Below the pieces are notes generated by a model, which had not been told where the DNA came from, made no database searches, and saw nothing but the letters and a program-made list of their open reading frames with translations. 64,000 nt of DNA from Leptonemataceae bacterium (GTDB taxonomy: Bacteria; Spirochaetota; Leptospiria; Leptospirales; Leptonemataceae), in NCBI GenBank assembly GCA_965227295.1, contig OZ245742.1, positions 5,376,001-5,440,000 of the forward strand. Reading direction: 5' to 3'. How positions within the stretch are numbered: the first letter of the stretch is position 1; each line of letters opens with the position of its first letter. This document shows, piece after piece, positions 1 to 64,000 of this stretch. Position numbers and translations under genes: made by a program.

Positions 1-471
1 ATTGCGAATATAGTTCATCGTGGCAGGCCCTGCCAGAACCCGGGCCTGCCCCGAAGAATCCAGAATCAGTGCCAACGGCAGAGTCCCGTCCCAGGCCGGA
101 TACAGACGGTGCGCGGAGCACAGGGCATGATCATCCGGGCCGCAACTCCTTAAGTTCGGAGCATTTTCGCGGAAGATACGGCGCGCAGAAGCTTCGTCCC
201 GATGGTCGGCCAGGACGGCGAGCACCGCCACGCCGTGGTCTCGCGCCAAATCACGATGCCGTGACAGGATATGGAGTTCTTCGAGGCACGGCCCGCACCA
301 GGTAGCCCAGAACACAACCAATAGTTCACGCATGCCACTGTCCGCTTTCGCCAGCGCCAGCAGAGCATCGTGGTCTTGCGGGGTCAGTCGCAACGTTTCC
401 TCATCGGCCGGCCGGCAGACCGGGAAGATCGTCAACAGCAGGAGCAAACCCCAGGGTCGGAGTACCTTCAT
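1..471 (-). CDS. TlpA/thioredoxin-like disulfide reductase (truncated at window edge)
   Basis: Not in the ORF track; translated by hand: MKVLRPWGLLLLLTIFPVC...VVFWATWCGPCLEEL...WDGTLP. It has a CxxC motif and a signal-like N-terminus. Its ATG overlaps the kinase stop (ATGA) and the frame stays open to base 1. Confidence 0.85.
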   Translation of the reverse strand, partial: MKVLRPWGLLLLLTIFPVCRPADEETLRLTPQDHDALLALAKADSGMRELLVVFWATWCGPCLEELHILSRHRDLARDHGVAVLAVLADHRDEASARRIFRENAPNLRSCGPDDHALCSAHRLYPAWDGTLPLALILDSSGQARVLAGPATMNYIRN

Positions 472-1631
472 TGCCGAATTCCCTTTCCTTGAACCGGGAT
501 TTCTGTTTTCCGTCCGTCTTTCCGGGCCACGGGAAGGCTGATCCGGAAGATCGTGCCGTGACCGGGCCGGGATTTGAAACTGATGTTGCCGCCGTGAATT
601 TGAGCGATCTTCTTGCAGCTCGCCAGACCGATGCCGGTGCCCTCGTACTCTCCCACGCCGTGCAGGCGCTGAAAAATTTCGAACACGCGCGCTGCGTAGG
701 CCTCTTCAATGCCAATGCCGTTGTCTTCGACCTCAATGTCGACGAGGCCGTCTCGCCCGGCCGGTACGGCGCGAATCCGGACCACGGGGGGAACGTTTCG
801 GCGAAACTTAATCGCATTGGCAAATAGATTCTGAAAGAGTATGCGGATCAATGACGCATCGCCGTGAATCTCCGGCAAGGGCCCGACCTCCACATCGGCA
901 TCGGTAGACTTTAAGGCATGGCGAAGATCACTGAGCGCGGCTTCCACGGCTTCCCGCAGGGAAAAATCCTGCATGGGCTTGCGACCCCGGCCCAGACGCG
1001 AATACGCAAGCAAATCATCGATCAGGGCTCGCATGCGGGCCAGACCACTCCGGATGAATTCAACATACTGGATCGTCTTCTCATCGGTGGCCTGCTTGTG
1101 GCGCTCCACCAGCAGATCGACAAAGCTACCGACGGTGCGCAGCGGTTCCTTGAGGTCGTGCGAGGCGACGTAGGCAAACTGTTCCAGTTCGGCGTTGGAC
1201 TGGCTCAGTTCCGTGTTCGCCTCCGCCAGCTCCACGTTTGCCTGCGAAAGCTGGCGCGGACTGGGGACCCGCAGGAGGTGTGGAATCAAGGGCCACAGGA
1301 GTATCGCGGTGGCGATGGACAGGACTGCCGTGAGTGCCTTCAGCACACCCTCCGCACGATAGACCGGATTCCAGAGCACGAAGATGTTTACAAAATGGTT
1401 GATGCCGCACGCTACAATGAATAGCGCGAACAACCATAGCGGCCACCGCACTTCCAGGTCCGATCGACGCACGGCAAAGTATACGAGTGCGAACGGAATC
1501 GAAAGATACGAAAGACCGATGGCCGTGTCCGAAACGACATGCAGCCAGAGAATCTCCGGCAGCCACATGTAGCAGTGCCCGTGGGGCATGAACTGTTCCT
1601 GCTCCAGTAAACGAAAAAAGAAATCCATCAT
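468..1631 (-). CDS. Sensor histidine kinase with ethylene-receptor-like (ETR1-type) N-terminal membrane domain
   Basis: N-terminal SD..I..SY.SIP..LVYF...FIVACGINH pattern; H-box ELEQFAYVASHDLKEPLR; N box NLFANAIKF; G boxes DNGIGI and GTGIGL. Confidence 0.9.
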   Translation of the reverse strand: MMDFFFRLLEQEQFMPHGHCYMWLPEILWLHVVSDTAIGLSYLSIPFALVYFAVRRSDLEVRWPLWLFALFIVACGINHFVNIFVLWNPVYRAEGVLKALTAVLSIATAILLWPLIPHLLRVPSPRQLSQANVELAEANTELSQSNAELEQFAYVASHDLKEPLRTVGSFVDLLVERHKQATDEKTIQYVEFIRSGLARMRALIDDLLAYSRLGRGRKPMQDFSLREAVEAALSDLRHALKSTDADVEVGPLPEIHGDASLIRILFQNLFANAIKFRRNVPPVVRIRAVPAGRDGLVDIEVEDNGIGIEEAYAARVFEIFQRLHGVGEYEGTGIGLASCKKIAQIHGGNISFKSRPGHGTIFRISLPVARKDGRKTEIPVQGKGIRQ

Positions 1632-1658
1632 CCAGGTACTCCTGACGCCATAGTAGCC

Positions 1659-2618
1659 TCAATCGTCGTTCGTACGGCCCGCGGGGACCCGCCAACGATC
1701 CATGACCTTCACGGCCTGCTCTACGTGGTGCGAGATCTCTTCCGCTCTCTCACGAAAGAGAGCAGGATGATTCTCCCGGTCATCAATCGACTCATGGATC
1801 AGGCTGGCGGCCTCCCGAATGGCCCGCAACGGCTGCTCCATTTCCTGGACGATTCTATGCTCCACTCGCTTCTTCTCGGTGATATCCCAGGCAACGACCA
1901 TGCGCGCCGAATCCATGGAGAATGCACCCTCGATCGCGCTGACGATCTCTTCCACGTAGAAACTCTCGCCGCCCACCGAACAGTAGCGGCGTTCTGTTAT
2001 AGTACCGAGGGGAGCGCCGGCAAGAGGCTCATCGGGACGCAAATCTTCGAGTCGCCTGCCGATTACCTGCGAAGCCGTGTCTGCCTTAAACAAGAGGACC
2101 CCGGCATCGTTTACGAATTCTATGCGATCTTGTTCGACCAGAAAGATGGCGTTCGGGGAGTTCTGCACGACCGCGCGGTAGCTCCGCTCACTCTTACGCA
2201 CCGAAGCGACCATGCGCTGGCGTTCCAATGCGTATCGCAGAGCCCGCAACATCGTCTGCGCCGTATCGGAACCTTTGATAAGATAATCCTGGGCGCCGAG
2301 CTTCAGCGACTCCATGGCAAGATTATTGTCTTCCATGCCGGTCAAAACGATGACGGGCTGCTCGGAGAAAGTTATGCGCGCCCGGCGAACGGTATCGATG
2401 CCCCTGGACTCGGGCAGACTCAGGTCCAGCAGCACGATATCATAATTTACGACCCGGGCCAGGTGTTCGGCTTCAGTCAGGTTTCGCGCGACCTGAAGCG
2501 ATGGCGGCGCATGCCCGGCGGGAACAAAGCTATCTTGAATCAGCTCCTGTAACTGAAACGCGTCCGCTGGATTATCTTCGATGATCAGGACGGATGTATT
2601 ACTGATGTCGGAGATCAC
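1659..2618 (-). CDS. Response regulator: REC + PAS + degenerate DHp-like tail
   Basis: IIEDNPAD...DIVLLDLSLP...LTG...DYLIK receiver; PAS-like YRAVVQNSPNAIF...WDITEKK. Confidence 0.85.
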   Translation of the reverse strand: MISDISNTSVLIIEDNPADAFQLQELIQDSFVPAGHAPPSLQVARNLTEAEHLARVVNYDIVLLDLSLPESRGIDTVRRARITFSEQPVIVLTGMEDNNLAMESLKLGAQDYLIKGSDTAQTMLRALRYALERQRMVASVRKSERSYRAVVQNSPNAIFLVEQDRIEFVNDAGVLLFKADTASQVIGRRLEDLRPDEPLAGAPLGTITERRYCSVGGESFYVEEIVSAIEGAFSMDSARMVVAWDITEKKRVEHRIVQEMEQPLRAIREAASLIHESIDDRENHPALFRERAEEISHHVEQAVKVMDRWRVPAGRTNDD

Positions 2619-3067
2619 ACTTCGCCTCTGACATGATCCCCCGAGCGCGGCAAACGCGCGACGAAAATCCAGAACTCTTCGATGGCGGCGACGACGCGGT
2701 GGAAACTTTCAAGACTCACGGGTTTCTGAATAAATGAGTTCGCGTGCCACCGATAGGAAGCGAGAACGTCCTGGTCTGAACTCGAGGTGGTCAGTATGAC
2801 TACGGGGATGCACTTGAGGGCTTCGTCTTGTTTTACGCGCTGTAGGATTTCGAGGCCGTTGATCTTCGGTAAGTTCAGATCCAGAAGAATGAGATCCGGA
2901 CATCGCCTTTCGCCCCGGCGGGCCTCTTCGAGCTTCCGCCAGGCGGCAGCGCCGTCCTCCGCAACATCCAGGTCGTAGTTATTTAATTTTCCGGCCAGAG
3001 CCTCCCGCGTAAGGACAATATCCGCGGGATTGTCTTCGATCAGGAAAATGTTGAATCCAGAATCCAT
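2615..3067 (-). CDS. Single-domain response regulator (Rcp1-like)
   Basis: LIEDNPAD, PDLILLDLNLPKING, IPVVILTTS, ANSFIQKP, IEEFW motifs. Confidence 0.92.
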   Translation of the reverse strand: MDSGFNIFLIEDNPADIVLTREALAGKLNNYDLDVAEDGAAAWRKLEEARRGERRCPDLILLDLNLPKINGLEILQRVKQDEALKCIPVVILTTSSSDQDVLASYRWHANSFIQKPVSLESFHRVVAAIEEFWIFVARLPRSGDHVRGEV

Positions 3068-3344
3068 GCAAATATTGCAGCTACGATAGAGTCCTCACCC
3101 GATCAGATGTATTAAGATCAGAAAAAAGCTGCAAAAGACCACTGTTTTTACGAGGAGTCAAAGCGGGTATATCCTCAGCCCTCGATCTGACCAGAATTGA
3201 TCCATGCGGACCACTCCGCAAATACTAAACTCGCCAGACAAAAGGCCTACTTTCGCAAAATCGCGAAACCGTCATCGATTCTTCATCGTCCACTGAAAGG
3301 TTTGTGTTATCGATACAAGCGGACAACCGAACCAGGAGGGCGAC

Positions 3345-3746
3345 ATGAACAACGGCGACAATCAAACCGATATCCGATCACTCAAAACGGCGGTGCAACT
3401 GCTACAGGAACGGCGGCGCGAACCGCGGGAACGCATCCTCTACGACGACCCCGCGCGCATCTATCTGGAGTTAGGCGTCTTTCAAAAACCAAGGCGGGTC
3501 GGGCGGCCGGACGACTCCGCCGACGACGTCTTCGTCGAAGCGGAAGTCGTGGATCTTTCGTCGCGTGGATGCAGCCTGCTCTTTCGCGATCCGCGGGTCT
3601 TGCTGGACGAGTACTCGCTGTGCCTGGTCGAACTGCCGGAGCACATGAGCGAAGACGAACCGCTGCGACTGGCGATGCTACGCTGGAGCATCGTGCCGGA
3701 TCAGGGCGAGCCGGAAGTCATCAACGCCGGCTTCGAGTTTCTCTGA
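3345..3746 (+). CDS. PilZ-like domain protein
   Basis: ERRREPR (RxxxR) and DLSSRGC (DxSxxG) motifs; AGGAGG RBS upstream. Confidence 0.7.
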   Translation: MNNGDNQTDIRSLKTAVQLLQERRREPRERILYDDPARIYLELGVFQKPRRVGRPDDSADDVFVEAEVVDLSSRGCSLLFRDPRVLLDEYSLCLVELPEHMSEDEPLRLAMLRWSIVPDQGEPEVINAGFEFL

Positions 3747-3787
3747 TTTTCGATATACAACGCGCGCATTCGGGCGAAGCTGCGCCC

Positions 3788-4375
3788 ATGCCTGAGCTGA
3801 GTTCGATCTGCGTATTCTGCGGCTCCAGTCCGGGGCTACGGCCGATCTATCTGGAAGCCGCGGCGGAGCTGGGTTCCACGCTGGTGCGGCGAAAGATCGA
3901 TCTCGTCTACGGCGGCGCGGACGTCGGTGTGATGGGACACATCGCCCATGCGGTGCTGGAACGCGGCGGTCGCGTCACCGGTGTGATTCCGCAGAGCCTC
4001 GTGGAAAAAGAGGTCGCCTACAAAGAACTCGCCGATCTGCAAATCGTCGGTTCCATGCACGAACGCAAGGCACGCATGAACGATCTGAGCGACGGCTTCA
4101 TTGCACTGCCCGGCGGCCTCGGCACGCTGGAAGAACTCGCCGAGATCCTTACCTGGGCCCAACTCGGCTTTCACAGCAAACCCATCGGCGTCTGGAACGT
4201 GGAGGGTTACTTCAACGGCCTCCTGGATTTTGTGCAGCACATGGTCCGCGAAAAATTCATGAAGCCCATGAACCTGGACCTGCTGCTGCACGACACGGAC
4301 ATCGAACGCCTGCTTGATCGCATGGCGGACTACGAACCGCCGGCGGATATTCGCAGGTGGATGGAAGTGCCGTGA
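3788..4375 (+). CDS. LOG family nucleotide phosphoribohydrolase
   Basis: ICVFCGSS, LVYGGADVGVMG, MHERK, PGGLGTLEE; start placed at ATG 3788 inside ORF 3197..4375. Confidence 0.93.
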   Translation: MPELSSICVFCGSSPGLRPIYLEAAAELGSTLVRRKIDLVYGGADVGVMGHIAHAVLERGGRVTGVIPQSLVEKEVAYKELADLQIVGSMHERKARMNDLSDGFIALPGGLGTLEELAEILTWAQLGFHSKPIGVWNVEGYFNGLLDFVQHMVREKFMKPMNLDLLLHDTDIERLLDRMADYEPPADIRRWMEVP

Positions 4376-4408
4376 GCAAGGATTGCTTGCATCACTCATG
4401 GAAGGAGG

Positions 4409-4864
4409 CTAAATCGAATCTGAACTGAAATAGAGGACAATGAAATACGCAAGCAAGTATAGCCAAACGACCAGGAAACCAAACGCGAGAACCTTTAGAG
4501 CCGTAGTTATCGATATTGCCAGCTTGCGACCCTCACCGATATCCCGCGAAGCCTGCACAAATGTACCGCCGCTTTCGCCGAACAAGTCTGCTTCGAATTT
4601 TACGACAAGCTTTCGCCACTGCCTCTGAAGCATTTGGCCGGCATGGATCACCCAGATCCAGATAATTGCGATAAAGGTTCCGACAAGGCCGATGAGAATG
4701 GAATTAGGAACCCCGAATTTCGATTCAGACTGTAGCACTACTGCGAGTAGACCGGATTGCACTAAGAGAAAGAAATTGTTTCGTGTCCAGATCAACGACG
4801 GATGCTGACGCAATTGATTCAACGCTTCCTGGTAAATTAAGAGCTTCCTTTCCTGCGCCTTCAT
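4409..4864 (-). CDS. Small membrane protein with about 3 TM helices (possibly RipA-like)
   Basis: Hydrophobic segments; WTRNNFFLLVQSGLL; AAGGA RBS; visibly AT-richer than its neighbours. Confidence 0.65.
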   Translation of the reverse strand: MKAQERKLLIYQEALNQLRQHPSLIWTRNNFFLLVQSGLLAVVLQSESKFGVPNSILIGLVGTFIAIIWIWVIHAGQMLQRQWRKLVVKFEADLFGESGGTFVQASRDIGEGRKLAISITTALKVLAFGFLVVWLYLLAYFIVLYFSSDSI

Positions 4865-5015
4865 CGTTTCCTTAATATTCGGGGCCCGCTATCACATCGA
4901 TGTCAATAAAAATTCAGATTCGGCTACGCCCTCCAACCCAACGCCGGTTTTGCATAACACAACGAATCCGATACCCGCTTGCCAGCAGCCTGCTATCGCA
5001 CAAAAGTAGCCAGAG

Positions 5016-7550
5016 ATGAATGAATTCGGCCTGAACGAACTGGGCGCCCTGGTCCTCCTGCTCTCGGGTGCCGTCGTAATTTTTTCCATACTAATGGCGC
5101 TGCTCGGAATGTCCCTGCCCCTGGAACGCAGCCTCAGCCGCTCACTGATCCTCGAGGTCCTCGACCGCGGTCGGCGCGGGCGGGGTTCCCTGGCCCACGG
5201 CTTCGCGCGTTCCGTGCTGGGCATCTGGCGGCCGGTCAAGCTCGCGATCTTGCGACACAGCGGCATCGGCACCCAGGCCATGGCCCTGGAACTAAGTCGC
5301 CGCGCCTTCTACGTGAACCTCTCGTTGGCCGGCCTGGCCATGACGATCCTGTTCAGCCTCATGTGGATGAACGATCTCACCAACATGTACGTGGCGAACC
5401 ACTCCTCCGCGGACCTGCCGGTCTTCTTTCGCATCACGGCGGCCTGGGCCGGTTCCAGCGGATCGCTGCTGTTCTGGTACTTCCTGCTCACGTTGTTTAC
5501 GGCCGTCGTCATCTACCAGACGCGCAACAAACTCTTCAATCGCCTGCCGGCGCTGTTTCTGATCTTAGGTACACTTCAGTTATTGTTTGTACTGCTGAAT
5601 CTCTTTTTCGAAGACGCGCAACCCTTTCGAGAGTACCAGGCCGAAGTCCTGGCCGGCCGGGGCATCAACCCGCTGCTGTTGCACTGGGCCATGATCATCC
5701 ACCCGCCCATCCTCTACGTCGGTTACGTGAGCTTCGCGATTCCCTTCGCCATCGCCATGGCCGCCGTCATCTCCGGCAATCTGCGCGACGACTGGTTGCC
5801 GCTCATGCGCCGCTGGTCGATCTTCGCGTGGTTCTTCCTGGGGACCGGCATTCTTTTAGGCAGCAAGTGGGCCTACGAAGAACTCGGCTGGGGCGGCTAC
5901 TGGGCCTGGGACCCCGTCGAGAACGCGTCGCTCATGCCCTTCTTACTCGCGACGGCGTTCCTGCATTCGCTCATCGTTCAGGAACGTCGCGGCATGTTGA
6001 AGTTCTGGAACGTCATCTTAATTACCGCCGCCTATCACATGTGCCTCACGGGAACCTGGATCACACGCAGCGGCGTGCTTGAAGGACCGCACTCATTCGC
6101 CGAGTCCACCATCGGCACACCGATGATCGTCTACATCCTGGTGAGTTTCGCCTTTTACATGCGCTACGTTTACTTCCAGCGCCTGCGACTGCGACCGGAT
6201 CATAAGATGGAGCACCTGACTTCGAAAGAAGGCAGCATGCTGCTCAACAACCTGCTCATGGCCCTGGCCATGCTGGTCGTACTCGTCGGCGTGTTTTCGC
6301 CGTTGTTGCCGCTGGACTGTCGTTTCGACGAGGGCTTCGTCTGTCACAAGGTCGAGTGGAAACAGAGCGCGTACAACAAACTCATGGTCCCCATCGGCAT
6401 CCTGACGCTCTTTCTCATGGGCGCCTCGCCGTTGTTGTCCTGGCGGCGACCGGCCTGGGAAGTCTGGAAAAAGACCCTGCGCTGGCCTGTGCTCGCCGGA
6501 ATCATCGGCGGCGTGGTCTTCGCGCTGATCTACGGCTTTCTGTTCACCCGCGCCGCCGGGGCGGACCGCAGTTCCTGGGGACCAGGCATTTTCGCGGACG
6601 TCTTTTCGATCCTCACCGTGGCCGTGGCCGTCTTCGTCATCGTCGGCCTGGGGATGGAATATCGCCTGGGCGTAAAGTCGCGCATGATTCGCTTCGGCGA
6701 GAACCCGGTCTTAGCTCTCATTCGTTTGATCTTACGCAACAAACGTCGCTACGGCGGATACCTGGTGCACCTGTCGGTGGTGTTTCTGTTCGTAGGTTAT
6801 GCCGGCGGTACCTTTAAGAAAACGGACAAGTTCGAGTTTCATTACGTGCTCACCCCCTGGCATCCGGAAGACGACGCCGTGCGTTACTACAGCGGCGACA
6901 AGGCTTATCTCGAAAACTACGAGATCGAAGCCCGGGACCTCTTTCTCCGCCCCGAGTTCAAAGAACACGCCGATCCGGCGAATCCCGTTTACTTCACCAT
7001 CGCACAGGAAGCGCACTTTCATATTCAGCAGGGCGGTGCAAAACACAGCTACATGCGTGAAGACGAACGCCGGCCCGACGAGGTATCCCCGCTGGCCTTC
7101 GCGAACCGGCCGCATTCCACGTTCGCGAACCTGGTGAAGACCACGACCGGCTACGTCCTGGACGGGCGCATGAAGACCGAACGCCACTTCCATCCGCAGA
7201 TCGATCCGGCTTCCGGCCGGGTACTGCGCGACCGCTCCGCCCGGGCCCGGCACACACCCACGTCCGAGCCGGACATCCGCAGCACCTGGTACGAGGACAT
7301 CTACATTCAGCTTGGCTCCATCTACGATCCGGCGGCCGAAAACAACCCGGACCTCAATCACATGTACGAGTTTTATTACTACGGCAGTGACCGCGGTCCG
7401 GAGATGTACGGCAGCATCTTCCCGCGGACGATTACGGCCACGCTGGAAGTATGGATCAACCCGCTGGTGAAATTCATCTGGCTGGGCTCGGTGTTGTTTT
7501 TCCTGAGCGGCCTGTTGATTCTGTTGCCCTTCGGAGAGCGGGATCTGTAA
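5016..7550 (+). CDS. ccmF: Heme lyase CcmF/NrfE family subunit
   Basis: WAG..GSLLFW, IHPP, WGGYWAWDPVENASL (WWD domain), GGYLVH, NPLVKFIW. Confidence 0.95.
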   Translation: MNEFGLNELGALVLLLSGAVVIFSILMALLGMSLPLERSLSRSLILEVLDRGRRGRGSLAHGFARSVLGIWRPVKLAILRHSGIGTQAMALELSRRAFYVNLSLAGLAMTILFSLMWMNDLTNMYVANHSSADLPVFFRITAAWAGSSGSLLFWYFLLTLFTAVVIYQTRNKLFNRLPALFLILGTLQLLFVLLNLFFEDAQPFREYQAEVLAGRGINPLLLHWAMIIHPPILYVGYVSFAIPFAIAMAAVISGNLRDDWLPLMRRWSIFAWFFLGTGILLGSKWAYEELGWGGYWAWDPVENASLMPFLLATAFLHSLIVQERRGMLKFWNVILITAAYHMCLTGTWITRSGVLEGPHSFAESTIGTPMIVYILVSFAFYMRYVYFQRLRLRPDHKMEHLTSKEGSMLLNNLLMALAMLVVLVGVFSPLLPLDCRFDEGFVCHKVEWKQSAYNKLMVPIGILTLFLMGASPLLSWRRPAWEVWKKTLRWPVLAGIIGGVVFALIYGFLFTRAAGADRSSWGPGIFADVFSILTVAVAVFVIVGLGMEYRLGVKSRMIRFGENPVLALIRLILRNKRRYGGYLVHLSVVFLFVGYAGGTFKKTDKFEFHYVLTPWHPEDDAVRYYSGDKAYLENYEIEARDLFLRPEFKEHADPANPVYFTIAQEAHFHIQQGGAKHSYMREDERRPDEVSPLAFANRPHSTFANLVKTTTGYVLDGRMKTERHFHPQIDPASGRVLRDRSARARHTPTSEPDIRSTWYEDIYIQLGSIYDPAAENNPDLNHMYEFYYYGSDRGPEMYGSIFPRTITATLEVWINPLVKFIWLGSVLFFLSGLLILLPFGERDL

Positions 7551-7595
7551 AAAATTGTTAGCAAAATTACGATCACCGCGTCAGTGTGGACTACC

Positions 7596-7886
7596 ATGAT
7601 TCGCCGGACGAGTGCCGTTAGTATGATCCAGAAAATCCTTCAATACTACATCCTGCCGCTGTTGCTGATTGCCGCGCTCCTGCTCGGTTGCGGCTACACC
7701 GATTGCACCGAGGAATCCGACGAACGCGCGACGTGCATCACCCTGCTGTCCGTGGCGGCGCTGAGCCGTTATCCCACCAGTTCTTCGACGGATGCGGAGA
7801 TCGCCCTCTCGTTCCAGACGTCCGCGTCCATCATCCTGCTCGCGCCGTTTATTTGCGAAGAACAGGTGGCCGAGGTTTGCCGCTGA
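7596..7886 (+). CDS. Small putative lipoprotein
   Basis: Signal peptide with LLLGC lipobox and several Cys; fills the gap between ccmF and ccmH; start uncertain. Confidence 0.55.
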   Translation: MIRRTSAVSMIQKILQYYILPLLLIAALLLGCGYTDCTEESDERATCITLLSVAALSRYPTSSSTDAEIALSFQTSASIILLAPFICEEQVAEVCR

Positions 7887-7912
7887 GGCGGTTTCGTCAC
7901 TACGTTATCGTC

Positions 7913-8563
7913 ATGCGATTCGGCCTCGTTCGTTTCGGCCGCGCCCTGCTCCGGCGTGTGCCGCACATCCTGCTCGCCGGCCTGCTGGTGTACATTGCCA
8001 TGCCGATCTGGCTGCCCCTCGTTCCCGTACACAACGCCCGTCACCGGCACGCGCACACGCTGCACGCCCAGAACGTATACACGAATCTACAAAACCCCGC
8101 GCACATTAAAATCTTCAACGAAGTCTCCGACGGCGTGGTCTGCCAGTGCGGCTGCAATTTCGTACTGAGCAGTTGTCCGCACGTCGAATGCCCCTGGGGC
8201 ATTCCGGCGCGACGTTTCATTGAAGCACAGATCCAGGGCGGCATGGGAGCCGAAGAAATCCTCAGCAAAATGGATAAAGGCTTCGGCGCCGGCGTTCGCG
8301 AGCAGGCGATCAGCCAGGCCCTGATCGCCGCCGGACGCGAGGACATCGTCAACGGCATGATCGCCGGCTGGGGCCCCGAAATTCGCGCCCACGCGTCACC
8401 GATCCCGCTGATCGCCGTCATCGTGCTCGGCCTGACCCTGGCCGTCTGGCTCTTCGTCTACTGGCGCCGGCGGAACTACGACGCGAGCCATGGCGGGCAG
8501 ACCACGGATACCCCGCAATCCGACGATGCCTGGCTGGACCGCGTTCGCGACATCGACCGATGA
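7913..8563 (+). CDS. ccmH: Cytochrome c biogenesis protein, CcmH-like
   Basis: VVCQCGC...C....C...RRFIEAQIQGGM..EEI followed by a C-terminal TM; position in ccm cluster. Confidence 0.75.
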   Translation: MRFGLVRFGRALLRRVPHILLAGLLVYIAMPIWLPLVPVHNARHRHAHTLHAQNVYTNLQNPAHIKIFNEVSDGVVCQCGCNFVLSSCPHVECPWGIPARRFIEAQIQGGMGAEEILSKMDKGFGAGVREQAISQALIAAGREDIVNGMIAGWGPEIRAHASPIPLIAVIVLGLTLAVWLFVYWRRRNYDASHGGQTTDTPQSDDAWLDRVRDIDR

Positions 8564-8985
8564 GTACTATCTTAACCGTCATTTTTTCAATCTTAACGAT
8601 CCTGGCCGTCCTGGCTTTGCTGCTCCCCCTGCGCACGGGAGTGCGGTCGCCGCTGCTGTTCTTCACCGACGGCGCCCGCAAGTCCGACGACCTGCGCATC
8701 CGCCGGCGGGTCATTGTCGAGAACCTGCGCGATTTACAGATCGAACGAGAGCTGGGCAAACTCAGCGAAGAACGCTTCCGCGAACTGGCCGGCCCCCTCG
8801 CCGGAGAACTGGAAACTGTCGAAGCGGAACTCCAGGCAGCGGGGACGCCGGCGCGGCAACGCAACGTCCAGAGCAATCGCCTGGGCTGGTACTGTCCCGA
8901 ATGCGGCGCGCTGAACCGCGATCCGGAGCTGACGTTCACGCAGTGCGTGCAGTGCGGACTGGATCTGAAACAACAAACACCATGA
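8560..8985 (+). CDS. CcmI-like N-terminal membrane protein with zinc ribbon
   Basis: N-terminal TM; LRDLQIERELGKLSEERF; CPECG...CVQCG. Confidence 0.7.
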   Translation: MSTILTVIFSILTILAVLALLLPLRTGVRSPLLFFTDGARKSDDLRIRRRVIVENLRDLQIERELGKLSEERFRELAGPLAGELETVEAELQAAGTPARQRNVQSNRLGWYCPECGALNRDPELTFTQCVQCGLDLKQQTP

Positions 8986-10049
8986 AACTCCCTGGCATCA
9001 TCGTACTAATTCTTAGCGTTCTGTTTTTAAGCAACGGCCTTTCCGCGCAGTCGGACGATCTGATCGTGAGCGGCACGCTGCGAAACGGCACCCGCGGCGG
9101 CGCGCCCACCGGCGCCGAAGAACTCGCGCTCATCCAGCTCGCCGGCGGCATGAGCATCTTACAAACTCTCAAGAATCCCGGGCCGAACTTTCGCTTTCAG
9201 CCCGTCCCCCGTCCGAACTCGCCGCTCCTGTTGCGCGCCGTCTACCAGGGCGAGACATACACCGCCATGATCCCGCCGACGCCGCAAATGCAGAACCGTC
9301 CGCAAACTGTGACCGTCTACGATCCCGGCGCGCCCCGGGACCAGGTGGCCCTGCAATCGGCGCTGCGGGTGACGAAGACCGGTGAGGGCCTGCAGGTGGA
9401 GCAGCTCTTCGTCATTTCCAATCGCTCGCAACCGGAGCGCAGTTGGTCGTTGCGCGATTACGCGATCTACATTCCCCCCGCGGCCGAGGGCGTGCAGGCC
9501 AATCTCACGCACGAGAGTACGCGCATGCCCGTGCCGCTGGACGTGGCGGCATACCCGGAAGCCGGGGAGAACTTTCATCGCCTGGAGCGCGCGGTACGCC
9601 CCGGCGAATCCCAGTTGCAGATCAACTACGCCCTCGCCGACGTCCGCTTCTTCGATCGACTGCCCCGGCACATGGACGCACCGGACGCTAACAGTAACTC
9701 AACAGAAATTACGGACCCGCAGGCCTTTCGCATCGTCATGTGGAGGCCGGAAAACGCGGAGCCGTCCGTCGAAGGCGGCACGGTCATTCCGGAAACCATT
9801 CCCGGCCTCGGCCGGGCCTATCGCGTGGTCTATCCGAACGGCGGCCTCACCTACGACTTCAGCGCCGGCGGCGTCTTCTTCGGCAATCCCATGACATCGG
9901 ACATAAACCCCATCTTCGATACGGATATTAAGACCGGGGCCGGACTCGTTGCGGCGGTACTGCTGTTCTTTTTGTTGATCTCGATCTTCGCGCCGAGAAA
10001 AACAAATGCCACCACCGAGACACCGAGGACGCCGAGCACGGAAGTGTGA
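8982..10049 (+). CDS. Exported, membrane-anchored hypothetical protein of the ccm cluster
   Basis: Signal peptide MKLPGIIVLIL..., beta-rich body and C-terminal TM; ATGA overlap with the previous gene. Confidence 0.7.
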   Translation: MKLPGIIVLILSVLFLSNGLSAQSDDLIVSGTLRNGTRGGAPTGAEELALIQLAGGMSILQTLKNPGPNFRFQPVPRPNSPLLLRAVYQGETYTAMIPPTPQMQNRPQTVTVYDPGAPRDQVALQSALRVTKTGEGLQVEQLFVISNRSQPERSWSLRDYAIYIPPAAEGVQANLTHESTRMPVPLDVAAYPEAGENFHRLERAVRPGESQLQINYALADVRFFDRLPRHMDAPDANSNSTEITDPQAFRIVMWRPENAEPSVEGGTVIPETIPGLGRAYRVVYPNGGLTYDFSAGGVFFGNPMTSDINPIFDTDIKTGAGLVAAVLLFFLLISIFAPRKTNATTETPRTPSTEV

Positions 10050-10088
10050 GCATTCCTCCGGACCCCGGAGCCTCGGTGGTTGGATTCT

Positions 10089-10817
10089 ATGCCGCCGCTA
10101 CTGGAAATTCGTAAACTTCGCCGGAATTACGGTTACCGCCCCGTGGTGCGGGACGTGGATCTCAGCATTGCGTCGGGAGAACTGGTCTGTCTTCTGGGGC
10201 CGAACGGCGCGGGCAAATCCAGCCTGCTGGCCGCGCTCACCTCGCGCAATCCGCCGGACGGCGGCGAGATAATCCTGGACGGCGAAACAAGCGGCGACAC
10301 CGGCTCCCGGCAGCGTTATCTGGCGCGGCTGGGTTTTCTCGGCCACGCCCCCGGCATCTTTCTGGATCTGAGCGCCCGGGAAAATTTGAACTTCTTCTAC
10401 GGATTGCAGCACGCCGACGTGAATGCGAACGAGCGCCGGGAACGCGTGGAGGCATTGCTCCGCAGGGCGGGGCTGGGTGATCGCATGGACGGCGATCGCG
10501 TGCGCACGTTTTCCCGCGGTATGCAGCAACGCCTGGGGTTGTGCCGCGTGTTTTTGAGCCGGCCGCGATTGATTCTCCTGGATGAACCGTTGACCGGCCT
10601 GGATCGCGAGGGCGCGGCGACGCTCGTCGAATTCCTGCGTGAGAGCCTGGCCGGCGGCAGTGCGGCTCTCATCACCACGCACGACGAAGATTTTTTTCAG
10701 GACATTGCACAGCGGTACGTCTTTTTGAAGTCCGGGCGGTTGATCGCCGATGTTCCGGTCGATAAATATACCGATACCGCCCGCAGGAAGGTCCACGACC
10801 TGCTCTACGGCAACTGA
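10089..10817 (+). CDS. ccmA: Heme ABC exporter ATP-binding protein
   Basis: GPNGAGKS, FSRGMQQR, LLDEP, LGHAPGIF..LSARENL; ccm context. Confidence 0.8.
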   Translation: MPPLLEIRKLRRNYGYRPVVRDVDLSIASGELVCLLGPNGAGKSSLLAALTSRNPPDGGEIILDGETSGDTGSRQRYLARLGFLGHAPGIFLDLSARENLNFFYGLQHADVNANERRERVEALLRRAGLGDRMDGDRVRTFSRGMQQRLGLCRVFLSRPRLILLDEPLTGLDREGAATLVEFLRESLAGGSAALITTHDEDFFQDIAQRYVFLKSGRLIADVPVDKYTDTARRKVHDLLYGN

Positions 10818-10827
10818 TGTCCCGACT

Positions 10828-11958
10828 ATGTCTGAACTGGAGTTCGATTCCCATTTTGATAGCGGCGGCCACACGCTGCGCCTGCGCTTCGCCGGCCGGC
10901 TGACCGTCGGTACGAGCTCGGGACCGTGGAAGCGCGTGAACGATTTGCTGGACCGGTTGTCACCGCGCAACGTCGTCGTCGACGCCGCGCAACTCGAGTA
11001 CTGCGACGGCGCCGGCATTGCGTTGTTGCAGCATTGTCGCAAACGCATCGAAGAGGGCGGCGGCACGTTCCGCATCGAACACGGCCGCGACAGCCTGCTG
11101 TCCATGCTGGACCTCTACGGCTCCGCGGATTATCAGAAGCTGGATCAGGCCGGCTCGTTGTTTTCGAATCTGCCCGACGCCCTCGGCCGCATGACCTGGG
11201 CCCTCTTCGAGGAACAGTTCCGCAGGCGTATGGTCTTTCTCGGTGAGTTTTCGTTTCATTTTTTGAACATGCTGATGCGCCCGCTTTCCCTGCGCTGGGG
11301 CGACACGCTCCGCGTCGCCGAACGCGTGGGCGTGGACGCCCTGCCCATCATCCTGCTCATCGGCTTTCTACTGGGACTGATCATGGCCTTTCAATCGGCC
11401 GTGCCCATGCGCATCTACGGAGCCGAACTTTTCGTGGCGAACCTGATCGGCCTGTCGTTATTGCGCGAGCTGGGTCCGTTGATTACGAGCGTGATCCTCG
11501 CCGGCCGCACCGGTTCCTCTTTTGCCGCCGAACTCGGCACCATGAAGATCAACGAGGAGCTCGACGCCATGACGACGATGGGCCTTGAACCGGTGCGTTT
11601 TCTCGTTTTGCCGCGCGTTGTGGCCGCGGTGGCCATGGTGCCGCTGCTTACGATTTTTTTTAATCTCGCCGGTTTGATCGGCGGCCTGGTCGTTCTCAAA
11701 TCGTTCGGTTATCCCGTGGTGGTGTATGTCAATCAGGTGGTCTCGGCGGTATCCATCGGTGATGTAAGCGGCGGCTTGTTCAAGGCGTGCGTCTTCGGCG
11801 CGCTGGTAGCCGGCCTGGGTTGTTACATGGGACTGTCGACGAAGTCCGGTGCCGGGGCGGTGGGTGAATCCACGACGCGCGCGGTGGTGAGCGGCATCAT
11901 CTCGATCGCGGTCGCGGACGGCGTGTTCGCGGTGGTCTTCTTTTTGTTGGATTGGTAG
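10828..11958 (+). CDS. mlaE: MlaE family ABC permease with N-terminal STAS domain
   Basis: RELGPLITSVILAGRTGSSFAAELGTMKINEELDAM, VGESTTRAVV; STAS-like LEYCDGAG. Confidence 0.92.
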   Translation: MSELEFDSHFDSGGHTLRLRFAGRLTVGTSSGPWKRVNDLLDRLSPRNVVVDAAQLEYCDGAGIALLQHCRKRIEEGGGTFRIEHGRDSLLSMLDLYGSADYQKLDQAGSLFSNLPDALGRMTWALFEEQFRRRMVFLGEFSFHFLNMLMRPLSLRWGDTLRVAERVGVDALPIILLIGFLLGLIMAFQSAVPMRIYGAELFVANLIGLSLLRELGPLITSVILAGRTGSSFAAELGTMKINEELDAMTTMGLEPVRFLVLPRVVAAVAMVPLLTIFFNLAGLIGGLVVLKSFGYPVVVYVNQVVSAVSIGDVSGGLFKACVFGALVAGLGCYMGLSTKSGAGAVGESTTRAVVSGIISIAVADGVFAVVFFLLDW

Positions 11959-12073
11959 CTTCGCGATCCGTTCTTGCGCCGGCGTCTTTTCCGGTTATGT
12001 CACGTCGTCGTTTCCCCCGCCGATAATTTCAGGTGGACGTGCCGGTACAACGGCGCCACGATTCACAGCGCTC

Positions 12074-12919
12074 ATGTTGGAAGAAGCAGAACAGGACTTC
12101 AGCTACATTCCGCCGGGACTCTACGACAACGCGGAGACGATCATCCGCGTGGAGAATCTTACGGCGGGTTACGGCGGCGGCACGGTCCTGGAAAACGTTT
12201 CGTTCGAAGTCAAACGCGGTGAGGTCTTTGTGATCCTGGGCGGCTCGGGCTGCGGCAAGTCGACGATGCTGAAACATATGATCGGCCTGTATGAACCGCT
12301 GAACGGCTCCATCTTCATCGAAGGCGACGACATCGTGGGCGCCACGGGCGAACTCCGGCAGCAGATCCTCCGGCGCATCGGCGTGATGTACCAGATGGGT
12401 GCGCTCTTCGGCTCGCTGTCCGTCATACAAAACGTGCGCCTGCCCCTCGAAGAATTCACGGATTTGCCCGACGACGCCATCGATCTCATTGCCCGCATGA
12501 AACTCAGCCTGGTCGGCCTGGACGCCTTTGCGGATCATCGCCCGGATGAACTCAGCGGCGGCATGAAAAAACGCGCGGCCATCGCCCGGGCCATGGCCAT
12601 GGATCCTTCAATTCTGTTTCTGGACGAACCCTCCGCCGGCCTGGACCCGGTGACCTCGGCGGAGCTGGATCATCTCATCGTAAACCTCTCGCATAACCTG
12701 AGCGTGACCTTCGTCGTCGTCACTCACGAACTGCCGAGCATATTCACCATTGCGGATCGGGTCATCATGCTGGATAAACGTACGAAGGGCATCACCGCCG
12801 AGGGCGACCCGGCCCACCTGCGGGACACGTCGACGAATCCCTGGGTGCGGCAGTTCTTCAACCGCGACCCGGTTCCGTTGTCGCCGCAATCCCGGGGCGA
12901 GACGCAGCGCTCCACTTAG
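12074..12919 (+). CDS. mlaF: MlaF-type ABC ATP-binding protein
   Basis: GGSGCGKS, LSGGMKKRAAIARA, FLDEPSAGLDP, VTHEL. Confidence 0.9.
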   Translation: MLEEAEQDFSYIPPGLYDNAETIIRVENLTAGYGGGTVLENVSFEVKRGEVFVILGGSGCGKSTMLKHMIGLYEPLNGSIFIEGDDIVGATGELRQQILRRIGVMYQMGALFGSLSVIQNVRLPLEEFTDLPDDAIDLIARMKLSLVGLDAFADHRPDELSGGMKKRAAIARAMAMDPSILFLDEPSAGLDPVTSAELDHLIVNLSHNLSVTFVVVTHELPSIFTIADRVIMLDKRTKGITAEGDPAHLRDTSTNPWVRQFFNRDPVPLSPQSRGETQRST

Positions 12920-12951
12920 CTTTTCAGGACTAACAACTACTGAGGAAAACC

Positions 12952-13875
12952 ATGCAGGCGAAGTCAGGATTTTTCAAACTCGGCCTTTTTGTTCTCGGTG
13001 CCGTCGCACTGGCGATCGTAGGCCTGCTCTTGCTCGGAGCCGGCCAGGTCTTTCGCGAGACCGTGGACATGGAAACCTACCTGGACGAATCCGTGCAGGG
13101 ACTATCGGTGGGCTCGCCGGTGAAAGAGCGCGGCGTGCAAATCGGCATCGTAAGCGAGATCGACTTCGCACGCAACGTCTACGATCTGGGCGCCGATCGG
13201 GAAAACCTCGGGCGCTACGTCGTCGTTAAAATGAGCCTGCCCGCGAAAGGCAAGTTCCAGCCGGACCGTGTGCACGACGAAATCGAGCGCGGGTTGCGCG
13301 TCCGCCTGGTGGCCCAGGGCATTACCGGCCAGCTCTATCTCGAAGTGGATTATCGCGACGTCGAAGACAACCCGCCCCTGCCCATTACCTGGGTCCCGGA
13401 CTCGTTGTACATTCCGTCGACCCAGAGCGCCATCGCGCGCATCGGCTCGGCGGTGGACGGCATCATCGAACAGGTGGAGCGCACGGACATCGAAAATATT
13501 GCGAGCGACCTGGACGATCTCATTCTCACGGTAACGCGCAGCGTAGAAGGCGCCCGGGTCCAGGCGGCCACCCGGGAAGCGGAACTGTTGATCAAAGAAA
13601 TGCGCGAAACGAACCAGGAACTCAAGAAACTTCTGGCCAGTCGGGAACTACAGGGCCTGCCGAAGGAACTCGACGGCGCCGTAAAGGACATGCGCCGGAC
13701 CACCCGCCGCCTGGACAACGTCATCGCCGGAAACCAGGAAGGCATTACCGAGACCGTGGAGAACCTGCGCAGCGTTTCCCAGGAGATGAAGGAACTCACC
13801 TCCAACGCCAGGGAGTATCCGTCGTTCATCTTTTTCGGCGAGCCGCCGGCCCGCTCCAGCGCCGACCAGCGCTAA
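12952..13875 (+). CDS. mlaD: MlaD/MCE family protein
   Basis: N-terminal TM, SVQGLSVGSPVKERGVQIG, QGITG, coiled-coil tail ending YPSFIFFG. Confidence 0.9.
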   Translation: MQAKSGFFKLGLFVLGAVALAIVGLLLLGAGQVFRETVDMETYLDESVQGLSVGSPVKERGVQIGIVSEIDFARNVYDLGADRENLGRYVVVKMSLPAKGKFQPDRVHDEIERGLRVRLVAQGITGQLYLEVDYRDVEDNPPLPITWVPDSLYIPSTQSAIARIGSAVDGIIEQVERTDIENIASDLDDLILTVTRSVEGARVQAATREAELLIKEMRETNQELKKLLASRELQGLPKELDGAVKDMRRTTRRLDNVIAGNQEGITETVENLRSVSQEMKELTSNAREYPSFIFFGEPPARSSADQR

Positions 13876-13904
13876 CTTACAAACAGAAACCTTTAACAAA
13901 TCCC

Positions 13905-14603
13905 ATGCAACGCCGCCACATCATATTCGTCACCTTCGCCCTGAGCACCACGTTCCTCGCCGCCTGCTTCGAAATGCAACGCGAGTTTCCGGAGAAACGC
14001 CACTTTGTTCTGGAGATCGAACGCGGCGGCGGAAACGCGGCCGACGCGACCGCTTTTTTCGGCGTACTCAAGGTGCGCCGCTTCCGGGTTTCTCCGCGCT
14101 ACTCCGGACGCAGCCTGGTCTATCGCAAGTCGGACGTGATCTTCGAAACGGATTTCTACAACGAATTTTTAACCTCCCCCGGTGCAAACTTAACGGAAGA
14201 GGCCCGGCGCTGGTTTTCCGGCAGCCGCCTCTTCGCCCGGGTTACGGACTCCACGAGCCGCGCCGAGGCCTGCTATTATCTCGAAGCCCAGGTAAACTCA
14301 CTCTACGGCGATCTGCGCAACTCCGGCGCGCCGCGTTCCACCGTGGAGATCCAGTTCTTCGTCCTGAAAACCGACGACTCCGTACTCTTCGACCGGACCT
14401 ACGCCGAATCCGTCAATGCCGGCGCCGGAGACCCCGAGTCGCTGATCGTCGCCATGAACACGGCGATTCAGAACGTACTGGCGAAGTTGGAGTCCGACCT
14501 GGCCGGCTCCGAACTCGGCGACTGCGCGGACCGGTTCGTCGATGATGCCGCGGTGGAGACGTCCGTCGATACCTCCGGGGATTCCGACGACGGCCTCGAT
14601 TGA
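13905..14603 (+). CDS. ABC-transport auxiliary lipoprotein (PqiC-like)
   Basis: Lipobox FLAAC; LVYR..DFYNEF..SP; follows mlaD. Confidence 0.8.
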   Translation: MQRRHIIFVTFALSTTFLAACFEMQREFPEKRHFVLEIERGGGNAADATAFFGVLKVRRFRVSPRYSGRSLVYRKSDVIFETDFYNEFLTSPGANLTEEARRWFSGSRLFARVTDSTSRAEACYYLEAQVNSLYGDLRNSGAPRSTVEIQFFVLKTDDSVLFDRTYAESVNAGAGDPESLIVAMNTAIQNVLAKLESDLAGSELGDCADRFVDDAAVETSVDTSGDSDDGLD

Positions 14604-15439
14604 GCCGCTCTCACGAGTGCCCGAAAAATCTGCCCCTGCTCCGCCTCGAACGGGAGAAACTCGGGATGCCACTGCACCCCGAGAAAAAACCGACGGGCCC
14701 CGATCTCTTCCAGCGCGTACGGTATCTCCGCGCCGTCCCGGGCCGTAATCGCTAAGTTCTTTCCGCTAACTTTTACTCCCTGGTGATGCAACGAATTTAC
14801 GCGAATGGTGCAACGGCCGTCTTCAAAGAAGACCACCTCCGGCCGATCGTCACCCGGCTTCGTTTTCACGCAGGCTTCGTCGAACAACCCGGCGAGACGG
14901 CTTCCGGCATCCACAAAGACCGATTTCACCGGAAAGACCGAACGCACCGCCGGCGTTTCCGTATAATAACCGGAAATTTCCTGAAACAGACTGCCCCCGC
15001 GATGCACGTTCATCAACTGCATGCCGCGGCAAATGCCGAGCACGGGCAGGCCCAGCTGATCGGCTTCCACCAACAGACGGCTCTCCAGGGCGTCGCGCTC
15101 TCGAGATTCCAGGCGGTCGATCTTCGTACTGAAGACGCGTCGCATCATGTAAATCACCGGAAACAATATCGCCCGTAGAATGCGCCGCCAGATCGGGCGC
15201 CGGGAATTCGCCTCCGCCTCGAGGAGCGACGGAGTTTCGCCGTACAATTCGGGGTCTATGTCGGCGCCGCCGCCGATGATCAGACCGTCCAGTTCCACGG
15301 CGATGGCCGGTCGTTTTACGGTAATGCGTCGCGCACGGCCGCCGGCGCGCCGAACCGCCAGCCGCGTAAAGAACCAGGCCGGCCAACCGCCGGCCGAAGG
15401 ACCGGTAACTCCGATGATCGGGCGACTCAGCGGAACCAC
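14468..15439 (-). CDS. Peptidase C26 / gamma-glutamyl-GABA hydrolase family (class I GATase)
   Basis: GGGADIDP, PVLGICRGMQ, VNSLHHQ, GVQWHPE; start uncertain. Confidence 0.92.
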   Translation of the reverse strand: MVPLSRPIIGVTGPSAGGWPAWFFTRLAVRRAGGRARRITVKRPAIAVELDGLIIGGGADIDPELYGETPSLLEAEANSRRPIWRRILRAILFPVIYMMRRVFSTKIDRLESRERDALESRLLVEADQLGLPVLGICRGMQLMNVHRGGSLFQEISGYYTETPAVRSVFPVKSVFVDAGSRLAGLFDEACVKTKPGDDRPEVVFFEDGRCTIRVNSLHHQGVKVSGKNLAITARDGAEIPYALEEIGARRFFLGVQWHPEFLPFEAEQGQIFRALVRAAQSRPSSESPEVSTDVSTAASSTNRSAQSPSSEPARSDSNFASTF

Positions 15440-16467
15440 TCCTCCAGCTTCGCGCGCCAGCCCGCGCCACGGGTGCGCAGGTACTCCGCTGAAAGTTCGC
15501 GCAGGCGTTCTTCGTCGTCGGCCAGGCGTTCGATCTGCACCCAGCGGTTCCATTCAAAAGCCACGGACCACTGCGGATCGTCGATGCGGCAGTCCGGCAT
15601 GCGATAGTGATACGTGGGCCGGCCTTTCACAAGACGCTGCTCGTCCTCCGGCAGGGCGGCGCGAATGTTTGCGCTGCCGTCTTCGCCGGCCGCGTGTATG
15701 AACAGCGGCAGCATGTCCAGGGGGCGATTGCGCGTGGGATTGTCCGCAAGATAGTCCTGAATCAGCGCGTCCAGGTTCGGTTGATAGTCGTTCGCTAAAA
15801 TCTTACGAATGTAAGCTTGCGGAAAGTCTTCAATGTAAGGAGAAAGATACTCCCGTGTAAAATCCGTGGGGGCCTCGTGCTGAAAGGCGTCTTTCAGCAA
15901 CAGAAAGGCGCGCAGGTGATTCAAGAATTCCGTTGCGTTCAGTTTCGCCGCCTCGGGATTGATGTGCAGGCCGAACGCATAAACCACGGACGCGCCGGAA
16001 CCCAGGGCTCGTTCTTTGTGCAGACGCTCGCGCAATTCGTCGAGGGAGCCCAGGTCGTTCATCGGCAGCGGCGGTGTGACGATCTCAAAGGGAATGGCGA
16101 ACTCCGCCACACGCATGAGGACGTCTTCGACGAACTGTTCCAGGGACTCGGCAAGGGTCATACCCTCGCGATCCAGATCCGACAGCGCGTCGATCAAACC
16201 GGAATCTCTTAGAAATTTACGATAGCGCTCCTCTTTGAGCAGCGAGGAGTCCACCTCGACTTCGAAGTCCCCCGAACGGGCCTTCTCCACAGCGTAGAGA
16301 AAGCGATTCTTGCGTTCCACGGTCCCCCCGTAGATGTCCTGGACGATGGCGCAGGCGCGCTCCAGAGGTACGCCGGTGTACTCGAATTCAAAGCCCGCGC
16401 GGCGGATGCGGCCGGTTTCGTTGGTGAGGGTGGGTGGAGATTGAAAAGCTGGCGCAGTTGTGGGCAT
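15427..16467 (-). CDS. Putative amidoligase (COOH-NH2 ligase family)
   Basis: GFEFEY, FEIVTPP, AFGLHINPE, NPTRNRPLDMLP, RPTYHYRMPDC; coupled to the C26 hydrolase. Confidence 0.85.
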   Translation of the reverse strand: MPTTAPAFQSPPTLTNETGRIRRAGFEFEYTGVPLERACAIVQDIYGGTVERKNRFLYAVEKARSGDFEVEVDSSLLKEERYRKFLRDSGLIDALSDLDREGMTLAESLEQFVEDVLMRVAEFAIPFEIVTPPLPMNDLGSLDELRERLHKERALGSGASVVYAFGLHINPEAAKLNATEFLNHLRAFLLLKDAFQHEAPTDFTREYLSPYIEDFPQAYIRKILANDYQPNLDALIQDYLADNPTRNRPLDMLPLFIHAAGEDGSANIRAALPEDEQRLVKGRPTYHYRMPDCRIDDPQWSVAFEWNRWVQIERLADDEERLRELSAEYLRTRGAGWRAKLEEWFR

Positions 16468-16571
16468 GCACCTCTAAGGATAATAAAAAAAGGGCGCAGC
16501 GGCAAACAGGGGGCCCGGCGGGCGAGCGGCGGCCAAACATTACATCAGGAGAACCTTATCCGCCCGCAAGC

Positions 16572-16916
16572 TCACGGCACCAGAATGCTCGCGGCCATAT
16601 CCAGATCTTCCGCGAGGATGACCGACTGCACCCCGCCGAGACTCAGCACCTTGCGCACCGAGGCGTTGGCCCGGGCCACCACGAGCTGGCCGCCCTTCTT
16701 ACGGCAGGACGTGCCGGCAAAAATAATGACGCTGATGATCGAAGAGTCCGCGAGCATGACGTGCTCCATGTCGAGGACGATGTTCGGCGGGCGCGATGCG
16801 AGGACGTCGAGGATGGTCTGGCGCAGGTCCGCCGCAATCACCATGCGCAGTTCGCCGGGGGGAAGCGTTAGTACCGTGTACTGCGGCTTATTGTCGATAT
16901 CGACATCCTCCATCAT
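16572..16916 (-). CDS. STAS domain anti-sigma factor antagonist
   Basis: IVLDMEHVMLADSS, GGQLVV, VRKVLSL. Confidence 0.8.
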   Translation of the reverse strand: MMEDVDIDNKPQYTVLTLPPGELRMVIAADLRQTILDVLASRPPNIVLDMEHVMLADSSIISVIIFAGTSCRKKGGQLVVARANASVRKVLSLGGVQSVILAEDLDMAASILVP

Positions 16917-17000
16917 ATCGCGGAACCATTGTACGTGGTGCAATTTGTAGCAAGTAAAACCGGCGAACTGCGTAAAAAAAACAGCGCAGACTTGGTACAA

Positions 17001-18377
17001 TCAATACAACCGGTAAGGTTCCACCAGCTCTTCAAAGGCGGCCGCTTCCCCGGCCCAGGTCTCGCGAAACCGATCATACGGAAGGTCCGCCTGGAAGGCG
17101 CGCCGGAAATCGTCCCCGCCCCAGAGGACATCCATGAAGAGCTGTCCGCTTTTTCCGTGACGTCGATAGCTCAGCCGGTCCCCGTACAAACGGTGCATGA
17201 TCCTGAGGTACTCGTAGCCGGTGCGCAACGCATCGAAGCGCGTGGAGACCGGCGTGATCTGCACGCCGCGGCACGGTTGATTGCGATAGACCGACGCCGT
17301 CGGCCGAAAGCTTACCTCGGTAATTTCTACTCCCGGTAAGTTGAGCGCGCGCAGTTCTCGCACCACCGTGCGGGAATCGAGCCAGGGCGCACCGCTGTAG
17401 ACGAAGGGCCGGGTGGTGCCGCGCCCGAGGCTGTAATTCACGCCTTCAAAAAACACCAGCCCGGGATAGACCAGCGCGGATTCCAGCGATGGAATGTTCG
17501 GCGACGGATTGATCCAGGACTTACGCAGCGTCGCGTCCGCCGCCGCACGTTCGTAACCGCTCACCCGGACGATGCTCAGCCGCACGCCGGGATACTTCAG
17601 ATCGACCATGAAGCGCGCGTACTCTCCCGGCGTCATGGAGTACAGGAACGGCACCGGTGCTTCGCTGACGAAACTATCGAAGCCGTCTTCCAGGTACGAA
17701 CCCTGGGCCCGCCAGAAGCCGTAGGGATTCGGCCGGTCCAGAATCATCAGCTCCACGCCGAACTCGTCCGCGGCTTCGAGTAAGTACGTGAGCGTCGAGA
17801 CGTAGGTATAACAGCGGACGGGAAGATTCTCGATGTCCACCACGATGACGTCGATGCCCTGGAGATGGCGGGCCTCGGGTTTGCGCCGTTTCGAGTAGAG
17901 ACTCAATATCCGCAGCCCGTGCTCCGGATCAACGCGGATGCCGTCCGGCCCGGCCTCGTCGAGATAACCGTACAGGCCGTGTTCCGGCTCCAGGACCAGG
18001 GCCGGACGCACGCCGGCGTCGAGCATGAGATCGAGCCCGGGCTGGAGATGGCGGTCCCGGCCCGTGGCGTTGGTCAACAGGGCAAAGTTACGATTCCGGA
18101 GCAGTGTAAAGTCGTCGATGGCCAGGGCGTCGAGGCCGGTGAACAGCGGTTCCTCCGAGCGGTTCGGCAACAGTCCCTCGGCCTCCTCCCCGACGTCCGG
18201 GCGGCAGCAGGACGGGAGTTCGTAGATCCGGACCCGGCCGTCCTGGACGACCCGGGCCTCCAGACGGCTTTCCACGGGCTGCATGTAACCGCCGATGCGC
18301 AGCTCAATTTCGCCGGTGGTGCAGCAGGCGGAAATCGCGAGTGCCGCCGCGAGGCTAAGTATGGACTGGAGATTCAA
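17001..18377 (-). CDS. Exo-beta-N-acetylmuramidase NamZ/DUF1343 family lipoprotein
   Basis: PEHG, LSLY, YTYVSTL, LDRPNP, SPNIP, GRGTTRPF, GAPW. Confidence 0.9.
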   Translation of the reverse strand: MNLQSILSLAAALAISACCTTGEIELRIGGYMQPVESRLEARVVQDGRVRIYELPSCCRPDVGEEAEGLLPNRSEEPLFTGLDALAIDDFTLLRNRNFALLTNATGRDRHLQPGLDLMLDAGVRPALVLEPEHGLYGYLDEAGPDGIRVDPEHGLRILSLYSKRRKPEARHLQGIDVIVVDIENLPVRCYTYVSTLTYLLEAADEFGVELMILDRPNPYGFWRAQGSYLEDGFDSFVSEAPVPFLYSMTPGEYARFMVDLKYPGVRLSIVRVSGYERAAADATLRKSWINPSPNIPSLESALVYPGLVFFEGVNYSLGRGTTRPFVYSGAPWLDSRTVVRELRALNLPGVEITEVSFRPTASVYRNQPCRGVQITPVSTRFDALRTGYEYLRIMHRLYGDRLSYRRHGKSGQLFMDVLWGGDDFRRAFQADLPYDRFRETWAGEAAAFEELVEPYRLY

Positions 18378-18465
18378 AATACGACTAAAAGATGGGCAGT
18401 TCCCGGCAACGGGGCGGCCGTTTTTTTATTTTCGGCGCCGGTGCGGCTGGAAACAATGAATTCGC

Positions 18466-19506
18466 ATGCCCCCGCCCGATCCAGCCCGTTTTCCCCTCAT
18501 TGCCGGGCTGGGGCTGAACACCGCCGACCGCCTCCTGCTGGAGTACTGGCTCTCCGGCCCGCCGGAAGTCCGCTTTCACGACGGCGACGTCCAGCCGGGC
18601 CTGCTCCAGCGCGGCCACCATGCCTTCCTCGCGGCCTCCGAGGCCGTTGTCCAGGATCTCATGCAGCTCTATCGGCCGCTGCTGCTGATCGCCCGCCCGC
18701 CCGGGGGAGACCCTCAGTACTTCGAGCGGCTCTTTGGGCTCGGCGTGGCCGCGGTCTGGACCCCGCCCCCGCCCGGGGATACAGTCTACTTCCCGGCCGT
18801 GAACGCGGCGGCGACACCGGAGCGCCGGCCCACGGCCTTCCTCATCGAAGACGATCCGGTCTTTCGTTCGGTGTTCCGGCAGATGCTCTACTTCGCGGGT
18901 TACGATGTGCGCGCGGACCAGCAATCCCTGGAGTACTTCGTGGAAAGCAGCGCGACTGCGAGCGGCGATGCGAAAAACGGTACCACGGCGGACGATATGC
19001 CCGCGCTGATTCTGGCGAACCTCGACACCGACCGCCTGGACATCCCGGAGTTTTTTTACCGACTACAGCGCGGCCTCAGCCGCAGCCCGACACGCAAACC
19101 GCGCATCCTGCTCATGAAAGATTTCGATCGGCCGGGCCTCGACGTGCGCACCATCGCGGCCGCCCTGCGCCCGCACGCCCGCCGCATCTTTCACCCGCGC
19201 GAAGCCGTTTTGGTGTTGATTGAAGCGCTGTTTCTATGCGGGCCCCCCGAAGCATCTGCGGCCACCGACGATCCGGCAAAGGGATTCAAGTCCGCGGCAA
19301 CGCTGTTCAGCCGACCGTTTCGCCCGCTTGACGAATTGCTGCACGGGCCGAACGTCTACCTGCGCGAGGAAGCACCGCCGGCCCCGGGCGACACCGACCG
19401 GGCTTACCGACGCGGCCTGCCGTTTTTCTGGTTGTATGATTTACTGCGCGCGGGAGCCGGCCGGGGCGCCGTACTCGCGGAACGCGACGGACCGGGCGCT
19501 CACTGA
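18466..19506 (+). CDS. Hypothetical protein with degenerate receiver-like domain
   Basis: FLIEDDPVFRSVFRQML..AGYDV...PALILANLD. Confidence 0.6.
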   Translation: MPPPDPARFPLIAGLGLNTADRLLLEYWLSGPPEVRFHDGDVQPGLLQRGHHAFLAASEAVVQDLMQLYRPLLLIARPPGGDPQYFERLFGLGVAAVWTPPPPGDTVYFPAVNAAATPERRPTAFLIEDDPVFRSVFRQMLYFAGYDVRADQQSLEYFVESSATASGDAKNGTTADDMPALILANLDTDRLDIPEFFYRLQRGLSRSPTRKPRILLMKDFDRPGLDVRTIAAALRPHARRIFHPREAVLVLIEALFLCGPPEASAATDDPAKGFKSAATLFSRPFRPLDELLHGPNVYLREEAPPAPGDTDRAYRRGLPFFWLYDLLRAGAGRGAVLAERDGPGAH

Positions 19507-19566
19507 CATCACTCCGCTAACTTACTATTGCAAACAGTCAGCCATCATAACACAAGGAGCACAAAC

Positions 19567-20367
19567 ATGAGCGACACCGAATCTTCCGAACTGATTAAAA
19601 CCGAGCGCCGCGGCAGCATTCTGCTGATCGGCTTCAATCGACCGAAAGAGCGCAATGCGTTCAACACAAACATGCTGCGACAGTTGAGCGACGCCTACAC
19701 GTTGCTGAACAACGATCCTGAGTTACGTTGCGGTGTCGTGTATGCCGAGGGTATGCAATTCACCCTGGGCCTGGACCTGCCGGACGTTACGGCGTCCCTG
19801 GAAAAACACGGCCAACTGCCGCTGCCCGACGGCAACATCGATCCCTGGGGCATTGTCGGTCCGCTACGCACCACGCCGGTGGTCGTGGCCGCTCACGGCC
19901 TCGTCATTACGCTGGGCATTGAGCTCATGCTCGCGGCGGACATTCGCATCTGCGCGGGGCGGACGAACTTCGGGCAAATCGAAGTGCAGCGCGGCATCAT
20001 GCCTTTCGGCGGCGCGACGACGCGTTTTCCGGCGACGGCAGGCTGGGGCAACGCCATGCGTTACATCTTAACCGGCGACGCCTTCGATGCAGCGGAGGCC
20101 TATCGCATCGGCCTGGTGCAGGAGGTCGTGGAAAAGAAGGCGGACCTGCTCGAGCGCGCCATGGAACTGGCGGAGGCCGTCGCCGCCCAGGCGCCGCTGG
20201 CCGTGCAGGCCTCGATTGAGATGGCACGCAAGGCGCAGCTCGAAGGTGAGGCCGCCGCGGCCCGGGCCCTGCTGCCGAAGACCCTGGAACTCATGGCTAC
20301 CGCGGACGCCGAAGAAGGCCGCCGCTCCTTCGTGGAGAAACGCCAGGCGGAGTTCAAGGGCCGTTGA
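19567..20367 (+). CDS. Crotonase/enoyl-CoA hydratase family
   Basis: FNRPKERNA, FTLGLDL, EVQRGI.PFGG, AEEGRRSFVEKR; AAGGAG RBS. Confidence 0.93.
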   Translation: MSDTESSELIKTERRGSILLIGFNRPKERNAFNTNMLRQLSDAYTLLNNDPELRCGVVYAEGMQFTLGLDLPDVTASLEKHGQLPLPDGNIDPWGIVGPLRTTPVVVAAHGLVITLGIELMLAADIRICAGRTNFGQIEVQRGIMPFGGATTRFPATAGWGNAMRYILTGDAFDAAEAYRIGLVQEVVEKKADLLERAMELAEAVAAQAPLAVQASIEMARKAQLEGEAAAARALLPKTLELMATADAEEGRRSFVEKRQAEFKGR

Positions 20368-20396
20368 ATCACACTAACTGTTAGCAAAATACTCTT

Positions 20397-21335
20397 ATGA
20401 ACGAAACCGAAATCATAGCACTCTTTCATCCGGGCGCCGACGTCCACAGCCTGAGCGACAGCGGACCGCTGCCCCCGCCCCACAGCAACATCCTGGTCAG
20501 CACCGACGCCATGATCGAAGGCACGCACTTTCGCCGGGACTGGTCTTCCCCCGAAGACGTGGCCGTGAAACTCTTTCACGTCAATCTTTCGGACATCGCC
20601 GCCGGCGGAGCCGATCCGGAGTGGTGCACGCTGAATGCCGGCGTCCCCGCCGAAGCCGGCGACGAATTCCTGCGGCGTTTCGCCCGGGCCTTCCGGGCGG
20701 AACTGGAACGTTACAGCTGCAAACTCGTGGGCGGCGATACCTTTCGCTCCCCGGTCTACATGTTCAGCGTTACCATGGGCGGCGGGTCCCAGCGTTTTCT
20801 CGGCCGCGACGGCGGCCGGGTCGGCGACCGGCTCTACGTTACGGGCAATCTCGGCCTGTCCGGCGCCGGCTACAAACATCTACTGAATGAACGTTTGCTG
20901 GAAGCCGGTACCGGGCGCGAGGCCGCCCTGGAGAAACATCGCCGTCCCCGGGCGCGCTACGACTGGGCGAAGATCTTGCGCAGCACGTCGGCGGTACACG
21001 CCCTCATGGACGTGAGTGACGGCCTGCTGGCCGACGCGCGGCGCCTGGCCGCGGCGAGCGGGGTGACGATTGAAATCGAGGTGGACCGCATTCCCGTTCC
21101 GCGGAACCTGGTAGAGATCGAACGCTACCCGGACGCGCTGTTGAGCGGCGAAGAGCTGGAGCTGTTGTTCCTCGGCGAGGACGATCTGCGCTTCGAGTTT
21201 CCGTGCACGGACATCGGCTGTGCCGTGGCACCGGCGGAGTCCGGCGACAACGACGGCCGGCGCGGCAGGGTTCGCCTGCGCGACGGAGACGGCCGCGCGC
21301 TGGAGCTCCCCGGCGGCGAGTTCGAGCACTTTTGA
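20397..21335 (+). CDS. thiL: Thiamine-phosphate kinase
   Basis: TDAMIEGTHF, NLSDIAAGGA, VGGDT, DVSDGL, GEELEL. Confidence 0.9.
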   Translation: MNETEIIALFHPGADVHSLSDSGPLPPPHSNILVSTDAMIEGTHFRRDWSSPEDVAVKLFHVNLSDIAAGGADPEWCTLNAGVPAEAGDEFLRRFARAFRAELERYSCKLVGGDTFRSPVYMFSVTMGGGSQRFLGRDGGRVGDRLYVTGNLGLSGAGYKHLLNERLLEAGTGREAALEKHRRPRARYDWAKILRSTSAVHALMDVSDGLLADARRLAAASGVTIEIEVDRIPVPRNLVEIERYPDALLSGEELELLFLGEDDLRFEFPCTDIGCAVAPAESGDNDGRRGRVRLRDGDGRALELPGGEFEHF

Positions 21336-21365
21336 TTTGAAACCTCACCGTTTTTGGAACCTGGA

Positions 21366-23258
21366 ATGCCCCAAAAAACCGCAACCCGAATCATCATGCT
21401 AACTTTTGTTTGTATGATGTTAACCGAATCCGCCGGAGCCGCGCCGCAGAACGCCCCGGCCCTCAACGCAGAGCAGCTCCGCGTATTCTTCGAAGCGGAA
21501 GTTCCCCGGCTCATGCAGGAGCGCAATCTCGCCGGACTTACGATCGCCGCGGGACTCGGCGGGGAGGTGTCCTACACGGGCGGCTTCGGCTATGCGAACA
21601 TCGCCGACGAGATTCCGGTGGACCCGGAACGAACGCTGTTTCGCGCGGGCTCGGTTTCGAAGCTGTTCGTCTGGCGCAGCGTCATGCGGTTGGTGGAAGC
21701 CGGCGAACTCGACCTCGATGAGGACGTAAACGTCTATCTTGCCCGGGGCGGCGAGTTCCGCATTCCGGATACGTTCCCCGAGCCGATCACCCTGCGTCAC
21801 CTCATGCATCACACGGCGGGATTTGAAGATCGCCTGATCGGCCTGTTTACGAAAGACCCGGAACGTACCGTAGACCTGAAGACCGCCGCCACCGAAAACG
21901 TGCCGCTGCGCGTGCGACCGCCGGGCGGGCCGCCGGCATACTCAAATTACGGTTCGACCCTGGCCGCGTACATCGTGCAGGTCGTGAGCGAGGAACCGTT
22001 CGCCGCCTATGTCGATCGCACGATCTTTACGCCGCTGCGCATGGAACGCTCCACGTTCGCGCAGCCCGGCAACGATCCCCGCGGCGCATTTGCCGAACTC
22101 AAACAGAATCTGGCCGAAGGTTACGTACCCCTGGGGGACGGCGACTTTCAGGCCGAGGAGTTTGAGATCGTTCAGGACGCGCCGGCGGGTGCCCTGTCCA
22201 CCACGGCGACGGATCTGCTAATATTTCTTCAAAACAGCTTAAGCAGCGGTGAAACGGAAGGCTGGCTGAACCTCGGCCGAAACGGCGAACGGATCCTCGG
22301 CCACGCGGGCAATACGATCTACTTCAACAGCCAGGCACTGATCCTGCCCGAGCGGGGTCTCGCCGTCTTCTTCTCGAACAACACGGCCGGCGGCGGCCTC
22401 GCAAACATGGAGCTGACCGATCGTTTCTTGAATCACTTCTTTCCCGCCCCGGACGGCCGCGCCGTTTTCCGGAGCAAAGGTCTGAACATCAGCCAGGCCG
22501 GGCTGGAACAGTACTACGGCCACTACTCGGCAAACCGTCGACCCGAGGACGAGATCACAAAGATCGTCTCGCTCTTCACCTCGACGTATGTGCGCGCGCC
22601 TTCGGAGGCGACCGCGGGTGAAACCCCCGACGGTGCTCCCCGCGGTGATGATGCGGACGCCGCCCTGCCCGGCATCGAAATCTTCGACATCTTTCACGGT
22701 GAGTACGTCTTCGCCGTACCGGTGGGCGACGGCGTCTTTCAGGAGGCGCGGGGCCAGCGACGCTACCGCTTTCTCCCGAACTCCGGCGGCATCATCTTCG
22801 AAGAACTGCCGGTGTTCACGCTGGTTCCGCCGCCGTGGTACGAATTCCCGCCGCTGCACTACTCGATTCTTTTTTCGATGGTGAGCGTGATTCTCACCGC
22901 ACTGATCTTTCGGCCCACGGGTCTGCTGACGCTCCTGCCCCGCGGGAGATTTCAGCATACTCCGGACAACGACGCCCGCATCGCCGCGCGCCTGGCCCTG
23001 GGGACGATCCTCGGTTACGTCGCGTTCCTGCTGGTCGGAGCCTTAACTGCCGGTGATTTTATCTTTGTGCAGCCGGCCGCATGGCCGTTCGCGATTCCGT
23101 TCATCGCCCTGATTCTAAATCTCGGGGCCCTGGCGTACCTGTTTCCGGTGTGGTCGCGCTCGTTCTGGACGGCGGCGTCCCGCGTGCACTATACGATCCT
23201 GGTTCTCGTGCCGCTGCCGTTCTTCTGGTTTCTGTACTTCTGGAATTTGACTTTGTAA
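21366..23258 (+). CDS. Serine hydrolase (beta-lactamase/AmpC-like) with C-terminal TM helices
   Basis: SxxK (GSVSK), LMHHTAG, YSN, GHAG; signal peptide. Confidence 0.9.
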   Translation: MPQKTATRIIMLTFVCMMLTESAGAAPQNAPALNAEQLRVFFEAEVPRLMQERNLAGLTIAAGLGGEVSYTGGFGYANIADEIPVDPERTLFRAGSVSKLFVWRSVMRLVEAGELDLDEDVNVYLARGGEFRIPDTFPEPITLRHLMHHTAGFEDRLIGLFTKDPERTVDLKTAATENVPLRVRPPGGPPAYSNYGSTLAAYIVQVVSEEPFAAYVDRTIFTPLRMERSTFAQPGNDPRGAFAELKQNLAEGYVPLGDGDFQAEEFEIVQDAPAGALSTTATDLLIFLQNSLSSGETEGWLNLGRNGERILGHAGNTIYFNSQALILPERGLAVFFSNNTAGGGLANMELTDRFLNHFFPAPDGRAVFRSKGLNISQAGLEQYYGHYSANRRPEDEITKIVSLFTSTYVRAPSEATAGETPDGAPRGDDADAALPGIEIFDIFHGEYVFAVPVGDGVFQEARGQRRYRFLPNSGGIIFEELPVFTLVPPPWYEFPPLHYSILFSMVSVILTALIFRPTGLLTLLPRGRFQHTPDNDARIAARLALGTILGYVAFLLVGALTAGDFIFVQPAAWPFAIPFIALILNLGALAYLFPVWSRSFWTAASRVHYTILVLVPLPFFWFLYFWNLTL

Positions 23259-23923
23259 TGATGGCCATCCTGCGCGCGAAGATTCTGCGCTCCGTGCTGG
23301 CGCCGCTGTGTTTCGCCGTGCTGTGCAATCAGTGCGTGAGCCGCACGGAAGATCCGCTCACGGAGCTGTTCCCGGCGGTGATCATGGCGCAGGTCCAGCA
23401 GGTCTTGATCATCGGGGACTCGCTCACGGATTTCTCGGACGGTTTTTATCTACAACAATCCCTGGGGCCCGGCTATATCGTGCAGCATACCGGGATCATC
23501 AATACGGACTTTAACTACTGGACGGGGCGCCTGGACGAGGCCCTGTCCCGTGCCACGTTTGCGCCGCCGGCCCATGTGATCGTACCGCTGGGTACCAACG
23601 ACGCCTTTGTCCTGGGACCGGAGGCCTTCGTGGACCGCGTACAGGTATTTCACCGCGAACTGCGGTTGCGTTCGTCGGCGCGGGTGTACTACTTTCTGAT
23701 GCCGGTGACGTTAATCCCATCTCTGGAACCGTCGCTGCGTGAAAACAACGCGGCCCTGTCCGCCCATGTACCGGGTGACAACACGGTCCTGGTCGATCTT
23801 ATGAGTGAGTTTGATGGGGCACCGGCGGTCCCGGCCCTCTACGATGCGGCCGACCCGCTGCATCCTACGGAAACCGGCTATCGCCTGATCGGGGCCCGCA
23901 TGCGCAACGCCCTGCTGCGATAA
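23258..23923 (+). CDS. SGNH/GDSL hydrolase
   Basis: IGDSLT, LGTND, DPLHP. Confidence 0.88.
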   Translation: MMAILRAKILRSVLAPLCFAVLCNQCVSRTEDPLTELFPAVIMAQVQQVLIIGDSLTDFSDGFYLQQSLGPGYIVQHTGIINTDFNYWTGRLDEALSRATFAPPAHVIVPLGTNDAFVLGPEAFVDRVQVFHRELRLRSSARVYYFLMPVTLIPSLEPSLRENNAALSAHVPGDNTVLVDLMSEFDGAPAVPALYDAADPLHPTETGYRLIGARMRNALLR

Positions 23924-24000
23924 AAGCCGGGCGCAGTGGTACAGGTTCGGCTTTTGGGAATTTCATTGCAATTTCCGGGTTTCGTCGCCACCATGGAGCC

Positions 24001-24516
24001 GTGAGTTCCTCGCAACAACCCGCGGTCGACATCCACAAGCAGTTGGCGAATTTTTCTAACTACTTAAAGAAAAAAGGGCTGAAAATCACCAGTCAACGCC
24101 TCCTGGTTGCCGAGAAAATCTTCGGCATGGATTCCCACTTCACCGTGGATTCCCTGGCGGAGTCGCTCAAGGACCGGCGCAACGAAATCTCGCGCGCCAC
24201 CATCTACCGCATCGTTTCCGTCATGGTCGAAGCGGATCTGCTCACGGAACACAATTTCGGGCAAAACGCTCGCTACTACGAACACATCCCCGGACAGCAG
24301 CACCACGACCACATCCTGTGCCTGGACTGCGGACGCATCGACGAATTCGTGAACCCGGAAATCGAACAACTTCAGGTTAAGATGGCCGGCGAATTCGGGC
24401 ACACCCTGGCCGATCACTCGCTGAACCTGTACGGTCGCTGTAAGGCGTGGGCCGCGAACGGAGAATGCGAGCGGCGCAACACCACGGAGATCGTCGACGA
24501 ACTTGCGGATTCATGA
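24001..24516 (+). CDS. Fur family transcriptional regulator
   Basis: GLKITSQR, SRATIYR, HHDHILCLDCG, YGRC. Confidence 0.95.
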   Translation: MSSSQQPAVDIHKQLANFSNYLKKKGLKITSQRLLVAEKIFGMDSHFTVDSLAESLKDRRNEISRATIYRIVSVMVEADLLTEHNFGQNARYYEHIPGQQHHDHILCLDCGRIDEFVNPEIEQLQVKMAGEFGHTLADHSLNLYGRCKAWAANGECERRNTTEIVDELADS

Positions 24517-26189
24517 GTGACACCGGTTCCACGGGCGCGCCCGCGACTCTCGGTGCCGCCTTTCTCGATCAACTCCAACAGGCCCCGCGGCATACGGCCA
24601 TCCACGATCCCGGCGGATCTATGAATCGAATCATGCTTGGTGCCGTGGCACTGGGCGTCCGCGATCTTCTGGAACGGGAAGTGTTCGCGCCGCGAGTCGG
24701 TGTGATGTTGCCGCCGGGCCGGGGCGGAGCGGTGGTGAACCTGGCGCTCGCCCTCGCCGGCCGCACGTCGGTGAACCTGAATCACACGGCCGGCGAGGCG
24801 CAATTGCGGCGGATGACGGAGATCGCCGGGCTCACGACGATCATCACGGCGCAAAAGTACCTGGATAAAATCAACATCGCTCCGGAAGACCTTCCCGGTC
24901 GCGTGCTGCTGGCGGACGTGGATCTCTTGCCGCACCTATCGAAGCTACAAACGCTCGGGCGTATGGCGCGGCTGCGTATGACCGGCGCACGCGGTCTGCA
25001 ACGCCTGGATCATGCCGCGGCAGATGCTGTGGCCACGGTTTTGTTTTCGTCGGGCACCACCGGCGATCCGAAGGGCATTCAGCTTACTCACGCTCAGATC
25101 CTGGCGAACATCCGCTCGGTGCACGCCGCCCTGGACCTGCACGACGGGCATGTCCTGCTTTCGGCCCTGCCGCTCTTTCACAGCTTCGGCCTGGTGCCGG
25201 GAATGTGGCTGCCGCTAACAACCGGGGTGACCCTGGCGGGCTTTCCAAACCCGCGCGATCCGGCCGGCTTCGGTAAACTTGCCGAACAAACATCTTCCAC
25301 GTGCATGTTAAGCACGCCCACGTTTTGCCGTCAGTATCTCAAAAAGATTCCGGCGCATCGTTTCGCGACGCTGCAGTTCGCCGTGGTGGGCGCCGAAAAA
25401 TGTCCGGCGGAACTCAAATCATCTTTCTACGAACACTTCCGCGCCCATCTTCTGGAAGGCTATGGATGCACCGAGCTTGCCCCGGTCGTGTCAACGAATC
25501 TCCTGGATTCGCATGTGCGCGGTCGCCATGCAAGCGGCGCCCGCGACGGCTCCGTGGGCCGCGCGTTGCCGAACATCGAGGTGCTGATCGTGGATCCGGA
25601 AACTCTGGAGGATGTTCCGCGCGGCGAAGAAGGGCTGATCATTGTGCGGAGCCCGGCCCGGATGCTCGGTTATCTCGGGCGGGAGGATCTGACGGCGAAA
25701 GCCTTTGTACGGGGCGGCTACAATACCGGCGACATCGGCCGTATGGATGAAGACAGCTTTCTGTTCATTACCGGCCGGCTCGCGCGTTTCGCCAAGATCG
25801 GCGGCGAAATGATCCCGCTGGATACGATCGAAGATCATATGCAATCCTGGCTGGAACGCAAGTTTGCCGCGCGCAGCACGGCTGCCGGCGACGGCGGGTT
25901 GGCTGCCGGCGATAACTCGACGGCCGACGAATCACCGGCGTGGGAAGTGGCAATTACTGCCGTACCGGATTCATCGAAAGGGGAACGCCTGATCGTGTTG
26001 CACACCGGCCTGCCGTGTTCCGAGGCGGAGGCTTTACAGGCCCTCGCCGACTTTCCACCACTCTTCCGGCCGCGGGCGCGAGACTTCTTTCGCGTGGACG
26101 AGATTCCGGTACTGGGCACGGGCAAGCGGAATCTCAAGGCCGTGAAAGAACTCGCCGTTCAAATTGCAGCGGAACCGGCGAGGAACTAG
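24513..26189 (+). CDS. AMP-binding enzyme (Aas-type acyl-ACP synthetase domain, stand-alone)
   Basis: FSSGTTGDPKG, LPLFHSFG, EGYGCTE, TGD, RFAKIGGEM, PVLGTGK. Confidence 0.9.
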   Translation: MSDTGSTGAPATLGAAFLDQLQQAPRHTAIHDPGGSMNRIMLGAVALGVRDLLEREVFAPRVGVMLPPGRGGAVVNLALALAGRTSVNLNHTAGEAQLRRMTEIAGLTTIITAQKYLDKINIAPEDLPGRVLLADVDLLPHLSKLQTLGRMARLRMTGARGLQRLDHAAADAVATVLFSSGTTGDPKGIQLTHAQILANIRSVHAALDLHDGHVLLSALPLFHSFGLVPGMWLPLTTGVTLAGFPNPRDPAGFGKLAEQTSSTCMLSTPTFCRQYLKKIPAHRFATLQFAVVGAEKCPAELKSSFYEHFRAHLLEGYGCTELAPVVSTNLLDSHVRGRHASGARDGSVGRALPNIEVLIVDPETLEDVPRGEEGLIIVRSPARMLGYLGREDLTAKAFVRGGYNTGDIGRMDEDSFLFITGRLARFAKIGGEMIPLDTIEDHMQSWLERKFAARSTAAGDGGLAAGDNSTADESPAWEVAITAVPDSSKGERLIVLHTGLPCSEAEALQALADFPPLFRPRARDFFRVDEIPVLGTGKRNLKAVKELAVQIAAEPARN

Positions 26190-26809
26190 TCGAACCCGTT
26201 GAATTTCTCCGGATATAGTATGTACTTGAGGCGAATGTTGCCGGGCAGTTGTTTTTCCGGCCGCGCTCGGAGACCAAGGTGCTTTTCGTACCGGTTCTGG
26301 TCTATGTACACGCGACTGCGGTATTCCAAATAGCCCGGGTTTGTGAAATCATAGTAGTGGAGTCCTTTTGTAGGAACTCCTACAAAAGCAGACTCATCCC
26401 CTGGATCCAGGTCTTTCTCTACCAGCCACACGAACAGGTGCGCACGCGACACCCCAACATAGCTCGCCCAAAGACCAAGCTCCATCCAGAACTCATTGTC
26501 CACCCGGACACAATAGCGGCGAAGTTCCTGACCGGGCTTCTGATAGCGAGTCTTCAGAGATCCCGACTGCATGATCTCACCTTCCAGGCACGCCCGGCGA
26601 AAATCACGCAAAAGCACGAAGAGATACACACCCTGACGACGGCGAAACGATAACAGCCGCTCTCGAAACTGCGCATCAATGCGACGCGGAATCAACAGCG
26701 TAACCGGGGTCGCGGCCGGATGAGTTCCCATCCCGCGCACAAAATCGCGTTCCGGCTCATATCGCGTCGGAGGGAAAACGACGGAGCGTTTGTGAATCAG
26801 ATGGTCCAT
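26186..26809 (-). CDS. DUF1564-like protein (Leptospira-type)
   Basis: KTRYQKPGQEL...WMELGLWA..GVSRAHLFVWLVEKD pattern. Confidence 0.75.
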   Translation of the reverse strand: MDHLIHKRSVVFPPTRYEPERDFVRGMGTHPAATPVTLLIPRRIDAQFRERLLSFRRRQGVYLFVLLRDFRRACLEGEIMQSGSLKTRYQKPGQELRRYCVRVDNEFWMELGLWASYVGVSRAHLFVWLVEKDLDPGDESAFVGVPTKGLHYYDFTNPGYLEYRSRVYIDQNRYEKHLGLRARPEKQLPGNIRLKYILYPEKFNGFD

Positions 26810-26970
26810 GTGATTTCTCCCTGGCCGCAAAGAGGCCGCAACACGTAACAGTCCAAAAACGCGAATCGTTCCGCGCTTTTTTGCACGACCCCCGGAATTT
26901 CGAAAAAAAATCGCGCGGGGCGCCGGGCGATAAGAAGATGCCCGCAACCACTAAGGCGTAAGAGTATACG

Positions 26971-29100
26971 ATGGCGAAGAAGACGGCCGCGCAGGCAAAA
27001 TCAAAGAAGAAAGCGGCATCCGCAAAAAACAAAAAAAAAGCCGGAACCGCAAATCCCCCTCGTCGAAAAACGGCCGCCGGTACGAAGCCCGGCGACCGCA
27101 CGGCCGTAGAGAAGCGCATGCGCAAGCTGGCCGACGAGATTCGCAAACATCAGTATCTCTACTACGTCAAAAACAAACCCGAAATCCCCGACCGCGACTT
27201 CGATCACATCCTGGTAGAACTGCAACAACTGGAAGCCGATCATCCCGACCTGGCCGACCCGGACTCTCCCAGTCGCATCGTCGGCTCGGACCTGGACAGT
27301 GAATTCCCGAAATTCACGCACACCATACCCGTACTGTCCCTCAGTAATACCTACTCCACCGAAGAGGCCCTGGAGTGGGCCGAAAAAATCGCCGACGCCC
27401 ACACGAGCGATATCGGCGTCCAGTGGAAGGTCGACGGCGCAAGCCTCGTCGTGTACTACGAGGACGGACGTCTGGTGCGCGCCGTTACCCGCGGCACCGG
27501 GCAGGTGGGCGACGAGGTCACGAACAACGCCCTGACCATTCGTAACATTCCGCACCAGTTGCGCGAAAAGGTCACCGTGGCCGTCCGCGGTGAGGTCTAC
27601 ATGACCTTTGCGGACTTCGAAGAGTTCAACGAGGCCCTGGGCTGGATCTACGCCAACCCGCGGAATCTCGCAGCGGGTACGCTCAAACATAAAAAGTCCA
27701 GTGAAGTTGCAAAGCGCCCGCTCCGCTGGATGCCCTTCGACGGCCATCTGCCCGCGACGGTCATGAAAAACAGAAAGATCCGCCGGGACCGCGACATCTT
27801 GAAGTATCTGGAAAAACTCGGCCTCCCCGTATCCGCCGACAACAAGTTCGTAAAGCCCTCACAACTTCGTAAAACCATCACGGAATTCGCCGCGCAGAAA
27901 GACGGCGTGCCGATGCCCGTCGACGGCCTCGTTCTGAAAGTGGATGATCTGGAAGTTCGCGAACGACTCGGCTTTACTGCAAACAACCCGCGCTGGGCCA
28001 CATCCCTGAAATTCGAACCGGAGATCGGCGAGACAGCTGTTCGGGAAATCCAGGTGCAGACCGGTCGCACCGGCCGCGTCACACCGCGGGCAAAGCTCGA
28101 TCCGTTGAAACTCGCCGGTACCACCGTAACCTACGCGACCCTGCATAACGCGGACTACGTCGAGAAACTCGGCGTGCGCATCGGCTCGCGCGTGAAAGTC
28201 AGCAAGCGCGGCGAGATCATCCCCGCGGTGGAAGAAGTCGTCGATCCCGGCGACGGTCCCGCTTACAAGTTTCCGACGAAATGCCCCACATGCTCCACGA
28301 AACTCAACCGCGATGAAGACGCCGTCGACTGGATGTGCCCGAACCCTGAATGCGACGCAAAGATGCTAAATCGCCTCATCTTCTTCGCCGGACGCAAGCA
28401 GATGGACATCGCCGGACTCGGCGAAAAGGTCGTAACGATTCTATACGAAAAGGGATTCATCCGCCGCATCCCTGACATCTATCAGTTGCACAAGCAGCGC
28501 GAACAGTTAGAAGAACTGGAAGGCTTCGGCAAAAAGTCCGTGCAGGTTCTCCTCGACGGCATCGAAGCATCGAAGCAACGCGAGTTTCGGTACGTACTGC
28601 CGGCCCTGGGGCTGCGCGAAGTGGGCACTCACGTAACGGGCATTCTGCTCACCGAGGGCTACGACTCCGTCGAGAAGATCATCAAACTCGCGAAGTCGAA
28701 AGACGGCGAGGAGATACTGAAGAACATGGACGGCATCGGCCCGCGCATCGTAGAAGCCGTCACCGAACAGTTCCGGGACAAGCAGGTCCAGCAGCTCATT
28801 AAGGATCTCAAGAAAGCCGGGTTGACCCTGGCCGCGCCCGAACGCGCGGCCGGCACCGATCTCCCACAAATATTCGAAGGCCAGTCCTGGTGCGTCACCG
28901 GCAGCTTCACGAACTTCCGCCCGCGCGATCTCGCCATGGAAGAAGTACGCAATCGCGGCGGCCGCATCGTCACCGGCGTGAGCTCGAAAACCAGTCACCT
29001 GCTCGCGGGCGAAGGCGCGGGCAGCAAACTCGAAAAAGCCGAGAAGCTCGGCGTCACCGTGGTCAGCGAGGACGAATTTCTTAAGATGCTTTCAGAGTAA
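26971..29100 (+). CDS. ligA: NAD-dependent DNA ligase
   Basis: KVDG, TRG.G..G, RGEV, ANPRN.AAG, DGLVLK, Zn finger CPTC...CPNPEC, HhH repeats, BRCT. Confidence 0.98.
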   Translation: MAKKTAAQAKSKKKAASAKNKKKAGTANPPRRKTAAGTKPGDRTAVEKRMRKLADEIRKHQYLYYVKNKPEIPDRDFDHILVELQQLEADHPDLADPDSPSRIVGSDLDSEFPKFTHTIPVLSLSNTYSTEEALEWAEKIADAHTSDIGVQWKVDGASLVVYYEDGRLVRAVTRGTGQVGDEVTNNALTIRNIPHQLREKVTVAVRGEVYMTFADFEEFNEALGWIYANPRNLAAGTLKHKKSSEVAKRPLRWMPFDGHLPATVMKNRKIRRDRDILKYLEKLGLPVSADNKFVKPSQLRKTITEFAAQKDGVPMPVDGLVLKVDDLEVRERLGFTANNPRWATSLKFEPEIGETAVREIQVQTGRTGRVTPRAKLDPLKLAGTTVTYATLHNADYVEKLGVRIGSRVKVSKRGEIIPAVEEVVDPGDGPAYKFPTKCPTCSTKLNRDEDAVDWMCPNPECDAKMLNRLIFFAGRKQMDIAGLGEKVVTILYEKGFIRRIPDIYQLHKQREQLEELEGFGKKSVQVLLDGIEASKQREFRYVLPALGLREVGTHVTGILLTEGYDSVEKIIKLAKSKDGEEILKNMDGIGPRIVEAVTEQFRDKQVQQLIKDLKKAGLTLAAPERAAGTDLPQIFEGQSWCVTGSFTNFRPRDLAMEEVRNRGGRIVTGVSSKTSHLLAGEGAGSKLEKAEKLGVTVVSEDEFLKMLSE

Positions 29101-29562
29101 GTCTGCGAGCACGACCGCCCGGTCATCCGCAATCGAAATCGGTGCCGGTGCGTCAGAGGACATGGACGGCCCCGCACTCCGGAAGGCTTCCAGTTCCGCG
29201 CCGATGCCGAGGCGTTCGCAGATGTCTCGCTTTTGCCGGCGTTCGCGGCAGAACTCGACGTGATCACGCCGCACGCCGGTCACTTCGTAGAACCGGTGAT
29301 GCTCCAGCCATTCCAGCGAACGTTGCTGGATCGTCTTGCCGCACTTCGATACCAGGAAAATATTTCCGGGACCGTAACATTCACTCAGAGCGGTCACCGC
29401 CTCGAAGGCTCCAGGAATCGCCGTGGCCTCGAGGTAACGTTTATCGTGGAAGATCAGATCCGGTTCGTCGGTGTCCGATCCCATCAGCACGTTGCCGATG
29501 TCGATTCCGATGCGCAGTGTTTTATCATGTTTGTGTTGTTCGTTTTTGTGTTGTTCGTTCAT
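29092..29562 (-). CDS. HAD-like/5'-nucleotidase-like hypothetical protein, possibly internally deleted
   Basis: RIGIDIGNVL, PGAFEA, LVSKCG, WLEHHRF, FCRER..K..IC. Confidence 0.6.
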   Translation of the reverse strand: MNEQHKNEQHKHDKTLRIGIDIGNVLMGSDTDEPDLIFHDKRYLEATAIPGAFEAVTALSECYGPGNIFLVSKCGKTIQQRSLEWLEHHRFYEVTGVRRDHVEFCRERRQKRDICERLGIGAELEAFRSAGPSMSSDAPAPISIADDRAVVLADLL

Positions 29563-29883
29563 TCAAGTTATCCCGGCTTCCCCGGGTACAACGGCACACG
29601 TACATACGCAGACCGTCTGCGTAATGCACGGCGTCCGTAAGCTTGCGAAACTGAGAGAGGGATGCGCGGACTTGCGCGATCAGATCGTCAGGCGGGGGAA
29701 GCTCTGTATATATTGCTTCATCATCTTGCGTATCTTAGACGAAGATTTCGCAGTCTTTCCCGTGAAAAAAGATTGCCCGCAATGGCGGCCGGCCACATCC
29801 CGCACGGGGAAAGCGCTGAGCCCGGGCCGCGTCCGCTAGAAATTAGCAGACAGCGAAACTCCGTCCGCTGAACTGTCCGCAGG

Positions 29884-31377
29884 ATGTTGAATAAGCTCGT
29901 TGATCGTATCGCCGCCGCGTCCACCGGGACGATTCTTCTCATCTTCGCGGCCGCGCTGCTCCTCCGTATCCTGACCGCCATCTTCAACGTCGGCTACTTC
30001 GCCGTAGACGACTACAACCTGCTCGGGAACGCCATCCCGGTGCAGACCGCCACGGCCGTAACCGAGTCCGTCACCAATCTGGTGAACATCAGCTACATCC
30101 GCTCACCGCTGCCCCAGGCCCTCGTCTACTACACGGCGCTCTTCGCCCACGACCACTTCGGCGCCGTCGATCCGGTGGACCAGGCGCGCGCGGTCTTCTG
30201 CGTAATGGGCGTGTTGTCCCTGGCATCGCTCTACTTCGGCTGGCGATTTTTCCTGCTGCTCGGCCGCGGACGCGAAGCCGCCATCGCCCTGCTGCTCATC
30301 GGCTTTCACGCGGCTATGCCCTTCCTGAGCACTCGCTCCATGATCGAAAACATGGCGGCGCCGTTCATCATCGCATCGCTCTACTACTTCACGCGCTACT
30401 ACGTAAATCGGGAACGCTCCGAACACCTGTCTCTGGCCGTCTCCGTCCTCCTGCTGGCCCTGGGTTCCCTGCTGCGCTTCCAGACGGGAGTCCTCCTCTT
30501 CGCGTACGCCCCGTTCGTTTACCTCCGTAAGAACAAAGCGGACTACGCCTGGTTCATCGGTGCCGGGCTGGTGTCGTTCGTGGTCAGCGGCCTGCCGGAC
30601 CTCGCCATGCGCGGCATGTTCCACGGCTCGCTGCGCAACTACATCGACTACAATCTCCAGTACTCCTCGGAGTTCGGCACGTCCCCGCCCTGGGCCTACA
30701 TCCCGACGCTCATCATCTTTCTGATTCCGCCGGCTTTCATATCGCGCTACAAAGGCTTCGCCTGGAAAGAACAGTTCCGGCCGTTGTATCCGTTGCTGTT
30801 GAGCCTCGCGGTCTTCTTCGTGGTGCACTCGGCCATTCCGCACAAAGAAGACCGCTTCATGTTTCCGATTCTGCCGGCGCTCTTCGTCGCCGTCGCCCCG
30901 CTCGCGAACTTTCTGTTGCAACAACCGGGGCGCCTGGGCTTTCGCATCTACTTCGTCGTGGTGAACGTCGCGGTCATGATCGGTCTCACGTTCTTTACGT
31001 TTCAAAACAACATGATCGGCCTCGTCCGCTACATGGAGGCGCACCGGGACATTCAGCGCATCGTCATCTTTGAAGGTAGCATGACGTACTACCCCTACTC
31101 GTACTCCACACGCGGCCCGCTCCAGGGCATGCCGCGCATCGTGGCGGCCTGGCAGCCGCCCGTCGAACTCGCGGAGGATTGCACCGAGGTCCTGCTCATA
31201 CGCCAGAATTACTTAGAGAGCGCGCAGTTGCACTTAGCGAACCTCAAAGAGGTCGCCGAATTTCACGCGTCCCCCTTCGAACGCCTCGTGGTCTGGATCA
31301 ATCCCGGCGGCAACCAGCGCCGCGGCGCGATGTACGTCTATCTTCCGAAGCATTGCCCCGTCTCCGATGCACCGTGA
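29884..31377 (+). CDS. GT-C glycosyltransferase, GT22 (PIG-B/Alg9-like) type
   Basis: Multi-TM; HSAIPHKEDRFMFP, LRFQ, YN......FGTSPPWAY. Confidence 0.75.
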   Translation: MLNKLVDRIAAASTGTILLIFAAALLLRILTAIFNVGYFAVDDYNLLGNAIPVQTATAVTESVTNLVNISYIRSPLPQALVYYTALFAHDHFGAVDPVDQARAVFCVMGVLSLASLYFGWRFFLLLGRGREAAIALLLIGFHAAMPFLSTRSMIENMAAPFIIASLYYFTRYYVNRERSEHLSLAVSVLLLALGSLLRFQTGVLLFAYAPFVYLRKNKADYAWFIGAGLVSFVVSGLPDLAMRGMFHGSLRNYIDYNLQYSSEFGTSPPWAYIPTLIIFLIPPAFISRYKGFAWKEQFRPLYPLLLSLAVFFVVHSAIPHKEDRFMFPILPALFVAVAPLANFLLQQPGRLGFRIYFVVVNVAVMIGLTFFTFQNNMIGLVRYMEAHRDIQRIVIFEGSMTYYPYSYSTRGPLQGMPRIVAAWQPPVELAEDCTEVLLIRQNYLESAQLHLANLKEVAEFHASPFERLVVWINPGGNQRRGAMYVYLPKHCPVSDAP

Positions 31378-32408
31378 AACCGCCCGATCAAATCAAGAAG
31401 GTCCTGGTCGTGCGCATGAGTTCCATCGGCGACATCGTGCTGACCACGCCGATCATTCGTTCACTGAAGCAGGCCCGCCCGGACATCGAGCTGCACTATC
31501 TCACCCGCGCCGCCTACGGTGACATCCTGGCGCACAACCCGCACGTGGATCGGCTGCATCTGGCGCAGCATTCCCCGCGGGAACTAAGCGCGGCGCTGCG
31601 CTCCGAACGTTTCGATTACGTCCTCGATCTGCACAACAACGCGCGCTCGCTGCGAATTTTACTGAACCTGCGCCGGCCTTTCCGTCGCTTTCCCAAGCAT
31701 AACTTCGCGAAGCTGCGCATGACGATGTTCAAGCAATCGGTTCACATTCCCCACGTCGTGGAACGCTACGCCGCCGCGCTGAAACCGCTGAACATACCGC
31801 TCGACGACGGCGGCCTGGATTTCTTTCTGCCCGACGACGCCCGGGAACGCGCCCGGACATTGCTGAGCGAACGCTTCGGCACCGACCGCGGCGCCGGCGC
31901 CGGGAACAACGGCAGTGGCATCCTGGCGGTTGTTCTCGGCGCCAAACATCGCACGAAGATCTGGGTGCCCGAGCACTTTCGCGCGCTGCTGAAACTCCGT
32001 AACCGCCCCGCGATTCTCCTCGGCGGCCCGGACGACCGCCCCATGGCCGATGAAATCCTGGCTTCGCTACAAACTTCTGCTCGCGAGAAGTTACTGGACG
32101 CCGTGGGCCGCACGGACCTGGGAACCTCGGCCGCCCTGCTCGAACACGGCGACGTCGTGCTCAGTCACGATACGGGGCTCATGCACATCGCCGCGGCGCT
32201 ACAGAAAAAAACGGTCACGCTCTGGGGCAACACCATCCCCGGCTTCGGCATGACGCCTTATCGCGCGCCGCACCGCATTCTGGAAGTCAACGGCCTCGGC
32301 TGCCGGCCGTGCAGCAAGATCGGCTACGACCGCTGTCCGCAAGGACACTTTCGGTGCATGCGCGAGATTACGCCGGAGATGGTGGCTACAGCCCTCGAGA
32401 CGATCTGA
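31374..32408 (+). CDS. Glycosyltransferase family 9 (heptosyltransferase-like)
   Basis: [25 protein letters not shown]...C...HFRCM; GTGA overlap. Confidence 0.93.
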
Positions 32409-33504
32409 ACACGATCTTATCGTAACCGATGAAGTTCAGCACGATGGCCACGGCGATGCCGATCAGCTTGGCCAGCACGTACCACATGCCCGCCGTGGTC
32501 AGCACGTAAAACAACACGAGCCGCGCCGCGAAGGAGAGGCCGGTGACCACGTTGAACAGCAGCAGCTTCCCGACCCACTCACCCGGGCTCCGAAATTTGT
32601 AGCGCCAGGTGATGGCCGAGTGCAGTAAGAAACCGGTGATGATGGACACCTCGATCGAGATGGCGTTCGCAATGTTTTCAATGACGGGGTTACCGGTGAA
32701 GCCGAGCAGTTCCACGAGCAGAATCATGGACACCAGCTCCGAGGCCGCCACGAGCAGACCATTCACGCCGTACTTCACGAGCCGCGCGAAACCGGACGAG
32801 TTGTACTTGAAGATGCACCAGAAGGCGCGAATCGCATCCTTCCAGCCGATCTTTTTGCCTTCTTCGTAGGTGCGCCCGTAGTAAGAAATACCTACTTCGT
32901 AGATGCGCACGCGCAGTTGCGGGTCCCGCGCCTGCCCGGCGATCTTCGCCGTAATTTCCGGCTCGAAGCCGAAGCGATTTTCCTCCACCTGCACGCGTTT
33001 GATCACGTCGCGCTTGAAGACCTTATAACATGTTTCCATATCAGTAAGATTGAGATCGGAAAACATGTTGCTCAAGAGCGTGAGGAACTGGTTGGCCAGC
33101 ATGTGCCAGAAGTACAGAATGCGATGCGGCTCCCCGCCCATGAAGCGCGAGCCGTAGACGACGTCCGCCTTGTCTTCGAGGATCGGCGTCAACAATTTCG
33201 GGTATTCGTTGGGATCATACTCCAGGTCCGCGTCCTGGATGAGGACCAGATCCCCGTCGGCGTGCTCGAAACCGGTTCGCAGAGCGGCGCCTTTGCCCTG
33301 GTTGACATCGTGCAGAATGATCCGGCGGCCCGGCCCTTCCAATTCCCGGAGGATGTCGCGCGTGCCGTCCCGGGAACCGTCATCTACGAGGACGATTTCC
33401 TTTGCGGTGATCCCCTTCGGCAGCGGTGCCTTCTCGACGACGTCGAGAATGGTACGCAACGTGGCCTGCTCGTTGTAAACAGGCATGACTATGGATAACT
33501 TCAT
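32386..33504 (-). CDS. GT2 polyprenol-phosphate glycosyltransferase fused to GtrA-like domain
   Basis: [36 protein letters not shown], then a 4-TM GtrA-like tail. Confidence 0.9.
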
Positions 33505-33661
33505 GCGACGTTCAACATTTTTGTTAACAGTTTACCGAACAACTAAAAAAGATTTGTCCGCCATCCCGGCGTGGTGAAGCTTGCAGACGTCGCCGCGCGG
33601 GAACGCGCCTGGCGCTTGCAGCGATTCTCTATATCACAAACTTTTTAAGATGTCCCGGCCG

Positions 33662-33976
33662 ATGAAACGTTACGCCCGAATTACGAAAAAAATCCATCCC
33701 ATACTCGGCACCGCCCTGCTGGCCGTGGCCCTGAGCGGCGCCGGTTGCAAAAACGTCGTGGAGGAGAAGTGCTTCCAGGTCTGCGACATGTTCGCCGAAT
33801 GCACGGCAAAGATCCAGAAGATGCCGGTGAGCGGCCCCCTGCGCGGCAAGCTGGTGGAAGATTGCATGACTCCCTGCACCAATTATCACCACGAAATGCT
33901 GGGCTGTTACGAGGAGTTCGAAGGCTCCTGTGAAAAAATGGCGCTGTGTATCACAAACAGTGGGGTGCTATTTTGA
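33662..33976 (+). CDS. Cys-rich lipoprotein (Leptospira-type)
   Basis: Lipobox AGC followed by 8 regularly spaced Cys. Confidence 0.7.
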   Translation: MKRYARITKKIHPILGTALLAVALSGAGCKNVVEEKCFQVCDMFAECTAKIQKMPVSGPLRGKLVEDCMTPCTNYHHEMLGCYEEFEGSCEKMALCITNSGVLF

Positions 33977-35811
33977 CCGCCGGCCGTCCCGTCTTACTCT
34001 ACATCGCCCTTGGCCTGAGCGCCCTGGCCCTGGCGAGCACCCTGCCCTTCGATCCGCTGGACATCGACAGTTCTTCGTACGCGTTGATCGCAAGGGAGAT
34101 GATCGAAGAATCCCGCACCGATGACGACGAGGGCTGTGTCATCGATTCCGCCGTGAGCGCGAGCGGCGAGTGCGCCTGGTGGGAATCCTACGTCTTCCTG
34201 CGCCAGGGCGGACGCCGCTACTTCGATAAGCCCATCCTCACGTTCTGGACCGTGGCCGCGTCGTTCTCCGTCTTCGGCTTCTCGAACTGGGCCTACCGCC
34301 TGCCGGCCTTACTCATCACACTCATCTCCGTTTATTCCATCTTTCGCATCACGGTGCTCATCAGCGGCGATCGGCGGCGCGGGCTCATCGCGGCGCTGCT
34401 CTACGCCACGGCCCCCGGCGTCTTCGCGATGCTGCTGGATACGAAAATCGACGTCTATCTCAACGCGTATCTCATCTTCCTGCATCACGCCTACTACCTG
34501 GGCGTCAAAGAAAACCGGCGCTGGTATTTGCTCATGTACCTCTTCGCCGGCCTGGGCTTCATCACGAAAGGTCCCATCGCCGTGGCGATTCCGTGCATCT
34601 CCATCGGCCTGGACATCCTGGTACGCCGGGACTGGCAGCGCCTGGGATCCATGTACCTCGTCCCGGGAATTCTGATCGCTCTTATTCCGCCGGCGGTCTG
34701 GACCTTCTTCCTGTACCTCGAGTACGAGAGCTACGGACCGTACTACTTCCTGTGGCTGCAATCGTTTGGAAGATTCATCAGCAAAGCCAACTACAGCTGG
34801 TCCAAGAAGTACGATCCCCTGTTCTTCTTAAGTAACTTTGCCTGGGCCTTTGCGCCGTTCCTGCTCGCGTTGTTTTATCATGTCATCCGCGAGATTGCGG
34901 CGTTCTTTCGTCGCGGCGAGTACCGAACCCTGCTCTCCGATCTGCGCGGCAATCGTTACAAGGACCGGGACTTCACCTTGCCGTTCTGGTTGTTCGTCTT
35001 CATGGCGGGCATCAGCTTCTCGCGCTTCCAGTTGCCTCAGTACGTCTACTGGGTGTTGCCCGCCGCCGCGATCCTCACCTCCGGCGTCCTCGCACGCTAT
35101 CTTTACGGAGCCTATGCCCGCGCCCCGGAAGCGCCGGCGGCCAGCATGGTCGCGGCGGTTACCGGTACCGGGCGAGCCGAGGAACGCCAGGCACCGAAGC
35201 TGTTTCGCTACTTGTTGTACGTCGTGCCCGTGTTGATCGCAATTGTGTTGATCGCCGCCGCGTTTGTCACGTTTACGCCCGGCGTCTTGTACTTCGTGAT
35301 ACTCGTCGGCGGGGCGGTCTTCGCCTGGAACCTGCGTCGCGAACCGGGTACCGGCGTGGCCGTAACCATCGCGGCGATCCTCGCCGCTTACTTCGTCGCG
35401 ACGGCCTACATCTATCCCGACATGATTCGTTATCAGCCCGGGTCGCGCATGGGTCCCATCTTACAAAAGCTGGAACCGGAAGAAGACAACATCTACACCT
35501 ATCGTCTGTCGTTTTCTTACAAGAGCATCCCGCTCTACTCGTACAAACGATACCGGGTCCTCTACGATAAAGACAAACTGCGGCAGGAACTGCGTGAAAA
35601 AGGCTCCCGCCTCGTGGCGACTCACGAACGTTTCTATCCGGAACTGCAGTTATTCCTGAGCGATTGCTGCGAGGTGGAACTGGTGGAAAACTTCGAATGG
35701 TATAAGGTATCCATGCCGAAACCGAGGTTCTTCATTCGTTCGGAACGTCCCGAACTGACGCAAGGCCAGGGCATCATCGTCGCAAAAATGACGTTGAAAG
35801 ATTCCGAATAA
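33973..35811 (+). CDS. ArnT/GT39-like GT-C glycosyltransferase
   Basis: DSSSYA..AREM, FDKP...W, AYRLP, GFITKGP, QLPQY; TTG start overlapping the previous stop. Confidence 0.88.
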   Translation: MTAGRPVLLYIALGLSALALASTLPFDPLDIDSSSYALIAREMIEESRTDDDEGCVIDSAVSASGECAWWESYVFLRQGGRRYFDKPILTFWTVAASFSVFGFSNWAYRLPALLITLISVYSIFRITVLISGDRRRGLIAALLYATAPGVFAMLLDTKIDVYLNAYLIFLHHAYYLGVKENRRWYLLMYLFAGLGFITKGPIAVAIPCISIGLDILVRRDWQRLGSMYLVPGILIALIPPAVWTFFLYLEYESYGPYYFLWLQSFGRFISKANYSWSKKYDPLFFLSNFAWAFAPFLLALFYHVIREIAAFFRRGEYRTLLSDLRGNRYKDRDFTLPFWLFVFMAGISFSRFQLPQYVYWVLPAAAILTSGVLARYLYGAYARAPEAPAASMVAAVTGTGRAEERQAPKLFRYLLYVVPVLIAIVLIAAAFVTFTPGVLYFVILVGGAVFAWNLRREPGTGVAVTIAAILAAYFVATAYIYPDMIRYQPGSRMGPILQKLEPEEDNIYTYRLSFSYKSIPLYSYKRYRVLYDKDKLRQELREKGSRLVATHERFYPELQLFLSDCCEVELVENFEWYKVSMPKPRFFIRSERPELTQGQGIIVAKMTLKDSE

Positions 35812-35829
35812 AGTTTACGATCTGGCCCG

Positions 35830-37752
35830 ATGAGGCCGTCGACCCGCGCAGCACAGCCGCAACAACGATACGCAATTGCACGAATCGCACGATCTCTGTG
35901 CGTCGGCGTCATCGTATTCTCCGCCGGCATTCTGCTTACCGGCGCAACGCACGCCGAACCATTGCAGGTGTCTTCCGACGCCGGCAACCTGGCCATCGGC
36001 CGTCACGTCGACTATCTCGAGGATCCGAACGGTGAGTACAACCTGGCCGACGTGCAAACGCCGCCGCTCTCGGAACAATTCAAGCGGTCCACGGAAGAAC
36101 GCATCAACTTCAGCTACACCCCGTCGACCTACTGGTTCCGCCTGCAGCTCACTACCGATGCAAGCCGCGAACTCCCGGTGCTCCTGGAACTCGTCTCGCT
36201 GATCGACGACGTCCGCATCTACGTCCCGGACGCGGACGGCGAATACCTGGAGCGACGCTACGGCCGCTGGCGTCCCCTCGAAGAACGGGACCTCAAGCAT
36301 CGCAACTTTCTGTTTCGATTCACGCTGCCGCCGAACGAGATCCGTACGATCTACATGCGTTTTCAGAGCGAGGGCGCCCTGCTCTTACCGCTGACCCTCT
36401 GGACCGTGGAAAGCTTTGCCGCGAAAGATCACGAGGAACAAATCGTCTTCGGCCTCTACTTCGGCGTCCTGCTGGTGATGGTCCTTTACAACTCGTTCCT
36501 GTTCGTGTGGCTCCGGGACACGGGATACTTCTACTATGTCGCCTACATCCTGAGCTTCGGCCTCATTCTCAGCGGGGTCTGGGGCTTCAGCCACGAGTAC
36601 GTCTTTTCCTGGAACATGTGGCTTGCGAACCGCAGCATTCCCATATTCATCGGTACGTCTTCGTTCTTCGCGCTGCAATTCACGCGTAAGTTTCTCGAAA
36701 CGAAAACCAGGCATCCGCGGTTGCATATCGTCATCCTCATCATCGCCGGCCTCGCCGCCGCGCAAACGATCTACGCCATCTTCGGGAACTACGGCCTCGC
36801 CGTCCGCGCCGGCACTTACATTGCACTCGGCGCCTGCCTCATGCTGTTCGCGGCTCCCGTCATCAGTCTCATCTCCGGCAACCGCGCGGCGCGCTACTTT
36901 CTACTCGCCTTCATCGCTCTCATAGTCGGTGTGGTGGTGATCCTGCTGCGCAACCTGGGCGTGTTGCCGTACAATTTTCTCACGAACTACTCGAGCCTCA
37001 TCGGATCGGCCATGGAAGTGGTACTGCTTTCCCTGGCGCTGGGAGATCGTTTTAATTTGATTCGCGCGGAAAAAGAACGCATTCAGTTGGAATCGCTGCA
37101 AAAAGAACGACGATTGAACGAGGCCTTCGCGCGTTTTGTGCCCACCACGTTTCTGGAGTTGCTGGAAAAACAGGGCATCGTCGACGTGCAACCGGGCGAT
37201 GCGGTCCGGCGCGATCTGGCCATCCTCTTCGCGGACATTCGTTCGTTTACGGATCTTTCCGAAAACATGTCCGCCGAGGATAACTTTCACTTCATCAACG
37301 CTTACCTGCGCCGCATGAATCCCGTCATCCGCGAGCACGGCGGCTTCATCGACAAATACATCGGCGACGCGGTGATGGCTCTGTTTCCCGGTTCGGCGGC
37401 GGGAGCGCTGCGCGCCGGCCTGGCCATGCGGCAAGCGCTGAACGAGTACAATGTGGAGCGGAGTTCGAAGGGCATGCAGGAAATCGACATCGGCATCGGC
37501 ATTCACTACGGCTCCACAATGCTCGGTACCGTCGGCGATGCGAAACGCATGGACGGCACGGTCATCTCGGACGCGGTGAACGTGGCTTCGCGCCTGGAAG
37601 GACTGACCAAGAAGTTCGCCACACCCATCATCGTCAGTGAGGCCGTGCTGAAAGAAAGCGGATTGCGGGACGAAATCCGGCATCGTTTCCTGGGCGAGGT
37701 GGAGATCCGCGGCAAAAAAGAGCGCACGGCCATCTATACCATCGACGCATGA
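35830..37752 (+). CDS. Adenylate/guanylate cyclase with 7TM-DISM sensor
   Basis: 7TMR-DISM-like periplasmic and 7TM region; FADIRSFT, IDKYIGDAVM, ISDAVNVASRLE. Confidence 0.93.
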   Translation: MRPSTRAAQPQQRYAIARIARSLCVGVIVFSAGILLTGATHAEPLQVSSDAGNLAIGRHVDYLEDPNGEYNLADVQTPPLSEQFKRSTEERINFSYTPSTYWFRLQLTTDASRELPVLLELVSLIDDVRIYVPDADGEYLERRYGRWRPLEERDLKHRNFLFRFTLPPNEIRTIYMRFQSEGALLLPLTLWTVESFAAKDHEEQIVFGLYFGVLLVMVLYNSFLFVWLRDTGYFYYVAYILSFGLILSGVWGFSHEYVFSWNMWLANRSIPIFIGTSSFFALQFTRKFLETKTRHPRLHIVILIIAGLAAAQTIYAIFGNYGLAVRAGTYIALGACLMLFAAPVISLISGNRAARYFLLAFIALIVGVVVILLRNLGVLPYNFLTNYSSLIGSAMEVVLLSLALGDRFNLIRAEKERIQLESLQKERRLNEAFARFVPTTFLELLEKQGIVDVQPGDAVRRDLAILFADIRSFTDLSENMSAEDNFHFINAYLRRMNPVIREHGGFIDKYIGDAVMALFPGSAAGALRAGLAMRQALNEYNVERSSKGMQEIDIGIGIHYGSTMLGTVGDAKRMDGTVISDAVNVASRLEGLTKKFATPIIVSEAVLKESGLRDEIRHRFLGEVEIRGKKERTAIYTIDA

Positions 37753-37762
37753 GCTGGTACGT

Positions 37763-37793
37763 AAAAAAGGCCCCGCTCGAATGAACGGGGCCT
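37763..37793 (-). terminator. Rho-independent terminator of flaB
   Basis: Minus strand AGGCCCCGTTC-ATTC-GAGCGGGGCCT followed by a T-run. Confidence 0.85.
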
Positions 37794-37837
37794 GGAAAGA
37801 AGGGAACGTCTCGGGTTTATCCCGAGCGCCGCTCCGA

Positions 37838-38683
37838 TTAACGGAGCAACTGCAGCACGGACTGCGGACGGAGGTTCGCCTGAGCGAGCATGGCCGTTCC
37901 GGATTGAACCAGAATCTGGTTCTTCGTAAAGGCCACGGATTCCTCCGCCATGTCCGTGTCACGGATGCGGGACTCGGACGCCTGCAAGTTTTCGTAGGCG
38001 ACCATCAGCCCCTGAGCGGCGTGTTCCAGACGATTGTAATAAGCGCCGAGATCAGCGCGCTGCTTGTTCACCCGATGCAGCGCTGCGTCCAGGACACCTA
38101 TCGCGTCATTCGCGAACTCCATGGTCGAAAGGGTGAGTAAGGTACCGTCATTGCGCGTCAAGTTCAGCGCCTGGGAAGTCATCGTGCCGATGTAGACACG
38201 CTCCCGCTGGTGCTGGTTGGCGCCCATGTGGAACCACATTGAAGACACACGCGATCCGCGTGCGAAATCGCCCTGCAGAAGATTCATTTTGTTGAACTCG
38301 GCCTGCGAAGCGATACGATCGACTTCGTCGATCAGCTGCGAGACCTCGACCTGAATCATCTGCCGGTCGTTAGCGGTATAGATGCCGTTAGAAGATTGTA
38401 CGGCGAGGACCCGAATTCTCTGAAGAATATCGGTGACTTCCCCGAGATAACCTTCCGTGGTTTGAATCATGGACATACCGTCTTCGGTATTCCGTTCTGC
38501 CTGACGCAAACCGCGGATTTGTGACCGCATTTTCTCGGAAACCGCGAGACCGGAAGCGTCATCTCCCGCGCGGTTGATCCGCATACCGGAAGACAGCTTC
38601 TCCATGTTTTTATTCACGTCGACGTGCTGAAACTTCAGGACGCGGTGCGAGTTGATCGCAGAGAGGTTATGGTTAATAATCAT
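37838..38683 (-). CDS. flaB: Periplasmic flagellar filament core protein (flagellin)
   Basis: [45 protein letters not shown], 281 aa. Confidence 0.98.
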
Positions 38684-38685
38684 TT

Positions 38686-38760
38686 AGTTTCCTCCGTGAA
38701 ACTGAACTCGTACCCGGGACTTTAAAATTACGCGCTCACCCCTCCCTGGGTAAGACACGC
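38686..38760 (-). promoter_or_regulatory. Two tandem CsrA-type GGA-loop hairpins in the flaB leader
   Basis: AGTTTC-ACGGAG-GAAACT (covers the SD) and CTTACCC-AGGGAG-GGGTGAG. Confidence 0.7.
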
Positions 38761-38806
38761 TGCCCGGTCCGCGGACCCTGGCGGTTCCGCGACTGCTACG
38801 GTTACA

Positions 38807-38834
38807 TCATCGTGGATTGGGCGGGCGAAGATTA
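38807..38834 (-). promoter_or_regulatory. Putative sigma-28 promoter of flaB
   Basis: Minus strand TAAT-N16-CACGATGA compared with the consensus TAAA-N15/16-GCCGATAA. Confidence 0.5.
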
Positions 38835-38981
38835 GGGGTGCGGTCGCAATTTTGGAAAAATCGCTCCGTTTTTGGGAAAACCCGGATTGTCCCGGGGAAT
38901 TACGTTTTTTTTCGCGGCCCGGAAAAAAGTTCCGCGAAAGTCTAAAGGTCAGTAACTTACACTGAAATAAAGTTAGGGGCG

Positions 38982-39575
38982 CTAAAGACTGCGGAACTGC
39001 GTGAGGGGGTCGAGGATGTGAGTGATCTGAACGCCGAAGTACTCTTCCAGGACGATAAGCCGCCCCCGCCCGAAGAGCCGATCGTTGATCAGAATATCCA
39101 CCTCGTCGCCGACCTGTTTGTCCAGTTCCACGATGGAACCCTCGCCGAGCATCAGAACGTCCTTAATGTACATCTGGGTGCGGCCGAGTTCCACGGTGAA
39201 CCGCAGAGTCACGTCCATCAGGAGCTCGACGTTTTCGGAGCGCTCGCCGCCGCCGCGTCGGCCGGAGGATGCCGGACGACCGCCGCCCCCACCACCGCCG
39301 CCTGCCGGGGGTCCGCCGCCCACGGCGCCGGCCAGGGCGTTCAGCGCCTCCTGGTCCAGGCCCATGCCTCCGGCATCACCGCCGGTATCGCCGGCCCCGC
39401 CGCCGAGCAGGGAGTCGAGGTTCAGATCGTCGCCGCCGCCATCTCCTCCACCTCCGCCGCCAAGAAGGTCACCGAGACCACCGTCATCGCCGCCGGCGTC
39501 TCCGCCGCCGCCGTCGCCCATATTCAGGAGGGCGTCAATCTCGTCCTGGGATAAGCTGCCGCTGTCGTCCGCCAT
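38982..39575 (-). CDS. fliN: Flagellar motor switch protein FliN with Gly-rich linker
   Basis: LSQDEIDALL; LLMDV...VELGRT...GSIVEL...IND...G. Confidence 0.9.
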   Translation of the reverse strand: MADDSGSLSQDEIDALLNMGDGGGGDAGGDDGGLGDLLGGGGGGDGGGDDLNLDSLLGGGAGDTGGDAGGMGLDQEALNALAGAVGGGPPAGGGGGGGGRPASSGRRGGGERSENVELLMDVTLRFTVELGRTQMYIKDVLMLGEGSIVELDKQVGDEVDILINDRLFGRGRLIVLEEYFGVQITHILDPLTQFRSL

Positions 39576-39628
39576 ATCTTTCTGATTATCGACCCGGAGC
39601 GAGAAAGTCGATACTAAAGAAGAGTCTC

Positions 39629-41065
39629 ATGCGCCCCACCGAAATCCTACAGCGACTCCTCGAACGCGCACGTACAATTCCCGCCTGGATCGAAAAAAAA
39701 CTCTCCAGGTGGCGCCGCTATCCGGCCCGCGTGCACTATTTCTTCCGCCGCAGACTACCGGCCTATTTCCGCGTCCCGCCCGAGACGATCCTGCACGCGG
39801 CCGATCTGCCCATCGAGTTTCACGACGCCATTCCCCTCATCGAGCGTCCGGGCTATCGGCTACGCCTGCGATTTCTCGTGCGCAGCATTCCGGTCCGCTC
39901 GACGGTGGAACACGGCGATCCCCGCTCCGTACGCTGGGTTTTCCGACTGGATTCTCACGGTCCCCTGACCGCCGTCATCCTGCGATTCTTTCGCACGGCC
40001 ATCCGGCGGCGCCTCGAAGCGGTGAGCCGTCGCATCTTGCTCTATGCCTGGGCCGGGCTGAGCGACGCGGACAACGACGCGCATGATCTGACGGCCGCGG
40101 AGTACATCAGCGGTTCCGCCCTCCGGCGGCGCTACGCGGTCCTCGACCCGCGGCGATTTCCACTCCCCCTTGCGATTCCCGATCGCTGGTTCAGTGGGCG
40201 GGCCGTATTTCCCGGCCTCATTCCGAATCACGTGGCCGCACGAGAACATCGGCTGCACGACCGCCGGGCTCGCCGCGTACTGGTACTCCCCTTCTACACG
40301 ACTGCGGAGCAGTTGGAAACGATCCTGCCGCCGCCCTTTCTGCTGCGGGATCCGCGACGCGGGCGCCAGCGACAACGGCTCATCCTCCGGGTCTATCTGG
40401 ACGGCGGGGACGTCACGGAACAGGGCAGCAGCGTCGCACCCGGCCACGAACGCTGGATCTACTTCGAGCTCCTGGCCCCGGTGCGCATCGAGGGCGATCA
40501 CCTGCGCGGCCGCGGCTGGATGCCGGTGGTCGCCGGCCGGGTCCCCGTGGATCGCCCACGGCTCCCGTACGATCCCTGCACCGCCAGCTATCGCATCGTC
40601 CGGAACGGTTTTCATTTTTGCATCGGCGACCGCCGGCGACGCGTCGTGGCCGAGGCGCTGTACTACCCTCGCCGCGGCCTGAAGAAGGGCGATCGTCAGG
40701 CGGTGGGCGCAGGAGTTCCTACCCGCATCTTTCTGTACGATCCATTCACTCTGAGAATCGCAGTGATCGAAGAATTCTGGGACACACCGGTCAATCGCCA
40801 GTATGCCGTAGAGAACGCCCGGCGTAAGAGTTCCTACAGTGCGGACGCCGACAGATTTCCCCCGCCGATGGCCGATTATCTGGCCGGGAAACTGGGCATT
40901 CCGTTGCGGCCCGGGCGGTGGGGCTGGTTCCTTTCCTATGCAAATGTAGGAACTCTTACAAAAGCGCGCATCGACCCCCTGGACTGCCACTACCGCCACC
41001 TCGAACCCGAGGCGCCGGAGCTGGCAGACTTCGCTCAGAATCGAGGTGACAGGGCCGCGCCCTGA
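39629..41065 (+). CDS. Hypothetical Arg-rich protein
   Basis: Long ORF filling the space between fliN and the kinase gene; start placed at ATG 39629. Confidence 0.6.
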   Translation: MRPTEILQRLLERARTIPAWIEKKLSRWRRYPARVHYFFRRRLPAYFRVPPETILHAADLPIEFHDAIPLIERPGYRLRLRFLVRSIPVRSTVEHGDPRSVRWVFRLDSHGPLTAVILRFFRTAIRRRLEAVSRRILLYAWAGLSDADNDAHDLTAAEYISGSALRRRYAVLDPRRFPLPLAIPDRWFSGRAVFPGLIPNHVAAREHRLHDRRARRVLVLPFYTTAEQLETILPPPFLLRDPRRGRQRQRLILRVYLDGGDVTEQGSSVAPGHERWIYFELLAPVRIEGDHLRGRGWMPVVAGRVPVDRPRLPYDPCTASYRIVRNGFHFCIGDRRRRVVAEALYYPRRGLKKGDRQAVGAGVPTRIFLYDPFTLRIAVIEEFWDTPVNRQYAVENARRKSSYSADADRFPPPMADYLAGKLGIPLRPGRWGWFLSYANVGTLTKARIDPLDCHYRHLEPEAPELADFAQNRGDRAAP

Positions 41066-41116
41066 AAAAGTCTGGTCCCGCAGGTTCCGACGGCGGTTGG
41101 TGCCGGGAGGAATGCG

Positions 41117-42424
41117 ATGGCCGGACTCTTCGAAAACATCGAGAGCGCCGTTAAGGGCGCCATCCGCGTGGGCCAGACCACCGGCACGCTGGCGCGCACC
41201 GGTCTCGGCTGGCTCATGGGCGACCGTCCTCCGGTGCCGGCCTTACTCCGCCGCACCTTCGAAGAACTCGGTGCCACCTACATCAAGCTCGGCCAGTTCA
41301 TTGCCAGCAGCCCGTCCCTCTTTCCGGCGGAGTACGTCGAGGAATTCCAGAAGTGCCTGGATCAAACGGAGCCCCTGCCTTACAGCACCATCCGCGGCAT
41401 TCTGAAAAAAGAACTCGGGGATATCGACACCATCTTCGAGCACATTGAAGAAAGGCCTCTCGCGTCCGCGTCCATCGCCCAGGTGCACGCCGCGCGCCTG
41501 AAAACCGGCCAGGACGTCGTCCTGAAAGTACAAAAACCCGGCGTCTCGGATGTTCTGCTTACGGACCTTAACTTTCTCTACGTGCAGGCTAAGGTTCTCG
41601 AATTCTTCGCCCCGGGATTCGCGCGCACGTCACTCTCCGCCATCATCACCGACATCCAGAAGACCATGCTGGAAGAGTGCGACTTCCTGAACGAGGCGCG
41701 GAACATCAAGGCCTTCCAGGAATTTCTCGACCGCACCGGCATCACCGAGGCCGTGGCGCCGCGGGTCTACGAACAGTACACCACCCTGCGCGTGCTTACC
41801 ATGGAACGTTTCTACGGCGTCTCGCTCACGGACCTGGAAAGCATCCGCAAGTATACGAAACATCCGGAACGCACTCTGATCGCCGCGTTGAACACCTGGT
41901 TCGCCAGTCTCATGGACGGAGAATCCTTTCACGCGGACGTGCACGCCGGCAACCTCATGGTCCTGGAAGACGGCCGCGTGGGCTTCATCGACTTCGGCAT
42001 CGTCGGCCGCATTCGCAAAGAAACCTGGCTCGCCATGAATTCTCTGATGTCCGCCATGGGCACCGAAGACTACCGGCTTATGGCGGAGTCCCTGGTCGGC
42101 ATCGGCGCCACGGATGAAGAAGTGGACGTCGATCGCTTCGCGGCCGATTTAGGCGAGCTCTTCGAACGCCTGGAGAGCGCGAACCTGGGCCTGCCCGAGC
42201 CTGGCGCGCCGGAGTATACCCTGCCCGATCCTTCCGAGGTCAACGAACAGGAAATCAACCGCCTCATGATCGAGATGGTGGGAATCGGCGAGCGTCACGG
42301 CATTCGCTTTCCCCGGGAGTTCGCGTTGCTCATGAAGCAGTTCCTGTACTTCGATCGTTACATTCGCATTCTGGCTCCGGACATGAACATGTTCGAGGAT
42401 TCTCGCCTCAAGCGATTGAACTAA
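41117..42424 (+). CDS. AarF/UbiB/ABC1 atypical kinase
   Basis: YIKLGQ, ASASIAQVH, VVLKVQKP, FHADVHAGN, IDFG. Confidence 0.95.
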   Translation: MAGLFENIESAVKGAIRVGQTTGTLARTGLGWLMGDRPPVPALLRRTFEELGATYIKLGQFIASSPSLFPAEYVEEFQKCLDQTEPLPYSTIRGILKKELGDIDTIFEHIEERPLASASIAQVHAARLKTGQDVVLKVQKPGVSDVLLTDLNFLYVQAKVLEFFAPGFARTSLSAIITDIQKTMLEECDFLNEARNIKAFQEFLDRTGITEAVAPRVYEQYTTLRVLTMERFYGVSLTDLESIRKYTKHPERTLIAALNTWFASLMDGESFHADVHAGNLMVLEDGRVGFIDFGIVGRIRKETWLAMNSLMSAMGTEDYRLMAESLVGIGATDEEVDVDRFAADLGELFERLESANLGLPEPGAPEYTLPDPSEVNEQEINRLMIEMVGIGERHGIRFPREFALLMKQFLYFDRYIRILAPDMNMFEDSRLKRLN

Positions 42425-42468
42425 CGGCGACAAAAAGCCGGTGCGACCGTTCCCCGTTCCCGAGTCGG

Positions 42469-43707
42469 CTACTTGTGATTGCGGATCTCGTTTAGAATGA
42501 GGGCGAGCTTCGCCCAATCCTGGGGCGTGGGCTGAACCTGCACCGTAAGTTCGCGGCAGTGCTTCTTTAAGCGGCCGTCTTCGTCCAGGCAGTGCGGGAG
42601 TTCCTCGTTCGCAAAGCCGCCGCCGATGGCCGAGGGAGCGGCGTCCGCGGTGTTCCAACCACGCGCCCGCAGATGCGGAGCGAGGCGTCCGGCCCAGAGA
42701 GCGTAGCCGCGCGCATTGATGTGCAAACGATCGCGGTACAGCTCCGCCCGGCCCACGTAACACGCACCAAACCAGCAATCGTTTTCGTTAATGTAAAGAT
42801 CATATAACTTAAGAAAGTCCACGTTCTCCTTTTGCGTGAGCTTCTCCAGGGCCGGCTGCTCATCATGGAGAAGCTCACTGATCAAACTCAGGCCGGACTT
42901 GTCCCGGGCGGTGGAGTTAATCCATGCCGCGTACTCGCGCGCTTCCGCGTTCTCGCCGTCATACTCCAGAATCTCCGGCCGATCAGCGCCGGTCCAATGC
43001 CGCCAGACGTTCCGTACCTGCTCGCTGTAAGCCGGCCCCGCGTCGGCCGTGGAACGGCCGCGCAGACTGGCTTCCAGGTCACAGCGATTCAGCGCGCCGA
43101 CGAAACAGCCGTCCTCCGGCGCCCCGGACACCGGTCCGGCCGAAACCACGGGAAGATTGCCCATGAACAACAATCGTCCGTCCGGGTCCAGGCCGCGCCT
43201 GGCGAGGCCCTTCTGTAGCAGTCGAATCAGACTGCGCCGGTTTTCCAGGGCCTGGCGCCGAATCGACGGAATCTTCCAGGGCATGAAGGCCGCCAGCGGA
43301 GCGTTGCGTAAATAGTCGTTCGTTCCTATCTCTAACACATAGCGAGATGCAGTTACGAAGTTCGGATCTCCGGCGCAACGCAGCACGTAGGCATAAACGT
43401 CACCGGTGGTCCAGCCGCCCACGGCCAGGTTCTGCAAACGCCACGAATCGTCGCCCGTCGCTTCCAGGAACGCCGGCCAGCCCCGGGGATGACCGTACTC
43501 CGGCCGCGCGACGTACTCGCCCAGGCTGTCGCCGAAGAACGTCATAGACGTCGCCGCATCATACTGCCCGCGTAGATCACAAAGGCCCCGTGCTCGATAC
43601 TCACGCGAACCGCCGGCGTCGGCTTTGAGTGGCAACGCAGGAGGATGCAAGCCGATGCACAGAATCAGGAGCAGCGTCGCGCAAACCCGGGACGGCCTAG
43701 AGTGCAT
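42469..43707 (-). CDS. Secreted SGNH/GDSL hydrolase
   Basis: FGDSLG, NLAVGG, IGTND, DRLHIN. Confidence 0.82.
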   Translation of the reverse strand: MHSRPSRVCATLLLILCIGLHPPALPLKADAGGSREYRARGLCDLRGQYDAATSMTFFGDSLGEYVARPEYGHPRGWPAFLEATGDDSWRLQNLAVGGWTTGDVYAYVLRCAGDPNFVTASRYVLEIGTNDYLRNAPLAAFMPWKIPSIRRQALENRRSLIRLLQKGLARRGLDPDGRLLFMGNLPVVSAGPVSGAPEDGCFVGALNRCDLEASLRGRSTADAGPAYSEQVRNVWRHWTGADRPEILEYDGENAEAREYAAWINSTARDKSGLSLISELLHDEQPALEKLTQKENVDFLKLYDLYINENDCWFGACYVGRAELYRDRLHINARGYALWAGRLAPHLRARGWNTADAAPSAIGGGFANEELPHCLDEDGRLKKHCRELTVQVQPTPQDWAKLALILNEIRNHK

Positions 43708-44335
43708 GCAGGAATCCCCGCACGGCCCGGCCGCGATGGCTGCGCGCGTCTTTGTCCGCGGCATTCAGCTCGGCAAAGGATGCGCCGACGTCTGCGTCAT
43801 AAAAGATAGGATCGTAGCCGAAACCGCCGCGGCCCCGCTCTTCGAAGAGGATGCGCCCTTCAGCCACGCCGTCGAACCACCAGAGCGTGGACAGACCCCG
43901 CAAATCCGGTAAATCATCCGGGAGGCGGAGGGCGAGTACGCAAACAAACCGTGCCGTGCGTTGTTCTTCCGGAACATGCCGCTCGTCCAGGTTCTTCAGC
44001 ACCAGGCGCCGGCGATCCGCGTCGTCCAGACCGGGCCCGCCGTATCTGGCGCTGCGCACGCCGGGTTCACCGCCCAGCGCGTCCACGACCAGACCGGAGT
44101 CGTCGGCCAGGGCCGGCATCTTCGCGGCACGACAGAAGGCCTCCGCTTTCAGCCTTGCGTTGCCGGAGAAGTCGTCGGCGGTTTCATCGACGTCGAGACT
44201 GAGGCCGAGATCCGCAGGAGCGCGCAGTGTAATGCCCTTGGGCTCCAGCAATCGCCGGAACTCGGCCAGCTTGTGCGCGTTGCCGGACGCCAGCAGCAAT
44301 TGATGTGTACGGAGGATATCGCCGAGTCGGCTCAT
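43697..44335 (-). CDS. rdgB: RdgB/HAM1 non-canonical purine NTP pyrophosphatase
   Basis: SGNAHK..E, ADDSGL, PGVRSARY, GFGYDPIF, SHRG. Confidence 0.95.
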   Translation of the reverse strand: MSRLGDILRTHQLLLASGNAHKLAEFRRLLEPKGITLRAPADLGLSLDVDETADDFSGNARLKAEAFCRAAKMPALADDSGLVVDALGGEPGVRSARYGGPGLDDADRRRLVLKNLDERHVPEEQRTARFVCVLALRLPDDLPDLRGLSTLWWFDGVAEGRILFEERGRGGFGYDPIFYDADVGASFAELNAADKDARSHRGRAVRGFLHAL

Positions 44336-44359
44336 GAGATATGCGAGGCCGGGTTGTAC

Positions 44360-44707
44360 TCAATCGCCGAAGGCCGAGACCGCGTCGTCCACGCCGGCAT
44401 GGATCGGGAAAACCTTGTCGACCATCGTGAGGCGCAGCAGGTCCAGAACGTCGCCGGGGACGACAACCAGGCGAATCTCACCGTCCATCTTCAGGATCTG
44501 CCGCTTGAGGGCGATGAGGGCGCCGAGGGCGGAAGAGCAGATGTAGCTGACGTTGCTGAGATCCAGCACAAAGCGGCGCTCGTCTCCCCCGCTGCGAATG
44601 AGGTCCTGCAGGGCTCGCTCCAGACCTTCCGTGTCAGCCATGCGAATGCGGCCGCCGAGCGTAAGCACGATGGTCTGCTCCTGTTTAAACTTTTTGCCGA
44701 GCTCCAT
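44360..44707 (-). CDS. STAS domain protein
   Basis: VLDLSNVSYICSSALG, LLRLT..DKVF. Confidence 0.88.
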   Translation of the reverse strand: MELGKKFKQEQTIVLTLGGRIRMADTEGLERALQDLIRSGGDERRFVLDLSNVSYICSSALGALIALKRQILKMDGEIRLVVVPGDVLDLLRLTMVDKVFPIHAGVDDAVSAFGD

Positions 44708-44733
44708 GGGTCCGTAAGGCTGGAGAGCCGCGT

Positions 44734-45438
44734 TCAGGCGGCTTCTTCCCTGATAAACAAACTCAGCAAAAATACCGCATGTGCGCCATTCTTTTTTAAC
44801 ATGCGGGATGCCTCGTTCGCCGTGGCCCCCGTGGTGAATACATCTTCCACGAGAAGCATCCGCCGGGGGATTTCCGGGAGGCCGCGGTACCGTAGACCGT
44901 TGTGGATCCCGAGAAAACGATCGTCGTGGCCGCGGCCGCTCTGTCGCAGGCTCCCATCGATTTTTACCAGATCCCCACCCCAGGGCAGGCCCAACCCGGC
45001 GCCGATGGATCGGGCGAGATCAGCGCAGGGTTGATAGTTCCGAAGATGGCGCGCCGAACGCCCCGAGGCGATGTAGACCACGCGCTCGGGGCCGAAATCC
45101 CGTAACTCAGGCGCAAGTGTGTCCAGAATCGTCGTGCGAAACATGCGAAACAGCCGACGATCGTTCTCGAACTTCCAGCAGTGGAGGACCTCCCGCCACT
45201 CTCGATTTAGCCGGAAGAGGCTTCGATGCGCGTCAAAATAGATGCGCCGCCCCGAGCAGATCATGCAGCAGTGATCGGCGGCCAGAATCGAAAAACACCT
45301 GCGGCAGCGGCCGTGACCGGAAAGCCGCGCGGCCTCCAGCGTACCACGGCACCCAGGGCAGCATCCGTTTTCTTCCGGAAAGACCTCCCGCTCACAGCAG
45401 GGGCAGGTTGCGGGACTCAGAAATCGTAGAACAGGCAT
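44734..45438 (-). CDS. comF: ComF family protein
   Basis: N-terminal Cys clusters; LVEDVFTTGATANE PRPP-binding motif. Confidence 0.85.
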   Translation of the reverse strand: MPVLRFLSPATCPCCEREVFPEENGCCPGCRGTLEAARLSGHGRCRRCFSILAADHCCMICSGRRIYFDAHRSLFRLNREWREVLHCWKFENDRRLFRMFRTTILDTLAPELRDFGPERVVYIASGRSARHLRNYQPCADLARSIGAGLGLPWGGDLVKIDGSLRQSGRGHDDRFLGIHNGLRYRGLPEIPRRMLLVEDVFTTGATANEASRMLKKNGAHAVFLLSLFIREEAA

Positions 45439-45474
45439 ATCCGAAGAGGTAGGCCGATGCCACGGTCGTTGCAC

Positions 45475-45509
45475 AAAAAAACCGGCAGGGAAAACGCCTG
45501 CCGGTTTTT
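45475..45509 (-). terminator. Rho-independent (bidirectional-type) terminator
   Basis: AAAAACCGGCAGG-GAAAACG-CCTGCCGGTTTTT downstream of the OmpL47-like gene. Confidence 0.85.
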
Positions 45510-45555
45510 GCCTCCAGTCACCACGAGGGGACCTGAGAAATCTGTTGCCGTTCGA

Positions 45556-46593
45556 TTACTCGACCGAGGTCTTAAGTTCGGTGATCGGCGGGTTGTCGTC
45601 CACAATGAACGAGGCTTTAACGATTTCGCTCTCGTTGCCCACGGCGTCGATCGCCTTCGCTTCGATGGAATGCTCTTGCTCCGTGTCGAAGAAAATGGTG
45701 TCGCTGTAGGTCTGCCACTCTTCGTTGCCATCGATGCGAACCATGATCATGGTGATGCCGGATCCCTGATCCTGAGCGTCCACCTTGAAGCCGGTGTTCC
45801 GACGGGCGTAGAGCTTGTCGTCGACTTTGATCAGCGGCTGAGTGGGCTTCACTTCTACAGTGGGCTTGTCCGCGTCCACTTCGACCAGCATGCTGCCTAC
45901 CGTGCGGTTTTCGAGGTTATCGATGGCGCGGTATTGAATGAGCTGGCTGCCTTCGTCCGTAAGCTGAACGCTCTCGTTCTGGCCGTAGCCGCCCAGAGCG
46001 GAGGTGTTCACGCCGTACTCTACTTTCTTGATGCCTGAAAGTTCGTCTACCGTGCGAATGGTGAACGTGTTTCCCGGAGCGGTAAAGAGCTTGCCGTCGA
46101 CATTCACGAACGGTTTGCCCGGCAGAACCCGAACCGACGGCCCGGTGTTGTCGATCGTCACGTTGTATACGCGCTCGACCTCGCGGTTTCCGGCACGGTC
46201 CACCGAACGATAGACGATGGTGTGCGGCCCCTCTTCCGAAATGCTGAACGGGCCTTTGTACTTCAGAAAGTCCCGGGCATCGTCCATCTTGTATTCGATG
46301 AACTCCACGTCCGAAAGGTCGTCCCGGGCTTCCAGGATGAACTTCACGCGAGAGTTTGCGTAGATGTTCCCGTTTTTATCTTTCCAGATAACACCGGTGC
46401 CCTCGTCTTCCGACATCGTTTCGGCCGGCTCTTCGTCCGTGCCCATCTCTTCAGCACCGGGCTCTTCACCGGGGGAAAGGGACTCTTCCTCCGCTCCCGA
46501 GTCTCCCGTGGTAGCCTCTTCTTCTTGCGCCAGCGCGGGGTTGAGCAGAGATACGAATAGTATAATAGTACCAAAAATCCAGAGTCGCTTCAT
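45556..46593 (-). CDS. OmpL47-like exported protein with three Ig-like repeats
   Basis: Signal peptide, acidic linker and three repeats of the A.D..S......Y...G.H.I.YRxxD..GN.E type. Confidence 0.8.
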   Translation of the reverse strand: MKRLWIFGTIILFVSLLNPALAQEEEATTGDSGAEEESLSPGEEPGAEEMGTDEEPAETMSEDEGTGVIWKDKNGNIYANSRVKFILEARDDLSDVEFIEYKMDDARDFLKYKGPFSISEEGPHTIVYRSVDRAGNREVERVYNVTIDNTGPSVRVLPGKPFVNVDGKLFTAPGNTFTIRTVDELSGIKKVEYGVNTSALGGYGQNESVQLTDEGSQLIQYRAIDNLENRTVGSMLVEVDADKPTVEVKPTQPLIKVDDKLYARRNTGFKVDAQDQGSGITMIMVRIDGNEEWQTYSDTIFFDTEQEHSIEAKAIDAVGNESEIVKASFIVDDNPPITELKTSVE

Positions 46594-46679
46594 CCAATCC
46601 TCCTGTTTCCCCCACATCTACCGGTAAGAACAACCGTGTCAAGTCTGTAAGAAAAATATTTTTGGCCGATAGATAATGT

Positions 46680-47348
46680 ATGCGATTCGCCGGAAAAAAA
46701 ACGGCTTTGGTCATGATTGCCTGTTGCTGCTTCGGCACCCCGGCCTCAAGCTTTGGTCAGGCCCCGGAGGCCCCCCGTGTCGAGCGGTCCATCGTCCTCG
46801 AACAATTTGAACGTGTCGACGATTCGGTGGGCCCGGGTTCCGAATCCCACGGCTGGCACGTGCGCAGCCGGCAATTGGACGGCGGTACCGCCATCGTACG
46901 CACGGATGACCTGGAGCCGCCGCCCCTGGCAGACAACGATCGCTACCTGAGCGTACGCTTTCGTGCGCCGGTCCCCGCCGGCTTTCGCATCGATGCGCGC
47001 GAGGCAGTCCGCATCCCGGGATACCTGCGGCGTCTTGAGGTATGGGTGCAGGGCCAGGGCCAGGGCGATGAATTTTATGCGGACCTCATCGATGCCGACG
47101 GCCGACACCATCGGTTGTTTGCGGCGACACTGAGCTTCGCCGGATGGCGGCGCCTGGAAATCGTTCCGCCACCCGAGTTTGCCCGCCGCTCGAGCGACGG
47201 CAGAGTCGGCGTGTTTTTTCGTGGCTTTTCCATTCGCCCTCGCCAGTCTGGCGGCGACAGCTATGCGATTCGCCTCGGCCTGGATCAGGTAACGGCAATC
47301 GTACGCGATTATGATCGCCGGCCCGCATCACCCCCATGGGAGATCTGA
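46680..47348 (+). CDS. FlaA-like (flagellar filament outer layer) domain protein
   Basis: LEQFE, IPG...LEVWV.G, L.DADG, LSFAGWRRL. Confidence 0.65.
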   Translation: MRFAGKKTALVMIACCCFGTPASSFGQAPEAPRVERSIVLEQFERVDDSVGPGSESHGWHVRSRQLDGGTAIVRTDDLEPPPLADNDRYLSVRFRAPVPAGFRIDAREAVRIPGYLRRLEVWVQGQGQGDEFYADLIDADGRHHRLFAATLSFAGWRRLEIVPPPEFARRSSDGRVGVFFRGFSIRPRQSGGDSYAIRLGLDQVTAIVRDYDRRPASPPWEI

Positions 47349-47353
47349 ACTCT

Positions 47354-48088
47354 ATGCAACATTGCTACTTTCGCGCGGCGTTCCTGACAACGCTCCTCGT
47401 ACTCCACACGGCTTGCGGCCCGGGCGGTCGTCCGTTTGCAGTCTTCCAGTTCGTGACGGGTGAGGTCTACGTGCTCCCCGGCGGATCAGAAGAGAATCAA
47501 CGCCGGGCAAAGATCGGGAGCGGGGCTGACGCCGTAGATTCGGTGAAGACCCTGGCGGCCTCAGCTGCGGAACTGGACGTCCTCGGCATCGGCACGGTCC
47601 GGGTCGGCGAAGAGTCCCTGCTCCGCCTCGCGGAACTGGACGGCGGGCGCACGATTCAGATTCGCGTCGAATCCGGCAAGGCGGGTTTTGTTATTAAGAA
47701 GATGCAGCGCAACTCCGAGTTTCGCGTCTCTACGCCGACAACCACGGCCAGCGTCCGGGGCACCAAGTTTCTCGCGGGCATCTACGAAGGCGATGAGACC
47801 GGCGGCGCCGAACGATCAAAGATCGCCATGTTCGACGGCGCGCTGGAGCTGAGTGATGCGGCCGGCCACACACTGTATCTGGACGGTCCGGGTGAAGTCA
47901 GCCTGCGCGCCAACCAGCAACTTGACGAAGTCACAGTGGAACCGCTGAGCGAGGAGTCCATCGCCGAAATGAAAGCACTGGAGGAGATGACCTCCCCGGG
48001 AGGCGTCTCCGTTCCGGAGCCGGACATGATCCCGCGCTCCGATTCCGGCGTGGCTCCCTCCGGCGATCAGCTCAAGCTTCCGGAGTAA
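47354..48088 (+). CDS. FecR-domain lipoprotein (LipL45-like)
   Basis: Lipobox [25 protein letters not shown]. Confidence 0.82.
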
Positions 48089-48090
48089 AT

Positions 48091-50226
48091 GTGGCCTTCT
48101 TCCGCACTCTGCGCGTCATGATCGGCCGGGAACTCCGCCAGGCCCCGGTAGCCTACGCCATCCTGCTGGGCTGCCTGGCGATTTCCCTGGCGGTATGGCA
48201 GGTCTGGCTGGACCTCGAAATGCGCGAAGCCCGCGGACGTTTTTCGGCACGCATTCAAATCGAGCGCGAAACGGTGCAGCTTCGCCTGCGCTCCTTTCTC
48301 GAAAACCTGCGCGCCCTGCGTAGCTTCGTAGCCGAGGCTTCCAATCTCAACGAACGGCGCTGGCGTTCCTTCATTGAGGACCTGGAGCTCTTCTCTCGTT
48401 TTACCGGCGTCGACGCCGTCTACTACGCCGTCCCCCACGAAAACAACGTAAGCATTCGCTGGCTGGACGGTGGCGTTACCCCGGCTGTCGCCCGTGCGGA
48501 ACCACTCTCCCCGAAATGTGAGGCGGCGCGTCGCAAAGCCTTCGAGCGGTCGGCGCGATTGAATCTGCCCTCCGTCTACTGTGCCGATTCCACGATGACC
48601 GATGCGGATGAGGAGCGGCGAGGTTCCGATCTGCTCGAGGCCGCGTTGCCGCACTTCAACCGTAGCGGCAACGTCCGCGGCTTCGTGGTCGTCCGCTTTC
48701 ATTTCGCAGGTTTGCTGGAGGGCCTCTTCGAAGAGCAGATCCGTCACTCGGTCACGTCCACGAACTTTGAACGGGACGGCTACGTCGAGGTCGTAAGCGT
48801 GGATCTGGGCGGGGAAATGCGAAACGTCTACTTTTCGGTACCGGCGGACTCCGCGTACGCCGTTCCGGTGGCGAGCAACGCGAATCTCTTTCTGGCGAGC
48901 GGAGTGATCATCAGCCTGCTGCTCTTCGGCGTGGTGCGTTCCCTGTCCGTGGCGCGGGAGCGCGCCGTCTCCATCGCCCGGGGGATGACCGCCGAACTTC
49001 GCGAGGCCCGGGACAACGCCGACCGCGCGAACCTGGCAAAGAGTGAGTTTCTCGCGCGCATGAGCCATGAGATTCGCACGCCACTGAACGCCATCATCGG
49101 CATGTCCGATCTCATGAGCGATACGCCGCTCACCGAGGAACAGCAGAAGTACGTGCGCACATTCCGCCACTCCGGAGAAACCCTGCTGCACATCATCAAC
49201 GACATCCTGGATCTTTCAAAGATTGAGTCGGGACGGCTGGTTCTGGAGAACCTGCCGTTTGATCCACGCGAGTCAGTGGAGGCTACCGTGGACGTCTTCC
49301 GGGCTTCCGCGGAACAGCGGGGCATCGAACTGCTGGCCGAGTTCGATGGGGAAATCCCGGCCGCGGTGAGCGGCGATCCGGTCCGGCTGAAGCAGGTCCT
49401 GTGGAACCTGACGGGCAATGCCCTGAAGTTCACGCGGGAGGGGCGCGTCATTGTGCGGCTGCGCAGGCTGCCGTCCGGAGGCGACGGCTCTGCGATCCCG
49501 GATGAGCAGGCGAATCAAACCGCCCTGCTGGACCTGGAGGTGGAGGACACCGGCATCGGCATCCCGGCGGATCGATTGCAGTCCGTATTCGAAGACTTCT
49601 CCCAGGTGGACTCGTCCATCTCCCGGCGCTTCGGCGGAACCGGCCTCGGCCTGGCGATCTGCCGGCGCCTCGCCGAACTCATGGGCGGCAGCATCACCGT
49701 GGAGAGCGAACCCGGTGTGGGCAGCCTGTTTCGTGTGCGCGCTCCCTTTGCCGTCGCGGAACATATCGCGGCCGAGGGGCCGGCCGAATCCACGCCCGCG
49801 GCCAATGCGGTCGCCACGCCGGAGGGCGGACGCCCGGGGCGCATCCTGGTCGTCGAAGATACCGAGGCAAACCGCATGCTGGTGGAGGCCTTCCTGAAAC
49901 GCCGACCGGTGCAGTTGGACTTCGCCGCTGACGGTGAGATCGGCGTCCGCCTCTTTCGGGATGTCCGCTACGATCTGGTCCTGATGGACCTGGAAATGCC
50001 CCATCTGGATGGGTACGGGGCCACACGCAAGATGCGTGAGTGGGAACAATCCCAGGGCCTGCAGCCGATTCCCATCATCGCACTGACGGCCCACGCCATG
50101 CAGGAGTACGTGGAACGCAGCCGGGAAGCCGGCTGTAGCGATTACTTAACGAAGCCTCTGCGTAAACAGACGCTCATCGAAACCTTAGAGAGTTACGGAT
50201 TGTTACCGACAGGCGGGAATGTTTAG
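48091..50226 (+). CDS. Hybrid sensor kinase (CHASE-like, HisKA, HATPase, REC)
   Basis: [43 protein letters not shown]. Confidence 0.95.
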
Positions 50227-51467
50227 TTCGACGGTGCTTTTCCGCTGTCGTCTGGCGGCTCTTCGTCCCGTTTTACAAGTTTGCCGTCTTTGAATTCACC
50301 GCGGGTCACCGAGCCGTTCGCCCGGGTGAGCACGCCGGGGCCGTTGAACTTGCCGGCCCGGAAGCGGCCCTCGTAAACCGTCCCGCTCTTGAAATGATAC
50401 TCGCCTTCGCCGTGGGGCTGGCCGTTCTTCAGTTCGCCTTTGTACTCCGTACCGTCGTCGAACTTAAGATGCCCGCGACCCTGGTACTCTCCGGCGACGA
50501 ACTCACCACTGTAGACGAACTTGCCGGGAGATTCCAGTTCGCCCTCGCCGTGAAACGAACCGTTGCGAAAGGAACCGGAGTACTTGCGACCATCGGCCCA
50601 GGTCAGTTCACCGGAACCGTGAAAGCGGCCGTTGCGAAAGGAGCCGGCGTAGACGGCGCCGTCTTTCCAGCGGTACCGGCCCTCGCCGGAAAACCGGCCG
50701 TCGTTGAAGCCACCCTCATAACGATTCCCGGAAGCGTAGCGCACCTGGCCCTGGCCGTCAGGCCGGCCGTTGCGATAGTCGCCGGTGTATTGTAGACCGC
50801 GGCGCTCAAACCGGCCGCGACCTTCGGGACGACCGTCGCGAACCGGCCCGCGATACGTTCCGCCCCGCGCGTAACGAATAACGGCCGGACCGTTCAGGCG
50901 GCCGGCCTGCCACGTGCCTTCGAAGACATCGCCGGCATTGTTGCGCGCTTTGCCGCGGCCCTCGGCTTCGCCCTCCACGAATGTTCCTTCGAAGAAAGCA
51001 CGCCCCGGAAAGTTGATGCGGCCGCGACCGTGGAACCGGCCGTTTTCCCAGTTGCCGCGATAGGTGGTGCCGTTGGCCCAACGACGTTCCCCGTTGCCGT
51101 GCATGCGTCCACTGGAGAAGCCACCTTTGTACGAGCCGCCGTCCGCCAGTTGCAGCGATCCTTTGCCGTGCATGAGGCCGTTCTGCCATCCGCCGCGGTA
51201 CTCGGTGCCGCCAGGGAAACGCATGGTGCCTTCCCCGCTCTCACAATCGCCGGCGATGCAGCCGATCTCCGGCTCCGGCTCGGTTTGCGACGATGAGGAA
51301 GATTCCGCCTGGGCAGAGAGCGGACCGCGGCCGACATGCGGCGACGCCAGGACGAGCCCCAGCCCCAGAAGAAAGATCGCAGCCCGCAAGCCGTAACCGG
51401 GAATCAAGGCCGCCGCGCTAAAAGTCGCCGAGGATTTCTTTGCGGCGTGTCTCGTATTCCTCTTCAT
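50223..51467 (-). CDS. MORN repeat protein
   Basis: GCIAGDC followed by many Y.G.F/W.NG..HG.G repeats. Confidence 0.93.
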
Positions 51468-52284
51468 TGATGAGACCTTCGTCGAAAGCACGTTTGAGTT
51501 CTCTCAGCCGCTCGGTGGGCGACGCCGGTTCGTCCTTCCTCGCATCGCCCTCGTTTTCGTCAACGACGGTAGCCGCTCCGTCTACGTCTTTCGGCTCCTC
51601 TTCTTCTTTCACCGGATGAAAACGCACGGTATCAAAGTTATCTCGTGGAATGACGGCCCAGGTGAGATGAGTATAACCGCGAATTTTTTTGAGATGATAC
51701 TGTTCTCCCGGAATGATCTCCAGGTTCGGATAGGCCTCGCGCATGTTGAGCGGGGGGACATCGGTCCAATCGTCCTCAATGAGGAACTCGTTGCGCGGTA
51801 CCTGCGTGCGAATCTCACCGAAGACTGCGTGCAGTCCCTCGTCGTCCACCCAGAGGAGGGCCGTATTGCGCTCCATGCGACTCAGCACGGAACGATCCAC
51901 GTCGTAGCGCGAGACAATGAACAGACGGTAGCCTTCTTTGAGATTGGCCGCGGCCTCCGCGATGGCCGGCGCAATCAGCCGGATCTCTTCTTCGTAGAAG
52001 ACCCGGCCGCGGGTTTCCCCCCACGCACTCATGCGGCGGTACTCCAGATTTCCGAGTAGATCCACGATGCGATCGGCGTCCCAATCCGGGAAGGACTGCA
52101 CGAGACCAAGCTCCCCCCGCACCGGTTCTTCCGGGAATTCCTGCGCGGAGATGCGATAGATGGCCACGTTCTGACGGTAGAGGACGGGCTCGCGAGTATA
52201 AAAGGCCGAACAGCCACCGAGCATTACGGTGAGGAGCGCCAGGACGATCGCCCGGCGAAAGAGCGACGGAATACGGTTCATCAT
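51418..52284 (-). CDS. Lipoprotein with C-terminal SHOCT domain (Leptospira-type)
   Basis: Lipobox [32 protein letters not shown]. Confidence 0.8.
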   Translation of the reverse strand: MMNRIPSLFRRAIVLALLTVMLGGCSAFYTREPVLYRQNVAIYRISAQEFPEEPVRGELGLVQSFPDWDADRIVDLLGNLEYRRMSAWGETRGRVFYEEEIRLIAPAIAEAAANLKEGYRLFIVSRYDVDRSVLSRMERNTALLWVDDEGLHAVFGEIRTQVPRNEFLIEDDWTDVPPLNMREAYPNLEIIPGEQYHLKKIRGYTHLTWAVIPRDNFDTVRFHPVKEEEEPKDVDGAATVVDENEGDARKDEPASPTERLRELKRAFDEGLINEEEYETRRKEILGDF

Positions 52285-52328
52285 TAGAAAATCGGTCCGC
52301 GCTGGAAGCAATCTTGAGCCCCCGCCGA

Positions 52329-52673
52329 TCAGGAAAAGATTTCCGGGAAACTCGATCGGGCCTCGTCCTCTTCGAGGAGGACGAAGATCTTCAGCAGGCC
52401 GGCCAGCTTAAATACGGAGAGTAATGATTTGCTAAGCCCGAAGATGTAGAACGAGCCTTCGCGCTGTTTGAGGATGTGGGCGCACTTCAGAAGCATGCCG
52501 ACCCCGGAACTGTCCACGAATCGAATGTTACTGAAATCGACGACGACCGTGGTGTGGTCGTCCCGCAGCGTTTCCTGAAATACTTCGTAGAACTCCGGCG
52601 CGTTCTCCATTTTCAGATCCGCGCTGAGCCGGAGGACGAGCGTACCTTTTTGCGAACTTATGACTTTGAACAT
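52329..52673 (-). CDS. STAS domain protein
   Basis: VVDFSNIRFVDSSGVG, VFKLAGL. Confidence 0.9.
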   Translation of the reverse strand: MFKVISSQKGTLVLRLSADLKMENAPEFYEVFQETLRDDHTTVVVDFSNIRFVDSSGVGMLLKCAHILKQREGSFYIFGLSKSLLSVFKLAGLLKIFVLLEEDEARSSFPEIFS

Positions 52674-52737
52674 CGTCCGCCCATGCCTGCCGCACCGTTG
52701 TAATCGACATTGCGGGCAAGGTCAATAGCAAAATACG

Positions 52738-52938
52738 CTACGGTTCAACGAGTTCGTCGGGCTGGACGCCGGTCAGAAGATGCGGGTTCCCCTCACGATC
52801 GATGTACTGAACCGTAACGCCCCCGGCGCCCAGTTCCTTGATCTCCACCGATTGTCCCTGAAACACGAAGATACCGTTGTGCAGAAAGGTCGGCCGGTTG
52901 AGTGACTTGCGATCGCCGATCTTGAGGTCCGCGCTCAC
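52738..52938 (-). CDS. Small hypothetical protein (66 aa, beta-rich)
   Basis: GTGA overlap with the upstream gene; typical codon bias. Confidence 0.6.
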   Translation of the reverse strand: MSADLKIGDRKSLNRPTFLHNGIFVFQGQSVEIKELGAGGVTVQYIDREGNPHLLTGVQPDELVEP

Positions 52939-53759
52939 GCCTGGGCCCCCGAAGGGCCGGCCACGGCGTCCGCCTGCACCTCGCCTTTTTCGATGTAGGC
53001 GTCCTTGCCGGCCTGCTGCATCACATCGAAGAGATGCACATGCCGCGGGTCGAGGCGCGTGCCGATGTCGTAGTAGGCGCCGTCGAACTTCGCGCCGTCC
53101 ACGTGCGTACCGGTAAGCTTCGCCCAGCGCAAGTCGGAGCCGCGAAAATCGGCGTCCCGAAGGTCGCTGTTATTCAAAAAAGCTCCGCGCAGACGCGCGT
53201 TGCTGAGATTCGCACCGACAAACTTGCAGTTGATGAGATAGGCGTGGCTGAGGTCTGCGCCCTCGAAATCGACGTTGCTGAAGTCCTCGCCTTCGAGGAT
53301 GACCTGTTTGAGTTTTTCGTTCCGAAGATGGCCCTGCTCTTTCAATTTTTCCAGGGCGTAGGCGCGGGAGACCTGGTCGTCCGGCTGGATGCCGGTGCCG
53401 TTGCGATAGTCGGCCATGGCTTTTTGAAGGGCCTCGACCGCGGAGTCCGGGTAGTTCTTGCGGCGCTCCGGAAACTCGAACATATCTTCGATTTTTTCGG
53501 CGCTGATGGCCTCGGCCTCGGTGACGCTCTTGCCCTTCACCCACTCGGTGGCCATGGCCAGGGCGACCAGACCGAAGCCGCAGCCCGTGGTGGTGTAGCT
53601 CGCGTCGGTGACGACATCGTCTTCGATTTTGAGATACAGGCGGTATCCGTCTCCACAGCCCGTGTTCCGGTACGAGGAGACGACGCTCGCTCCTTCCATC
53701 TCACGATAGTTGAGACGCTCGTCGTTGATCTGCTTAAATCTTTCGAAGTCCATCGCCAT
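52935..53759 (-). CDS. NifU-N/IscU-like domain fused to pentapeptide repeats
   Basis: NTGCGD, TTGCG, EWVKGKS..EA; A(D/N)L/F pentapeptide repeats. Confidence 0.85.
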   Translation of the reverse strand: MAMDFERFKQINDERLNYREMEGASVVSSYRNTGCGDGYRLYLKIEDDVVTDASYTTTGCGFGLVALAMATEWVKGKSVTEAEAISAEKIEDMFEFPERRKNYPDSAVEALQKAMADYRNGTGIQPDDQVSRAYALEKLKEQGHLRNEKLKQVILEGEDFSNVDFEGADLSHAYLINCKFVGANLSNARLRGAFLNNSDLRDADFRGSDLRWAKLTGTHVDGAKFDGAYYDIGTRLDPRHVHLFDVMQQAGKDAYIEKGEVQADAVAGPSGAQA

Positions 53760-53832
53760 AGCTGCTAAGGTAAGCCCGCCGGGGAACGGCGTCAAGCCTG
53801 CCTTGGCCCGTTCGACTCCGACTTTCCGAACT

Positions 53833-55434
53833 TCACTGAGACGTAATCGTCGGTGCGCTGAAGCTGTGCAGGCCGTGGACGGAGCCCTGGGCCTGGGCGC
53901 TCACCGTGCGTTTCTCAAAGCGCAGGCGTCCCGTGGCCAGGCGTTCGTGCAGTTCCGGAATGGAGCGGATGCCCATGTCCTGAAAGCTGAGCCGCAGGCC
54001 CTGCATGAGGTATGGGACGTAGCTGAACATCGAGCCCTTGTCAACGACGGCCCCGCTCACGCCCTGGGCCACCTTGACGTCCAGGTCCTCGGAGAAGTAG
54101 CGCTTCTTACCGCCGGCCTCCATGGCCTCCAGAGACGCCATGCCGCGGTAACGCTTGAGGCGGACGCCGTTTTCGTAGAAGTACTCGCCCGGGGCTTCGT
54201 GGGTGCCGGCGAACATGGAACCCATCATGGTGGAGGATGCGCCGATGGCGAGAGCGTTCGCAATGTCGCCGATGTTCGAGATGCCGCCGTCGGCCATGAC
54301 GGGGACGCCTTCCTGACGGGCATACTTCGCCGTGTGATAGACCGCCGTGGCCTGGGCCCGGCCCACGGCCATGGTATCCTGGGTGATGCAGATGGAACCC
54401 GGGCCCATGCCGATGCGCAGCGCGTCGGCGCCGGCGCGAATGAGGTTCCGCGACTGGTCCTTGGTTACGACGTTGCCGGCGATGACTTCGACTTGCGGGT
54501 GGTTCTTCTTTAACCAGCGAATCATTTCGATTTGGTAGTGCGAGTTGCCCTGGGCCGAGTCGATGACCACGGCGTCCACTCCGACGCGGGCGAGCTCGTC
54601 CACGCGATCCCGGGCTTCCAGTTGCGTGGATACCGCGGCACCGCAGCGCAGACGCTTCTTGTCGTCTTTCGATGCGTCCGGAAACTCTTTGTGCTTCTTG
54701 AGATCCGAACGGCAGATGAGTGCGACGAGCTGGCCGCGGTCGTTGATGATGGGCAGCTTGCCCTTCTTGGATTGTTTGAGAATGGAGTTCGCTTCTTTGA
54801 GGTTCAGGCCCTCGTGCGCGGTAATGAGCCGTTCGAGCGGCGTCATGACCTGACGCAACAGAATGCTGTCGTCGGATTCGAAGTCCACGTCCCGGTTCGT
54901 AACGATGCCCACGAGTTTCGAATCCCGCGTGCCGTCCTCGGTGATGGGGATGCCGGAGAAACCGTACTTCTGTTTGATGCGATAGATGTGCTCGATGGTG
55001 TGCTCGGGACTGAGGACGATGGGATCGATGATGAAACCGTTCTTGTAACGCTTCACCTTTTCGACCAGGCGCACCTGTTCTTCCAGGCTGTTGTTGTAGT
55101 GGATGATGCCGATGCCGCCCAGAGACGCCATGGCGATGGCCATCTTATCCTCGGTGACCGTGTCCATGGGGGAGGAGACGATGGGTCGCTTGAGCGTGAT
55201 GTGGCGGGTGAGTCGGGTGCTGAGATCGGCCTCGCTGCTGTGGAAGTCGATGTAGCCCGGCAGAACCAGGTAGTCCCGGTACGTGATGCCGGTGCTGCTC
55301 AGTTCGAAGAGCTGTTCGCCGCTGATTCCGTCGAGGGCGTCGTACTCTTCTTCAGGGATCGGATCTTCTGCGTTGCCATCGGTACGCAGCCCCTCCCGGA
55401 ATTGTTGCTCCTGCTGCTCCGTTGTAATCGCCAT
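53833..55434 (-). CDS. guaB: IMP dehydrogenase (with CBS pair)
   Basis: [34 protein letters not shown]. Confidence 0.97.
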
Positions 55435-55528
55435 TTGATCTATCTCCCTACACTTTTTGTCAGTTTTTTCGGCCCGCGTACCCCGGCAAATACTACTCTG
55501 TTGGATGCAGTGTACTCTGATTTGCTTC

Positions 55529-56770
55529 TCAGATCGCGCGTTTTTTGCGCAGTTCCGTCGTTTGTTCGGGGCTGAATCCCAATTCACTTAAGATTTCATC
55601 GGTATGCTCGCCGTGCTCCGGAGGCGCCAGCGGGTAATCACACGGCGTGTCCGAAAATGCGAAGGGCGCGCCGATCTGGAGAATCTCGCCGAGACGCGGG
55701 TGTTGCATTCTGCGGACCATGCCGCGCTCATTCAGTTGGGGGTCCGCGAAAGCCTCCTCGATGCTGTTCACCGGGGCGAGGCAGGTCTCCGGATTCGCGA
55801 AGAGCTCCGACCATTCATCACGGTTGCGTTCGCGAAAGATCTGCTCCAGTTGCGGCTTGATCTTCGCGAGAGCGGCCGCCGTGAGCTCCACTCCGTCCAG
55901 GATTTCCTCGCGGCCGATCTGCCGCAAGAATCCGCGAAAGAAGCGCTCTTCGAGAGCGCCGAGCATGACGTAGCGCCCGTCCTTGCACTCGTAGACATTG
56001 TAGTTCGGCAGGCCGCCGCTCAGGTCCATCTCACCCCGGCGCGGGTTCTCACCGGACGCCATGTACTCGCCGGCGTGGAGGGAAAGAAAACTGAAGGCCC
56101 CGTCCATCATGCTGATGTCGACGAACTGGCCGCGGCCGGTTTTCTCGCGGGCGTAAAGTGCCGCGAGAATGGAAGACAGGGCGATGAGCGTGCCGCCGCC
56201 GATGTCGGCGACCTGGAAGCCCGGAAGCACCGGGGCCCCACCGGCATGGCCCGTGATGTCGAGCAGGCCGGAGTAAGCGATGTAGTTGCCGTCGTGTCCG
56301 GCCAGGCGTTCGTACGGGCCGCTCGCCCCGTACCCGGAGATGGCGCAGTAGATGAGGCGCGGATACTTTTCTTTGAGCTGCGGGTAACCGATGCCCATGG
56401 CTTCCAGCGTGCCCGGCCGAAATCCTTCGAGGAGGATGTCCGCGTCCTCCAGGAGTTTGTGCAACACCTCGCGTCCCTCCGGGCGTTTGATGTTGATGGT
56501 CATAGCGCGCTTGTTGCGGTTCACCATGAGATACAGGCCGCTCTCGTTGTCGTCGTTGCGCTCGCCGGCATTCTTTTGCCCGTCCTTGCCGAGGCGCGCG
56601 CCCATGAGCCGCGTCATGTCCGGCATGCGTGGGTTTTCGATTTTGATGACGTCGGCGCCCATGTCGCCCAGGTGCATGGAACACAGCGGGCCGGGCAATA
56701 GCAGCGAAAGATCGACGACGCGCACGCCGGCCAGCGGGCCGCTGCGCGAGGGGGTTCCGGTATGCGACAT
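55529..56770 (-). CDS. CaiB/BaiF family III CoA-transferase
   Basis: [33 protein letters not shown]. Confidence 0.95.
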
Positions 56771-56916
56771 AACGAATGGCCAGCCTGGCACGGCGGCGCG
56801 CGGTACGTCAAGCCAGTGGGCGCAGGGAAAATGCTTTGATCTCAAAAAACCGTGGAGAACTACGACGATTGGAACTGGAAGTCGGCGCTGGTTTTCGACT
56901 CTTGCGTTAGCGATCT

Positions 56917-58464
56917 TTATTTCGCCGCGCGCTTCTTCGCATTGCGCTTACGAACCACTTTCCCGATCATACTTTGCGGCATCATCTTGCGCAGCGACGG
57001 GTCCTCGAACTTACTGCGCAGGAGCCAGTCTTTCTTAACGTACTTGCGTTGAAACTCTTCGGCGATGGCGATGATTTGATCGAGGTCGCTGGAAATGCGA
57101 ACGTCCTGTTGCAGCGGCTCCTTGCGATGAGCGGAGTAATCGGTGTAACTGAATACATAGGCGGGGTAGTCCGGATCGACTTCGTCTTTGTTCGTCTGCC
57201 ACACCACGAACTTACGCACGGCCTGTCGACCGCGGCTGTACACGAGGCGCAGTAGAATCTGTGACGGCGGATACTCAATGCGCGGGACGGTCGGCTGAAA
57301 ACCGTCGATGAACACAAGGTCCGTGATCTGGGTGATGCGGACGTCCGGATAAACGGCGGACTTATCCTCGCGCATCCGAATGAACGTATTGCGCTGCATG
57401 CTGACGAACGGCACGTTTCGCACGACGCGGTAGGTTTTGTAGGTTTCGTGCTCGTACTCCAGCAACATGCGCAGATACGGCCGGCCGCCGCTGCGTTTCG
57501 TGAGAATGTCATCGCTGTTGAACTCAATGACGATGCGCGGCTCCACCATGTGATAGGCCGACTGCTGCGAATCCACGTGCACGTACCCGGAATTGATCTC
57601 CAGCTTTCGTAGCCGGTCGTAAAGTTCGCGGCGTTCGTCGTCACTGAATCCGTCGGAGACGCGCGTTAGAATCTGGAACGTGCCGTCTTCGCGCATGAGC
57701 GCGGTGAGTACCGAAGCGACGCGGCCCTGCCCCCGCGCGTCCGTGAACGCTTTGTAACCGACGATCACCGCATCCACACGATGCTCCGCCTTGAACTTGT
57801 AGCGGAACGGCAGATCGCTGCGAATCATTACGCCTTCGGCGCCGAATTCGCGGACCTGGCGCTCGTAGTACTGTAAGATGTCGCCGCGATCTTCGCTGAC
57901 GATCGTTTCCACGGGCGGCACCGGAGTTCCGGCAAAGAGAGTCTGCAGGCGTTCGTAAACCTGATCGTAGTCGTCGAAGTACTCGCCGTCCAGTTCAATG
58001 ATATCGAACGGAGCAAACCAGAGTTGCTCCAGATCTTTCGCGGTCTCCGGCCGGGACGTCAGTCGAATCACGTCGAAGATGCGCGTACGGTTGCCGTCCT
58101 CGCGCAGGACGATGAGTTCGCCCGGGATCAGGGCCGTGCGCACGCCGGCACGTTTCAAGATTTCCGCGGCCGTGTCGATGACAGGCAGGCCAATGTAAAC
58201 CGCGCCGCTCGGTCGAATCAAACAAGCGTTGCCGCGCTCGTAATACAATATGCTGTGCTCGCCGTCCATCTTGCGCGAGACGTAGAAGCGCGAGCCCGGC
58301 AGCCGGGGGACATCGCCCGCGTTGATCGAAGTGAATCGTGCGGCGACCTTTTCTTTATAGTCGCGCACCATGCGCAGCAGGTTCGGCTCAATGCTCTCCC
58401 GCGGGAGAATGTGAAAGTCTCCCAGGATGCGTCGCGCGATGGATGGATCGAGGTGAATCCTCAC
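56917..58464 (-). CDS. ATP-dependent DNA ligase-like protein with extra C-terminal domain
   Basis: Motif I RKMDG, III GEL, IIIa FDII, IV EGVMIR, V KFK, OB domain (DAVIVGY, V.DGFSDDER, EPRIVIEF), VI FIRMREDK. Confidence 0.85.
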   Translation of the reverse strand: MRIHLDPSIARRILGDFHILPRESIEPNLLRMVRDYKEKVAARFTSINAGDVPRLPGSRFYVSRKMDGEHSILYYERGNACLIRPSGAVYIGLPVIDTAAEILKRAGVRTALIPGELIVLREDGNRTRIFDVIRLTSRPETAKDLEQLWFAPFDIIELDGEYFDDYDQVYERLQTLFAGTPVPPVETIVSEDRGDILQYYERQVREFGAEGVMIRSDLPFRYKFKAEHRVDAVIVGYKAFTDARGQGRVASVLTALMREDGTFQILTRVSDGFSDDERRELYDRLRKLEINSGYVHVDSQQSAYHMVEPRIVIEFNSDDILTKRSGGRPYLRMLLEYEHETYKTYRVVRNVPFVSMQRNTFIRMREDKSAVYPDVRITQITDLVFIDGFQPTVPRIEYPPSQILLRLVYSRGRQAVRKFVVWQTNKDEVDPDYPAYVFSYTDYSAHRKEPLQQDVRISSDLDQIIAIAEEFQRKYVKKDWLLRSKFEDPSLRKMMPQSMIGKVVRKRNAKKRAAK

Positions 58465-59162
58465 GTTAGATCTTTCAACTCCAGGTTCGAAAGATGCAGC
58501 GCGAGGCGATAGGCGCGCCCGCGAACGCGTCCTTCAAGGAACGCACGGTACGGCAGGCCGCCGCGACTGAGCACCAGCGGCTCGTCTCCGCCGGGACCGC
58601 CGCCCAGAACCATGAAGGCGTTGCGTTGCTGAAGGTCCCGGGCCATGCCGTAGAGAAAGTCGTAGGTCAGGCCGTTGACGTGGCTTAACTGATACACACG
58701 AGAACTTACGAACATCGTGACGGCCTGGTCTTTCGAAAGATAACGTCCCGTCCACAGCACGGGGATTTCCGCGGAGATGTTGGCTTCGAGGGGCAGCCAC
58801 TCCCGGCGGCCCTGCTCGTTGCCGTCCGGGCCGTACTCGACTTCCTGCCAGCGGACCTGGTAAGCGATGTCCCCACCGGACTTGAGAAAGATGCGCCGGG
58901 TGTTCCGTACGATGCGGCCCGTGATCTCGAAATCGATCTCCGGGTCCTCGCGAATCAGAGCTTCGGCGACGTGTTCGGGACCGCCGGCTTCCGCGACGAT
59001 GCGTTCGTAACCGGTGGTCGCCGTGCTCTTCACGTAACGTACGGCTTGCGCCTGGTTTCCGGAGGCGTCCTGAAACGACGGGGCTTCCGCCTCAACCGGG
59101 GCGCGCTCCAGACCGACCAGTGCGTCACGGCGCTGATGATCGCTAAGATTGATTGATCGCAT
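58461..59162 (-). CDS. Hypothetical protein, putative diverged Ku-core-like
   Basis: Coupled to the ligase (GTGA overlap); VRYVK, YQL....TYDFLY.MARDL pattern resembles the Ku core. The ORF is secure; the fold is inferred. Confidence 0.55.
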   Translation of the reverse strand: MRSINLSDHQRRDALVGLERAPVEAEAPSFQDASGNQAQAVRYVKSTATTGYERIVAEAGGPEHVAEALIREDPEIDFEITGRIVRNTRRIFLKSGGDIAYQVRWQEVEYGPDGNEQGRREWLPLEANISAEIPVLWTGRYLSKDQAVTMFVSSRVYQLSHVNGLTYDFLYGMARDLQQRNAFMVLGGGPGGDEPLVLSRGGLPYRAFLEGRVRGRAYRLALHLSNLELKDLT

Positions 59163-59163
59163 A

Positions 59164-59802
59164 TTAAGAATCGTCTCCGGTTCCGCGCGAATGTCTTCCG
59201 GAACGTTGCATGGAAAAATCGAGGTCTTGCTCGCCCGGATCTTCGAATTCGTCGATGCGGCCGGTGTCCGCCCGTTCGAGGAAGTCCAGTTGTACGCGTC
59301 GACCGGTGACGAGAAAGAGTCGGCCCCGCGCGGGAATCAAGAATCCGGTCTCCGGCGAATGTCCCCCGCGGTACGAGAAGGGAAAACCGTAGAGTTCCTC
59401 ATGATCGCCGAGGGCCTCTGTTAATTCCGGAAGCGCCTCGCCGCGCAGAACATACACGGACGAAATCTCGTGATCATAATACTCATCGAGACCGAAGCGT
59501 TCCTGCAACACGATGGGTGCGTGAAACGCAGACGGCACTTCCGGTAACGGCCGGCCTGCGGCATCGACGGCGCTGAGCTCCGTGGGAGACAGCCACTGTC
59601 CGGCCTCGTTCAGATAACCGCTGCCCGTAGAACGAATCACGGTGGAGCCGTGATCATCGACGGCGGCCGGCTGTAGTTCACTACCGTAGTTGTCGACGGG
59701 CAGCCGTTCGCTGCGACCATAGAGCCGCGGCCGATCGATCTTCGCCGGCTGCAACGCAAACTCGCGGCCGTCGTGCAACTGGAATGTGAGAGTGCGGGGC
59801 AT
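59164..59802 (-). CDS. Hypothetical protein, putative diverged Ku-core-like
   Basis: GYLNEAGQWL..TEL, I...E....E......VYVL, LTEAL, FSYRG patterns resemble the Ku core; 1-nt gap to the next gene; alternative start at 59841. Confidence 0.6.
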   Translation of the reverse strand: MPRTLTFQLHDGREFALQPAKIDRPRLYGRSERLPVDNYGSELQPAAVDDHGSTVIRSTGSGYLNEAGQWLSPTELSAVDAAGRPLPEVPSAFHAPIVLQERFGLDEYYDHEISSVYVLRGEALPELTEALGDHEELYGFPFSYRGGHSPETGFLIPARGRLFLVTGRRVQLDFLERADTGRIDEFEDPGEQDLDFSMQRSGRHSRGTGDDS

Positions 59803-59988
59803 CGCAGGGGAACTCTCGCGCAAGAACGCGATTTCTTCCATTAATAAACTACAAAAATGATCGGCACGGCGACCGTCCCGGGCAAGCCTGGAAGCGTGGG
59901 TCTCTCGATTTTTCTCGGCGACCGCATTACCGAGGGCCGGCTGCGTCCCGCGGATCGCGGGACGTTACCGAAGCGAATCTGCGCACAC

Positions 59989-60999
59989 TTACGGAACGAA
60001 TCGGCCGAGGACGCGCCGTAAGAATTCCTCGCCGCGTCCGTGACGAATGCGCAGCTCCATTTCGAGGACGTGCAACCGGGAGCGCCAGTCCGGGTTCTCG
60101 TCGCGGCGCAAAAGATCGTCGATACGCACGAAGTCCTTCGCCGTCGTAATCCAGGGCAGCTCCGGCGGATCGGCAAAGAGCCGGTCCAGGTCTCGCCGCG
60201 CATAGAAATGATGATCGGGAAAACTGCGGCGCTCTGTTAATATGATTCCATATGTACTTAAAGAATTAAAAAAGGCCTCCGGATTGCCGATGCCGCAGAA
60301 GGCTCCGGCCGGAGTCCCGGCGGTGAGCGGCGGTTCAATGGAACGCGGGGCGTGTTCGGCCTCGTAGATTGTTGCATGGGCATGCGCAGCCAGGGCTTCG
60401 TGCCAGGCCTTCAGCAACTCATCGCCGGCCAGGTTCGCCCTCGTCAGTAAGATCGTATCCGCGCGAGTTAAGGCATCGAGGCGTTCCCTGAAGCGGCCCG
60501 CGGGAAAGACCCGCACGCGCTCCGGCGGCACCGTAGCGTCGATCAACACGAGTTCGTGATCGCGATACACCAGGGGATTCTGAAAGGCGTCGTCCAGTAA
60601 AACGCAGTCCGCCGAAGTACCAAAACGTTCGATCAACACGGCCCGCTTCGGACCGGCCGCCACACGCAGCCCCGGCGAACGTGCGAGTAACAACGCTTCG
60701 TCTCCGGCCGTGCGGACATCCGCAAACAGCCGCTCGCCGTCGGAGACCAGGACACCCTCCGGATTCTTTGACGCCGTGGCCCCGTAACCGCGCAGAGCAG
60801 CCAGGGTCGGAATGCCCAGGCGTTCCAGTTCGGCGGCCAACAGTAACGTCGCCGGAGTCTTGCCGGTGCCGCCGGCGGAGATGTTACCGACGGAGACGAC
60901 GTACTTGTGTTCGTAACGCCGCTGATCCCGGAGACGACGGGCGTAGGTACGCCGGTGCAAGAACAGATAGAGTTCCTCAAGCAGGCGCAGAGGATTCAT
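59989..60999 (-). CDS. lpxK: Tetraacyldisaccharide 4'-kinase
   Basis: SVGNI.AGGTGKTP, RGYG, GDE, LDDAFQ, PAGRFRE, FPDHH, TTAKD. Confidence 0.95.
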   Translation of the reverse strand: MNPLRLLEELYLFLHRRTYARRLRDQRRYEHKYVVSVGNISAGGTGKTPATLLLAAELERLGIPTLAALRGYGATASKNPEGVLVSDGERLFADVRTAGDEALLLARSPGLRVAAGPKRAVLIERFGTSADCVLLDDAFQNPLVYRDHELVLIDATVPPERVRVFPAGRFRERLDALTRADTILLTRANLAGDELLKAWHEALAAHAHATIYEAEHAPRSIEPPLTAGTPAGAFCGIGNPEAFFNSLSTYGIILTERRSFPDHHFYARRDLDRLFADPPELPWITTAKDFVRIDDLLRRDENPDWRSRLHVLEMELRIRHGRGEEFLRRVLGRFVP

Positions 61000-61000
61000 C

Positions 61001-62953
61001 TCAGCCTTCCGGGCGGCCGTCGGCGAACTGCATCTCGTAGAGCTTGCGGTAAATTTTACCGTTATCAAGCAATTCTTGATGCGTGCCGCGTTCCACGATG
61101 CGGCCCTGGTCGAGGACGAGGATCTGATCCGAGCGATAGATCGTCGAAAGGCGGTGCGCGATGATGAAGACCGTGCGCCCCTGGAGCAGGCGTTCCACGG
61201 CCTGCTGGACCAACAGCTCGCTCTCGTTGTCCAGGTTCGAGGTGGCCTCGTCGAAAATCAAAACGGGAGGATCCAACAAGAGTGCCCGCGCGATGGCGAG
61301 ACGCTGGCGCTGACCGCCGCTCAACATCACACCACGTTCTCCGATGGGAGTATCGTAGCCTTCGGGAAGTTTTTCGATGAATTCGTGGGCGTTCGCCGCG
61401 CGGGATACTTCCTCGACACGTTCGTTGGAAACATCCGGCCGCGCGTAAGCGATGTTCTCGCGCACGGTGGCGTTGAACATGAACACGTCCTGGCTGACGA
61501 TGCCCACGGCCTTGCGCAAATCGGTGAGTTCGATTTCCCGAATATCGACGCCGTCGATGCTGATGCTGCCGGCGTTTACATCATAGAGACGCGGCAGGAG
61601 GTCCACCAGGGTACTCTTGCCGGCACCGGACGAACCGACAAGGGCGACGCTCCGCCCGCGTTCCACGGAAAAGCTGATGCCTTCGAGAGCCGGGCGCTCG
61701 CTGCCGGGGTATCCAAACGTAACATTATCGTAAGTTACGGACTTACGCACGTCTTTCAGCGGCTTCGGGTTCGGCGCGTTCTCCACGCCCGCCGGCAGGT
61801 CCATCATCTCGAAGATCCGCAGCGCCGCCGCATGGGTCGCGCTGAGCAGGTTGATCATGATCGAAACATGTTTGATAGGCCGCATCACAAACAGCAGCGT
61901 CAGAAAAAAACCGAAGAACTCGCCGCGGTTCAGCGGATTCTCCCGACCGATGGCCATGGTGATTTCGTAAGCGCCCCAGACCAGGAAAGCCGCCACCACG
62001 GCCGTGCCCGTGAACTCGGTGAGCGCCGGACCCACCTGGTGAAAGTAATGTCCCTTAAACGTATGGCTGTAGAGGCGTTCGTTGATTTCGCCGAAGCGAC
62101 GGCGTTCGAAACCTTCCATGGAAAACGCGCGAATCACGCGGATGCCGCCGATGACTTCCTGAATGTGCCCGCTCAGATCGGCCAGCTTCTCCTGTTGTCC
62201 CGTGTAAGCCCGGCGAATGCGCGTGGCGAAGTTGCTCACCGGCACAACGACGATGGGCACGATGAACACCGAGATGAACAGCATCTGCGGTGAAATGTAT
62301 GCGAGCAGGCCCAGGTGCGTAAGGATGTAGAAGATGTTGATCAGCGCCTCGTTGAATTCAACGGAGATGGACTTCGCCACCACCTCGACATCGTTGACGA
62401 TGCGCGACATGACGATGCCCGTGCGTTCTTTCTGAAAGTAATCGATGCCGAGCCGGTTGAGCTGGCGATAGAGGCGCATGCGAATGTCCCGCACGGCGTA
62501 TAAACCGGCGGTGCCGACGAAATAGACCGTGCCGGTGATGCAGACGATCTTCAATAGATAGACAGGAAAAATCGCCAGGCACAACCAGATGATGGCCTCG
62601 CCCGCCGTACTTCCTTCCACCTGGCGATTCAACCAGACTTTTGCGGCGGTGAACTGAGCGCGTAAGACCTCGGTGGATTGGTCCTGCCGGCCCTCGAGAT
62701 AGATCTCGTACTGCTTTTGTTCGTCGTCGCCGATCTCAAAGAGAACCACGGTGCCCTCTTTGCCCATGAGATTGAATATGGGAATGAACGCCGTGAGGGA
62801 AACCAGGTTCGTCAGGGAAACGACGAGCGCCAGCACGAGACCGGCGACGATGCGCAGACGATAATGAAATACGTAAGCGAAGAGCCGGCCGAGGACCCGC
62901 AGCCGGCCCGGATCGTTCTGATCGGCGTCTTTCTTAACATCTTTCTGTGACAT
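61001..62953 (-). CDS. msbA: MsbA-type lipid A ABC exporter
   Basis: TMD plus NBD (GSSGAGKS, LSGGQRQR, DEATS, IAHR); directly upstream of lpxK. Confidence 0.88.
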   Translation of the reverse strand: MSQKDVKKDADQNDPGRLRVLGRLFAYVFHYRLRIVAGLVLALVVSLTNLVSLTAFIPIFNLMGKEGTVVLFEIGDDEQKQYEIYLEGRQDQSTEVLRAQFTAAKVWLNRQVEGSTAGEAIIWLCLAIFPVYLLKIVCITGTVYFVGTAGLYAVRDIRMRLYRQLNRLGIDYFQKERTGIVMSRIVNDVEVVAKSISVEFNEALINIFYILTHLGLLAYISPQMLFISVFIVPIVVVPVSNFATRIRRAYTGQQEKLADLSGHIQEVIGGIRVIRAFSMEGFERRRFGEINERLYSHTFKGHYFHQVGPALTEFTGTAVVAAFLVWGAYEITMAIGRENPLNRGEFFGFFLTLLFVMRPIKHVSIMINLLSATHAAALRIFEMMDLPAGVENAPNPKPLKDVRKSVTYDNVTFGYPGSERPALEGISFSVERGRSVALVGSSGAGKSTLVDLLPRLYDVNAGSISIDGVDIREIELTDLRKAVGIVSQDVFMFNATVRENIAYARPDVSNERVEEVSRAANAHEFIEKLPEGYDTPIGERGVMLSGGQRQRLAIARALLLDPPVLIFDEATSNLDNESELLVQQAVERLLQGRTVFIIAHRLSTIYRSDQILVLDQGRIVERGTHQELLDNGKIYRKLYEMQFADGRPEG

Positions 62954-62954
62954 C

Positions 62955-64000
62955 TTAGAATCGCACGTCACCGATACCGAAGACGAACTCAAAGTCTTCG
63001 TCACCCGGGATGGGCTTGAGAGTCCCACCCCGGTAGTAGAGCTTCTGCGCCAGGAACAAGCGCAACGGGAGCACCGGAATTTGAATGCGCAGACCGAAGC
63101 CCCAGGAGTAGAGCGCCCGATCCAGGGCTACGTTGCGCGAAGACAGCACGGCTCGCTTCGGATTGTTCCAGTCGTAGAGAGACTCGAAGTGATACTCCTG
63201 AGCAAAAAACGTCAGCGGATCCGCGCGGTCAATCTGAAGGGCAATGATCGGGTCGGTGCGGGCCCGGGCCAGGTTCTGGATTTCTTCGTAGTTTTCGGCG
63301 TCATCTTTTAAGTCACCGGTGTACTCGCCCAGGTTGTCGAAAAGCGCGCCGCTATCCAGGAAGGCGACGAGCCAGAGGATCGACGGTTCCACCGGAATCC
63401 GCAGTTCCGTCGAGCCGAGAAGCATGTGATTGCCGCCGTCGCGCCATACGGCAGGATACAGGTTGTCCTGCGGATCGAAACCGCGCAACGTATTGAAGCC
63501 GCCGAGGTACAGGCGGTCTTCCGGTTCAATGAACGGGTTTTTCTCTTTGTCCTGATTGCTGTTAAACGGCGCGGTCTCGTGGGTGAACGTACCTTTGAGG
63601 CGAACTTCCTGTACGACGCGCCAGCGCTTGAGCGTATTAGAACGCAAGAGGCCGAAGAACGTGTAGTCGAACCACCACCAGTAATAGTTGTACGAAGCCG
63701 TGTAGCGGTTGTAATGATCTTCTCCGCCCAGGGCCTGACCGACGATCTCCACGGAGTGATTCGCGCGAAAGCCCTGCGTGGGATTGAAGACGTTGTCGAT
63801 GGTGTTGTAGATGACACCGTTCGTAAGACTGGACTTGAACTGCCAGCCCAGTTCCACTTCCTGCAAGACGGCGTTGTTCGCGAGCGAAGTCGGGCGCGAC
63901 GCCACCGACCAGGACGGGCTGTAAGAATGATAGTGGGCCCAGTTCACCAGGAACGAGTGCGAGGTGCCGATCTCCAGACCGAAACGGTTCCGTTCGAACG
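62955..64000 (-). CDS. bamA: BamA/Omp85 outer-membrane protein, C-terminal part (truncated at window edge)
   Basis: NPTQG, LYLGGFNTLRGF, ELRIP, FLDSG, SWGFGLR, C-terminal F. Confidence 0.85.
   Translation of the reverse strand, partial: FERNRFGLEIGTSHSFLVNWAHYHSYSPSWSVASRPTSLANNAVLQEVELGWQFKSSLTNGVIYNTIDNVFNPTQGFRANHSVEIVGQALGGEDHYNRYTASYNYYWWWFDYTFFGLLRSNTLKRWRVVQEVRLKGTFTHETAPFNSNQDKEKNPFIEPEDRLYLGGFNTLRGFDPQDNLYPAVWRDGGNHMLLGSTELRIPVEPSILWLVAFLDSGALFDNLGEYTGDLKDDAENYEEIQNLARARTDPIIALQIDRADPLTFFAQEYHFESLYDWNNPKRAVLSSRNVALDRALYSWGFGLRIQIPVLPLRLFLAQKLYYRGGTLKPIPGDEDFEFVFGIGDVRF

Follow-up and report, generated by a model that had tools for sequence, protein, structure and literature searches.

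Three adjoining genes lie on the minus strand of the 64-kb window (the whole stretch of 64,000 nucleotides that was analysed), two of them coding for small proteins with a predicted Ku-type core, here called A and B, and the third for an ATP-dependent ligase (Table 1). A single base separates the stop of A from the ATG of B, the start of the ligase overlaps the stop of B as GTGA, and a profile search identified the flanking genes as lpxK and a family III CoA-transferase gene; the NAD-dependent LigA is encoded separately, at 26971-29100. The coupling, the position and the separate housekeeping ligase are all as a first, sequence-only reading had described them. Gene A has a second in-frame ATG within the spacer towards lpxK, and the family alignment begins at 59802 instead. 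The promoter scan of this spacer returned no sigma-70-type site, and no common operator rose above shuffles in 70 non-redundant regions upstream of A, which shared only A/T runs. The segment 55500-61100 matches one public contig in a single piece with 0 differences, and that contig may be the source of the same DNA. A recent foreign origin of the triad was rejected, as its GC content equals that of the genome (0.599 and 0.598) and its GC3 is near that of four neighbouring genes (0.66-0.75 vs 0.70-0.81).

Table 1. Features of the three-gene locus, in window coordinates
Feature	Position	Strand	Remarks
Gene A, Ku-like subunit, acidic	59164..59802 (59802-59164)	-	212 aa; predicted beta-barrel and bridge, helical arm absent
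Acidic tail of A ending in DFSM motif	59209..59277	-	residues 176-198; candidate partner-docking peptide
Gene B, Ku-like subunit	58461..59162 (59162-58461)	-	233 aa; predicted beta-barrel and longer bridge with helical insert
ATP-dependent ligase	56917..58464 (58464-56917)	-	515 aa, GTG start
Nucleotidyltransferase domain	57790..58302	-	about residues 55-225; 53-sequence alignment and profile alignment to solved ligases
OB domain PF04679	57361..57729	-	residues 246-368; E 1.3e-9, above cut-off
Conserved C-terminal domain	57013..57279	-	about residues 396-484, about 90 residues
Spacer lpxK / gene A	59803..59988	-	186 bp; alternative ATG at 59841

The ligase and its family

The ligase consists of a short N-terminus, the nucleotidyltransferase and OB domains, a conserved C-terminal domain and, in the copy found here, a basic tail. 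The motifs read from the sequence, KMDG (65), GEL (115), FDII (153), EGVMIR (210), KFK (223) and FIRMREDK (361), were each found once, and the hallmarks of ATP-dependent DNA ligases are present, namely motifs I (with its lysine), III, IIIa, IV, V and VI and an OB domain. The catalytic residues of motifs I, III, IV, V and VI are invariant among 53 family members, as are K65, G68, E116, E210, G211, K223 and K225 of the nucleotidyltransferase domain, and all 53 have the PF04679 domain with R365-x-D367-K368 of motif VI. There is no DNA-binding domain, the motif I lysine lying already at residue 65 and the family profile meeting solved ligases from about their residue 240; neither a POL nor a PE domain was detected in the protein, in agreement with the first reading. 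The family profile matches 40 solved structures, every one a DNA ligase, the best being LigB and archaeal-type enzymes (3rr5, E 3.6e-23, vs 3.7e-9 for LigD 1vs0). The best NCBIfam match is the NHEJ ligase domain TIGR02779 (E 1.7e-18), at 66.9 bits, far under the cut-off of 227.75.

The first reading proposed a minimal ring acting with a dedicated ligase; the ligase, at least, is not minimal, since it has a conserved C-terminal domain, and it lacks arginines that ordinary ATP-dependent DNA ligases retain. The domain carries the basic invariants R406, K418, K426 and R447, together with W480. It resembles the WGR domain in its last helix only (hhalign 27%, E 0.0007, 25 columns; score 23 vs at most 14.4 in 45 controls), the global alignment reaching 0.9%; the similarity of 0.78 to a WGR cluster in an atlas is a lead only, and Pfam WGR has no match in this domain in the 53 members. 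The family has lost, or kept in degenerate form, three arginine positions usual in ATP-dependent DNA ligases. The motif I arginine (KxDGxR), which according to a passage of PMC7470946 contacts the AMP ribose, is absent: position 70 is F in 21 sequences, L in 18, M in 11, H in 1 and C in 1 (which covers 52 of the 53), and the motif reads KxDG(E/H)(F/L/M). The motif Ia arginine is kept in only 7 of 53 ligases, and the loop between motifs IV and V is missing. Other basic positions are invariant (K/R37, R/K126 and R128, besides the four of the C-terminal domain), and could, judging from the alignment, stand in for the lost arginines.

One might therefore propose another chemistry or substrate, in which the Ku-like ring would hold ends while the nucleotidyltransferase joined RNA or RNA-DNA, or just adenylated (capped) them protectively. 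The altered arginine positions and motif I would fit such a role, as would the matches of 28 of the 53 ligases to Pfam RNA_ligase (E up to 0.1, best 1e-7) and the HAD domain of a fusion protein encoded beside some triads, whose best weak matches include the RNA-repair family HAD_SAK_2 (E 5e-4, under the cut-off). We regard it as distinctly unlikely, as the OB domain is of the DNA-ligase type with motif VI intact throughout the family, the structural matches are DNA ligases without exception, and the new basic residues could compensate.

Predicted folds and pairing of A and B

Neither A nor B has a match in Pfam, NCBIfam, PADLOC or PHROGs, nor anything credible among PDB sequences, and none of the 63 A members or the 59 B members matches the Ku profile PF02735 at E up to 1. 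Aligned by hhalign with 16 canonical Ku, the A family reached 0.4% and the B family 0.9%, or 11.5% once distant B members were included; A against B reached 0.4%, or 16% with these members. With the AF2 models (pLDDT 85.6 for A and 87.5 for B), Ku ranked top in all four structure searches (Foldseek and VIA, with A and with B). By Foldseek, the best match of A is B. subtilis Ku (9vnq, E 7e-5) and the best matches of B are Ku80 and M. tuberculosis Ku (E 7.4e-6); among the matches listed for both models all are Ku, with whole-chain TM-scores of 0.41-0.49 and rmsd of 6-8 A. By VIA, 156 residues of A (Z 10.4, rmsd 5.5) and 167 of B (Z 12.8, rmsd 4.5) align to Ku, and the structural alignments are 8-14% identical. 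Both models contain the Ku core fold, a beta-barrel broken by a long bridge, which bears out the suggestion that the two upstream hypothetical proteins follow this core. The C-terminal helical arm with the LigD-recruiting helix is absent, again as proposed: the alignments stop at Ku residue 171-188 of 227-229, and no helix follows the last strand in either model. The accompanying claim that a basic tail is lacking holds for most B proteins, but not for 6 of 80, whose tails of at least 40 residues are all net basic. A longer, fused version of A was not found, which is weak evidence, and an atlas search with a B relative returned no usable match. A word-based search for A retrieved 1 relative only; it is too insensitive here, because A adjoins B in 78 of 80 loci.

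The postulated heterodimer passed complex modelling, which covered the A:B pair, with a score of 0.74 vs 0.01 for the best of 3 controls; the mark for this score is reached by 116 of 157 true solved pairs and by 2 of 215 mismatched pairs. The runs share at least 83% of contacts, and partner pLDDT is at least 80. The model, the one in which an intertwined dimer is seen, has about 320 contacts, which join the two arms (B93-A44, B105-A35) as well as the two barrels (B148-A108, B153-A113). The pass may in part reflect a likeness to solved Ku dimers.

The two predicted partners differ sharply in charge. The median pI is 4.2 in the A family and 9.1 in the B family (5.9 for the B copy here), the A core has a median net charge of -11 vs about -3 for the 16 canonical Ku, and B has 14 conserved basic columns vs 6 in A. 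Together with the faster divergence of A (33% vs 43% median identity) and a protein, P0190, in which B and not A is fused directly to the ligase C-terminal domain, this would suit a B homodimer as the DNA-binding ring, with A as a regulator, a DNA mimic or an adaptor that swaps into the ring or links B with the ligase; the heterodimer would then not be the functional DNA clamp. This is very unlikely in our view: A retains the barrel and bridge and the conserved N-terminal basic residues R3, K21 and R24, the modelled contacts engage both its arm and its barrel, and the summed charge of the A core and B (about -7) is close to the value of about -6 for a pair of canonical Ku cores. An acidic run and an xDFxM-type motif form the terminus in 75 of 78 A proteins, with close variants in the other 3, and D195 is invariant in the family alignment; the A copy here has 14 further residues beyond DFSM, and its nearest relative, P0004, is likewise extended. 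Ku80 also ends in an acidic-hydrophobic peptide, which the A tail may resemble.

Co-inheritance and genomic context

Among 80 loci from nine phyla, 73 contain the full triad, and in the remaining 7 the missing gene lies elsewhere in the same genome. The ligase adjoins in 75 loci and is elsewhere in the genome in the other 5, so that the partner is present in 80 of 80 cases checked; a distant subfamily (L140) also retains the triad. The homologues do co-occur with the ligase, as an undescribed system of this kind led one to expect. When 49 loci are compared in pairs, the identities of the three genes are correlated with one another at 0.70-0.77, and permutations gave at most 0.27. A primase-polymerase/phosphatase (AEP-HAD) fusion, the one mentioned above, adjoins 11 of 80 loci in two phyla and an EEP phosphatase 7, mostly in kin genomes; both are absent at the locus here. 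PF02735 Ku, LigD POL and LigD PE have no match in this genome (93.6% complete), and canonical Ku is absent from 46 of 49 carrier genomes searched, many of which are incomplete. No mutual exclusion with canonical Ku emerged: Ku occurs in 1 of 6 B carriers vs 55 of 195 others in one order (Fisher p 1.0), and in 2 of 15 planctomycete carriers vs the same 55 of 195 (Fisher p 0.36).

A role in mobile-element or phage interactions, also put forward from the sequence, found little support. In such a role the module would chiefly circularise incoming elements or shield their ends, capture foreign DNA or mend the damage done by defence nucleases, rather than see to general chromosome repair. The patchy spread of the triad, which was found in 3 of the 190 genomes in this class, in neither of the 2 from its genus and in 6 of the 201 from one planctomycete order, and its slot, which in relatives holds other genes or nothing, would agree with this, as would one copy (L096) on an element with RepA, an integrase and a RepB primase. 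It is nevertheless highly improbable, as there are 0 matches among 72,556 plasmids and 50,697 phages, 1 locus in a viral collection and no PADLOC match, the GC content is that of the genome, and a single supported clade unites the planctomycete copies and another the proteobacterial ones, in line with long residence. Biochemically, a function on mobile DNA is compatible with end joining by a heterodimeric ring.

A proposed end-joining system and its relation to known ones

We consider that the triad probably encodes an end-joining system made up of a heterodimeric Ku-like ring and a dedicated ligase. Acidic A and basic B, as highly diverged Ku paralogues, would build one ring, predicted to load onto a double-stranded DNA end, and the co-encoded ligase, itself lacking a DNA-binding domain, would together with the ring join broken ends template-free. 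Because the LigD-recruiting helical arm is lost, ring and ligase would probably be coupled through the acidic DFSM tail of A and the basic C-terminal domain of the ligase. End processing would be optional, supplied where present by separate genes, those for the primase-polymerase-HAD phosphatase fusion and the EEP phosphatase. Several points count against this reading: the acidic core of A is unusual for a DNA binder, sequence profiles barely link A and B to Ku or to each other, the whole-chain TM-scores stay at 0.41-0.49, the best SPOC domain comes close to Ku for B, likeness to solved Ku dimers may have helped the complex score, the ligase is without the usual arginines and a loop, no exclusion with canonical Ku emerged, and the AEP-HAD and EEP genes, mostly from kin genomes, are absent here.

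A further-reaching version, which seems to us rather unlikely, would make the triad a third, separate Ku end-joining lineage, a three-subunit holo-ligase. Here the asymmetric ring may replace the missing DNA-binding domain, the A tail may tether the ligase by its C-terminal domain, and an active site remodelled to do without the customary arginines may join ends beyond the reach of LigD. An obligate heterodimer, an acidic-tailed subunit and a ligase profile nearer archaeal/eukaryotic ligases than LigD could then make the triad the closest counterpart among prokaryotes to Ku70/Ku80 with ligase IV, or even a sister system. It is hardly credible that A and B are SPOC-type beta-barrel protein binders without a DNA channel that share the barrel alone with Ku, in spite of the marginal sequence links and of SPOC Z scores of 7.6-8.5 for A and 8.1-11.7 for B (at best about one unit under the best Ku score of B), as Ku came first in every search, the long bridge aligned too (144-167 residues to bacterial Ku vs about 100-115 to bridge-less SPOC domains in the best VIA rows) and a ligase partner is always present.

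If the heterodimeric ring and its ligase do join ends, the consequences reach beyond this genome. No published description of the family was found in the literature searched, though supplementary tables might list it. The Ku profile is what surveys of end joining use to count genomes, and it does not see this family; a passage of one recent study describes the trimming of its eukaryotic set by PF02735 (PMC11936186). As most carriers searched also have no canonical Ku, end joining may exist in groups recorded as being without it, among them gut Bacteroidales and many planctomycetes. The triad would be a compact three-gene model, open to testing, of a predicted asymmetric Ku ring and a ligase whose active site has been rebuilt; it also touches on the number of times that Ku turned heterodimeric, and such a small portable end-joining kit could serve genome editing of laboratory bacteria.

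With canonical bacterial NHEJ (a Ku homodimer, PF02735, PDB 9vnq and 9i91, and LigD) the triad shares the Ku-type barrel and bridge and the linkage to an ATP-dependent ligase with a PF04679 OB domain and no helical DNA-binding domain, which a passage of PMC7470946 gives as the class of LigC and LigD. It differs in its two unlike subunits, far from Ku in sequence, in its lack of the Ku C-terminal helices, which in M. tuberculosis recruit and stimulate LigD (as stated in passages of PMC12658125 and PMC9638933), and of POL and PE, here both in the protein and in the genome, and in a ligase with its own C-terminal domain, without the canonical arginines. The AEP-HAD fusion at some triad loci echoes LigD. 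LigC, too, is a ligase core without a DNA-binding domain, but in the passage concerned of PMC7470946 it has nothing past the core and is paired with PrimPolC; the triad ligase has the extra domain, and the genome no LigD-type primase-polymerase. LigB and archaeal-type ligases head the structural matches, yet LigB carries a helical domain at its N-terminus and belongs to an Lhr/metallophosphoesterase cluster (PMC7470946), neither of which is found in the triad. WGR-fused bacterial ATP-dependent ligases likewise add a small domain to the core, and the triad ligase ends in a WGR-like helix (KKGW); their OB domain is PF14743 in the account given by PMC7470946, and that of the triad PF04679. Eukaryotic Ku70/Ku80 with ligase IV shares the heterodimeric ring, predicted for the triad, and Ku80 cores are among the top structural matches, whereas the triad has no vWA domain, arm, SAP or BRCT, and this analysis gave no sign of common heterodimer descent. 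A bacterial Ku heterodimer is not without precedent: Ku3 and Ku4 of Sinorhizobium meliloti form a co-inherited operon pair with LigD4, and a heterodimer was proposed from genetics (PMC6379672). Like the triad, this pair has two co-inherited Ku genes in an operon and a lysine-rich tail on one partner alone (PMC6379672). Ku3 and Ku4 are recognisable Ku orthologues that act with a full LigD in alphaproteobacteria (PMC6379672), whereas in the triad, without a PF02735 match or LigD, both subunits lie beyond profile detection and are joined by one dedicated ligase family across nine phyla.

A conserved three-gene unit

The genes for two small proteins, A (212 aa) and B (233 aa), and for a 515-aa ATP-dependent ligase lie where the sequence-only reading had placed them, co-oriented and coupled, with one base between A and B and a GTGA overlap between B and the ligase gene. 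Their neighbours lpxK and a family III CoA-transferase, the six quoted ligase motifs (6/6) and the separately encoded NAD-dependent LigA were also as it had claimed. The GC content of this triad equals that of the genome, and a single public contig, which may be the source of the window, spans the stretch unbroken with zero differences. Elsewhere in the window, a NifU/IscU-type scaffold domain is fused to pentapeptide repeats.

Features of the triad, its surroundings and its relatives (L, loci around B relatives; G, genomes; positions without a handle are those of the window)
Feature	Location	Strand	Further occurrences
Gene A (ORF)	59802-59164	minus	
Gene B (ORF)	59162-58461	minus	
Ligase gene (ORF)	58464-56917	minus	
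lpxK to CoA-transferase interval	56845-59989		
LigA gene	26971-29100		
NifU/IscU-pentapeptide gene	52935-53795		
AEP-HAD gene	L045:428-1690		L059, L061, L062, L065-L068, L075, L008, L017
BRCT-MerR-TPR protein	L006:8401-9549		L008, L017, L029, L040, L063
Strawberry-notch-like helicase	L070:8078-11686		L007, L011, L012, L014
AAA_5-type ATPase	L005:6651-7709		
Large ATPase-like gene and possible metallopeptidase-like partner	L140:8752-12674		
Second A-B pair	L095:7868-9253 (G052)		
Triad on mobile element	L096:1-12640		
Tandem canonical Ku pairs	G344:C59		G256:C80, G270:C54, G247:C1, G377:C21, G251:C245

A genome scan with B confirmed at least 197 relatives, the best 80 of which were kept as loci. 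Among these 80, A lies upstream of B in 78 (median gap 15 bases), the ligase downstream in 75, and the triad is complete in 73; in each of the 7 others the gene not present at the locus is encoded at another site of that genome. The triad, for which a gene-neighbourhood survey had been proposed, is a conserved unit, and the three-gene set is apparently obligate. The 80 loci represent nine phyla, protein matches add the names Clostridia and Acidobacteriota, and 644 clusters at 50% identity emerged from a profile search. A distant subfamily (L140) keeps the gene order and features of the triad. Across 49 non-redundant loci the identities of A, B and ligase show correlations of 0.70-0.77, against at most 0.27 in permutations; kinship alone would account for part of this. 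A small number of split or shortened copies occur (L019, L021, L032, L033, L093), and G052, a genome of the same order as the window's, has a second A-B pair without adjacent ligase and a full triad on another contig.

Distribution is patchy: B is in 3/190 genomes of the Leptospiria (the window's own included), 0/2 of the same genus and 6/201 of one planctomycete order. The interval between lpxK and the CoA-transferase is a variable slot (compared loci L090, L091, L092), empty in G004, which carries its triad on another contig, and occupied by other genes in G019 and G020. In a quick tree the G052 copy clusters with planctomycetes and the window's copy does not, which suggests separate gains.

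Folds and predicted pairing of A and B

Neither A nor B has a match in Pfam, NCBIfam, PADLOC or PHROGs, and none of their relatives searched (63 for A, 59 for B) matches the canonical Ku profile (PF02735). AlphaFold2 models built from the alignments of A and B relatives were both confident (pLDDT 85.6 and 87.5), and Ku chains were the only Foldseek matches listed for either, the best being B. subtilis Ku for A (9vnq, E 7e-5) and Ku80 and M. tuberculosis Ku (9i91) for B (E 7.4e-6). Ku also headed the ranking in a Foldseek-free search of 48,161 chains, with Z 10.4 and rmsd 5.5 over 156 aligned residues for A, and Z 12.8 and rmsd 4.5 over 167 for B. In their predicted models A and B thus fold like Ku, as first proposed, although TM-scores of just 0.41-0.49 to Ku count against this. 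Profile-profile comparison with 16 canonical Ku proteins was marginal (0.4-11.5%), as was that of A with B (0.4%, rising to 16% once distant B members were added); the weak A-to-Ku and A-to-B alignments are in register across the bridge and the next strand. The structural matches stop at Ku residue 171-188, so that the C-terminal helices are missing, as had been claimed. Some B relatives, however, have long Lys/Ala/Pro-rich tails resembling those of canonical Ku (P0125, P0161, P0164, L047, L062, L066); B of P0125 also carries a SAM domain.

A and B, the one combination modelled, are predicted to pair, which agrees with the proposed heterodimer: their complex reached a score of 0.74 (0.72-0.75 across runs) and the best control 0.01, although the pass may reflect likeness, because Ku dimers are already solved. 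The benchmark mark was reached by 116/157 solved complexes and 2/215 mismatched pairs, counts that hold only roughly here, our own alignments having been used for A:B. Runs share at least 83% of contacts (partner pLDDT at least 80), and the contacts are arm-arm and barrel-barrel, as needed for a Ku ring; by our own reading of the predicted contacts, A 168-178 runs along the B barrel at the position of Ku's arm. The A and B families are oppositely charged (median pI 4.2 and 9.1). The C-terminus of A carries an acidic run and a DFSM-type motif in 75/78 loci, with close variants in the remaining 3; 14 residues follow it in the window's A and its closest relative. The predicted interface does not list these acidic and DFSM residues, which may therefore be free to bind a third partner.

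The ligase and neighbouring genes

K65, G68, E116, E210, G211, K223, K225, R365, D367 and K368 are invariant in 53 ligase members, all of which (53/53) have the OB domain PF04679, so that adenylation is likely. The family profile best matches 3rr5 (E 3.6e-23), which we take to be an archaeal-type ligase, followed by human ligase I (7e-18), ligase IV (1.5e-12) and LigD (3.7e-9); the window's ligase alone best matches, far under the cut-off, the NCBIfam NHEJ ligase domain. Motif Ia S-R is replaced by N-P or N-S (arginine kept in 7/53), and nine residues including an arginine are missing between motifs IV and V; in ordinary DNA ligases both arginines probably bind phosphates. The motif I arginine, which contacts the AMP ribose (PMC7470946), has become F, L or M. 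The N-terminal DNA-binding domain is absent, and an OB domain without it is the LigC/LigD class architecture (PMC7470946). New conserved basic positions (37, 126, 128, 227) may compensate for the lost arginines.

Rather than being minimal, the ligase is unusual: in nearly all loci with a ligase the OB domain is followed by a further conserved domain some 90 residues long (invariant R406, K418, K426, R447, W480). Its last helix is WGR-like (27%, E 0.0007; score 23 vs at most 14.4 in 45 controls), and the rest does not align. In one sequence (P0190, 381 aa) B is fused directly to this domain with no ligase core between, which suggests that it works at the Ku-like ring. The ligase lacks POL and PE domains, as claimed, and its genome has no canonical Ku and no LigD POL or PE match.

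Most neighbours other than those described here are unrelated (66 proteins scanned). A protein that joins a primase-polymerase (AEP-TOTE, E 4e-9) with a HAD-type domain (DxDGV motif; phosphatase matches in Pfam weak and under cut-off) occurs in 11/80 loci, 9 proteobacterial, immediately 5' of A, and 2 planctomycete, 1.3-2 kb past the ligase; an EEP phosphatase follows the triad in 7 loci, both sets being mostly from kin genomes. By analogy, these two enzymes, which point to end processing, would supply the POL and PE functions of LigD; neither has an orthologue in the window's genome. The AEP-HAD protein, for which no close solved structure was found, is of separate interest as a putative enzyme for healing ends and filling gaps. 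A protein with BRCT-like, MerR HTH and TPR parts lies by the triad in 6 planctomycete loci. In Bacteroidales, 5 loci have a strawberry-notch-like helicase of 1,200 residues immediately 3' of the ligase, with a kinase beyond, and 5 have an AAA_5-type ATPase nearby; by our own reading, L140 has a large ATPase-like gene (no Pfam match) with a possible metallopeptidase-like partner.

Proposed mechanism and comparison with known systems

The observations of the sequence-only reading are confirmed and its Ku-like end-joining interpretation is supported. We consider it probable that A and B would assemble one ring onto a DNA end; the ligase, without a clamp of its own, would be recruited through its C-terminal domain and the acidic tail of A and would seal the ends, with separate enzymes, where present, healing or filling them.

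A different chemistry or an RNA substrate, to be set beside both the altered arginines and the invariant catalytic residues, is unlikely. Still less likely is a working B homodimer regulated by A; the predicted complex joins A to B. We give little credence to a role mainly in mobile DNA or conflict. For the suggested mobile-element or phage connection there is one copy, whose element also encodes RepA, a tyrosine integrase, RepB primase and ParA-like and phage-like proteins; B is absent from the annotated plasmids and phages searched. That A and B are a SPOC-type pair without DNA role is very improbable, bridge-less SPOC domains ranking after Ku in the Foldseek-free search with both models (about 100-115 residues aligned).

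The triad would thus work like Ku-ligase end joining, while lying outside the definitions of PF02735 Ku, LigD, LigC and LigB. Canonical Ku occurs in 3/49 carrier genomes (from 50 of the 80 loci); exclusion is not significant against 55/195. Literature searches, mostly without subscription papers and excluding supplements, found no prior description among the papers listed, and the family is absent from the passages searched of a 2025 Ku evolution study (PMC11936186) and of a survey that looked for repair enzymes in metagenomes (PMC10140301). A heterodimer was proposed on genetic grounds for S. meliloti Ku3/Ku4 (PMC6379672), so a bacterial Ku heterodimer is not by itself new; tandem canonical Ku pairs in six planctomycete genomes are possibly Ku3/Ku4-like heterodimers outside the alphaproteobacteria. 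In M. tuberculosis Ku a C-terminal helix recruits LigD (PMC12658125, PMC9638933), whereas the models of A and B lack it. As modelled, the triad would represent a cryptic, widespread Ku-like heterodimer with a remodelled ligase.

Follow-up and report, generated by a model that had tools for sequence, protein, structure and literature searches.

The locus examined here raises the question whether some bacteria join DNA ends with a machinery that the sequence models of the known systems do not recognize. In a stretch of 64,000 nucleotides from the genome of a Leptonemataceae bacterium (GCA_965227295.1, OZ245742.1:5376001-5440000; hereafter, the window), three adjacent genes, denoted here A, B, and C, were proposed in a sequence-only reading to encode an undescribed end-joining system that consists of two different Ku-like proteins and a stand-alone ATP-dependent ligase. 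The evidence presented below, which includes protein structure models of moderate confidence, points to a probable new end-joining module with Ku-like components that are unrecognizable by sequence and a dedicated ligase. Consistent with the proposed novelty, literature searches yielded no description of the A-B-ligase family, and neither A nor B matched any family in Pfam, NCBIfam, PADLOC (E ≤ 1 for these three libraries), or PHROG.

A compact cassette of three co-oriented genes

The three genes are located on the minus strand of the window, to which all the cassette coordinates given below also refer, between the genes for LpxK (59989..61068; Pfam, E = 6.2e-64) and a family III CoA-transferase (CoA_transf_3, 55529..56845; Pfam, E = 1.1e-116). 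Gene A (59164..59802, including the stop codon) encodes an acidic, putative Ku-core-like protein of 212 amino acids; gene B (58461..59162), another putative Ku-core-like protein, of 233 amino acids; and gene C (56917..58464), which starts with GTG, an ATP-dependent DNA ligase of 515 amino acids identified by the Pfam domain DNA_ligase_A_C. A longer open reading frame for gene A, 59164..59841 (225 amino acids), is possible from the ATG at 59841, but the alignments of homologs support the start at the ATG at 59802. Direct reading of the junctions shows a 1-nt gap between A and B (TAAtATG, 59160..59166, that is, the TAA stop codon of A, one base, and the ATG of B) and an overlap of the GTG start of the ligase gene with the TGA stop codon of B (GTGA, 58461..58464). 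The co-orientation and coupling of the three genes and the identity of the flanks are, therefore, as originally described, and so is the separate location of the housekeeping, NAD-dependent LigA, which is encoded on the plus strand of the same window (26971..29100). Between lpxK and gene A lies an intergenic region (59803..59988) with a perfect 9-nt inverted repeat (59944-59964); no promoter-like sites were detected in this region, terminator-like sites were no more common than in shuffled sequences, and no damage-response regulatory signal was found at the cassette.

Conservation and co-inheritance of the cassette

Relatives of B were surveyed using one genome per species, and 544 of the 599 pattern-matched stretches that were checked encode such a relative, so that the B family is represented in at least 544 species genomes; the cassette shows a patchy spread over at least 12 phyla. 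At E ≤ 1e-3, the homologs of B comprise 1245 cluster representatives which, wherever they are named at all, are named “hypothetical protein”, and a family profile search for A at the same threshold yielded 923 cluster representatives. Among the 75 evaluable loci, A adjoins B in 69, and the ligase gene adjoins in 63 and is found inside the locus in 66. Genomic association with an ATP-dependent ligase is one of the features by which Ku is assigned, and the co-occurrence expected under the sequence-only reading was thus recovered. The A-B-ligase triad in its strict form was recovered in 57 of 71 loci and, because the identical order recurs in other phyla, the layout is not a chance pattern of open reading frames. 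The genes of the relatives’ cassettes are tightly spaced or overlap, the most common distances between B and the ligase being -4 (13 of 51 loci) and -1 (6 of 51). The partnership is not absolute because some loci lack the ligase or A: the ligase is missing from the fetched flank in 9 of the 75 loci, A is missing throughout the locus in 5 (L016, L020, L021, L023, and L041), three of which (L020, L021, and L023) have neither A nor the ligase, and in L006, A lies 6.2 kb away from B. There is no fourth conserved neighbor gene; only A, B, and C are kept.

Another line of evidence on the relationship among the three genes comes from the comparison of their matrices of pairwise identities. The correlation is r = 0.91 for A and B (48 rows) and 0.92 for C with B as well as for C with A (31 rows); the maximum among 500 label shuffles was 0.13. 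As judged from these matrices, A, B, and C are inherited as a unit, the correlation being a sign of co-inheritance rather than of binding.

Domain architecture of the ligase

Gene C encodes a member of the ATP-dependent DNA ligase superfamily, with motifs I, III, IIIa, IV, V, and VI and an OB domain. Across the alignment of 33 family ligases, the invariant residues are K65, D67, and G68 of motif I (KMDG, 58261..58272, where K65 is, by homology, the adenylated lysine), E116 (GEL), E210 and G211 (EGVMIR), K223 and K225 (KFK), and R365, D367, and K368 (FIRMREDK), whereas F153 and D154 (FDII) are near-invariant. The OB domain (DNA_ligase_A_C, PF04679, E = 1.3e-9; residues 246-368, 57361..57729) ends with motif VI residues R365, D367, and K368. 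The alignment and the Pfam search thus bear out the complete set of nucleotidyltransferase motifs and the OB fold that had been read from the sequence; likewise, Pfam and NCBIfam searches detected neither a POL nor a PE domain in gene C, as had been claimed. The ATP-dependent DNA ligase family of PHROG matches gene C as well (E = 6.7e-12).

When the ligase family profile was compared to the PDB, archaeal and Lig1-type ligases were the best matches (3.6e-23 to 1e-20), and the match to the LigD ligase domain (1vs0) was at 5.5e-6. The scores with the NCBIfam models fall far below the respective cut-offs: 49.8 bits for LigD (cut-off 373.2), 66.9 bits for the LigD ligase-domain model NHEJ_ligase_lig (cut-off 227.75), and 24.2 bits for the LigC model PRK08224 (cut-off 296), so that gene C is assigned to neither LigD nor LigC.

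The ligase is not limited to the bare core: a conserved C-terminal domain and a basic tail, both overlooked in the sequence-only reading, are appended to it, and the protein exceeds the core-only LigC by 47 N-terminal and about 145 C-terminal residues. The conserved N-terminal region (residues 1-47, 58324..58464) was delineated by alignment, with the matches to PDB ligases starting around residue 48; judging from these alignments, it stands where Lig1-type ligases have the large DNA-binding domain. The conserved C-terminal domain (residues 392-488, about 95 amino acids, 57001..57291) shows a mean column identity of 60% over the 33 sequences and has no match among PDB sequences. The leads for this domain toward WGR (PF05406) are weak, namely, a Pfam match in 1 of the 33 members at E = 0.017 and a WGR cluster that ranked 12th in the Atlas search with a score of 0.78; WGR identity was accordingly dropped as a claim. 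The basic tail (residues 481-515, 35 amino acids, 56920..57024) has a pI of 11.9 and consists of lysine and arginine by 34%. Basic tails of at least 20 amino acids are present on 7 of the 33 family ligases, that of the window included, and in one relative, the tail is annotated as PF07382, histone H1-like.

Ku-like folds predicted for A and B

At the sequence level, no connection of A or B to Ku was detected. None of the 48 A-family members and none of the 48 B-family members match the Pfam Ku model (PF02735) at E ≤ 10, single-sequence and profile searches of the PDB sequences with A and B did not find Ku, and the Atlas search yielded no usable match of B among named clusters. A different picture comes from structure models, which were produced for each protein separately by AlphaFold2 without templates (for B, pLDDT 73.1 and pTM 0.64; for A, pLDDT 65.1 and pTM 0.57, with pLDDT below 50 for residues 25-61). 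The Foldseek comparison of these models with the PDB, a check that was set beforehand, produced only Ku or Ku-containing entries, in agreement with the proposal that both hypothetical proteins are Ku-like. For B, the best match is apo Ku of Mycobacterium tuberculosis (9ig8, 2.1e-5), along with a Ku homodimer (8v53, 2.7e-5), Ku70/80 entries including Ku80 chains, and Bacillus subtilis Ku (9vnq); all the PDB matches listed are Ku, with probabilities of 0.87-1.00 over 233-257 aligned columns. For A, the best matches are 7sgl_C (1.2e-4), B. subtilis Ku (9vnq, 2.1e-4), and M. tuberculosis Ku (9i91), and every PDB match listed is Ku or a Ku-containing NHEJ entry, 23 of them at E ≤ 1e-3. In the library of viral structures (BFVD), the sole significant match of the B model is mycobacteriophage Ku (9.3e-4). 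By these matches, A and B are predicted to have the Ku-core fold (a beta-barrel with a bridge), with TM-scores to Ku of only 0.31-0.41 and rmsd of 9-16 Å.

Given these models of moderate confidence, A and B are most likely two very dissimilar Ku-core-fold proteins. The dissimilarity, also asserted in the sequence-only reading, is reflected in the comparison of the A and B family profiles with hhalign, which returned a probability of 0.12%; because this probability is so low, common ancestry of A and B is not demonstrable from sequence. TM-scores below 0.5, the high rmsd, and the lack of a sequence-level tie to Ku are all compatible with the resemblance being an artefact of moderate-confidence models, in which case A and B would be unrelated beta-rich proteins with some other role. 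We find this explanation hard to credit, given that two unrelated sequences, modeled separately and without templates, both produce Ku-only lists, with nearly full-length matches and probabilities up to 1.00, that the viral library agrees, and that, like Ku, the two proteins have a DNA ligase for a conserved partner.

In neither A nor B does a basic extension succeed a minimal C-terminal region, as it does in bacterial Ku (PMC4889933), A ending in an acidic tail instead; nor do A and B possess the vWA domain and C-terminal arm of Ku70/Ku80, the models consisting of core elements only and no Pfam vWA match being detected; B ends 5 residues past the last strand in its model. The absence of a helical arm and basic tail from A and B, as originally noted, therefore stands for the window, but the system as a whole is not devoid of basic tails: one is attached to the ligase, and 7 relatives have lysine-rich extensions of B with pI of 9.5-10.6.

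A putative end-joining mechanism

Together, A, B, and the ligase make up a putative self-contained module for DNA end joining or break sealing, a reading that we consider moderately likely. In the proposed mechanism, the most likely assembly of A and B is a ring, probably in the form of an A:B heterodimer, which would load onto double-stranded DNA ends, recruit the ATP-dependent ligase that is co-translated with the two proteins, and keep this enzyme in place. The ligase would contribute a Lig1-like adenylation and OB core without the large DNA-binding domain, and its basic C-terminal domain and lysine-rich tail may provide DNA affinity and bridging, in the manner of the basic extension of bacterial Ku. 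No end-processing enzyme is encoded in the cassette and, because there is no polymerase or phosphoesterase domain, only directly ligatable ends would be sealed, unless host enzymes trim them first.

The lack of POL and PE would fit, too, with a module whose substrates are nicks or gaps and not double-strand breaks, with the Ku-like ring as a clamp or lesion sensor, comparable to LigC in stationary-phase base-excision repair. According to a review, base-excision repair is the main role of core-only LigC (PMC7470946), and repair genes are occasional neighbors of the cassette, namely, those for UvrD (L022), a MutS-like protein (L076), and MazG (L003). However, each of these neighbors was found in a single locus only, no gene for a glycosylase, AP endonuclease, PrimPol, or PE is conserved next to the cassette, and all the structural matches are to a DNA-end-binding ring, so that nick sealing appears unlikely.

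Proteins of the A family are very acidic: their median pI is 4.2, and the median net charge amounts to -22, or still to -12 when the tail is left out. The acidic C-terminal tail (residues ~172-212, 59167..59289) is predicted to be disordered (pLDDT below 50 at residues 172-212), and the family median pI of the last 35 residues is 4.05. Within the tail, homolog alignments reveal the motif D-L-D-F-S-M (residues 193-198, 59209..59226), in which L194, D195, F196, and S197 are invariant, F196 across 48 sequences. In most relatives, this motif is the very C-terminus, with DF-x-(M)-x forming the end of the protein in 44 of the 48 family members; the A protein of the window runs on for 14 more residues. 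The ligase, or some other partner, might dock onto the DF-x-M-x-COOH end of the acidic tail, and this end presumably resembles the acidic C-terminal tip of SSB. Such strong acidity is odd for one half of a ring that encircles DNA, and counts against the ring proposal.

The charge of A, together with the presumed similarity of its tail to that of SSB, suggests another arrangement, in which the ring is a B homodimer and A is an acidic regulator or adaptor, acting as a DNA mimic to gate B or the ligase, or else recruiting other host proteins via its C-terminal peptide. B is conserved better than either A or the ligase gene, with a mean pairwise identity of 48% vs 38% for A, and occurs in the above five loci without A. 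Nevertheless, the model of A taken alone also finds only Ku or Ku-containing entries, A adjoins B, with tight spacing, in 69 of the 75 loci, and an acidic core is not foreign to Ku: the core of canonical Ku has a pI of 5.5, with threading and bridging controlled by a basic extension with a pI of 11.4 (PMC4889933). On balance, the B homodimer seems to us an improbable arrangement.

Comparison with known end-joining and ligase systems

One of the closest parallels is the Ku-LigD NHEJ of M. tuberculosis and B. subtilis (YkoV/YkoU), with which the cassette shares a Ku-core-fold protein (predicted, in our case) of about 230 amino acids next to an ATP-dependent ligase with a PF04679 OB domain, the presence of lysine-rich basic tails within the system, chromosomal location, and patchy distribution. 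In contrast to Ku-LigD, the cassette has not one but two Ku-like genes, which are dissimilar and are missed by the Ku models of Pfam and NCBIfam; the ligase lacks POL and PE, has a core that is closer to the archaeal and Lig1-type enzymes and a C-terminal domain of its own; and the basic tail is found on the ligase (on B in some relatives), with an acidic tail on A. LigC, which is thought to partner Ku, resembles the cassette ligase in the absence of polymerase and phosphoesterase domains. As characterized in the review cited above, LigC is a bare NT-OB core tied to PrimPolC and base-excision repair enzymes (PMC7470946), whereas the cassette ligase has N- and C-terminal additions, no PrimPol neighbor, and NCBIfam scores far under the cut-offs.

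The likeness to eukaryotic Ku70/Ku80 with DNA ligase IV consists in two diverged, paralog-like subunits with a (predicted) Ku fold that are encoded together, a dedicated Lig1/Lig4-type ATP-dependent ligase, and Ku80 chains among the best structural matches. The differences are the absence of vWA, C-terminal arm, SAP, XRCC4/XLF, and DNA-PKcs from the cassette, and the size of the subunits, only about 210-230 amino acids, which would form a heterodimer by analogy. The phage Ku-like proteins, mycobacteriophage Ku and Mu Gam, are small end binders with the Ku fold, similar to what is predicted for the fold, and proposed for the end binding, of the cassette proteins. These phage proteins are encoded by single genes and use the host ligase; the cassette, by contrast, was not found in phage records searched with B and C. 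Finally, ATP-dependent ligases with a WGR domain from delta-proteobacteria and Planctomycetia, noted as unstudied in the same review (PMC7470946), are comparable in having a small appended domain, for which the cassette ligase gives its weak WGR leads, but differ in the OB domain, which is of the OB-2 type PF14743 in those ligases vs PF04679 in the cassette ligase.

Gene neighborhoods, mobile elements, and defense

Mycobacterial NHEJ has been reported to add to anti-phage defense (PMC12848934), and the cassette could, in principle, act for a mobile element or in conflicts of the anti-phage or anti-restriction kind, recircularizing or protecting linear DNA, for example, instead of repairing the chromosome. 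The patchy spread would be compatible with such a role, and so would the tree, in which Bacteroidota occupy at least 3 positions and the window is placed beside an Acidobacteriota sequence (SH-aLRT 98), apart from other spirochaetes. Moreover, in one Bacteroidales/Muribaculaceae sub-clade, the ligase gene is followed by a gene for a Strawberry-notch-like helicase of about 1200 amino acids, with one locus near an integrase-like gene and another near a SIR2 gene.

Against this possibility, no PADLOC model was matched by A, B, or C (E ≤ 1), B had no match in 50,697 phage records or 72,556 plasmids, C had none in the phage records, and A had none in the plasmids. Furthermore, housekeeping and metabolic functions predominate among the 83 flanking proteins from 24 loci, which include a single integrase-like protein and a single plasmid-type one, and the GC content of genes A, B, and C (0.57-0.64) is the same as that of the flanks. 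The link to mobile elements or phages envisaged in the sequence-only reading was, accordingly, not found in the collections searched. As a general explanation, mobile or defense origin was rejected in view of the lack of phage and plasmid matches and the mostly housekeeping flanks; it is very unlikely overall, and is retained as a minor rival for the one Bacteroidales sub-clade.

Implications for bacterial end joining

The end-joining reading of the cassette can be extended to an evolutionary scenario in which A and B represent a third branch of the Ku superfamily, unrecognizable by sequence, that forms an obligate heterodimeric ring in bacteria, like Ku70/Ku80, and works with its own Lig1-like ligase. 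We put this scenario forward tentatively, its chances being somewhat short of even. If it is correct, an end-joining pathway would be available to bacteria in which NHEJ is generally recorded as absent, among them gut Bacteroidales, Treponema, many Planctomycetota, and cellulolytic Clostridia. Under the same scenario, a set of polar residues in B that are unusually conserved (Q158, H161, D168, R206, R212, H223, and E228) could be a candidate active site for end processing, in place of the absent PE and POL domains. Surveys of bacterial NHEJ, as represented by one such study (PMC7719229), find Ku and LigD by sequence models, and therefore, genomes that carry only the A-B-ligase cassette would be counted as Ku-less. 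Should A and B be functional equivalents of Ku, the range of end joining would widen by at least 544 species from at least 12 phyla, gut anaerobes and Planctomycetota among them, and a compact three-gene kit for end joining could be tried out in laboratory strains. Two large families of “hypothetical proteins”, one comprising 1245 and the other 923 cluster representatives, would then acquire a function. A two-subunit Ku would then exist in bacteria, which would bear on the origin of the eukaryotic heterodimer.

A conserved three-gene cassette

Three consecutive minus-strand genes of the window encode two hypothetical proteins, A (59164..59841; longest ORF of 225 aa) and B (58461..59162; 233 aa), and an ATP-dependent DNA ligase, C (56917..58464; 515 aa, GTG start). 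Alignment of homologues places the start of A at the ATG at 59802, which yields a 212-aa protein and backs the start given in the sequence-only reading, where the locus was proposed to be an end-joining system comprising two Ku-like proteins and a stand-alone ligase. Read directly in the sequence, the A/B junction is TAA-t-ATG and the B/C junction is a GTGA overlap. The cassette is flanked by LpxK (59989..61068; Pfam, 6.2e-64) and a family III CoA-transferase (55529..56845; Pfam, 1.1e-116), and the NAD-dependent LigA is encoded apart from it (26971..29100); ORFs, sequence and Pfam thus bear out the coupled gene order, the flanks and the separate LigA as originally described. The GC content of A, B and C (0.57-0.64) is the same as that of the surroundings.

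The space separating the lpxK stop from the start codon of A contains a perfect inverted repeat with 9-nt arms (CGTCCCGCG and CGCGGGACG, 3 nt apart; 59944-59964). This repeat is a candidate operator; alternatively, it may form the stem of an lpxK terminator that has no T-run. Taken as longest ORFs, lpxK and the gene upstream of it, which encodes an ABC transporter (ABC_membrane and ABC_tran, MsbA-like), share 68 nt (61001-61068); the true lpxK start is probably downstream of the first TTG. Elsewhere in the window, genes for a DUF1564 protein, a flagellin and a FlaA-like filament sheath protein (26186-26947, 37838-38683, 46680-47348) suggest a spirochaete (Leptospirales-like) chromosome, yet the GC content is about 60%; DUF1564 is presumably tied to Leptospira. 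An Amidoligase_2 gene (3.5e-59) adjoins a Peptidase_C26/class-I glutamine amidotransferase gene on the minus strand (14468-16467), and behind the gene for a 422-aa MORN-repeat protein comes one whose 297-aa product has a SHOCT domain at its end (50223-52311).

When one genome per species was scanned with a pattern, at least 599 stretches were obtained, at least 544 of which encode a relative of B. The best 80 of these at least 544 were used for locus comparisons and represent 12 phyla: Planctomycetota (32 loci), Bacteroidota (16), Bacillota (9), Actinomycetota and Spirochaetota (4 each), Acidobacteriota and Verrucomicrobiota/Lentisphaerota (3 each), Desulfobacterota, Myxococcota, Chloroflexota and Pseudomonadota (2 each), and Gemmatimonadota (1). 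Among the 75 loci with enough flank, A is directly upstream of B in 69 and the ligase directly downstream in 63, with 3 more in which the ligase is located further along or carries an N-terminal extension; together with the strict A-B-ligase triad in 57 of 71 loci, this supports the idea of a conserved triad. Carriers of the triad include two cultured non-pathogens, Pseudobacteroides cellulosolvens (L069) and Acetivibrio alkalicellulosi (L018). The A-to-B spacing is mostly 3-14 nt, and -4 or -1 is the commonest B-to-ligase spacing. No ligase was found inside the flank in 9 of the 75 loci and no A anywhere in the locus in 5; the neighbours in the exceptional loci are ordinary metabolic genes. 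In a Gemmatimonadota locus (L006), 6.2 kb separate A (127-735) from B and the ligase (7001-9211), which follow downstream. B stands alone in L020 (7001-7711), L021 (7001-7711) and L054 (305-1021), with neither A nor a ligase within up to about 7 kb per side (only 304 nt upstream in L054), among metabolic neighbours that include a DUF1569 protein, a methyltransferase and a GHMP kinase; in these loci, the partners may be encoded elsewhere, or B may act alone.

The pairwise-identity matrices of A, B and C are strongly correlated (r = 0.91-0.92; no more than 0.13 when labels were shuffled 500 times), a correlation that says nothing of binding and shows that, as judged from protein identities, the three genes have been inherited as a unit. 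In a tree of concatenated A and B (48 rows, leaving out loci with one gene missing, incomplete matches, L006, L028, L067 and L068), Planctomycetota fall on one side of a branch, and Actinomycetota likewise; Bacteroidota appear in at least 3 places, and the A and B of the window are placed next to an Acidobacteriota sequence (SH-aLRT 98). Judging by these last two placements, there is some horizontal transfer of the cassette.

When 3185 ORFs were clustered all against all, A, B and C were the only conserved genes; the remaining large clusters are antisense shadows of these three. The scanned flanking ORFs (83 of 125, picked from 24 loci) encode mostly housekeeping and metabolic proteins, along with one integrase-like and one plasmid-type protein. 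Searches of 50,697 phage records with B and the ligase, and of 72,556 plasmids with B and A, found no match; a mobile-element or defence role for the cassette appears very unlikely.

Two sub-clades carry additional genes after the ligase. In three Bacteroidales/Muribaculaceae loci, the ligase, which here lacks the first ~27 residues, is directly followed by a Strawberry-notch-like helicase of ~1200 aa (AAA_34 and Helicase_C_4; L014, 9102-12698; L051, 9088-12696; L071, 9103-12705); upstream are an integrase-like gene in L051 and a SIR2 gene in L014. In three Clostridia loci, proteins of ~475 aa and ~620 aa follow (L013, 9154-12436; L064, 9201-12554; L069, 9176-12505), which in L013 contain a SWIM zinc finger and HEAT repeats, respectively, and in L064 and L069 produce no Pfam match at 1e-6.

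Predicted folds of A and B

A and B are without a match in Pfam, NCBIfam, PADLOC and PHROG and among PDB sequences. At E<=1e-3, 1245 of 2029 candidates belong to the B family; relatives share 42-53% identity between phyla (one nearer, 82%) and, wherever a source gives a name, are always called 'hypothetical protein'. A evolves faster than B: a word-based search detected only 8 relatives of A, and a profile of 48 sequences retrieved 923 cluster representatives at E<=1e-3, 604 of them at E<=1e-10. Of two A-family variants, P0173 and P0273, one carries an N-terminal CxxC...CxxC zinc-ribbon extension, and the other, whose A fold is interrupted centrally by a big insert, may be a chimera.

AlphaFold2 models made without templates (B: pLDDT 73.1, pTM 0.64; A: pLDDT 65.1, pTM 0.57, with pLDDT <50 at residues 25-46, 52-61 and in the tail, 172-212) were compared with the PDB using Foldseek. 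All matches listed for B are Ku or Ku-containing NHEJ complexes, and those listed for A are likewise Ku or Ku-containing entries only, with TM-scores for the two proteins of just 0.31-0.41 and rmsd of 9-16 Å. The top matches of B are apo M. tuberculosis Ku (9ig8, 2.1e-5) and a bacterial Ku homodimer (8v53, 2.7e-5), followed by 9i91, the Ku80 chains of 6erf and 1jey, and B. subtilis Ku 9vnq, with alignments covering 233-257 columns; the best for A are 7sgl_C (1.2e-4), 9vnq_A (2.1e-4) and 9i91 (2.9e-4; n = 23 at E<=1e-3). In the viral structure library BFVD, the sole significant match of B is Ku of Mycobacterium phage Dylan (9.3e-4). Pfam Ku at E<=10 is matched by 0 of 48 A-family and 0 of 48 B-family members, Ku was not found when the A and B profiles were compared with PDB sequences, and the Atlas collection of named protein clusters yielded no usable match for B. 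That the fold call is wrong seems highly improbable to us; in the best-supported reading of the models, A and B both have the Ku-core fold suspected from the sequence. We file them as Ku-like rather than as members of the curated Ku family.

Similarity between the A and B family profiles is undetectable (hhalign probability 0.12%), consistent with the initial impression of two very unlike proteins. The C-terminal half of B (residues 158-228) is more strongly conserved than would be usual in a structural ring protein; the polar residues Q158, H161, D168, R206, R212, H223 and E228 are invariant across phyla and could form a partner interface or an active site.

The ligase and the charged tails

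In C, Pfam DNA_ligase_A_C covers residues 246-368 (1.3e-9) and the PHROG 'ATP-dependent DNA ligase' family is matched at 6.7e-12; the NCBIfam NHEJ ligase-domain and LigD models score 66.9 and 49.8 bits, far under their cut-offs of 227.75 and 373.2, respectively. Across 33 aligned family ligases, K65, D67 and G68 (motif I), E116, E210 and G211 (motif IV), K223 and K225 (motif V), and R365, D367 and K368 (motif VI) are invariant, and F153 and D154 almost so. The family profile matches PDB entries over positions ~48-378, with archaeal and Lig1-type ligases at the top (3rr5, 3.6e-23; human LIG1, ~1e-20) and a weaker match to the LigD ligase domain (1vs0, 5.5e-6); from these best families and positions, the catalytic core is judged to be Lig1-like, without the large N-terminal DNA-binding domain. 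C contains neither of the LigD polymerase (POL) and phosphoesterase (PE) domains. Sealing of nicks or gaps, with the ring acting as a clamp, is a rather unlikely alternative to end joining.

The early description of the motifs, the OB domain and the lack of POL and PE holds, but it overlooked a conserved C-terminal domain and a basic tail. The domain (~95 aa, residues 392-488; mean column identity 60%) has no match among PDB sequences and only a weak one to WGR (1 of 33 members, E 0.017); a WGR cluster at rank 12 in the Atlas (score 0.78) is a weak lead. According to excerpts of PMC7470946, bacterial ligases with WGR domains exist and are unstudied; their OB type, as given there, differs from that of C. 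The tail, which comes after this domain, is 35 aa long in C (pI 11.9, 34% K+R); 7 of the 33 ligases carry a basic tail of at least 20 aa, and in one relative the tail is annotated as PF07382, histone-H1-like.

A is strongly acidic (family median pI 4.2, net charge -22) and ends in DF-x-(M)-x in 44 of 48 family members; the window's A retains the motif as D-L-D-F-S-M, followed by 14 extra residues. B is mildly basic (family median pI 9.0), and 7 relatives carry lysine-rich C-terminal extensions (79-153 aa, pI 9.5-10.6). A homodimeric ring of B, with the acidic A serving as adaptor or regulator, is in our estimate improbable compared with a ring of A and B. Canonical bacterial Ku, as characterized in excerpts of PMC4889933, has an acidic core (pI 5.5), requires a short 'minimal' C-terminal region for LigD binding, and has its threading and bridging controlled by a basic extension (pI 11.4). 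Unlike in Ku so described, the basic module of the A-B-C family moves between B and the ligase, a shift that fits a DNA-binding role analogous to that of the basic extension of Ku.

A putative end-joining module

From the observed anatomy, motifs, predicted folds and synteny, we infer all of the assembly and activity in the following mechanism, which as a whole we consider moderately probable. A and B would form a Ku-like ring, probably 1:1, that would load on DNA ends and recruit the co-translated ligase, with the terminal acidic peptide of A as a candidate docking element; in a ligase without a DNA-binding domain, the basic C-terminal domain and tail would help to hold DNA. Having neither POL nor PE, the module would be limited to ends that can be joined as they are, unless aided by enzymes of the host.

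The proposed working of the module resembles that of bacterial Ku-LigD or Ku-LigC, and its two-subunit layout that of Ku70/80-Lig4; by sequence, it falls outside the definitions of Ku, LigD and LigC. As originally supposed, the cassette appears undescribed: no description was found in the full-text literature searched or in Pfam, NCBIfam, PADLOC or PHROG. In the excerpted part of a survey of bacterial NHEJ, Ku and LigD are found by sequence models (PMC7719229), and a survey that relies on such models would miss the A-B-C cassette.
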